Below the pieces are notes generated by a model. The model had not been told where the DNA came from, did not search any database, and saw nothing but the letters and a program-made list of their open reading frames with translations. Below are positions 1-35,598 of a stretch of DNA of 35,598 nucleotides, one piece after another. The translations under genes were made by a program, and so were the position numbers. Position 1 is the stretch's first letter. Each line of letters opens with the position of its first letter. The stretch is from Candidatus Anoxychlamydiales bacterium (lineage in GTDB: Bacteria; Chlamydiota; Chlamydiia; Chlamydiales; SM23-39), in assembly GCA_011064745.1 (NCBI GenBank), contig JAAKFJ010000003.1, positions 1 to 35,598 on the forward strand, given 5' to 3'.

Positions 1-567
1 GCTATTTTTTGGTCAATTTTTAAATATTTAAATATACCTCTAATTATTGGAAGCTTTGTTGGGGTTGCAACCTCATATGCTCTTAGTGGAAAATTTTTAG
101 CCCAGTCTTTCTCTGTTATCGCCTTTTTATTTGGTCTATATTTTCTTTTTATTAAAAAAGTTCATAAAAGAGATAAAAAACCTGAGAAATATTTCGTGTT
201 TTTTTTAGGCCTTTGTATTGGGTTTTTAGCCACCTTGCTAGGTATTGGCGGCGGCGTTGTTGCGATACCAATGTTTATAATGCTCATGCGAGTTCCTAAT
301 TATTCACTCGTTGGAACGGCCGCGACAGCAACTTTTATCACTTCAATTATTGGGACTCTATGTTATTTGATTATGGGCTTTAATATGATAAGTAATGACT
401 ATTGTATTGGCTATATTCATGTGCCATCTTTTTTATCTATCGGAATTATCTCACTTTTCGCAGTCCCTTTTGGTATTAAACTTGCCGATAAACTAAATGT
501 AAAAATTTTAAAAAAAATATTTGCTATAGCTCTTATCGCTACCAGCATCTTCATGTTTTTTAAATAA
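1..567 (+). CDS. TSUP/TauE-SafE family membrane protein, 5'-truncated by the window edge
   Basis: Frame is open from base 1 into the 196..567 ORF; LLGIGGGVVAIP motif and several hydrophobic segments; C-terminal 'GIKLADKLNVKILKKIFA' pattern typical of TauE. Confidence 0.85.
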   Translation, partial: AIFWSIFKYLNIPLIIGSFVGVATSYALSGKFLAQSFSVIAFLFGLYFLFIKKVHKRDKKPEKYFVFFLGLCIGFLATLLGIGGGVVAIPMFIMLMRVPNYSLVGTAATATFITSIIGTLCYLIMGFNMISNDYCIGYIHVPSFLSIGIISLFAVPFGIKLADKLNVKILKKIFAIALIATSIFMFFK

Positions 568-646
568 AATCAAAAAAAACCTTAAATTTAACTCTATATT
601 AGTGCATAATAGTTTCGCAAAATTAAATAATTTAAGGAGTTAGTTT

Positions 647-1429
647 ATGGTCTCATTATTTGCTACACAATCAGTTGACAACAAGCCAAAATCAAATAGA
701 TTTGATGGGGCTGTAAATGTTGTAAAAAATGGTCAAAAAGACTTTATGAGAAGCATGCGCTTTGTTTGCGAGTGGGGTAGAGAGTCTTATAAATCCCTTA
801 AAGATGTTAAGCCTATAAGTAATTTTGTTACCGGCATAAAAGGAGCTGAAGATTTTTTAGCTTTTGGGGAATTTTTTCAATCTACTTGTAAAGTTGGAAG
901 CAGTGTTACTAATGTTTTAAAACATGGTGTAACCAAAACCTATTCTAGCCTAAAAGCCAGTTCTTTAGAGTTCATTTGGAACCTTTTTAAAGTCATGAAA
1001 TGCTTAAAAAGTTATGGGATTTATGCGCTAAAAGGTGCTATTTTCACACCCTTTATGGCGGTTGGAGGAGTTTCATTTGCTATAAATTCAGCCGATAAAG
1101 CCTTTGCCGAGATAAAAGCTAGTAATAAGCTTCAAAATAGTAACCTTCAAGAAAAAACCTTTTTACAAAAAATCAATCCGGTTAATTTTTTTACATCTAG
1201 TGAAACTGCTCAGAAAAAAGAAAAAGCTCTTCGTGATGCAACTTTAACATATCATTTTCATAAAACTGTGAAAAATGTCGGGACTCTAGCTGTTGGTGCA
1301 ATAGTTACTTTAAAAGCTCTATTTGCCTTTAGCGCTCCAGGAATTGTAATGCTTACTTTAGGAACTGTAATTTTGGTATCCAATACTGCAGCGAGTATTA
1401 TTAAAGAAAGTAATCATTTGAAATTATAA
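647..1429 (+). CDS. Hypothetical protein with C-terminal hydrophobic hairpin (possible Inc-like/T3SS effector)
   Basis: 260-aa ORF, AAGGAG RBS upstream; hydrophobic stretches 'GTLAVGAIVTLKALFAFSAPGIVMLTLGTVILVSNTAASII'; no recognisable family. Confidence 0.6.
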   Translation: MVSLFATQSVDNKPKSNRFDGAVNVVKNGQKDFMRSMRFVCEWGRESYKSLKDVKPISNFVTGIKGAEDFLAFGEFFQSTCKVGSSVTNVLKHGVTKTYSSLKASSLEFIWNLFKVMKCLKSYGIYALKGAIFTPFMAVGGVSFAINSADKAFAEIKASNKLQNSNLQEKTFLQKINPVNFFTSSETAQKKEKALRDATLTYHFHKTVKNVGTLAVGAIVTLKALFAFSAPGIVMLTLGTVILVSNTAASIIKESNHLKL

Positions 1430-1465
1430 TCCCGGCTCGATATATATGTTGATAAGAGGGCTAAC

Positions 1466-1921
1466 ATGCAAGATTGTTTATATTGCAAAATTGTTCAAGG
1501 CAAAGAACCATGTCATAAAATCTGGGAAAACGAAGATTTTTTAGCCTTTTTATCAATCTTTCCAAATACAGCGGGTTTTACCATCTTAATAACTAAAGAA
1601 CACCATAGCTCTTATCTTTTTGATTTAGAAGATGAGCTTTTACACAAATTTATTATCGCCTCAAAGTTTGTGGCTAAACTTCTAGATACAAAACTTCAAG
1701 ACGTTGAAAGAACAGGGCTTATCGTTGAATCTACAGGAGTTGATCACGCTCATATTAAATTGGTTCCAATGCATGGAACTTCAAAAATCAATAAATGGCA
1801 TCCCCCTATTGCTTTTTTAGATAAATATTTCAAAAAATATGAAGGCTATTTATCTTCACACGAATCTATTAGAAAAGATGATAAAGAGTTAGAAAAGATC
1901 GCTAAAAAAATTAGACTTTAA
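1466..1921 (+). CDS. HIT family nucleotide hydrolase
   Basis: N-terminal DCLYCKIV; histidine-triad-like 'VDHAHIKLVP'; GAGGG RBS. Confidence 0.9.
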   Translation: MQDCLYCKIVQGKEPCHKIWENEDFLAFLSIFPNTAGFTILITKEHHSSYLFDLEDELLHKFIIASKFVAKLLDTKLQDVERTGLIVESTGVDHAHIKLVPMHGTSKINKWHPPIAFLDKYFKKYEGYLSSHESIRKDDKELEKIAKKIRL

Positions 1922-2109
1922 TAGAACTTTTTCTTAGAGGATGATGGCCATTTATTTACATGGTATTGCAAATTCATTTGTTTGTATTTTACAAAACAAT
2001 AGGAACAAAACTTTTGAGCTCTACTTAAAATATCACCATTGGGATCAGATGAAACTAAGTAAACATAACTAGATATTAATAATATAATTAATATAAATTT
2101 CCTAATCAT
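1918..2109 (-). CDS. Small hypothetical protein with signal-peptide-like N-terminus
   Basis: 63 aa, MIRKFILIILLISS; GAGGA RBS upstream on minus strand; CxxC in the middle. Confidence 0.35.
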   Translation of the reverse strand: MIRKFILIILLISSYVYLVSSDPNGDILSRAQKFCSYCFVKYKQMNLQYHVNKWPSSSKKKFY

Positions 2110-2325
2110 TGTGTTTTCTTCCTCAAGTATTAAATTATTTTATTAGTTTATTATTTACAACTGTTTTTTTATAAATTTATATTAACCTGTTATTATTTCA
2201 GGAAATTATTAAAATCCTTTTAGATCAAATTTCGTATTAAGATTAAGAATTTAAGCGGGTGTTTGATATATTATAGTACATGAAGTAATTTTTTTTCAAA
2301 TGTTTTATATTAAAAGTTTTAAGAT

Positions 2326-3594
2326 CTAAGACCCTTCATTTTCAACCATTTGAGAGTGTTTTTTAAACATGGTAGAGACAACTCTTATCCAAATAAAATA
2401 AACAAGCATGGAGATTATACTGATTAATATAATTATGTTTAAACCGGTCACATTTTGTAAAAATATCAAAAAAAGAGAGGCAACAGCTTTAGCGCTTCGA
2501 TAGGCAAAAACATCAATAATGGCTTTCGCTCGATATTTTTCATCTGTTTTTAAAGGGATGTAGAGCATTTCTCTTATAATACCAAAAAATGAATAGTCTA
2601 ATGTTTTAATTGTCATATGAGAATAAGTGGCCATACCAAAAGAAGGAAAGAATAAAAATGCTAAAGAATTTATAGCTAAAATAAATGGTACAAATAGATG
2701 GGATTTTTTTAAACCGACGAAATTTATCAATAAAAAACCACCAAAGAACTGAAAACAAGTGACTAGAAAATTAATACTACTTGTGACTTTGCCTGTAAAG
2801 GCTGTCCTTAGATCAACATCTGGAATAGCTTTTTCTAGATAAGTATTAAATTGATAATCTATAAAGGCTGTTGCAACCTGCATAGAAATAACTATCAATA
2901 AAAGAAGAAGTAGATATGGTGAATTTTTAAATAACGAAAAACCTTCTTTAGAATGGCTCTTATCATTTTTATACTCTTCTTTAAAATCTTCATTGGTAAC
3001 AGCACTATTTTTCAAGGCTCTTACATAAAAAAGAGAAACAATTAAATAGATGGGAATTGAAAATAAAAATAGATTATGAGATTTTATTTGAACCGCAAAA
3101 AATCCAGATACCATCCCCCCTAAAACAGACCCAAATCCTCCAATACCAAACATAAGACCATATAAAAGTTTTGCCTTCTGGGTATCAATCGTTGTATGAA
3201 TCATCGACCAAGTTTGTTTAAAAGCGAGCAAGATATAAACATCCTTAAAGATGAATTGTAAAAAAATCAGCCAGGCAAATTTTTGAACAAATATAGATGT
3301 TAGGCCATGCATTATAATAATGCATGAAACAAATACAAAAAATACTTTTAAACGACCGATAGTTGGTAAAAAGCGATTGTATAAATAGACTACTAATAAA
3401 TTGAAAGGAACTCCTAAAATCCAGCAATATGGAAATATTTTACTTGAATAGTTCGATAAAAAAACCGAAGTACTAGCTGGCCTGATTATTGCATAATCGC
3501 AAGAAATAAAAAAAACGGATACTAAAACACTCAATATGAATGTTTTTTGACTTGATGTATAATTTGATAAAAAATTTTTAACAGTATTGATCAT
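2326..3594 (-). CDS. Npt/TLC-family nucleotide transporter (MFS fold)
   Basis: About 11-12 hydrophobic segments; 'DYAIIRP', 'KTLDYS..REMLYIPL..DEKYRAKAIIDVFAYR' resemble ATP/ADP-translocase (NTT) family motifs. Confidence 0.75.
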   Translation of the reverse strand: MINTVKNFLSNYTSSQKTFILSVLVSVFFISCDYAIIRPASTSVFLSNYSSKIFPYCWILGVPFNLLVVYLYNRFLPTIGRLKVFFVFVSCIIIMHGLTSIFVQKFAWLIFLQFIFKDVYILLAFKQTWSMIHTTIDTQKAKLLYGLMFGIGGFGSVLGGMVSGFFAVQIKSHNLFLFSIPIYLIVSLFYVRALKNSAVTNEDFKEEYKNDKSHSKEGFSLFKNSPYLLLLLLIVISMQVATAFIDYQFNTYLEKAIPDVDLRTAFTGKVTSSINFLVTCFQFFGGFLLINFVGLKKSHLFVPFILAINSLAFLFFPSFGMATYSHMTIKTLDYSFFGIIREMLYIPLKTDEKYRAKAIIDVFAYRSAKAVASLFLIFLQNVTGLNIIILISIISMLVYFIWIRVVSTMFKKHSQMVENEGS

Positions 3595-3681
3595 ATAAAA
3601 ATCTTACTAAATAGCTTAAGAGTGTGATCAATATCGGTTTTTTTTAAAAGGTCTTTTAATTAGAGCTTAATAAATATTTTA

Positions 3682-4695
3682 TTAATGACTTCCAGTTCTG
3701 GGTTTACTCTCTACTACATATGAAGAGGTAACTTTAATAAATTCAGCTTTTCTTTGAAGCTCTTTGATACTTCTCGCTCCCCCGTATGTTAAACCACTTC
3801 TAATACCGCCTAAAAGCTCATCTATTAAATCTTGTGTAGAACCAACTATTTTTGCCCAAAAATTCACACCTTCAGCCGTTGTTTTTTCTTTTAGACACCC
3901 AAAGAACTCTTTTTGAAAATCTTCACTCGCCTGTCCTCTGTATTTCGCTTCAGTAATACCATTTTTTTCTCTTTTAGGAGCTGCACTCTCTTTTGTAAGA
4001 GCAAAAAGTTTACCTATCATGACAGAGCTTGCACCAGCAGCGAGCGCAAGAACAACATCTCGAGAAGTTCTAATTCCTCCATCTGCGATAAGGGGAACTC
4101 TTAATTTGGCAGCAATTTGCGCACAATCTTTAATAGCTGTAAATTGCGGAACTCCAAAGCCTGTAATCAATCTGGTGGTACAAACAGCGCCAGGACCAAT
4201 GCCTACTTTAACAGCATCTGCGCCAGCATTAACTAAATCATGATAAGCGATAGCTGTACAGACATTACCAGCAATAATTTCTTTATCAGGATGCTTTTTT
4301 TTGAGCTCTTCAATAAAATGCATCATCATATCTGAATGCCCATGAGCAACATCGATACAAACACCTAAAGCACCTGCATCTAATAATTTTCTAGTTTCAT
4401 CTAATTTTTCTTTTTTGATCCCAGATGATATGAAAATTTTATTTTCATATTTTTTAATCCATTTTATTTGAGTCTCTAAACTGGTGAATCTATGAAAAAT
4501 AGGAATAGAGCCATTCTCTATTAAAACATCAGCGAGTTCTTCTGAAATCACTGAATCCATATTTGAGGCTATTAGAGGCATTTTAAGTTTTTGTTTTTTG
4601 GTAAGCCAAGAATCTAAAATTGGCATTGTTCTAGAGGGTATGTTATTAAATTGGGGAACCAAAGCTATATCATCGAATGTGTATCCTTCTTTCAT
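3682..4695 (-). CDS. guaC: GMP reductase / IMPDH family enzyme without CBS domains; GMP reductase favoured
   Basis: 'TFDDIALVP', 'IDVAHGHS', catalytic '[11 protein letters not shown]', 'IADGGI'; flap lacks the IMPDH Arg-Tyr dyad; 337 aa. Confidence 0.7.
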
Positions 4696-4803
4696 TTTTC
4701 ACCTAATTTTAAGATTAAAATACAACAATATAGCACGCTTTTTGTTTTTTTAAAACATGTTATATTGCTAGCTCGCATTTTATATTTTTGCTATATTAGT
4801 ATC

Positions 4804-5544
4804 ATGATTAGTATTGTAATGCTTAGTAAGAACTCATCCGAGACGATAAAAAGAGTATTAGACGCTCTAAAAGATTTTGATGAGATTATTCTACTTGATA
4901 CCGGATCTGCCGATAACACTTTAGAGATAGCTAAAACTTTTGAAAATGTTAAAATTCGAAAATCAACTTTTAATGGGTTTGGAGCTCTTCGAAATGAAGG
5001 CGCAAAACTGGCAAAAAACACCTGGATCTTAGCAATAGATAGCGATGAGATAATACCAACAAATCTCAAAAATGAACTTTTATCTTTAAATTTAGATCCT
5101 GAAAATATCTACGGTTTTTATTTTCATAACTATTACAATGATAAGCTGATTAAATGCTGCGGATGGTATCCTGAAAAACACCTTCGTCTTTATAATAAAA
5201 ACAAAACCGAGTTCTCAACAGATCTTGTTCATGAAAAAATTATTGAAAAAGCTCTAAATAAAGTATTTTTAAAAAATCCAATTGAACATTTTCCTTATAG
5301 AAAAATAGATGACTTTTTACAAAAGATGAGTAAATACTCTGACCTTTTTGCAAAGCAAAATAAAAACAAAAAAAAATCTTCTCTTTTTAAAGCTATCTTG
5401 CATGGCCTTTTTGCTTTTTTTAAAAGCTATATCATCAAAAGGGGCTTTTTAGCCAAAAAAGAAGGCTTTATAATATCTATTTACAATGCTAATACAGCTT
5501 TTTATAAATATCTAAAACTTTCAGAAATAAACTCAAAAGAATAA
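4804..5544 (+). CDS. Glycosyltransferase family 2 (WaaE/KdtX/LgtF-like LPS glucosyltransferase)
   Basis: Start MISIVML at 4804; 'LLDTGSADNT', 'GFGALRN', 'WILAIDSDE', 'GWYPEKHLRLY', 'VHE'. Confidence 0.9.
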   Translation: MISIVMLSKNSSETIKRVLDALKDFDEIILLDTGSADNTLEIAKTFENVKIRKSTFNGFGALRNEGAKLAKNTWILAIDSDEIIPTNLKNELLSLNLDPENIYGFYFHNYYNDKLIKCCGWYPEKHLRLYNKNKTEFSTDLVHEKIIEKALNKVFLKNPIEHFPYRKIDDFLQKMSKYSDLFAKQNKNKKKSSLFKAILHGLFAFFKSYIIKRGFLAKKEGFIISIYNANTAFYKYLKLSEINSKE

Positions 5545-6284
5545 TGCTTTTAACTTTTTTATATCACCGAATTAATGAAGGAAAATATGCTAATAGCGAA
5601 AAACGCCTCCTTGAGCATTTAAACTATCTCGCCACAAGATATAACATAGTTCTGCCTGGTGACAAGTTAAGTCTTTTTAAATTAAATGTCTGCTTAACTT
5701 TCGATGATGGCTTTTTTGATTTTTACAAAATAGTCTTTCCCCTTTTGAAAAAATTAAAAATAAAAGCTTTAATAGCCGTTCCGACAAAATACATTTTAAA
5801 AACAACGACTCAAAAAGATCTTGTTCGGATATCGGTTCCATTTAAAGATGCTATGAGAGGTACAGTTTATAAAACCAAAGCCCCCTTTTGTTCCTTTGAA
5901 GAGCTCAAAGAAATGCTAGATTCCAAATTAGTTCATATAGCGTCTCACTCATATAATCATGTCTCTCTTATAGAAAAAGATATTGATCTCAACCTAGAAA
6001 TTATAGAGTCGAAAAAAATTCTAGAAGAAAAACTCAATACTAAAATTGATACTTTTGTCTATCCCTTTGGAAAATTTAATAAAAATATTCACAAAGAAGT
6101 AAAAAAGCACTACAAATATGCAATGAGGCTTGGCACTGCTATCAATTTTAGTTGGCAAAATATCAGCTCAATAATCTATAGAATTGATAGTGATAATTTA
6201 AAATCAAAAGATGTGAATTTTAAACTTAAAAGATTTATTTCCTATTTTTGGTTTTTCTTTTTAAACACATTTAGAAAAAGGTGA
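5544..6284 (+). CDS. Polysaccharide deacetylase (CE4/NodB fold)
   Basis: 'LYHRI', 'LTFDDG', 'SHSYNH', 'YPFG'; TAATG coupling to the upstream GT2 gene. Confidence 0.88.
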   Translation: MLLTFLYHRINEGKYANSEKRLLEHLNYLATRYNIVLPGDKLSLFKLNVCLTFDDGFFDFYKIVFPLLKKLKIKALIAVPTKYILKTTTQKDLVRISVPFKDAMRGTVYKTKAPFCSFEELKEMLDSKLVHIASHSYNHVSLIEKDIDLNLEIIESKKILEEKLNTKIDTFVYPFGKFNKNIHKEVKKHYKYAMRLGTAINFSWQNISSIIYRIDSDNLKSKDVNFKLKRFISYFWFFFLNTFRKR

Positions 6285-6287
6285 TAT

Positions 6288-6572
6288 ATGAAGGATAAAA
6301 ACAACAAATTTTTTAATGACAAAGATCTTGTAATCGAAAATCTGAGAACCCTCAAAATAAACCTAGAAGATCTCGTAGACGTAGGATTTTCTGATCCAAA
6401 TGATGTCATATATAATGAACTTCTCTCCATGATAGATGATGCTAAAGGTTCCGATAGTGAACTGGCACTTTCTGAGGTTATTGAAAGAGCAAGAGTAATT
6501 GAGACGAAACTAGATTACTTTTATTCACATGAGGGTATTGAAACAACAGAGCTTAGCTGGCCACAAATCTAA
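6288..6572 (+). CDS. Acidic hypothetical protein
   Basis: 94-aa ORF 3 bp after the deacetylase, AGGTG RBS. Confidence 0.65.
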   Translation: MKDKNNKFFNDKDLVIENLRTLKINLEDLVDVGFSDPNDVIYNELLSMIDDAKGSDSELALSEVIERARVIETKLDYFYSHEGIETTELSWPQI

Positions 6573-6613
6573 ATATGAAAGCAGGAAAATTTTTATTTTA
6601 AAAAGGTATTAAA

Positions 6614-6998
6614 ATGTATTTTATAAAAGAAATCAAAGATGTTGACATTCATTGGTTAAAAAAAGTTAGGTTTTATAACCTATGAAATCAAAAAAAATAC
6701 CTGTGAAATCATGACATTAAATGCATTTAAACAATTTCAAGGAATAGGCTCTCTTCTTTTAAAAAAAGTTATAAAAACAGCTATTAAAAACAACTGTAAA
6801 AAAATAAAAGTTCTCACAACCAACGACAATATCGATGCTCTTCGGTTTTATCAAAAACGAGGCTTTAAAATGATCAAACTACATTTAAACGCTCTTGAAA
6901 AAGATCGAAAACTTAAACCTTCTATACCCAAAATAGGCGATTATAAAATCCCAATACAAGATGCCATTGAACTTCATTATCCATTAAATGATAAATAA
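6614..6998 (+). pseudogene. GNAT acetyltransferase, probably disrupted (frameshift plus internal deletion)
   Basis: ATG 6614 with AAGG RBS gives MYFIKEIKDVDIHWLKK; a different frame continues LGFITYEIKKNTCEIMTLNAF..QGIGSLLL..TTNDNIDALRFYQKRGF; junction at the A7 run 6658-6664. Confidence 0.65.
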
Positions 6999-7025
6999 GA
7001 GGAAATTGAACTAATATTTTAGAAT

Positions 7026-7493
7026 TTAAATATTTTTAGAAAAATAAATATTTCTTTTACCAGATCCATTTAACTGTAGGTCCATAGAGCTCCAAAAAGC
7101 ATTAGCCAACACAAGGCTCTTATCTACTTCAACTTTCAAAGAAGACGCCCCTTTTGATTTCCCCCATCTGATTAATATTTTCAAAACCTTTGAACCAAAT
7201 CCTTTTCTTCTATATTTCTTATCAATAAAAAACTCAGCTATATATAAAATGTTTTCTTTCAAATAAACATTTGCAATTCCTATTATCTTTGAATTATTTT
7301 TGATTAAAAACAGCCCCCTAAATTTCTCTTCTGATTGTTTTTTAAGCTTTTTTTTATATTCTTTTTGAAAATCTGTTTTTGTCTTGTTTTTTAAAACACT
7401 TGGCCAATAGGTCGTTATATAATCAACTGACATTTTTAAAAATACTTCCCATGAAAAAGTAATTTTCTTGCAGTCTTCTAAATATACTTTCAT
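7026..7493 (-). CDS. GNAT family N-acetyltransferase
   Basis: Acetyl-CoA binding motif 'FFIDKKYRRKGFGSKVL', 'ANAFW'. Confidence 0.85.
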   Translation of the reverse strand: MKVYLEDCKKITFSWEVFLKMSVDYITTYWPSVLKNKTKTDFQKEYKKKLKKQSEEKFRGLFLIKNNSKIIGIANVYLKENILYIAEFFIDKKYRRKGFGSKVLKILIRWGKSKGASSLKVEVDKSLVLANAFWSSMDLQLNGSGKRNIYFSKNI

Positions 7494-7500
7494 ATTTAAT

Positions 7501-8226
7501 CTATTTCCGATTCTTGATTTGGAATGTGTATAATATGATAGCGGCTGCCCCTGCTACGTTTAAAGACTGCAACTGACCACTCATTAGAATATGAACTTTA
7601 TAATCTGATTTTTTGAGTAAAAGTTTTTGAATCCCCTCTCCTTCAGAACCCATTATCAAAACAGTTTTTTTCGGAAATTTAAATTTATATAAATCTTGAG
7701 AATTTTCATCTAAAACTGTTGATATGACAGAAAAGCCTGCATCTATAAAAAGATCTAAGCTATTTGCTAGATTAGAGACTTTTATTAAATCTATAAGCTC
7801 TGTAGCACCAGAGGCTGCTTTAGAAACTGTCGGGGTTATATCTGAGCCTCTATTTTTAGAAAAGATAACACCGTCTACTGAAAAGCAATTAGCAGATCTT
7901 AAAATAGCACCCAGGTTTTGTGGATCGAAAATATTATCTAACATTAAGACTAATAAAGATTCTTTATCTTCATTTTTTTTAAAAAAATCTTTTAGATTAA
8001 AGTAATTTCTGTCTTTTATTTTGGCGATAATATTTTGGTGGGATTCAGATTTTACCATCGAAGATAGAGTCTTCTTAGAAACAAATTTTAGAGTAATGTT
8101 TTTATTTTTTAGATCTTGGATTAGAGGATCTGTTTTATCCTTAGAGGTGAATATTTCTAAAAGAGCAGAGCTCTTATACTTTAAAACCTCTGAAATAGTA
8201 TTTTTTCCCATTATCAAATTGCTCAT
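7501..8226 (-). CDS. rlmB: 23S rRNA 2'-O-methyltransferase RlmB (SPOUT/TrmH family)
   Basis: 'HQNIIA', 'LDNIFDPQNLGAILRSA', 'MGSEGEG', 'SLNVA'; likely start MSNLIMG at 8226, ATGA overlap with the SET gene stop. Confidence 0.9.
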   Translation of the reverse strand: MSNLIMGKNTISEVLKYKSSALLEIFTSKDKTDPLIQDLKNKNITLKFVSKKTLSSMVKSESHQNIIAKIKDRNYFNLKDFFKKNEDKESLLVLMLDNIFDPQNLGAILRSANCFSVDGVIFSKNRGSDITPTVSKAASGATELIDLIKVSNLANSLDLFIDAGFSVISTVLDENSQDLYKFKFPKKTVLIMGSEGEGIQKLLLKKSDYKVHILMSGQLQSLNVAGAAAIILYTFQIKNRK

Positions 8227-8879
8227 TTTGCTCCGATTGGGTTTTCTCTTTTTTTCCAATAAAAAGGGCCATAATTATAAGTTAGCTCTTCATTTTTTTT
8301 TATGACTCTTTTGGTTCTAAAAATTATGTGGATAGCTCCATTTAAATAGACAGAAAGCGGACTAACATTCGGTTTAAAGCTATGGTTCACAAATCTTATC
8401 AAAGAGCCCTCTTCTCTAGCATCGATGGTATAGGGTGTTTTTTTATAACCTATAGAATACTCAAAAAGATATGAATTTTTATCATCCATAATTTTTCGAT
8501 ATTTTCTGACATTGCCGGTATATTCTCCTAAAAACTCTCTAATCTTAAAATCTTTATTAGCAAAAAGCCCATACTCTTTAGTAGAATCAATCCATTTGAT
8601 ATAGACATCGGGGATAAAATGAGCTTTGATTTCTTTTTCATAATACGTGCCAAACCAAATATTTTCTTTGGTTAAAAGACCTTCTCTACCCGCTTTGATA
8701 CATATTTTATTAATTTTTTTTAATATTCTTGGAGTATCGAAGTGCAAAGTTGGTATATATTTAATCTCGAGCAGGTCTTCAAATTCTTTTTTTGTATAGA
8801 CAAAAACCTTGCCGTCTCGCTTAATTTTAAATAGGTAGTCGTCTTTCATAAAAAATATTTGTTTTAATTTATTATACAT
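8223..8879 (-). CDS. SET-domain protein-lysine methyltransferase (chlamydial NUE/cpnSET-like)
   Basis: 'YGLFA', 'EYTG', 'IDA..GSLIRFVNHSFKPN', 'EELTYNYG..YW'; start could be 8849. Confidence 0.9.
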   Translation of the reverse strand: MYNKLKQIFFMKDDYLFKIKRDGKVFVYTKKEFEDLLEIKYIPTLHFDTPRILKKINKICIKAGREGLLTKENIWFGTYYEKEIKAHFIPDVYIKWIDSTKEYGLFANKDFKIREFLGEYTGNVRKYRKIMDDKNSYLFEYSIGYKKTPYTIDAREEGSLIRFVNHSFKPNVSPLSVYLNGAIHIIFRTKRVIKKNEELTYNYGPFYWKKRENPIGAK

Positions 8880-8934
8880 AATTTTGCAAAAAAATTAAAA
8901 CTTTTGCACAATAAAGAAAAAAGGTAGGTATATT

Positions 8935-9369
8935 ATGAGTAATTTTCCCCTAAAATTTGAAGTTATGGCAGATTCTAAATATGGAATTTCAGAGCCGTGG
9001 CAATGCTCGGCTGATGCAATGGAGCCAATAACCGTTTCTATTCCGGCCGAGTTTAATGGTCCTGGAAAGGCTTATTCACCAGAAGACTTATATGGGCTAG
9101 CTGTTTTAAACTGTCTTATTTCTGTATATAAATCTCTTTGTGAAGCCAATAAAGTTGTTTTTGAAACAATCGATGGTAAATTAATTGTTACCATGGATAA
9201 AAAACAGCAAGATGGTCAGCTTATCTTAACTCACTTAGATATAACTTTTAATGTTCATGGCGCTCAGGATAAAGAAAAAGCTAGAGAGATTTTAGAAAAA
9301 GCGATTAGAGATTGTCCTGTAACTAATTCAATTAAATCCGGAAAGACCTGTCATATTAATATTGATTAA
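8935..9369 (+). CDS. OsmC/Ohr family protein
   Basis: 'PAEFNGPG..SPEDL..AVLNC' and 'CPVTNSI' two-Cys pattern. Confidence 0.88.
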   Translation: MSNFPLKFEVMADSKYGISEPWQCSADAMEPITVSIPAEFNGPGKAYSPEDLYGLAVLNCLISVYKSLCEANKVVFETIDGKLIVTMDKKQQDGQLILTHLDITFNVHGAQDKEKAREILEKAIRDCPVTNSIKSGKTCHINID

Positions 9370-9477
9370 TTTATTTCAAATAAATTTTGATATTAAAGAC
9401 TTTTATTTGGTTTGAAGTTCTATTACATTTGATTTAAAATAAGCTCTAAAAAAAAACTTATATTTACGAGGTAAAAC

Positions 9478-10206
9478 ATGAAAAATATAATATTACTTTT
9501 CATCCTTGTGATCGTAGCCATTGCAGGACTTAAAACCTATAGAAATGCAAAGGAAGAAAAACCGCTCGTCGTGATCATGATGGGGGCTCCCGGCGCTGGT
9601 AAAGGTGCCCACGCACAAGATCTTAGTAAAACCTTAAATATAGCTCATATTTCAACAGGCGACCTTTTTAGAGAAAACATCAAAAATGAAACCCAGCTTG
9701 GAAATATGGCAAAAGATCTAATGGATAAAGGTCTGCTTGTTCCTGATAAGATAGCAGTTGATATGCTCTTCAAGCATATCAGAGATAATGGTTTTGATAA
9801 AACCGGTTATATCTTAGATGGTTTCCCAAGAACTTTAATTCAAGCAAAGGCTTTGGATGAAAGGCTAGCTAGAGATTACAAAAAAATCGCTGTTAACTTA
9901 AGCATTGATGAAGAGAAATTAGTTCAAAGAATTACAGGCAGACTTATTTGCAAATCTTGCGCAGCCTCATACCATAAAGAGAACCTCCCTCCTAAGCAGG
10001 ATGGTATTTGTGATAACTGCTCTGATGAGCTATACCAAAGAGACGATGACACTGAAGAAGTATTAAAAACAAGATTAGAAGCCTATAATAAAGATACCAA
10101 ACCTCTATTGGATTATTACCAAAACAAAAAGATTTTAAAAGATATAGATTCGAATGATACTAAAGAAGTTGTTTTCGAAAATCTTTTAAATACTGTGAAA
10201 TCTTAA
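9478..10206 (+). CDS. adk: Adenylate kinase with N-terminal hydrophobic extension
   Basis: 'GAPGAGKG', 'HISTGDLFR', 'LDGFPRT', Zn-lid CKSC..CDNC, 'QRDDD'; GAGG RBS. Confidence 0.93.
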   Translation: MKNIILLFILVIVAIAGLKTYRNAKEEKPLVVIMMGAPGAGKGAHAQDLSKTLNIAHISTGDLFRENIKNETQLGNMAKDLMDKGLLVPDKIAVDMLFKHIRDNGFDKTGYILDGFPRTLIQAKALDERLARDYKKIAVNLSIDEEKLVQRITGRLICKSCAASYHKENLPPKQDGICDNCSDELYQRDDDTEEVLKTRLEAYNKDTKPLLDYYQNKKILKDIDSNDTKEVVFENLLNTVKS

Positions 10207-10209
10207 ATC

Positions 10210-10247
10210 AAAAATGATTCATACCTTTTGGCATGAATCATTTTTTT
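10210..10247 (+). terminator. Rho-independent terminator after adk
   Basis: AAAAATGATTCATACC-TTTT-GGCATGAATCATTTTT hairpin ending in T7. Confidence 0.85.
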
Positions 10248-10343
10248 CTAAAAAGCCCATAATAAAGTTAAAATTATTATTATTTTATTTAAAAAAATTA
10301 GTATTTATTAAAAAAAAATCAACTATAAGTAATTAAATTTTTC

Positions 10344-10372
10344 TTTACAAAAAATTAATAATTCTCTATAAT
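10344..10372 (+). promoter_or_regulatory. Putative sigma66/sigma70 promoter
   Basis: TTTACA-N17-TATAAT upstream of the 10410 ORF. Confidence 0.55.
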
Positions 10373-10409
10373 ATAATCGAATTGGGAACGTATGCAAGGA
10401 AGGAAAACA

Positions 10410-11852
10410 ATGTGTGTCTCTTCTATTTTTAGAAGTAAACAAACGATTGATAGTGATACAGCAATACTCACGTCAAATTTTTCTAATAATCAAAAAATAA
10501 GTAATAGTTCTTTTTTTAAAAACATCATAAAAAATTCTTTAAATCGTTTAGGCAGTATAAAAAATATTTTAAATCCAATATCTCGCTTCTTTACTTCTCA
10601 AAATAGCGCTGACTCAATCGAGTTAAAAGAGACCCCATTTAAGAAAAGCACATCTAAGACAGCTACTCATTCTAAGAAGATTTTTGATATAAAAGAGCTC
10701 TCTGGCAAAAGCATTGATAAAACCGCTACAACATCAATAGAAACCGCCCCAAAGAGTCTTCTTATTCGAGCGAGTAAAAACTTTTTGTCTCTATTAGATT
10801 TTATTTTCGTCAAACATCTTATCCATGCTAAAGCCTGTGATATAACAGTCTTAGTTATGTTTGCATTCATTGTTTTAGCTAGTGCTATTTCTATTGCCGC
10901 GCCCCATCTAGCCTTACTTAATTTCGCTCTACTTGGACAACTCTATGTTCAACCAGCTTTTGGTATACTTAATGTAACAGTTGGGCTCGCTGTCGGTGTT
11001 CAATCTATTAAAAACTTAAAAAAAGCTATTCAAACTAAAAACAAAGAAGAAATCGTTATTGCTATTATTAGTGTATTTTACTCAATGGCTATCGCCACAA
11101 CAGGAGCGGTTGCTTTTGCAAACTTTTCAAATGATATATTATTAAAATCTCTGTTCACTATCTGTGCCGGTTTTGGTCTAGGAATTGGTTCTTACAACTT
11201 TTTAAAAACACAAAGATTTAAAAGACAATTAAAGATTGCTCAAGATAAAAATGAAGTAAAAGAATTTTTTAGAAAAAAAATTACAATCAGTAAAAATGAA
11301 ACTGAGGCTTTAAAAACCAAAATAGATAAATTAACACAAGATAAGGTCGATGAAGAGCTTCGAAAAAACCTAAGTAAAATTCAGTTTGAACTAATCCAAG
11401 CAAAAGGTGAAGATTTAAAAAAACAAAAACTTTTGGATTTAGAGCTTAAAATCATACGAAAAAGAAAAACTGCCAAACTAGAAAAAATTCTCAGATCCAA
11501 AATAACAAAAAACATAAAAGAATTTACCAAAAGCTCTAAAAACGAAGATAAAGATCTAAATATGGCTATTCATAAAGAGTTAAATATAAGAACTATAGCT
11601 GAAACTTTAAGAATACTAGCTCCTTCGTTATCTATAGCGGCCTTTGGAATAAATCAAATGTCTGCATTTGCAACGAGTGAGATTCAAAATTTAGTGTATT
11701 ATTCTATGATGCTTACATCTAAGTTATCAGGATTTTGGCTAAACTATGTTCCTAGTTGGAGAAACGTACCTTGCAATGATAAAAAAGTCTCAAAAACAAT
11801 CAAAACATCTCAGAAATTCTTCACTAAAAAAACCATCCTAGCCGCTAGTTAA
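10410..11852 (+). CDS. Hypothetical membrane/coiled-coil protein (Inc-like/T3SS-effector-like)
   Basis: Ser/Thr/Lys-rich N-terminus, about 4 central and 1-2 C-terminal hydrophobic segments, charged coiled-coil; start 10410 has AGGAAGG RBS (10392 alternative). Confidence 0.65.
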   Translation: MCVSSIFRSKQTIDSDTAILTSNFSNNQKISNSSFFKNIIKNSLNRLGSIKNILNPISRFFTSQNSADSIELKETPFKKSTSKTATHSKKIFDIKELSGKSIDKTATTSIETAPKSLLIRASKNFLSLLDFIFVKHLIHAKACDITVLVMFAFIVLASAISIAAPHLALLNFALLGQLYVQPAFGILNVTVGLAVGVQSIKNLKKAIQTKNKEEIVIAIISVFYSMAIATTGAVAFANFSNDILLKSLFTICAGFGLGIGSYNFLKTQRFKRQLKIAQDKNEVKEFFRKKITISKNETEALKTKIDKLTQDKVDEELRKNLSKIQFELIQAKGEDLKKQKLLDLELKIIRKRKTAKLEKILRSKITKNIKEFTKSSKNEDKDLNMAIHKELNIRTIAETLRILAPSLSIAAFGINQMSAFATSEIQNLVYYSMMLTSKLSGFWLNYVPSWRNVPCNDKKVSKTIKTSQKFFTKKTILAAS

Positions 11853-11933
11853 TAAAATATATTCATATCTTAGTTAAGCACTTTTATAAGAAGTGTGATA
11901 TTGAATGGTATTTAACTTTATCTTTTGAGATAT

Positions 11934-12803
11934 TTAAGAAATCTCAATCTCAGAGACCACAGGCATATGATCTGATGGAAATTTACCATCGAAGGTATCT
12001 GCTAAAATACCATGAGATCTAACATTTACTTTTTTATTAACAAAGATAAAATCCGGTTTTACCCCAGGTTGACCAGCTTCTTTAAAACCTGACCAAGAGC
12101 CTGTTGGACCGTGGTGAGGAAAAACAGCTTTAAACTGTGCATCTATCAAAAAGTTATCTCTAGTTAATATTTTATAGGTCTCTTCACCACCGAGCTTTGG
12201 AAAGATATTAAAATCTCCGGTAATGATAAAAGGGTGATTATTAGTTATTTGAATTACTTGTTCTCTTAATAGCTGAGCACTCTTATTTCTAGCTAAAATA
12301 GAGTGATAATCGAAATGAGTATTAAAAAAATAAAAGATTTGATCAGTTTTCAAATCCTTTAATTTGGCCCAAGTTACGCCTCTTAGATATCTAGCATTCC
12401 AACCTTTACTTAATATTTCAGGTGTTGGAGAGAGGTAAAAATGAGATGTTTGAAGAATTTCAAAACGCTCTTTCAAAAATAAAATTGCATCGACAGAGCC
12501 CTTTTCTTCACCCTCCGTTAAAGCAATACCATGCCAATCATATTCAGGAAGAAGGCTGATAAGATCATTTAACTGATCTTCAGTAGGCTCTTGTAGGCCT
12601 ATAATATCCATATGATGAAAACGGATCATACTAGCCACGAACTCTTTTCTACATCCCCAGCTACAATCACTTGATTTTTTTTCTTCAGCATCTTTTAAAT
12701 GGATATTAAAAGACATGATTCTAATGATATTATCTATACCATTATTAGTTTTTAAAGCTGTCTTTTGTATCCTTAAACTATTGCTAGTCCTGGAAGGTTC
12801 CAT
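11934..12803 (-). CDS. Endonuclease/exonuclease/phosphatase (EEP) family protein
   Basis: 'MSFNI', 'DIIGLQE', 'NTHFD', 'TGDFN', 'PSDHMPV'. Confidence 0.9.
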   Translation of the reverse strand: MEPSRTSNSLRIQKTALKTNNGIDNIIRIMSFNIHLKDAEEKKSSDCSWGCRKEFVASMIRFHHMDIIGLQEPTEDQLNDLISLLPEYDWHGIALTEGEEKGSVDAILFLKERFEILQTSHFYLSPTPEILSKGWNARYLRGVTWAKLKDLKTDQIFYFFNTHFDYHSILARNKSAQLLREQVIQITNNHPFIITGDFNIFPKLGGEETYKILTRDNFLIDAQFKAVFPHHGPTGSWSGFKEAGQPGVKPDFIFVNKKVNVRSHGILADTFDGKFPSDHMPVVSEIEIS

Positions 12804-12922
12804 AGCCCTCTTTTATTGGTAAGTTCAAACATCCTTATTATATCAAAAATGCTAAAAATTTAGAATAATAATATATAGCACTAATAATCAACAGCTTAAA
12901 TTACAAACTAAATTTTTTATGT

Positions 12923-14914
12923 TTATTGCGATGGTTTAGCCCAACCAAATTCTTTTGGAAGCTGTAGCGCAGGAGCGGGTCCAGTTGAAGCTTTTGCTCC
13001 TGGTGCTGATCTCGCTGATGGCATCATCTTAGAAAAATCCATAGGTGGTGGCGCATTGCGACGACGAACTGGTCCAGTGTCTGTGTCTGGTTTAACTACT
13101 GTTCTTGATGATGGCATCCCAAAATCCATGGGTGGTGGCTTGCGACGAACTGGTCCAGTGTCTGTGTCTGGTTTAACTACTGTTCTTGATGATGGCATCC
13201 CAAAATTCATGGGTGGTGGCTTGCGACGAACTGGTCCAGTGTCTGAGTCTGATTTAACTACTGTTCTTGATGATGGCATCCCAAAATCCATAGGTGGTAG
13301 TTTTTTGCCACGAGGTTCAGTGCTTGAAACCGCTGATGCTCCTGGTGCTGGTCTCGATGATGGCATCCCAAAATCCATATGTGGTAAGGGACGATCTCGT
13401 TGAAGGCTTGAAACTGCTGCTACTGCTCTATTTGTGGGCATTCCCAGCCCTGTATAGGATGATGAGCTGGCTGCGCTAACTGTAGGTGCAATCTCTTTTA
13501 ACTCCTTTAAAAGCTGTAATACTTGAGATGCATTGGGTCGATCCTCTGGTCGATGTTGTTTGATCTTGCAGACTGTCTCATATAACTTTGAAGTGAAAGG
13601 GTCAGTTTTAATGTGTCGTTTTTTTCTTTGTATTTCAGGTTCTTCATTTTTACCTTCGGCTGGGAAGATAGGGAGAGAATAAATATCATATTGATCTTTA
13701 ACAAAATTAGTAGGATTTTTATAAACATCTGGCCAGAGAACTTCCATGAAAAATTCTTCAATCATATGTCCAAAAGCGTATATATCAGAGGTTTGAGAGT
13801 CAAACTTGGAGAAATCTGCAGCCTGAGCAATGTACTTTTCTTTTATTTTGGCTGCTATTGATTGTTTTTCTTTCTCATCTATTTCAGGATTATTGAGTAT
13901 TTCTTCTTGTTCTTTTTCTATCTTAGCAAACACTTCTCTTATTTGTTTTGTGTCAGGCTTCCAGTTTTTTTCATCCCAAGGAAAAACTTCTGGCCCGCAA
14001 ATAGGTAAAGAAGTTTCGGATACCGATTCTCCTATTTTAGTTAAGCGATCAAAATCAGTAAGAATTGGGTGAGAATTCCCATCTTCCCCTATATCTTCAA
14101 GAATATTATCGCATTTTAAATCATTGTGTTCCAATTCTTTACCGTGCAAGTCTACCAAGATTTGGCAAAGTTCGGTCAAGAAATCGATTTTTTGCATATC
14201 AGTCCACTTGGGGCGGGGTTTTTTAAAGAGGTGTGAAAGAGTTTTAAAACAAGAAAGATCGCCTCGATAAGCAGGTTGTACCCAAGCTGTTTTTTTAACT
14301 TCTGTTTTCTCATTTGTCTTTGTATCAATTATAGCATTACCCGAATAGTTTATGATATATTGGGTTCGAATTAATCCTGGCACATTAAGCTTGTTGAGTT
14401 TAGGAAGCAATTGCATCTCATTGTCAATGCCTTTTTGAACATCACCTGTGGCATTAATTTGAGATAAAAACGCGATAGGACGCTCTTCATTCAAAATAGC
14501 TTTTTGAACCTTTTTTAAAGCTCCATCTCCCAATTTATCTTTTGCTTTACCAAATAACAGAAAAATTTGACCATCCGATGTCACCATCGCTTTGATTTTT
14601 ACAATAGTTTTATTTTTATCATTTAATTGTACTTGTGTCACTTCAAATTTTCTTCCGTCAACCTCTAGGTGTTTTTTTGACAATAACATAGATGCTATGG
14701 CACTTGAGCCTATTAGAAGACTACTTAGGGACACTGGTGGTTCCATCTCTTTTATCCATGTGCCTTTTTGTGCTTCAATCTCTTGAATAACATTTTCCAC
14801 TATCTTGTCTATATCAGCTCTTTTTTGAAGAGATGCAGGGAATAACTCTTTAAAAGCTTTATGGTCTAAAGCAGAGAATGATCCACTAGGATCTGGACTT
14901 GGAATAGTTGCCAT
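12923..14914 (-). CDS. Atypical Ser/Thr protein kinase with Pro-rich repeat C-tail (putative effector)
   Basis: LGDGALKKV, alphaC 'NEMQLL', 'HNDLKCDNIL', 'TDFD', 'GPE', 'SDIYAFG', 'RPEDRP'; start MATIPS at 14914 with GAGG RBS. Confidence 0.82.
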   Translation of the reverse strand: MATIPSPDPSGSFSALDHKAFKELFPASLQKRADIDKIVENVIQEIEAQKGTWIKEMEPPVSLSSLLIGSSAIASMLLSKKHLEVDGRKFEVTQVQLNDKNKTIVKIKAMVTSDGQIFLLFGKAKDKLGDGALKKVQKAILNEERPIAFLSQINATGDVQKGIDNEMQLLPKLNKLNVPGLIRTQYIINYSGNAIIDTKTNEKTEVKKTAWVQPAYRGDLSCFKTLSHLFKKPRPKWTDMQKIDFLTELCQILVDLHGKELEHNDLKCDNILEDIGEDGNSHPILTDFDRLTKIGESVSETSLPICGPEVFPWDEKNWKPDTKQIREVFAKIEKEQEEILNNPEIDEKEKQSIAAKIKEKYIAQAADFSKFDSQTSDIYAFGHMIEEFFMEVLWPDVYKNPTNFVKDQYDIYSLPIFPAEGKNEEPEIQRKKRHIKTDPFTSKLYETVCKIKQHRPEDRPNASQVLQLLKELKEIAPTVSAASSSSYTGLGMPTNRAVAAVSSLQRDRPLPHMDFGMPSSRPAPGASAVSSTEPRGKKLPPMDFGMPSSRTVVKSDSDTGPVRRKPPPMNFGMPSSRTVVKPDTDTGPVRRKPPPMDFGMPSSRTVVKPDTDTGPVRRRNAPPPMDFSKMMPSARSAPGAKASTGPAPALQLPKEFGWAKPSQ
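13063..13298. repeat. Intragenic 81-bp tandem repeat, about 3 copies (27-aa unit)
   Basis: Units begin 13063, 13144, 13225 (GACGAACTGGTCCAGTGTCTG...GATGATGGCATCCCAAAATCCAT); further partial copy about 13356-13378. Confidence 0.95.
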
Positions 14915-15268
14915 TTTTTCCTCATTATTTATTATTGTACTGTAATAACTACTAATTATTAAAAATATTATAACATTATTATGAATTGTATTCAATGACA
15001 AATTAGTTTTTTAAAAAAAAATTATTATAGAATAAATTCTTTTTTTATGGCCTTGATACGCGAGTTTCTATGAAGTATTTTCTTGAATTCAACAAACCTT
15101 TTACATTAAATATTTAGTAGTCTTTTTATAATAATTACTGATATACAGCTCTATTCTTCTTTTGTGTGTTTTTCTACATCATATCCATCACCACCTATTT
15201 AACTCTCGTCAAGTAGTGAATCTGGACCTCCGATTTTACCTTTCATAGTAAGTAAATCATCTTCTTGA

Positions 15269-15796
15269 TTAATCCTCCTCTTGATTAAAAAACCTATATA
15301 TACGCTGACAAATTAATTCATCAGCTTTTTTAGTTAAATCTCTATATTTTTGAGGAGCAATAACAATAGCCGCCACTTCAAGCATCCAAAATTCTTTATA
15401 GTTATTCATTGCAACTACACCAAGAGCATGAACAGCTGCTCTAGATAAGCTAATTGATGCTTCAGGCCATTTGCCTTGAAAAGCGAAATCTAGAGCCTTG
15501 AACGAGTCATACGCCCCTGCAATATAATGTCTCCAATCAAAATTTAAACATTCATTAAAGGGATAAAAATAAACAGCTTTTGAGAGCATAAAAGGAAGCG
15601 TATAGTGAGCGTTTAAATCAAAAACTCTTCTAGCTAATCCTTCAGATGTTAATTCATATCCAGGATCTCCTTTTGGTAAAAGAGATAGGCTTTCACAAGC
15701 TCTATCAGATATTTTTCTTAAAATTGATGCGATTTCTTGATTGTATTCTGATCCTCTATAAGTGATTTTAGTATCTGAATTATGGCTAATACGCAT
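15269..15796 (-). CDS. Hypothetical protein
   Basis: 175-aa ORF with AGGAGAGG RBS; no family recognised. Confidence 0.65.
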   Translation of the reverse strand: MRISHNSDTKITYRGSEYNQEIASILRKISDRACESLSLLPKGDPGYELTSEGLARRVFDLNAHYTLPFMLSKAVYFYPFNECLNFDWRHYIAGAYDSFKALDFAFQGKWPEASISLSRAAVHALGVVAMNNYKEFWMLEVAAIVIAPQKYRDLTKKADELICQRIYRFFNQEED

Positions 15797-15853
15797 AAAC
15801 CTCTCCTATTTAATAAAATTAAAATCTTGTGATGATAAGAGCTTGAAAAGATA

Positions 15854-15887
15854 AACGCTATGATTTTTTTTTAAATTTCATAGCGTT
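15854..15887 (-). terminator. Inverted repeat downstream of adc, probable operon terminator
   Basis: Perfect 10-bp arms AACGCTATGA / TCATAGCGTT with 14-nt loop; followed by TATCTTTT on minus strand. Confidence 0.55.
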
Positions 15888-15951
15888 ATAAAAAACTGTG
15901 TTAAGCCTTCAGAAAAATCACATTAAGATCTAAATAAGTTGCTTATCAATT

Positions 15952-16695
15952 TTATTTTTTCTTTAGATAATCATGAACAACGCTTCCATAACCTAAAGTC
16001 AAATCTGATACAAAATGAGAAGCTGAGACTATTTCAAGAATTGGTAGATCGGCAACTGGCGCTAAAGCATGGGGATGCAACTCTAGTTGAGCCGGACCGC
16101 TCCAAGCACCTTTAATTTTTATATTTGTGGCAGCATATTTTACTAATTGGCATATTTTTAATTTCCCGTTGACATCTGGAATAATTTTAATTAAGAATTG
16201 AGGTTCTTTCATAGATTTTAAAATCGCATTTTTATTTAGCTCTTTATATTTATATCCCATGGTTCCTGTTGCCACTCTTATAGATCCATAATCTAAAGTG
16301 CCAATTAGAGTATCTTTTTCTACTTTTAAAGTCGGATAGGCTAACTTTTTTGGAAATCCCCAAATCTCTCTACCACCTGAGATAGGCGATTCACAATCTA
16401 AATACATAGAGTGAACATAGCCACCGGATTTGCCTCTGTACGTTATGGGAATTACCTGGCCTGATTCAGTATAATCACCAAAACCCATAGAATCTGGCAT
16501 TCTGATAAATTCATATTTTACAAGAGGCTCTTTAATCTCTAGAGGTTCCGGCACCACTTCTCTTAGGGCATCCATATCCGTTTTATAAGTAATTATTAAG
16601 TATTCTCTATCGACAAAACGATATGGTCCTTTAGAGTAGCTAGGAGAACTAAGAGGCATGCCATAAGCTTTTTTCAGAATGTCTTTTTCTTTCAT
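15952..16695 (-). CDS. adc: Acetoacetate decarboxylase
   Basis: '[23 protein letters not shown]', '[18 protein letters not shown]', Schiff-base '[10 protein letters not shown]', '[15 protein letters not shown]'. Confidence 0.93.
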
Positions 16696-16707
16696 ATTTT
16701 TTCCAAT

Positions 16708-17907
16708 TCAAGCTTTTTTTTGTTTTTGATAAAGCTCAAAAGTATGTTTAGCAATCATTATCTCTTCATCGGTTGGAATAACCCAAATAGATACTTTTGA
16801 ATTTTTTGTACTAATTTTTTCTACTCTTTTTCTGCAGGCGTTATTTTTTTCTAAATCTAACTCAAGACCTAACCAAGTAAGCTTTTTTACTACCATTTGT
16901 CTTATTTCAGGTGAATTTTCACCAATGCCCCCTGTAAAGACAAAACCATCTAAACCTTGAAGCTCAGAGGTTAAACTACCTGCAAAAAGAGTTATTCTAT
17001 GCACAAAAATATCAACGGCTAATTTTGCATCCGGATGATCGCTTTTTAAGAGTTTGGCCATATCAGATGAAATGTTCGATACTCCTAGAAGACCCGATTC
17101 CTTGTAATAGAGATTTTGAACTTTCTCAGCCGACCAACCTAATTGATCCATCAAGTAAACCCCAAGATATGGATCAACATCCCCAGGCCTTGTAGCCATT
17201 GGCAGACCTCCCATAGATGTAAGACCAATAGATGTCGCTAAACTTTTTAGATTTTCTATCGCACACATGGTAGCCCCGCCACCTAAATGAGCAACTATGA
17301 ATTTAGCATTGGCTTCTTTTTGAGACATGTACCCTGGCAGTTTTGATGCTATATATTCATAAGAGAGTCCATGAAAACCGTATCTTCTAATTCCTAAACT
17401 GGTTAAAGATTTAGGAAGTGCGTAGCTTTGAGATATTGGATCGCAAGTCGAGTGAAAAGCAGAATCGAATGTAGCTACTTGAAAAAGATTTTTAAACTCT
17501 TCTTTAAAAAAGATATAACCATTTAAATTATAAGGTTGATGAAGCGGAGAGAAAGGAATTAAAGATTTTAAATGTTTAACAACCTCATCATCGAAAACTA
17601 TAGATTCTTTATAATCACCACCATGCACAATTCTGTGACCTGCAGCGATTAAATTGATATTTTTTTGTTTCGTCCAATCTAAAATAAAATGAAGAGTTTG
17701 TTTTACATATGTATTTGAGTCCCCTGCAACCTTTAAATCTTCATCTATCTCTTTTGCACTGCTCTCTTTTATAATCTTGATGTGAGGTTTGTCTGATAAC
17801 CCTGTAACAGAGCCTGAATATTCTCTTTTCATTTCATTTCCATGGATAGAAAAGATTGAAAATTTCATTGAAGAAGAACCGGTATTTAAAACGATTAGAC
17901 TATCCAT
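16708..17907 (-). CDS. ackA: Acetate/short-chain fatty acid kinase
   Basis: 'LNTGSSSMKF', 'GHRIVHGG', 'PLHQP', 'RRYGFHG', 'FTGGIGENS', 'IPTDEE'. Confidence 0.9.
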   Translation of the reverse strand: MDSLIVLNTGSSSMKFSIFSIHGNEMKREYSGSVTGLSDKPHIKIIKESSAKEIDEDLKVAGDSNTYVKQTLHFILDWTKQKNINLIAAGHRIVHGGDYKESIVFDDEVVKHLKSLIPFSPLHQPYNLNGYIFFKEEFKNLFQVATFDSAFHSTCDPISQSYALPKSLTSLGIRRYGFHGLSYEYIASKLPGYMSQKEANAKFIVAHLGGGATMCAIENLKSLATSIGLTSMGGLPMATRPGDVDPYLGVYLMDQLGWSAEKVQNLYYKESGLLGVSNISSDMAKLLKSDHPDAKLAVDIFVHRITLFAGSLTSELQGLDGFVFTGGIGENSPEIRQMVVKKLTWLGLELDLEKNNACRKRVEKISTKNSKVSIWVIPTDEEIMIAKHTFELYQKQKKA

Positions 17908-17910
17908 TTT

Positions 17911-19089
17911 TTACCTTTCTATTGCCATAGCAATTCCCATGCCACCACCTATGCATAGAGTTGCTAGACCTTTTTTAGCATCTCTTTTGATCATCTCAAA
18001 TAATAGAGTAACTAAAATTCTAGATCCAGAAGCTCCTATTGGATGACCAAGGGCGATTGCTCCACCATTAACATTTACAATATTTGGATCTAACCCAAGC
18101 TCTTTATTAATGATAACAGCTTGAACAGCAAAAGCTTCATTGATTTCTAATAGATCAAGATCTTTAATGTTCCAATTAGCTTTTTTTAAACATTTTTGAG
18201 TGGCGCTCATCGGTCCTATTCCCATATATTTCGGATCAACCCCAACACTCGCTGTGGCAACAATTTTAGCAAGGGGTTTTAAGTTTAGCTCTTTGGCTTT
18301 TTTAGCGCTCATGACAATAACAACAGCTGCTGCATTATTTAGACCTGAAGAGTTTCCAGCTGTAACAGTGCCGCCTTCTTTAAAAGGACAAGGCAATTTA
18401 GCTAAAGACTCTAGAGTTGTATTAAACCTGGGATGTTCATCGGTATCAAAAATAATCGGATCTTTTTTTCGTTGGGGTATGCTAATCGGGATTATCTCAT
18501 CTTTGAACTTATTATTTTCAATCGCATTTTTTGCTCTCATTTGTGATTCACAGGCATATTCATCTTGCTCTTTTCTGGAAATATTATATTTCTCAGCTAA
18601 ATTCTCAGCTGTCACTCCCATATGATAGTGATTATAAGCATCGAAAAGTCCATCTTTAATCATGCTATCTATTAACTTCCAATCCCCCATTCTTTTCCCT
18701 TGTCGAGAACCCAATAAAACATGAGGAGAAAGATCCATACTCTCTTGCCCACCAGCTATTATAACATCGGCATTTTGAGATAAAATTTTATGGGAAGCTA
18801 GTTCAATAGTTTTTAAACCAGAGCCGCAAACTTTATTAACTGTAAAAGCTGGAGTTAGGTAAGAAAGTCCAGCTCCAATACTAGCTTGTCTTGCTGGGTT
18901 TTGACCAGCGCCTGCTGTTAAAACTTGGCCCAAAATCACTTCATCGATATTCTCAGATGTCAGCTTTGTTCTTTTGCAAAGCTCTTTGATAAGATCTGCG
19001 CCCATTGTAGAGGCTGCAATATCTTTAGTTATTCCATTAAATTTTCCTATTGCAGTTCTTCCTGCTGCGACAATGACGACTTCATCCAT
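17911..19089 (-). CDS. atoB: Acetyl-CoA acetyltransferase (biosynthetic-type thiolase)
   Basis: 'NKVCGSG' (catalytic Cys), 'NEAF', 'GHPIGASG', 'CIGGG'. Confidence 0.95.
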   Translation of the reverse strand: MDEVVIVAAGRTAIGKFNGITKDIAASTMGADLIKELCKRTKLTSENIDEVILGQVLTAGAGQNPARQASIGAGLSYLTPAFTVNKVCGSGLKTIELASHKILSQNADVIIAGGQESMDLSPHVLLGSRQGKRMGDWKLIDSMIKDGLFDAYNHYHMGVTAENLAEKYNISRKEQDEYACESQMRAKNAIENNKFKDEIIPISIPQRKKDPIIFDTDEHPRFNTTLESLAKLPCPFKEGGTVTAGNSSGLNNAAAVVIVMSAKKAKELNLKPLAKIVATASVGVDPKYMGIGPMSATQKCLKKANWNIKDLDLLEINEAFAVQAVIINKELGLDPNIVNVNGGAIALGHPIGASGSRILVTLLFEMIKRDAKKGLATLCIGGGMGIAMAIER

Positions 19090-19100
19090 TTTTTCATCTC

Positions 19101-20027
19101 TTATAGGTTTTTGTGTTCATAAAACAGTTTTGCAAAAACACAAGATAGTGCTCTTTCCGCGGCGAGAGTATTTCTGCTATTTATTAAAATAGGCACTTTT
19201 GCCCCTAAAGCAAGTGAACCACATTGAGCTTTTGAAAAAATCTCTAATTGTTTTACTGCGATATTGCCAGCATCGAGATTTGGAAAAACAGCAATATCAA
19301 CATCGCCTGCTATCTCAGAGGGGAAATTTTTAGCCTCTGCAATTTTTTTATCAAAAGCAATATCAAAAGATAATGGTCCTTCAATAATTGCATTTTTAAA
19401 CTCACCCTCTTTTGCCATTTTAACAAGAGCCTCTGCATCCAAAGTTGATACAATCTCTTCTTTTACTTTTTCAAGACAAGATAATAAAGCAATTTTAGGC
19501 TTTTTAATTCCGATAGAATGTGCCACATCAATCGCATTTAAAATTATATCTTTTTTAGTTTTCAAATTCGGCAAGATATTGATGCCCACATCAGTATAGA
19601 TTAAAGGTTTTTTATAAAAAGGCGTATCGCAGATATAGCAATTACTAATTCTTCTATCTCTGATACCACTCTCTTTATTTAAAACAGCGCCGAGTAAAAT
19701 ACTTGTCTCTAATGAACCCTTTAAAATTGCTTTAGCCTCGCCTTGTTTTACAAGCTCAACGGCTTTTTTTGCAGCAGAGGTGCTATTTTCTGTATCAGAA
19801 ATACTGTGTTTAGATAAATCCTTACCTATTTTTTTTGCTATCTCTATCATCTTATTTTTAGGTCCAATAAAGATAGGATCAATAAGGCCTAAATCATAAG
19901 CTAAAAGAGCGCCTTCAATCGCTTGCTCATTTAATGGATAGGCTATTGCTATATTAATTCTTTTGGGAATTTTTAAAGCTTTCTCTAAAAAAAATTTATT
20001 TTTTTCTTGGAATAGATCTTCATTCAT
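19101..20027 (-). CDS. Phosphate butyryl/acetyltransferase (PTA/PTB family, Ptb-like)
   Basis: 'KGSLET', 'INILPNL', 'GPLSFDIA', 'PNLDAGNI..K', 'PILINSR'; 308 aa stand-alone. Confidence 0.88.
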   Translation of the reverse strand: MNEDLFQEKNKFFLEKALKIPKRINIAIAYPLNEQAIEGALLAYDLGLIDPIFIGPKNKMIEIAKKIGKDLSKHSISDTENSTSAAKKAVELVKQGEAKAILKGSLETSILLGAVLNKESGIRDRRISNCYICDTPFYKKPLIYTDVGINILPNLKTKKDIILNAIDVAHSIGIKKPKIALLSCLEKVKEEIVSTLDAEALVKMAKEGEFKNAIIEGPLSFDIAFDKKIAEAKNFPSEIAGDVDIAVFPNLDAGNIAVKQLEIFSKAQCGSLALGAKVPILINSRNTLAAERALSCVFAKLFYEHKNL

Positions 20028-20183
20028 AATTTAAATACCTAAATAATAAAGATTATTTTGTTTTGTCTCTCTTATTGCATTTAAGATAAAAAAAATAAAA
20101 TTGTAAAGAAAATAATAGAGAAGGAAAATCGTTATAATATTTAGAAAAAATTCTCAAATGGTTTAAAAGAAACTCAAATATGT

Positions 20184-22256
20184 CTAAAAAACTATAGCTT
20201 TAGCTTCAAAGCCATCTAATTTTATATTAATTTTAGATGAAAAATATGATTTATCTTCTTTTTTGTTAGTTATTATATTTTTAGCGCTTTTAAATTTAAT
20301 TTCAGAAACATCAAATTTCTCTTGAGCTTTTTTATTTGAAAAATTCATTGCAACTAGTAAATATGATTTATCTTGCAGCTGATACATCGCTAAAAATAAA
20401 GCTGAGTTTTTTACATCTAATATTTTTATTTGCTCTGCTAAATTTATTTTATATTTTTTTCGAGCCTTTAACATATTTTTTATAAAAGATGCATAGGAAT
20501 TAGGATCTTTTAATTGCTCTGGTAAAGAACCGTAAAGAGCTTTAGCTTTTGGTAGTTTTGAAGGACTTGCTTTTTGGTCAGAGGTTCCTAAAAGATCATA
20601 TGCTCCTCTATTTGTCCATCTACAATCCCCCTCTTCTAAAAGCTCTTTTATTTCAGATGCTTTTAAGGGATATGCTCCAACTAAATCCCAGCCAGATATC
20701 ATAAAAATTCCAGGTTGCATTGCATTGTAAAAAGCGAGTAATTGATGAGCTTTTTGTACGAACTTTTTTTGATCTTTTGTCATGTTATAAATATCTTTAT
20801 AACCGAGAGCTAAAGCACATAGCTCTACAAAAGTTGCACAAGGACCATATGATGTTTTTTTAACTACAATTGATAGATCCTTTTTTAATATCGCATCTTT
20901 AATTTCTTTTCCTGTGTATTTTTTTCCTTTATAGTCAAATTCTTCATCTGGATTTTCTTTAAATTCCTCTAACCCATATGATAAAGAATCGTGATTCTGA
21001 AGAGCATGAATAAATCTACTAGGTGGAATTTTTGCTTTATCGAGCAAAGAAATACTAAGTCTTAAAAAATCACTGTCCCCAGATAAAATTGCATGGGTAT
21101 AGCCAGGTCTTGTATTAAAATCATAAGAAAAATCAGCTCCAAATTCCAGCATCGCTTTTATATCTGCAAGAGATTGATGCAATTCTTGATATGTAATGCC
21201 GCCTATACTTTTTGCAAAATTTAATTTTCTTGTCAGCATCGATATTAAATTAGTTGCAACAGTAGAGAGGGGGTGTTCCTGAGAAAAGGCCGTCTCTTTT
21301 CCAGGTACAATTTCAACACCCAAATAACCATTAGCATCTAATCGAATGCCATTATTTTTTAAAACACCTAAAGATTCCATGATATCACCGGCTATTAATC
21401 TATCTGCTGCGAAAGTTGGATCTAACCAGTTAAGTGTTGGCTGGCCTGCATTATAATAGTGTAGATATACCCATCTTCTTGTTTTACCATCTGCTCCTTT
21501 TATTTTTTTTGTTGCACTCCAATTAGTAATTTTTTCGTCACTTGCGGCAAAAACACTTTGCAATTTTCCAACTATGTAGCCTTTTTTATATATCTTATCT
21601 ACCTCATCAAAATTTAAGTTTTTAGCAAATTCTTTTTTCTCAATTTTAGGAAGCAAGTTCCAATCTTTTTCATCTATCTCAACTAAATCATACAGACCTG
21701 GATAATCTTTATAGTTTAGCAGGGCTAGGATAAAATCAGCGCCAAGACCAGTGTGACCGGGTATTAAATCACCGAGAAGAGTGCATTTAAATGAGTGTAT
21801 AGTGTTTGCCATGTCAATATACTGATCTTTTGTTCCAAAGGTTGGATCTATCTTTAAAGAAATCCTATCAAAGCCTCCATCTATAGATGGCGTATGTTTT
21901 CCAGTTATTATTCCTCCGGCTTCCTTCATTGGGCCTGTATGAATACCATCGATTCCAATGTCTGTTAAAACTTTCCAAAGTTCTGGATCTGCCAGTGTTT
22001 CAATAACGGTTTTTCCTTTTTTAACAATTATAGATCTTGCATATGAATCCAACCAAACAGATGTTTTTTCTAATATTTCATTAGGTTTTGGATAGCCATA
22101 TGGATTTTGCCACTGGGCTTTTTTTCCTGAGTAGTTTCTAGCCAGTTTCTCTGAGTTATATAAAATCGAGTCTTTTTCAAGCTCTTCTACATTAAAATCT
22201 TGAAAAGAAAAAGATGCTATAAAAAAATATAGAGCAAATAAAAATGCGTATTTCAT
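20184..22256 (-). CDS. treS: Trehalose synthase / maltose alpha-D-glucosyltransferase (Pseudomonas stutzeri-type TreS, GH13) with signal-peptide-like N-terminus
   Basis: 'GIHTGPMK', 'PSIDGGFDRIS', 'GHTGLGADF', 'RRWVYLHY..GQPTLNWLDPTFA', catalytic 'RLDANG', 'QEL', 'LQNHD'. Confidence 0.85.
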   Translation of the reverse strand: MKYAFLFALYFFIASFSFQDFNVEELEKDSILYNSEKLARNYSGKKAQWQNPYGYPKPNEILEKTSVWLDSYARSIIVKKGKTVIETLADPELWKVLTDIGIDGIHTGPMKEAGGIITGKHTPSIDGGFDRISLKIDPTFGTKDQYIDMANTIHSFKCTLLGDLIPGHTGLGADFILALLNYKDYPGLYDLVEIDEKDWNLLPKIEKKEFAKNLNFDEVDKIYKKGYIVGKLQSVFAASDEKITNWSATKKIKGADGKTRRWVYLHYYNAGQPTLNWLDPTFAADRLIAGDIMESLGVLKNNGIRLDANGYLGVEIVPGKETAFSQEHPLSTVATNLISMLTRKLNFAKSIGGITYQELHQSLADIKAMLEFGADFSYDFNTRPGYTHAILSGDSDFLRLSISLLDKAKIPPSRFIHALQNHDSLSYGLEEFKENPDEEFDYKGKKYTGKEIKDAILKKDLSIVVKKTSYGPCATFVELCALALGYKDIYNMTKDQKKFVQKAHQLLAFYNAMQPGIFMISGWDLVGAYPLKASEIKELLEEGDCRWTNRGAYDLLGTSDQKASPSKLPKAKALYGSLPEQLKDPNSYASFIKNMLKARKKYKINLAEQIKILDVKNSALFLAMYQLQDKSYLLVAMNFSNKKAQEKFDVSEIKFKSAKNIITNKKEDKSYFSSKINIKLDGFEAKAIVF

Positions 22257-22284
22257 TTAAGTTGCCTAATCACTTTTTATTTGC

Positions 22285-22314
22285 AAAGTAGCTCATAATT
22301 AAAGACTTTGTCAA
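22285..22314 (-). promoter_or_regulatory. Putative sigma66 promoter for treS
   Basis: Minus strand TTGACA-N18-TACTTT in the 71-bp intergenic gap. Confidence 0.45.
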
Positions 22315-22327
22315 TAAAAATTTAATA

Positions 22328-25048
22328 TCAAATCTTAAGGCTAACTTGAACGATGTTATCTTTTAGCTTTATAAATGAGAAACCCAAACTTTGGCAGATA
22401 TTTCTCATGTTTTCATTATCTTCAAACATATGAGAGAGAAGATGATCAATATTTTCATCTTTAGCTATTTTTATGATATTTTTTATAAGCTCTTTGCCGA
22501 TTCCCATTTTTTGCCATTTATCTTTAACCAGCAGAGAAAAAACCGCATCTTTGGAATTTACCAGTTTTGTAAATCTTGCTACCGCTAAAAGCTCTAGAGA
22601 CTCATCTTGATTTTTAAATTCAACAACGAGCGTTATTTCTCGATCATAATCTATATAACAAATTCGAATCAGTCTTTCATGCGCAGCTAAATCATCATAA
22701 TGCAAAGTTCTTAGATATTCTTGTTTTAAAGATTTTTCTGAGACACTTTTATAAAAATCTCTAACAAGAGGCTCATCATCAGGAACTATTGGTCGAATTG
22801 TTAGATCAATTTTATCATTTAACTTCCAATCAATCACATAATGAGTGGGATAAGCTCTTATAGCTAACTTTGGATACGAAACATCTTTTTCATATAAAAC
22901 AATTCTTGCATCTAACGCTATAATTTGATCACTTTTAGCTAAAAGAGGATTAATATCACACTCTTTGATTTCTGGAAATTGCGCAATTAAATTGCTAAAA
23001 TTAACCACTATTTTTTCAAGTTCATCTAAATTTATAGCTTTTTGACCTCTAAAGCCTTTTAAAGCTTTATAAATTTTTGTTCTCTCTATCAACCTTTTAG
23101 CTAAAGTGCTTGTAAGAGGTGGAATCGCGATAGCTTTATCTTTAAAAACTTCTACCAATTGCCCACCCGTTCCAAAAAGCATAATGGGGCCAAATTTTGC
23201 ATCTTCAGAGCTGCCTAATATTAGCTCATAACCATCTGCTTTGATCATCTTTTGAACTGTTACTCCATCAAAATCGTTTTCCCTGCCATGTTTTTTTAAA
23301 GACTCTTTTATCGCATCAAAAGCTTCAATTACTTCATCATCATTGTACAGATTGAGTTTCACGCCCCCAACATCTGTTTTATGCGTGATTTGATTAGAAA
23401 AAAGCTTTATTACCACGGGATAGCCAATTTTTTGAGCGTATGAAATAGCCTCGTTTTTATCCTTAGCGATATGGGTATCTACAATAGGAATTTCAAAAGC
23501 TTTTAGAACTTTTTTTGATTCAAATTCATTTAAAATAGTTCTATTTTCATCTCTTGCTTTTTTAATGATATCTGAGACGATTTTTTGTCTTTTTTGAATT
23601 TTTTCTTCAGTTTCAATTTCACTTTTCATTGTTGCAGTTTCATAGATCCCCGTTAAATTATAGTCATAGGCATGCATATAAGCAAAAGCCTTGCAAGCGA
23701 CATCGGGATATCTAAAACAAGGGATATCAGCATCTGTTAAAACTTTCATACCTTCTGCTACTGAAGAGGCTCCCATCCAGGCTCCAAAAATTGGTTTTCC
23801 AATGTCTTTAAATTCTTTAAGTTTATTTGCCACCGCTGTTGGTTCTGTCATAAATTGAGGCGTTAATATAACTAAAATCCCATCAACATTAGGATCATCT
23901 TTTATAATATCTACTGTCTTATAATATAAATCAGGCGAAGCATCTCCCAAAATATCGATAGGATTATTATGAGACCAGGCTTTTGGTAAAAATTGATTTA
24001 AAGCATCAAAAGTCTTATCAGATAATGTTGCTAATTTTGCTCCATTTATTATTAAACTATCAGTTGCAATAACAGCTGGCCCACCAGCATTTGTAACAAT
24101 CGCTAAATTAGGACCTCTTGCAATTGGCTGTTTAGAAAAGATCTCAGCCATACTAAAAAGATCTTCAATACTATCAACTCTTAAAACTCCTACCCGTTTC
24201 AATGCCGCATTAAAAACCTCAGAGCTGCCAACAAGCGCTCCAGTATGGGATTTGGCAGCTTTAGCCGACTCTTTCGTTTTTCCAGCCTTTATCAAAATAA
24301 TTGGTTTGGTTAAGGCAACTTCTCTTGCTGCCGATAAAAAAGATCTAGCATCTGAAATATTTTCCATATAAATCAAAATGCTGCGGGTATTGGGATCATT
24401 CCCAAAGTAATTAATCAAATCACCCCAATCAACATCGATCATGGAGCCTATCGACACAAAAGCGCTAAAACCAATATTTTCTTTCAAGCTCCAATCCAAA
24501 ACAGCAGTCCCCAAAGCACCAGACTGACTAATAAAGGCAATATTACCTTTTTTAGCCATATCAGCGGCAAAAGTAGCATTGAGATTAATACTTGGATTTT
24601 GGATCCCTAAACAATTAGGACCAATAATTCTGATTTTTTTTTTATTGGCTTTTATTTCATCTTCTAGTTTTTGGCCACTTGCTCCTAGTTCTTTAAATCC
24701 AGCAGATACAATTATAGCCCCATAAACATTTGCTTCTTCACACTCTTTTATAATGTTTGGAACTGTAACAGAAGGAGTCGCGATAATCACAAGATCAACT
24801 CTTTTAGGAATATCTTTTATGCTCTTATATGATTTGTGGCCTAAAACACTATCTCTTTTAGGATTAACAGCAAAAATTTCTCTTGCATCAGAGGTCTCAA
24901 GCAGATTTTCAAACAGAGCTTTTCCAACACTATTGGGTTTCTCTGTCGCTCCAATCACAGCTACAGTTTTGGGATTAAAAATATAATCTAAGTTGTTTTG
25001 CTCTTTATATAAAATATTTAAAGAGCGATCGAATTTATACTCTTCCAT
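22328..25048 (-). CDS. NDP-forming acyl-CoA synthetase family / C-terminal GNAT fusion (Pat/PatZ-like)
   Basis: CoA-binding '[13 protein letters not shown]', 'IIGPNCLG', 'SQSGA', 'SHTGAL', 'TNAGG', 'NPIDILGDA', ATP-grasp 'HKTDVGGV', GNAT '[10 protein letters not shown]'. Confidence 0.9.
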
Positions 25049-25127
25049 TTTCCTTGCCTTCTATTATTTTGATATATAACAAGGCCAGGTGAATGTAAAC
25101 AGTTTTTGATGATTTATTTGATAAGGC

Positions 25128-25772
25128 TTAAATATCATAATTGGCCGATCTCAAAGCTTCATCTATCTCATCTTTTGAAATTTTTCCTTCTCTGAGGATT
25201 TTATACGGATAATGTTCAAGTGAGATGATTGTTGAGGGAATCTTGATCGGACAGATGCCGGTATCCATAATTATCTCAATCTTGCCCGAAAAAGTTTTTA
25301 TCACCTCTTTCGCTGAAATTGGATTTTTAGCACCTGATAGATTTGCTGAAGTTCCAACTATTGGATCGCCAAGATAATTGATTAATTTTAGTGTATACAA
25401 AGATGCTGGCATCCTAACAGCCAGAGTTGATCCTATCGATATCTTTGATAAAACAGACTCTCTTTTCTTTAAAATAATTGTTAAAGGTCCCGGAAAAAAC
25501 TTTTTAGCTAAGATATAAAAAATTTGAGGAATATCTTTAGCTACTTTTTGTGCATCCTCAATTTTGCCCAAATGAACTATTAACCCTTTGTCTTTTGGTC
25601 GATTTTTAAGGGCATATATTTTATCGATAGCTTCTTCTTTAAATACATGAGCGCCAAGGCCATAGACAGTCTCTGTCGGGAAAGCTATTACTTTAGATTC
25701 AGCTAAGAGATCTGCTATTTTTTTTAAAGCTTCATCTCTCAGATCTTTTTTTGAAAAAATTTGAGTATGCAT
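25128..25772 (-). CDS. tsaC: L-threonylcarbamoyladenylate synthase (TsaC/Sua5/YrdC)
   Basis: 'AFPTETVYGLG', 'KNRP', 'PGPLT', 'TSANLSG', 'PSTII'. Confidence 0.93.
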   Translation of the reverse strand: MHTQIFSKKDLRDEALKKIADLLAESKVIAFPTETVYGLGAHVFKEEAIDKIYALKNRPKDKGLIVHLGKIEDAQKVAKDIPQIFYILAKKFFPGPLTIILKKRESVLSKISIGSTLAVRMPASLYTLKLINYLGDPIVGTSANLSGAKNPISAKEVIKTFSGKIEIIMDTGICPIKIPSTIISLEHYPYKILREGKISKDEIDEALRSANYDI

Positions 25773-25911
25773 ATATCTTTTTTAGCTCACATTTTAATAT
25801 TTTAGCCACATTTTTATCGACCCATTAATTTGATTATCTAAAAATGATTGTTGAGAAAAAATTTGAAATAGTCTATCTCATCTTAATAAGGTTTTAAATA
25901 AATGAGCACTT

Positions 25912-26415
25912 GTGCAGACAAATCTAAATTATAATTTTTTTAAAAGAAGCTTTTTAGAAAATCTACTCAGTTTTTTTGTTTTTGCAAGTATATCTTTCTC
26001 TCTTGAATCTTTCATCATTTGGATATTTTCTAAAACCGAAAATTTAATGCATCGCAAATGGATAATATCTAAACCCTATCTAGCTTTTTATGCTCTATAC
26101 TTTTTTACTCTCGCTTTTACTCTTTGGTCTTTTTGGAAAAAATATTCTTCCAGAATACTTAGATTAGCAACTGCTTTTTTCTCCATCATTTCTCTTTTAT
26201 CTATACTTTGGAACTACACTTTTTTAATTAAACATGACTATTTCATCAGCCAAACTGCAAGCTTATTCATCTTTTTTTCTTCCATAATTTTAAATATCTT
26301 GGCCTGGAAAAAAGATATAATATCTGCAATTACCTACTCATTCTCGGCCCTCTTATTTATTTGTTTGGAACATGTCAATTTCTATCACAAGGTATTAAAG
26401 GAGAAAGTTTTATGA
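25912..26415 (+). CDS. Membrane protein, possibly a divergent TspO/MBR family member
   Basis: About 5 hydrophobic segments in 167 aa, Trp-rich; 'LSILWNYTF' resembles TspO 'LNxxWxxxFF'; GTG start. Confidence 0.5.
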   Translation: MQTNLNYNFFKRSFLENLLSFFVFASISFSLESFIIWIFSKTENLMHRKWIISKPYLAFYALYFFTLAFTLWSFWKKYSSRILRLATAFFSIISLLSILWNYTFLIKHDYFISQTASLFIFFSSIILNILAWKKDIISAITYSFSALLFICLEHVNFYHKVLKEKVL

Positions 26416-26738
26416 AAACAACTGCCTATGTTTCTTTGATTTATGGCCTAATTATTATCTTAAGTGGAATTATGGCTTTTAGATTTGCGAACTCTATGGC
26501 GTCTCTTTTCATCGAGGTTCTAGCAGGGATAATAATCCTTGCAAATGTCTTTTTTATGATGCAAGAGAGGAAGTTTTCATTCTATCTTCTTTTTGTTATA
26601 TCTTTTTTACTTGCAATATTTTATGGATATAATTTTTCTCAAACCCAGCACTTCTTCGCAGGCATTTTAACCGCTGTTAGTTTCTTTATTTTTATAATGG
26701 AACTTTTAAAAATATTTAAGGTTTTTGGAGCTGAATAA
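26412..26738 (+). CDS. TMEM14-family small membrane protein
   Basis: Start MKTTAY with ATGA overlap and GGAG RBS; 'IYGLIIILSGIMAFRFANSMASL' matches the TMEM14 YG..GGxxGY..S..SL pattern. Confidence 0.65.
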   Translation: MKTTAYVSLIYGLIIILSGIMAFRFANSMASLFIEVLAGIIILANVFFMMQERKFSFYLLFVISFLLAIFYGYNFSQTQHFFAGILTAVSFFIFIMELLKIFKVFGAE

Positions 26739-26742
26739 AAAA

Positions 26743-26777
26743 ATCGAGCTCGACCTAGCGGTCTTACTCGACTTTTC
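26743..26777. terminator. Imperfect hairpin between convergent genes (possible bidirectional terminator)
   Basis: TCGAG..GACC-TAGC-GGTC..CTCGA, A-run before and TTTT after. Confidence 0.45.
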
Positions 26778-26802
26778 ATTTAAGAACTTAAAAAATAAAG
26801 AC

Positions 26803-27012
26803 TTAAGCTTTAGCTTTTCTTTTTTTTCTTCTTTTTGTAGCTTTTTTAGCAGGAGCTTTTGTAGCTTTTCTTTTTGTAGTTTTTCTTTTTGTAGCTGTTT
26901 TTTTTGTAGCTTTTTTAGCTTTTCTTTTTGTAGTTTTTCTTTTAGCTGGTTTTTTTGTTGCTACTTTTCTTTTAGCTGGTTTTTTTGCTTTTTTGCTTTT
27001 TCTCTTTAACAT
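26803..27012 (-). CDS. Histone H1-like Lys/Arg-rich nucleoid protein (Hc2/HctB-like)
   Basis: 69 aa almost only K/R/A/T/P with short repeats (KKPAK, KRKTT, KKAT); GGAGG RBS before ATG 27012. Confidence 0.8.
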   Translation of the reverse strand: MLKRKSKKAKKPAKRKVATKKPAKRKTTKRKAKKATKKTATKRKTTKRKATKAPAKKATKRRKKRKAKA

Positions 27013-27364
27013 AGTTTCCTCCATGTATATTTTATATAAAAGTAATTTGTAGGCAAAACCCTTTTTACTTCTTATATCTTTAATATAATAAATTATATAA
27101 ATAAAAACAAATTTCTTTATTAAATTTAATTAATTTAAATAACTATAAAATTGCAAAATCATCTTTAAAAACAATTCTGAAAGGGTTTTTTAAACTAAAA
27201 AAAAACTAAAAAAAAAATACATTACATAATTTTTTTTGTTTATTTTTATTAAATTATCTAAATTTATAGCAATAATTTAGTAATTTTCGAACTAAAACTA
27301 CTCTTTTCACCTACTATTAGTAGTTTTATGTTATAAGAAATTAAAAATGAAAACCTTAGAATAG

Positions 27365-27405
27365 AAAAAGGGTTCTTTAAAACCTTAACTGACTTTAAAG
27401 AACCC
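27365..27405 (-). terminator. Rho-independent terminator after the DUF378 gene
   Basis: 12-bp perfect arms GGGTTCTTTAAA / TTTAAAGAACCC followed by T5 on minus strand. Confidence 0.8.
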
Positions 27406-27419
27406 AAATGGATAAATTA

Positions 27420-27623
27420 TTATTTTCTTTTGTGACAACAAAAACGTTTCCATGTACATAATACATATATTCCGCTGATACCTACTAAAAAGTAAATAAC
27501 TTTGTCAATCCAAATAGTTCCGAAAATATAATCTATGATGTTGAAATCTACAACACCCCAAAAACCCCAGTTAATTCCACCAATTACTAGTAAAATTAAT
27601 GCAAGCATATCTATTTTCTTCAT
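27420..27623 (-). CDS. DUF378 family small membrane protein
   Basis: 'ALILLVIGGINWG..FNIIDYIFG..IYFLVGISG'; AAGGAAGGA RBS. Confidence 0.85.
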   Translation of the reverse strand: MKKIDMLALILLVIGGINWGFWGVVDFNIIDYIFGTIWIDKVIYFLVGISGIYVLCTWKRFCCHKRK

Positions 27624-27949
27624 AGTTTATTCCTTCCTTAAAAATTAGAAGTTCCTCACTCTTTACTAATTCTCAAAATCCAATTTATTAATCAAGTGTT
27701 ATTTTTAATAAAATTTTAAATAATATTGATAATCAACCACTTAGTTGCTTTTAAAAAATTATTAATTCTCAATATTATTTAATAAAATCAATAATTTTAA
27801 CAATTACCTAATTTCAAAATATTTGGGTTTTTAAGCCCAAAAGGGGTAATTTTTAAAGATTAAAATGCTTGGATTTTCGAAAAAAGATTTAACATAAACC
27901 ATCAGATTTGTTAGGTTTTTGATCTGTTTTTTAATTTATAGGTTTAAAA

Positions 27950-29596
27950 ATGATCGCAAAAACTTGCAAGAATCTTATCTTAAACACCACTTTGATGTTT
28001 ATTTTCTTTTTAGCTTTTACTACTAATGCATATGCTCAAAGCTCATTTAATGAAGTTTATATGGCTTGCAAACAAAACAATTGGGTAATCGTCGATAAAA
28101 TTCCAAAAAGCACCTTAGATGTCTTGATAAATGAGACTGGTAGATCTTTGCTTTTAGAGGCTTTTTTTGAGAATGATCTAGATTTAGCTCAAAATCTTAT
28201 AAATCGAAAAATTGCACTTTTCGCTAAAGATTCAAGCGGAAAGAGTGCCCTTCACATGGCAACCTTTGCTAAACAATCATTGATGATTAAGCTTTTAAAC
28301 TATTTTGGGATTTGTGTTGATGAAGTAGATAATGATAATATGCGAGCAGTTGATTACTTAAGAGAATATCCAGAAGAGCAAAATCTACAAATTGTCGATC
28401 TTCTCACCAAATTGAGTAACCAAGAGAAGATTTTAGACGAAGAGCACCCCCTTTATACTTATAATTATCTCGAAAACCTTGTTTTACAAGGTGGTGGAGC
28501 TAAAGGGATTGCTTATGTAGGTGCAATTAAAGCTTTAGAAAAATTAGATGCTCTGCAAAATCTCAAAAGAGTATGCGGCACTTCAGCGGGTGCTATCACA
28601 GCCGTTTTTCTATCTTTAGGCTATAATTCTGAAGAGATGCACAATATTTTGATAAAAACAAACTTAAGTGACTTTTTAGATTATCCAATCACTGAAGAAA
28701 AAATTGTAAATCTTTATGAAAAGACTTCTTTTTCTGATATTTTAAAAGGGGCTTTAGATGAAGTTTATCAAATATTTAAAGATCCTCTCTCACTTATCAC
28801 CAACACTTTAGATTTCTTTAAAAATCTTTGGGATACGACAGGTCTTTGCGAAGGCGAGGATTTTAGACTTTGGATAGAACAAAAAATCTATGAAAAGACC
28901 AAAATAGAATATTGCACATTTAAAGAGTTAAGAAATCTATCTAAGATCACCTCAGCTATTAAACACCTGCATATATTTACAACAAGAGTTGAACCTTCAA
29001 TGCAGATTGTAGAGTTAAGCTCAGAGAATGAAATATACGATGATGTTATTATATCAGATGCTATTAGAGCATCAATGTCAATCCCAGGCGTTTTTAAGCC
29101 CCATACTCTGTACGTAAAAGATAATGAAAACAACCGCATAAAAAAAGATGCTTTTGGATTGTTTGTAGATGGGGGAGTTTTATATAACTATCCAATCGAT
29201 GCTTTTGATACTCTAAAATATCAAACAAGCTCGGTTACTAATAAAGATAAAGATTATATAAAACTTAACAAAAAAACCCTTGGTTTAAGTCTTTACACCC
29301 CAACTACTAAAGCTCAAAAACTAAACAGCTGTGAAAGCATAAGTGAATTTGTTTCAACATTAGCCCTATTATATTTTAATTCTGAAGCTCTCATTCATAA
29401 TTTAGAGACTTATGATAAGTATCGGACAATCGTAATAAATGATGAAGATATCAGCACTTTAGAATTTCAATTATCAGACGAGATGAAAAAAGCTCTAGAA
29501 GTATCTGGCGAAGTAGCGACGAATGAGTTTTTTAAAGAGCAACAAAAAAGGCTTAAAGAGATGAATCTTATTATACCAGCTCTTCAAACTCTCTGA
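27950..29596 (+). CDS. Patatin-like phospholipase A2 (ExoU/VipD-type) with N-terminal signal peptide and ankyrin repeats
   Basis: 'ENLVLQGGGAKG', 'GTSAG', 'RASMSIPGVF', 'DGG'; ankyrin-like 'GRSLLLEA', 'GKSALHMA', 'DNDNMRAVDY'; signal peptide ending AYA-Q. Confidence 0.88.
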   Translation: MIAKTCKNLILNTTLMFIFFLAFTTNAYAQSSFNEVYMACKQNNWVIVDKIPKSTLDVLINETGRSLLLEAFFENDLDLAQNLINRKIALFAKDSSGKSALHMATFAKQSLMIKLLNYFGICVDEVDNDNMRAVDYLREYPEEQNLQIVDLLTKLSNQEKILDEEHPLYTYNYLENLVLQGGGAKGIAYVGAIKALEKLDALQNLKRVCGTSAGAITAVFLSLGYNSEEMHNILIKTNLSDFLDYPITEEKIVNLYEKTSFSDILKGALDEVYQIFKDPLSLITNTLDFFKNLWDTTGLCEGEDFRLWIEQKIYEKTKIEYCTFKELRNLSKITSAIKHLHIFTTRVEPSMQIVELSSENEIYDDVIISDAIRASMSIPGVFKPHTLYVKDNENNRIKKDAFGLFVDGGVLYNYPIDAFDTLKYQTSSVTNKDKDYIKLNKKTLGLSLYTPTTKAQKLNSCESISEFVSTLALLYFNSEALIHNLETYDKYRTIVINDEDISTLEFQLSDEMKKALEVSGEVATNEFFKEQQKRLKEMNLIIPALQTL

Positions 29597-29712
29597 GTAA
29601 TATTTTATTCAAAAATTTAAAATATAGAAAAAATTATAATATTATTAAGGTCTCAGAATATTATAATATCATTTTTTGATAACATTTTCTTTAATAAATC
29701 TTTAAATTAATC

Positions 29713-29741
29713 TTGATATAAAAAATTGCGTAATTTATATT
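29713..29741 (+). promoter_or_regulatory. Putative sigma66 promoter
   Basis: TTGATA-N17-TATATT upstream of the 29773 ORF. Confidence 0.45.
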
Positions 29742-29772
29742 GCAAGAAGTGTAAACACCTATTTGATAGAAA

Positions 29773-31176
29773 ATGTTAGAAATAATAGCTCCTCGTAAAA
29801 ATAAGATTTGTCTCTTAGATTACAATTACAAAAAAGATATTGAAAATAGATGTCTTTTATCCTCTTTGAATGAGCTTGAGTTAAATGCTTTAGAAGAGAT
29901 TCTGTTTAGCTCTATAAAAACTTCTATCAGCCGGCTGTCAAAAGATATTGATATCCAAGAAAAAACTTTATTACCTATCTTAAAAAAGCTAACTTCTAGT
30001 GAACTTATCCAAATCGATGGTGAGATTGTCACGATCGACAAAAAGATGCGAAAATATTTTGAATTTGAATATAAACGCTTCGATGAGAATTTCAAACCCG
30101 ATCTATTATTTATAAATAATCTTTTGCAAAAAATTCCTATCCATATTTTACCTATTTGGTATTCTCTTCCTAAATCTTCTAATAATATCTTTGAATCAAT
30201 TATAGATAAATATTTTAAAACACCACATCTCTTTGAAAGACATATATCTAATATCGAACATGAAAAAGAGATTTTTTTGCATATCATTGAAGATGTATAT
30301 AATGCAAAAGATTTTGAGATTGAAGCCAAGGTTTTACAAAAAAAATACGATCTGGATAAAGAAACATATTTAGAGTGTATTCTTTTATTGGAATTTAACT
30401 TTTTATGTTTTCAATCATACAAAAAAACTAAAAAAGGTTTTGTTGAAGTTCTATCCCCTTTTCATGAATATAAAGCGTATCTCTTATATTTACAAAAAAC
30501 TAAAACGGCTAGTATTGAAAATACAAAATCTATAATCCGAAAAAGAAATACAGATTTTGGTTTTGTCAAAGATTTATCCAGCGCTTTAAAAATTGCTAAA
30601 AAACCTATTTCTATTGAACAGCTACATGATAATCTAAAAAAAGAGATTTCTTTAAAAGATACTGATATCATCATAACTAGCACATATATTAATAGTGTAT
30701 TAGAAAAATTAATCGATCTAAACTTTTTAATAAAAAAACAAGATCTTATTAAAAGTGCTTCTAAAACAGATGAATGGTTAGGTTTAGATTATGAGAAAAA
30801 AGCTCTACATCTGTACTATCATCCTTTAAACACTCTAAAAAACAAAAACATCTTACCAACTTTAATAGCGGAAAAAGCTATTAAAGAGACTGAAAAAAGT
30901 ATCATAAGGGTTCTAAATAATGATTGGGTATATTTTGATGATTTCAAAAATGGTATATTAGCTGCAATAGCCGATGAAAAAGTAATTAAAATAATATCTC
31001 ATGGAAAAGCTCATAAATATTTTATACCCACTTATACATCTGAGGAAATCTTATTTGTTAAAACAGTTATCTTTGAAAGACTTTTTGAAACTGGTATCAT
31101 CGCTGTTGGATCTTTAAACGGCAGAGATTGTTTCAGAGTAACAAAATTTGGTAAAAGCCTTTTCGAAATTAGTTAA
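29773..31176 (+). CDS. Hypothetical protein, possible winged-helix segments
   Basis: 467-aa ORF; N-terminal 'SISRLSKDIDIQEKTLLPILKKL..ELIQI' looks like a wHTH; ends 'FRVTKFGKSLF'. Confidence 0.7.
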   Translation: MLEIIAPRKNKICLLDYNYKKDIENRCLLSSLNELELNALEEILFSSIKTSISRLSKDIDIQEKTLLPILKKLTSSELIQIDGEIVTIDKKMRKYFEFEYKRFDENFKPDLLFINNLLQKIPIHILPIWYSLPKSSNNIFESIIDKYFKTPHLFERHISNIEHEKEIFLHIIEDVYNAKDFEIEAKVLQKKYDLDKETYLECILLLEFNFLCFQSYKKTKKGFVEVLSPFHEYKAYLLYLQKTKTASIENTKSIIRKRNTDFGFVKDLSSALKIAKKPISIEQLHDNLKKEISLKDTDIIITSTYINSVLEKLIDLNFLIKKQDLIKSASKTDEWLGLDYEKKALHLYYHPLNTLKNKNILPTLIAEKAIKETEKSIIRVLNNDWVYFDDFKNGILAAIADEKVIKIISHGKAHKYFIPTYTSEEILFVKTVIFERLFETGIIAVGSLNGRDCFRVTKFGKSLFEIS

Positions 31177-31189
31177 GGATTTATATTGG

Positions 31190-31630
31190 ATGAAAGCTTT
31201 AGTTTCTAATAAAAAAGCATATCATGACTATGAAATACTTGACACTTTCGAAGCCGGAATGGCTCTTTTAGGATCTGAGATCAAATCTCTTCGCAATCAT
31301 GGCGGCTCTCTTCAAGATGCCTATGTAGATGTAAAAGATAATGAACTTTGGTTGATGAATAGCACTATAGCTCCCTATAAATTCGCCGCTGGTTATACTC
31401 ACAAAGATCGAAGAAAAAGAAAGCTTTTAATGCACCGAAGAGAAATTCTTAAGCTCAAAAAGCAAATTGCAGAAAAAGGTGTGGCTCTCATTGCGCTCTC
31501 AATATACTTAAAAAAAGGTAGAGCCAAAATCAAAATTGCTATTGCTAAAGGTAAAAAAGCTTATGATAAAAGAGCAAAATTAAAAGAAAAAGCTCAGAAA
31601 AAGGAAATTCAAAAAGCTATTAAATATTAA
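31190..31630 (+). CDS. smpB: SsrA-binding protein SmpB
   Basis: 'NKKAYHDY', 'EAGMALLGSEIKSLR', 'RKLLMH', 'KGKKAYDKR'; start MKALV at 31190. Confidence 0.96.
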   Translation: MKALVSNKKAYHDYEILDTFEAGMALLGSEIKSLRNHGGSLQDAYVDVKDNELWLMNSTIAPYKFAAGYTHKDRRKRKLLMHRREILKLKKQIAEKGVALIALSIYLKKGRAKIKIAIAKGKKAYDKRAKLKEKAQKKEIQKAIKY

Positions 31631-31681
31631 AAATTAAATATCATTTTAATTATCTTATTACCACATTTTTTTAGAATATAC

Positions 31682-31711
31682 TTGACACAGCTTAAAAAAA
31701 TAACGTATCTT
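31682..31711 (+). promoter_or_regulatory. Putative sigma66 promoter for dnaN-recF
   Basis: TTGACA-N18-TATCTT. Confidence 0.5.
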
Positions 31712-31750
31712 TTTTACTTAACATAAACGAAAATTCAGAGGATATCGTCC

Positions 31751-32902
31751 ATGAAAGCTGTCATATCAAAAAATGAGCTTGTCTCCCTTATTGGAAAAAT
31801 TCAAAATATTGTAGCAAACAAACCTGCAATACCCATTCTATCAAATGTCTTAATCGAAGCTAAAGATGATCAAATAATCCTATATAGTACCGATTTAACG
31901 ACTAGTATGCGCGGCTATGCTGAAGCTAAAGTTATCGAAGAGGGTGCAATTGCTCTTCCTGCGAAACGTTTCTTTCATTTAATAAAAGAGCTAACATCGC
32001 CTCAAATCAAGATCTCTACTACCTCGAATGAAGTTGCTGAAATCACATCTGTCTCATCTAATTTTAAAATTAAAGGTATGCTAAAAAGTGAGTTTCCAAC
32101 ATTGCCTGATATTTCTAAAGCGACTCAAGTACCGATCTCTTCTTCGACTTTAAAAGAGATGTTCACAAGAACTTATTTTTCTGCAGCTAGGGAAGATAGT
32201 AGATATGTTTTAAATGGGATCAGCATGCAGGTTAATAAAAAAATGGCCACATTTATTGCTACTGACGGCAAAAGACTTGCAAAGATGCAGACTAATGTAG
32301 ATATTGATCCGTCTTTTCAAGGCTCTTACATATTGCCCCTAAAAGCGGCTGAAGAGATGACAAAAATGCTAACGGATGATGAACAAATAGTAAATCTATC
32401 CCTGATGCATGACAAAGTATTTTTAGAAAGCGCTAATCTCACTTTGATTACCAAACTTTTATCAGGTCAATACCCTGATGTTGAAAAAGTAATACCTGAG
32501 AACACACCTATTTCGATGTCAATCCATAGAGAAGAGTTAATTACTCTTTTAAGACAGATATCTTTATTTACTTCTGATTCGACAAGCTCTGTTAGGTTTA
32601 TCTTTGATCAAGGACAACTACAACTAACAGCGATGAGCGCAGAGATTGGCGAGGGTAATGTTACTATGCCTGTTGATTATTCAGATGAAAGACTAGAAAT
32701 TGCTTTCAATCCGTTTTATTTTTTGGATATTTTAAGGCATTCTAAAGATGAGACTATTACTTTTTCAATTCAAGATGCTTACAATCCTGGGATGATAACA
32801 GACTCGACATCTGTTGTTTTTGTTATTATGCCAATGAGATTAAATGAGCTTCAAACGCCTCAAAATATAAATGATGTTTCTGAAAACCCTGCACTTACAT
32901 AA
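31751..32902 (+). CDS. dnaN: DNA polymerase III beta sliding clamp
   Basis: 'PILSNVL', 'STDL', 'RYVLNG', 'ATDGKRLA', 'GQYPD', 'IAFNP', 'VIMPMRL'. Confidence 0.97.
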   Translation: MKAVISKNELVSLIGKIQNIVANKPAIPILSNVLIEAKDDQIILYSTDLTTSMRGYAEAKVIEEGAIALPAKRFFHLIKELTSPQIKISTTSNEVAEITSVSSNFKIKGMLKSEFPTLPDISKATQVPISSSTLKEMFTRTYFSAAREDSRYVLNGISMQVNKKMATFIATDGKRLAKMQTNVDIDPSFQGSYILPLKAAEEMTKMLTDDEQIVNLSLMHDKVFLESANLTLITKLLSGQYPDVEKVIPENTPISMSIHREELITLLRQISLFTSDSTSSVRFIFDQGQLQLTAMSAEIGEGNVTMPVDYSDERLEIAFNPFYFLDILRHSKDETITFSIQDAYNPGMITDSTSVVFVIMPMRLNELQTPQNINDVSENPALT

Positions 32903-33944
32903 CTTTAGGAATTACACTTCTTTTAAAGTTAGTTTTTCCCCCCATTTAAATATTATCTCCGGGGAGAATGCTATTGGAAAAACTAATCTATTAGAAGCGA
33001 TTAATCTAATAAGCACAGGAAAATCATTTAGAACTTTAAATTTAAAAGAGTTAATAAAACATCAAAAAAGATTTTTTTTTATTGAAGCTTTAATTGAAGA
33101 CTCTGGCATATCTCAGATTATAAAGATCTATTATGATGGTAAAACAAAAAAAATAACCCATAACGCAAATGTATATCCCTCTTTTACTTCTCTTTTAGGC
33201 GTTTTACCCTCATCGATGCATACACCTGATGACATAAATTTAATCAAAGGAAAACCTCAACTTAGACGCTCTTTTTTAAATCTACATTTAGCCCAAAAAG
33301 ATCCTCTATACGTCCATCACTATCTTCGCTTTTCAAAAGCTTTAAAACATAGAAATCATCTTTTAAAAACTAAAAAATCTCATCTTTTAAAACCATTTGA
33401 TATAGAACTTAGTAAATCAGGTGGATACTTAACATACATAAGAAAATTATTTATAGAAGAGCTTAAAGATCCAATCTTTCAAATATTACAAAATCTATCT
33501 AAGAAAAAAAGCGAAGCCACAATAAAATACCAATCATCAATAGAGCTAAAAGATGGTGTAGATAGCACAGCAAAAGCCTATCTAAAAGATCTTACAAAAA
33601 ACAAACAAAAGGATTTAGATTTTAAAACAACACTTCTTGGCCCTCATAGAGATGATTTTTCTATTTATATAGATGGTAAATCGGCTAAAAACTTTGCTAG
33701 TGAAGGACAGAAAGAAATGTTACTCTATGCTCTTAGATTTGCCGAGTGGGAGAAGCTATCTTCTAGGTTAGATAAAAAGGCTCTATTTTTAATCGATGAT
33801 TTAGAGGCGCATTTAGATGAGGCTCATAAAGAAAACCTAAAAAATGCTCTAAAGAGTTTTTCTCAAGTTTTTATCACTATGCCAAAAACGGGAGAATCTT
33901 TTAATAATGCTCATTTTATAAACTTAAACACCCAAAAATTATAA
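32874..33944 (+). CDS. recF: DNA replication/repair protein RecF
   Basis: 'NFRNY', Walker A 'GENAIGKTN', 'GPHRDD', 'SEGQ', 'LIDDLEAHLD'. Confidence 0.95.
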   Translation: MFLKTLHLHNFRNYTSFKVSFSPHLNIISGENAIGKTNLLEAINLISTGKSFRTLNLKELIKHQKRFFFIEALIEDSGISQIIKIYYDGKTKKITHNANVYPSFTSLLGVLPSSMHTPDDINLIKGKPQLRRSFLNLHLAQKDPLYVHHYLRFSKALKHRNHLLKTKKSHLLKPFDIELSKSGGYLTYIRKLFIEELKDPIFQILQNLSKKKSEATIKYQSSIELKDGVDSTAKAYLKDLTKNKQKDLDFKTTLLGPHRDDFSIYIDGKSAKNFASEGQKEMLLYALRFAEWEKLSSRLDKKALFLIDDLEAHLDEAHKENLKNALKSFSQVFITMPKTGESFNNAHFINLNTQKL

Positions 33945-33946
33945 TT

Positions 33947-34602
33947 ATGAAATTATTTGTCTGGGATTTTCATGGGGTTTTAGAAAAAGGCAATGATGTA
34001 GCTGTAATAGAGATCACCAGCTCTGTTTTAAAAAAAATTGGTTTCAAAAGGTTTTTAACCCTAAGAGAGGCCAAACTCTTAACTGGGAAAAAATGGTATG
34101 AATATTTTGCTTATCTACTACCTGATGAACCTCTAAAAATTCATCTAGATCTGCAAGTAGAATGCCAATGATAAAAGCCAAAACTCTTTTCATGTTATTG
34201 CAAAACATCTCAAAATCAATGATCACGTAAAAGAAGTTTTAGAAAAAATATCTAAAAGCAGTTTTGATCAGATACTCATTTCAAATTCCAATCAAGCGGC
34301 TTTAGAAAAGTTTATCAAAATAATCGATATAAAAAAGTATTTTTCAAAAAACCATATAATCGGCATCGATTCTCACATTAATCATAGATCAACTAAAAAA
34401 GAGGCTCTTTTAAATTTTTTAAAGGGTAAGAAATATTCAAAACTAATAACTATTGGGGATTCAAAAGGTGATATAGAGCTTGTGTCTCATCATTCAAATT
34501 CCGAATCTTATCTTTTATTCATATCCTGATAAACCTCATAGAGACTGCTCTGCAGATTATAAAATCAATAATCTCAAAAAAGTTCTTCAAGAGCTTAAAT
34601 AG
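33947..34602 (+). pseudogene. HAD-superfamily hydrolase interrupted by two +1 frameshifts
   Basis: MKLFVWDFHGVL (motif I); removing one C at 34165-6 continues through ISNS and IGDSKGD; removing one T at 34513-6 continues YSYPDKPHRDCSADYKINNLKKVLQELK to TAG 34602. Confidence 0.8.
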
Positions 34603-34727
34603 CTTCAGGTTTTACATATATATAAAGCAAAAATTTTAAATAGTATTTATGAAAATTTTTCTTTTTATATTTTTATTAATAATATAACCTGTTCATTCAT
34701 CTTTTTTTTGGAACTTAGGAGATTCAT

Positions 34728-35192
34728 ATGGAAATAAGAGGAATTATAAATTATCCAATTACTAAAGTTGGATTTCATACTCTCAATCCTTTTACAAGCA
34801 AAGAAAAAGCCACTGCTGTCGCAAGTGGAATTTTAGCTAAATATTTTGATGCTGCTTCATATCCAAATGCTATTATGTTTGGAGCTGTCGTATACATTGG
34901 TTTAAAAATATATAAAATTGTAAATGAACCACAAAAGCCTTCTACAGAGGATAAAGAATCGATTGATATAGACGGATTATTAGAACTCACAAAACAAAAA
35001 ATGCGAGAATCTGAGGCTACTTCTGACCTAGAAAAAAAACGGGAAATTTTAGCAGAATTAACAGAAATTTCTCAAATGCTTGATAAAGAACAATTACGAT
35101 TATCACAAGAGACTACTGCCTCTTTGCAAAGACTTGCAGAGCAATTTGATGGCCTACAATCTGAACTAGCAAAGCTAAAGCCTTCTTTATAA
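34728..35192 (+). CDS. Hypothetical protein, hydrophobic segment plus coiled coil (Inc-like)
   Basis: AGGAG RBS; 'AIMFGAVVYIGLKIY' followed by heptad-rich C-terminus. Confidence 0.65.
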   Translation: MEIRGIINYPITKVGFHTLNPFTSKEKATAVASGILAKYFDAASYPNAIMFGAVVYIGLKIYKIVNEPQKPSTEDKESIDIDGLLELTKQKMRESEATSDLEKKREILAELTEISQMLDKEQLRLSQETTASLQRLAEQFDGLQSELAKLKPSL

Positions 35193-35271
35193 CTTTAATT
35201 TGTCAGCCTATTTAACAGGTGATAAGAATTAATTAAAATTTTTATAAGATTTGTTCTAAATACATAAGCTT

Positions 35272-35598
35272 TTAGAGCAAATCTATAAAAGCTTTGCCTA
35301 TCTCAAAATCCATATCCTTTTTAGCAAAAAGATCTAAAAATTTATTTGCTAAAACTTTACCAAGTTGAACACCTTCCTGATCAAATGAATTTATATTCCA
35401 GATAAAGCCTTGAAAAGCTATTTTGTTCTCAAAATAAGATAAAAGTGCTCCTAAAGTCCTAGGATCTAATTTTGTGCCAAGCAAAATATGATTGGGCCTA
35501 TTACCTTCGAAGTATTTGTTTGGGTTATCACTTTTTTGGCCAGTGGCTAATGCTATGCTTTGAGCAAACATATTAGAGAGGAGTTTTTGCAAAGATGT
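35272..35598 (-). CDS. pgi: Glucose-6-phosphate isomerase, C-terminal part (gene start outside the window)
   Basis: 'FEGNRP', 'LGALL', 'WNINSFDQEGVQLGKVLA'. Confidence 0.93.
   Translation of the reverse strand, partial: TSLQKLLSNMFAQSIALATGQKSDNPNKYFEGNRPNHILLGTKLDPRTLGALLSYFENKIAFQGFIWNINSFDQEGVQLGKVLANKFLDLFAKKDMDFEIGKAFIDLL

Follow-up and report, generated by a model that had tools for sequence, protein, structure and literature searches.

A candidate natural operon for ATP-yielding acetone formation via acetoacetyl-phosphate in an anaerobic chlamydia

In the clostridial acetone pathway, thiolase forms acetoacetyl-CoA, a CtfAB-type CoA-transferase removes the CoA and acetoacetate decarboxylase (Adc) yields acetone, the genes thl, ctfAB and adc being laid out as type I and type II sol operons (relevant passages of PMC5343299). 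Two phosphotransacylase-kinase systems follow a different logic. The clostridial Ptb-Buk butyrate pathway converts a C4 acyl-CoA through an acyl-phosphate into the acid and ATP, and the short-Pta form of the Pta-AckA pathway pairs a PRK11890/PRK08190 protein with a PRK07058-type kinase, ptb preceding ack. According to the patent literature, engineered Ptb-Buk reportedly converts acetoacetyl-CoA into acetoacetate for the production of acetone, isopropanol or 3-hydroxybutyrate in gas-fermenting clostridia. Our literature search, which included work on Ptb-Buk, found no acetoacetyl-phosphate route. Adc can also be coupled in one locus to 3-hydroxybutyrate dehydrogenase (Bdh), which delivers acetoacetate by oxidation of 3-hydroxybutyrate and not by condensation of acetyl-CoA.

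The locus described here lies in a window of 35,598 nucleotides (the whole stretch of DNA analysed) from an organism whose nearest named relatives are 'Candidatus Anoxychlamydiales' MAGs, in line with the chlamydia-like organism of the preliminary description. It resembles the clostridial acetone pathway in its thiolase, its Adc and its setting in an anaerobe fed by pyruvate:ferredoxin oxidoreductase (PFO). However, phosphotransacylase and kinase genes stand in the place of CtfAB, so that CoA removal would give ATP instead of acid re-assimilation. The chemistry we propose is that of the engineered route, in which the CoA-transferase or thioesterase step gives way to one that conserves ATP, but that route is man-made and uses a butyrate kinase, whereas the locus is a natural, conserved operon with a kinase of the Ack family.

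Layout of the locus

The module consists of four co-directional minus-strand genes, ptb-thiolase-kinase-adc, spanning 15952-20027, and the ORF coordinates reproduce both this span and the intergenic gaps of 11, 3 and 12 nt reported in the preliminary description. In the order of transcription, the features are:

22328..25048, minus strand: ADP-forming acyl-CoA synthetase-like protein fused to GNAT (ACD-GNAT), 906 aa (Pfam CoA_binding_2, Succ_CoA_lig, ATP-grasp_5, GNAT)
20184..22256, minus strand: TreS-like maltose glucosyltransferase (TIGR02455), which separates ptb from the ACD-GNAT gene only in this window
20028..20183, minus strand: AT-rich spacer of 156 nt 5' of ptb, likely promoter region of the module (coordinates)
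19101..20027, minus strand: short Ptb-like phosphotransacylase of 308 aa, opening the module (PF01515, PRK08190)
17911..19089, minus strand: biosynthetic-type acetoacetyl-CoA thiolase, 392 aa, between the ptb and kinase genes (Thiolase_N and Thiolase_C)
16708..17907, minus strand: acyl kinase of the acetate/propionate family, 399 aa (PF00871, TIGR00016)
15952..16695, minus strand: Adc, 247 aa (PF06314, NF002614)
about 15854..15887, minus strand: hairpin 3' of adc with a 10-bp stem and a 14-nt loop, possible transcript end (fold)

The hairpin that had been noted downstream is indeed present, 65 nt past the adc stop. The surrounding 121-nt stretch (15835-15955, minus strand) folds at -22 kcal/mol (z = -2.37), a value equalled by 5 of 200 shuffles, and the consensus terminator scan does not return the hairpin. 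A consensus scan for sigma-70-type sites on the minus strand likewise gave none in 20028..20183, the spacer in which we would place the promoter. The four genes would presumably be co-transcribed.

Of the two upstream genes, the TreS-like one (596 bits to TIGR02455, cut-off 719) is missing from the corresponding loci of genus g51, where ACD-GNAT directly precedes ptb. The fusion protein, which 75 of the 103 family genomes encode, matches a protein acetyltransferase (9IT0, 465 bits) and an ADP-forming 4-hydroxybutyrate-CoA ligase (8WZU, 461 bits), and carries Ser-His-Thr-Gly where 9IT0 lacks the His; it is possibly a separate enzyme converting acetyl-CoA into acetate and ATP. The preliminary description had seen no CoA-transferase, thioesterase, 3-hydroxybutyrate dehydrogenase or PHA synthase in the window, and none of the four gave a Pfam match among the 32 ORFs of at least 100 aa that were scanned, which are all but one at 26361-26738 and four small ones close to the 3' end.

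Family assignments of the four proteins

The Ptb-like protein belongs to PTA_PTB (PF01515, 131.7 bits) and exceeds the cut-off of PRK08190 (325.9 bits, cut-off 282), but it falls below the equivalog models of both Pta (TIGR00651, 87 vs 311) and Ptb (TIGR02706, 235 vs 410). Among solved structures it matches C. acetobutylicum Ptb best (7VG9, 181 bits) and no canonical Pta chain at more than 55 bits, which places its sequence nearer to butyryl-type enzymes than to canonical Pta. All 24 members of its clade share motifs of their own beside the catalytic Ser-Arg. We infer from these features that it may accept acetoacetyl-CoA.

The kinase is a clear Acetate_kinase member (PF00871, 355.2 bits; TIGR00016, 356.4 bits, cut-off 293.4), with propionate kinases (about 250 bits) ahead of acetate kinases (about 239) among solved structures. 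Assignment to the butyrate kinases is ruled out by TIGR02707 (38 bits, cut-off 289) and by the 24 bits of the PDB butyrate kinase, and in this the module differs from Ptb-Buk. The kinase retains Val before His-Gly-Gly, Leu in Pro-Leu-His and Phe in Gly-Phe-His, positions that we take to be the small acetate pocket of the Methanosarcina acetate kinase; its clade also has changes of its own in two conserved kinase motifs. Activity on acetoacetyl-phosphate is a prediction, and we found no precedent for an Ack-family kinase using acetoacetate. Other Ack genes in the family form a different subfamily (32-39% identity), adjoining phosphoketolase in three of four cases examined.

The thiolase (Thiolase_N 312.8 bits, Thiolase_C 171.1 bits; PRK05656 595 bits; TIGR01930 476 vs cut-off 240) matches PDB thiolases at 490-510 bits and is most like biosynthetic PhaA/ThlA-type enzymes; 4N44, titled acetyl-CoA acetyltransferase and presumably a clostridial thiolase, scores about 493. 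The last protein is by family a true acetoacetate decarboxylase: it scores 292.7 bits against PF06314 and 428.1 against NF002614, whose curated cut-off for such enzymes is 150, it matches 3BGT (C. violaceum Adc, 365 bits), 3C8W (318) and 3BH2 (C. acetobutylicum Adc, 287), and the Trp-Gly-Phe-Pro-Lys-Lys stretch is kept in alignment with the PDB enzymes. The module genes are the genome's sole PTA_PTB, sole Acetate_kinase and, by tblastn, only thiolase genes. The search for bdh that had been proposed found no close Bdh in G000 (tblastn, best match 34% identity); with a single thiolase, this leaves acetoacetyl-CoA without another evident fate.

Distribution and other sources of acetoacetate

A synteny comparison across Chlamydiae, suggested at the outset, recovered the same four genes clustered in six further genomes of two other genera, and the arrangement therefore exceeds chance. 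Within the 103 genomes of the family, Ptb and thiolase each occur in seven, the same seven from three genera and always within the cluster; Adc and PFO are present in all of these, and Ptb never occurs without thiolase and Adc. One genus departs in gene order, G007 having adc-ptb-thl-ack where the others have ptb-thl-ack-adc, yet the set stays together. These observations support inheritance of the four genes as a unit. In a sample of 401 genomes of the order, the short Ptb type is confined to the six cluster genomes sampled; in other families Pta is long-form, its open frames measuring about 630-714 aa. Among the 23 PFO-bearing family genomes, 16 have no Ptb and all have ACD-GNAT; Pta-Ack is therefore not the general acetate route of the family.

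Beyond the chlamydiae, the nearest relatives of the pair are short-Pta Pta-AckA systems, sampled as 79 metagenome loci whose Ptb is 39-47% identical to that of the module (the kinases about 35-45%). Both families and their polarity are shared, with ack near ptb in 47 of the 79 loci, mostly directly downstream. In contrast, Adc is found in none of these loci and thiolase in one, so that a thiolase between ptb and ack is specific to the module clade. The module is further set apart by the attached adc, by clade-specific changes adjoining the Ptb catalytic Ser-Arg and in the two kinase motifs, and by our rating of both proteins below equivalog cut-offs. The distant pairs have typical acetyl-CoA producers as neighbours: pyruvate formate-lyase in 8 loci, its activase in 6, PFOR in 4 and serine dehydratase in 9. 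The ancestral ptb-ack pair was therefore probably acetyl-specific.

Where Adc occurs elsewhere, it is partnered with an acetoacetate producer: adc adjoins bdh in the four other Adc-bearing genomes of the family, from which PFO is missing, the bdh-adc pair recurs in three genomes of another chlamydial family, and Bdh lies within 2.5 kb of adc in 55 of 77 non-chlamydial loci. For the cluster genomes, a genome-wide check for CoA-transferases had been called for, and in families I, III and the acetyl-CoA-hydrolase type (G434 excluded) it found no PF01144 in seven genomes and neither PF13336 nor PF02515 in five. HMG-CoA synthase was likewise not detected in the five examined, and those tested gave no real Hbd, 3HCDH_N yielding only partial Rossmann matches of at most 30 bits, so there is no butyrate branch. 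With completeness of 86.6% for G000 and 91-94% for the other cluster genomes, such absences are not proof. The sole other candidate found for acetoacetate release is a 4HBT hotdog thioesterase of 161 aa, one per genome in five of five tested, which could hydrolyse acetoacetyl-CoA; it adjoins rplM-rpsI, occurs in 23 of 41 relatives, most of them without the cluster, and is housekeeping.

Proposed route and its alternatives

Based on the above data, we lean, with somewhat more confidence than doubt, towards a single fermentation module in a PFO-using anaerobic chlamydia that would turn acetyl-CoA into acetone with gain of ATP, the enzyme specificities being read from sequence. Thiolase would condense two acetyl-CoA into acetoacetyl-CoA, the phosphotransacylase would exchange CoA for phosphate to give acetoacetyl-phosphate, and the kinase would transfer this phosphate to ADP, releasing acetoacetate and ATP. 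Adc would then convert acetoacetate into acetone and CO2, an irreversible decarboxylation that would thereby draw the unfavourable condensation by thiolase forward. Overall, the conversion (2 acetyl-CoA + ADP + Pi -> acetone + CO2 + 2 CoA + ATP) would be redox-neutral with an uncharged end product. This is the four-enzyme chain first suggested for the locus, and it is supported in part: co-inheritance, the lack of detectable CoA-transferase, HMG-CoA synthase or Hbd, and the pairing of Adc with Bdh elsewhere argue for it, whereas the acetate/propionate-type kinase, the acetyl-CoA producers beside distant pairs and the thioesterase as a possible source argue against.

The describers of the Anoxychlamydiales read these genes as ACK and PTA making acetate (in the relevant passage of PMC7449678). 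An ordinary Pta-AckA pair (acetyl-CoA to acetate and ATP) could accordingly lie beside a separate acetone branch made of thiolase, an unlinked thioesterase such as the hotdog protein, which would conserve no energy, and Adc, the genes being clustered only as all drain acetyl-CoA. The acetate/propionate family of the kinase with its retained Val, Leu and Phe, the neighbours of the distant pairs and the presence of the thioesterase in every cluster genome tested are consistent with this arrangement, but that enzyme is a housekeeping one, Ptb never parts from thiolase and Adc in the family, 16 PFO-bearing genomes manage without Ptb, the thiolase gene is wedged between ptb and ack, and one transcript carrying two competing branches would be unusual. 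We consider it unlikely, if still a serious contender.

Phosphotransacylase, kinase and thiolase reactions are reversible, and the cluster might instead serve ketone-body catabolism, in which kinase and Ptb would spend one ATP to activate external acetoacetate to acetoacetyl-CoA, thiolase would cleave this into two acetyl-CoA, and the same pair or the ACD-like enzyme would form two acetate and two ATP (net one ATP), Adc only removing excess acetoacetate. The bdh-adc pairs of related chlamydiae suggest exposure to 3-hydroxybutyrate or acetoacetate, and among the products of the window are proteins of host-interaction type and a TLC-type transporter. Yet acetoacetate would be lost to the Adc encoded so tightly with the other three enzymes, the thiolase most resembles biosynthetic ones, the cluster has no identified acetoacetate transporter and G000 has no Bdh, which makes catabolism improbable. 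Slighter still is the likelihood that the genes share no pathway or act on another substrate, with Adc or thiolase handling another beta-keto acid or acyl-CoA (e.g. C5 from propionyl-CoA) or a transferred island clustered by chance. The propionate kinases heading the kinase's solved relatives and the patchy occurrence (7/103, three genera) fit such readings, but the Adc is close to characterised enzymes and far above its cut-off, and the set is kept across three genera despite reshuffled order, with gaps of only 3-12 nt.

For the acetone module that we favour, the Ptb/kinase pair may also take acetyl-CoA to acetate and ATP. Per acetyl-CoA, the acetone route would give half the ATP of the acetate route, which counts against it. 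If the pair does use both substrates, the module would be a branched acetate/acetone outlet, in which a phosphotransacylase and a kinase could replace a CoA-transferase.

Layout of the ptb-thl-ack-adc locus and its genomic setting

The preliminary description had placed a four-gene module between 15952 and 20027, and this observation is confirmed because the four open reading frames, the gaps between them, the family matches, the hairpin and the spacer are all found there. The open reading frames, as called, are:

19101-20027, minus strand: ptb, short Ptb-like phosphotransacylase
17911-19089, minus strand: thl, thiolase
16708-17907, minus strand: ack, acetate/propionate-family kinase
15952-16695, minus strand: adc, predicted acetoacetate decarboxylase (Adc)

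The coordinates give intergenic gaps of 11, 3 and 12 nt. An AT-rich spacer of 156 nt lies 5' of ptb, and a hairpin with a 10-bp stem is located 65 nt 3' of adc. The genes share one strand, are separated by very short gaps and keep their adjacency in seven genomes, a layout that predicts one operon and a single transcript. A consensus scan finds no minus-strand promoter-like site within the 156-nt spacer, and the 29 promoter-like sites that it returns are below the shuffle mean of 43; the hairpin downstream of adc is absent from the list of the terminator consensus scan.

The window comes from a 1.33-Mb assembly of 156 contigs (genome G000; 86.6% complete), in which it is contig C80. 'Candidatus Anoxychlamydiales' MAGs provide the closest named Adc loci (81-83% identity) among the best 80 of at least 567 Adc-encoding stretches. 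Elsewhere the window encodes a TLC/MFS-type nucleotide transporter relative (2326-3594, minus), a SET-domain protein (8223-8879, minus) and a patatin-like phospholipase that also matches ankyrin (27950-29596, plus), which are typical of a host-associated lifestyle. A eukaryote-like protein kinase with a weak Pkinase match (12923-15001, minus) carries, in its C-terminal half, several near-identical repeats, rich in proline, that end with Met-Asp/Asn-Phe-Gly-Met-Pro-Ser-Ser-Arg. On the other side of the module, a TreS-like maltose alpha-D-glucosyltransferase gene (20184-22256, minus; 596 bits to TIGR02455, under the cut-off of 719) separates ptb from the gene of an ADP-forming acyl-CoA synthetase-like protein with a GNAT domain (ACD-GNAT); it is absent from this place in the genomes of genus g51.

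Identity of the four enzymes

Adc scores 292.7 bits with PF06314 (cut-off 29.8), 428.1 with NF002614 (cut-off 150) over residues 1-245 of 246, and 365 bits with the Chromobacterium enzyme 3BGT. Its Trp-Gly-Phe-Pro-Lys-Lys stretch, whose two lysines we take to be the active-site pair, is aligned and identical to those of 3BGT and 3C8W. By family score the fourth gene is predicted to encode a bona fide acetoacetate decarboxylase that would convert acetoacetate into acetone. The second gene encodes both the N and C domains of thiolase (312.8 and 171.1 bits), scores 476 against 240 with TIGR01930 and reaches 490-510 bits with acetyl-CoA acetyltransferases of the PDB. In the printed alignment, its Val-Cys-Gly-Ser-Gly, Gly-His-Pro-Ile-Gly and Leu-Cys-Ile-Gly-Gly-Gly stretches, in which the catalytic Cys, His and Cys presumably fall, are identical to those of 8GQJ. 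These scores and motifs point to a biosynthetic (type II) acetoacetyl-CoA thiolase.

Ptb is a member of the Pta/Ptb family and the kinase of the acetate/propionate kinase family, and neither passes an equivalog model. Ptb matches PF01515 (PTA_PTB; 131.7 bits) and passes the phosphotransacylase part of subfamily PRK08190 (325.9 against 282). It falls below the canonical Pta equivalog TIGR00651 (87.3 against 311.2) as well as the phosphate butyryltransferase cut-offs of TIGR02706 (234.6 against 410.5) and PRK07742 (203.2 against 409). Its best solved relative is the Ptb structure 7VG9 (181 bits), solved Pta chains scoring 55 bits or less, which puts it closer in sequence to the butyryl type than to canonical Pta. 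The catalytic pair Ser284-Arg285 is invariant in alignment A2. All 24 members of the Ptb clade carry Thr or Ser at position +3 from this pair, where Asp is found in most proteobacterial-type relatives, and Glu at +7, a residue shared with Firmicute-type relatives. In excerpts of the CaPTB paper (PMC9706017), positions beside Ser-Arg are discussed as catalytic, an Asp three residues past the pair being proposed for Ptb and Asp316 being noted for Methanosarcina Pta.

The kinase passes TIGR00016 (acetate/propionate kinase; 356.4 against 293.4) and lies below the equivalog PRK07058 (364.3 against 486) and butyrate kinase TIGR02707 (38.2 against 289.1). Solved propionate kinases score about 250 bits, acetate kinases about 239, and the butyrate kinase structures 1SAZ and 1X9J 24 bits. 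In what we take to be the acyl pocket (Val93, Leu122, Phe179 and Pro232, Methanosarcina numbering), the kinase retains Val, Leu and Phe and has Ser in place of the Pro and Met-Gly in place of the Leu-Glu that follows. Two conserved motifs take a clade-specific form in the kinase, and the Asn of His-Leu-Gly-Asn-Gly is replaced by Gly or Ser in the clade. We rejected a residue-level call of acyl specificity as a basis for judgement: clade motifs are present, yet they give no criterion for separating acetyl from acetoacetyl substrates.

Distribution and origin of the module

The preliminary description had proposed a synteny comparison across chlamydiae; once run, it finds the module together in 7 of the 103 genomes of the window's family, namely G000, G007 from another genus and five of genus g51.

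Profile counts in the 103 genomes of the family
Ptb: 7
Thiolase: 7, the same seven as Ptb
Adc: 11
Pyruvate:ferredoxin oxidoreductase (PFO): 23
Acetate_kinase family: 42

The genes form one cluster in 7/7 of these genomes, split by contig ends in two of them, and PFO is present in all seven; it is a protein of about 1180 aa in the 5/5 tested, G000 included. PFO in the cluster genomes fits the anaerobic lifestyle described for Anoxychlamydiales in excerpts of PMC7449678. Three named Anoxychlamydiales loci carry ACD-GNAT, ptb, thl, ack and adc in the same order as the window; the order in G007 is adc-ptb-thl-ack. In a sample of 401 genomes of the order, only the six cluster genomes sampled carry the short Ptb type; Pta is of the long form in other families, its open frames spanning about 630-714 aa.

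An Adc tree built with 35 of 69 non-chlamydial rows (every second one), and leaving out the fragmentary G091, G135 and G353, groups the cluster-type Adc of genera g1 and g51 in one clade (support 100) and the chlamydial Adc encoded beside 3-hydroxybutyrate dehydrogenase (Bdh) in a separate clade (support 95). The Adc of the reordered cluster of G007 (L007:2758-3516) has a very long branch (1.58 changes per column; median, 0.11) and keeps the Trp-Gly-Phe-Pro-Lys-Lys active-site stretch.

Protein searches return about 24 close relatives each for Ptb (57-97% identity) and the kinase (59-94%), and all the named ones are labelled Anoxychlamydiales or Chlamydiota. Beyond this clade, Ptb identity is 47% or less, for example with Rickettsia bellii Pta and MaoC-Pta fusions. 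A metagenome scan with the Ptb alignment, restricted to the best 80 of 593 Ptb-like stretches, gives 79 distant loci; ack is near ptb in 47 of them, mostly directly downstream, adc in none and thiolase in one. Among the neighbours of ptb in these loci are DUF3141 and an MFS transporter (11 loci each), a FabI-like reductase (10), serine dehydratase (9), pyruvate formate-lyase (8), the activase of the latter (6) and PFOR (4). The ancestral unit is therefore the ptb-ack pair, found in acetyl-CoA contexts in at least some of the loci, and the chlamydial clade is set apart by the thiolase between ptb and ack and by the attached adc. Distant ptb-ack loci with such neighbours include L168, L171, L173, L201, L214 and L233. 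MaoC-hydratase fusions occur among the close protein relatives, and part of the short Pta/Ptb family may operate in C4 or polyhydroxyalkanoate metabolism. Since only the best 80 of at least 567 Adc-encoding and the best 80 of 593 Ptb-like stretches were covered, the module may exist outside chlamydiae.

Elsewhere in the family, Ack genes are of a different subfamily, share only 32-39% identity with the window kinase and mostly lie beside phosphoketolase (3/4 loci examined), which argues that the cluster kinase is a separate acquisition. This other subfamily is found in genomes that lack Ptb (L247, L249 and L250 of G015, G231 and G207, respectively). The ACD-GNAT protein of the window (22328-25048, minus; 906 aa) has the architecture of the enterobacterial protein acetyltransferase 9IT0 (465 bits) and keeps a Ser-His-Thr-Gly stretch that is missing from 9IT0; its His is presumably the phospho-histidine of active ADP-forming synthetases. 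The protein may combine acetyltransferase with active synthetase function. Occurring in 75/103 family genomes, with and without PFO, ACD-GNAT was rejected as an anaerobe marker. It is present in 23/23 PFO-bearing genomes, 16 of which have no Ptb at all; acetate and ATP formation may therefore not need Ptb and Ack here.

A proposed route from acetyl-CoA to acetone

We propose that acetyl-CoA would be condensed by the thiolase to acetoacetyl-CoA, which Ptb would convert into acetoacetyl-phosphate; the kinase would then release acetoacetate with formation of ATP. Adc decarboxylation is irreversible and the thiolase equilibrium is unfavourable; Adc would pull the chain to acetone. We lean slightly towards this acetoacetyl-phosphate route, in which the acyl specificity is predicted. 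The wider proposal stands about evenly balanced: that anaerobic chlamydiae carry out a natural, ATP-yielding acetone fermentation without CoA-transferase, by means of a phosphate acetoacetyltransferase and an acetoacetate kinase; that these two activities arose when a thiolase was inserted into, and Adc attached to, a horizontally acquired Pta-Ack pair; and that these sediment bacteria release acetone and CO2 beside or instead of the acetate and H2 presumed so far.

Its central step depends on how else acetoacetate could arise. The preliminary description had seen no CoA-transferase or Bdh gene in the window, and this extends to whole genomes: family-I CoA-transferase (PF01144) occurs in 0/7 cluster genomes, the control search finding the family in 6/14 reference genomes, and G000 has no close Bdh. 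Acetyl-CoA-hydrolase-type transferase, Family III CoA-transferase and HMG-CoA synthase are each found in 0/5 cluster genomes, the last of which led us to reject ketogenesis via HMG-CoA. G000 has a single thiolase. 3-Hydroxyacyl-CoA dehydrogenase (Hbd) gives partial Rossmann matches only, of 30 bits or less. With no true Hbd we rejected butyrate fermentation, and there is therefore no butyrate branch to supply Ptb with a butyryl substrate. These absences rest on genomes that are 87-94% complete, and because several independent assemblies agree, a missed CoA-transferase or other route is unlikely, not impossible.

The gene neighbourhood of adc elsewhere differs. The other four Adc-bearing genomes of the family (G015, G207, G443 and G453) lack PFO and have adc directly 3' of a 3-hydroxybutyrate-dehydrogenase-like SDR, as do G104, G248 and G310 from another family of the order sample; a more divergent SDR lies beside adc in G054, G166, G114 and G091, and G135, whose adc is at a contig end, was left out of this count. 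In the 77 non-chlamydial Adc loci obtained from the best 80 of at least 567, a Bdh homologue is found within 2.5 kb in 55, and ptb, thl or ack near adc in none. With bdh beside adc elsewhere and ptb-thl-ack in the cluster, Adc therefore generally adjoins the supplier of its acetoacetate. The bdh-adc pair recurs in aerobic-type chlamydiae and many Proteobacteria (Dyella, Rhizobium, Legionella), at L006:8319-9848 (G015), L114-L117, L251, L252 and 55 of L012-L088, which suggests a widespread outlet from 3-hydroxybutyrate to acetone. In the bdh-linked Adc of G015 (L006:9108-9848), the second Lys of the Lys-Lys pair is Thr. Of the 22 non-chlamydial Adc loci with no Bdh nearby (from the best 80 of at least 567), six encode a patatin-like protein with DUF3734 directly 5' of adc (L024, L044, L045, L051, L067 and L085).

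Several observations count against the acetoacetyl-phosphate route. The Val, Leu and Phe at the presumed acetate-pocket positions of the kinase would suit acetate, the ancestral ptb-ack pair looks acetyl-specific, and the ATP yield is half that of acetate formation. The describers of Anoxychlamydiales, in excerpts of PMC7449678, read these genes as ACK/PTA and plain acetate formation, which we also count against it. An ordinary Pta-Ack pair, with acetone formed via a thioesterase, is unlikely in our view, although a possible acetoacetate source exists: each of 5/5 cluster genomes encodes one hotdog (4HBT) thioesterase. This enzyme has no tie to the module, being encoded next to rplM-rpsI in G000 and present in 23/41 relatives, most of them without the cluster. 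In favour of the acetoacetyl-phosphate route we count the co-inheritance of the module and, as predictive features, the closeness of Ptb to butyryl-type enzymes, the changes beside Ser-Arg in 24/24 clade members and the kinase clade's own motif versions. The 16 PFO-bearing genomes that have ACD-GNAT and no Ptb also count in its favour. Inward use of ketone bodies is improbable, and other readings of the grouping are less probable still.

In operation the module resembles the clostridial thl-ctfAB-adc pathway, whose defining CoA-transferase is found in none of the cluster genomes (0/7). Its proposed chemistry is that of an engineered Ptb-Buk bypass, a route to acetoacetate that has reportedly been patented. 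To our knowledge, no natural pathway uses phosphate acetoacetyltransferase or acetoacetate kinase activity, and no natural ATP-conserving conversion of acetoacetyl-CoA into acetoacetate was known before. The literature searched gave no match for acetoacetyl-phosphate as an intermediate and no relevant pairing of acetoacetate decarboxylase with chlamydiae. A phosphotransacylase/kinase route to acetoacetate is not described in the excerpted texts of PMC6134114, PMC5343299, PMC9118988, PMC7147478, PMC11269201, PMC4862988 and bioRxiv 2024.07.15.603595, and neither acetone, acetoacetate nor thiolase comes up in the main text of PMC7449678, the paper on Anoxychlamydiales.

If correct, the acetoacetyl-phosphate route would be the first known natural ATP-conserving conversion of this kind, and would add two new substrate specificities to very well-known enzyme families. 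Metabolic engineers have sought an ATP-conserving route to acetoacetate for the better energy balance that it gives in making acetone, isopropanol and 3-hydroxybutyrate, and the module would offer ready-made natural parts. The published metabolism of Anoxychlamydiales, in which these genes serve plain acetate formation, would need revising, and acetone would be a further possible fermentation product of bacteria that abound in anoxic marine sediments. A neutral, proton-consuming product may suit a small, possibly host-associated fermenter that avoids an acid load.
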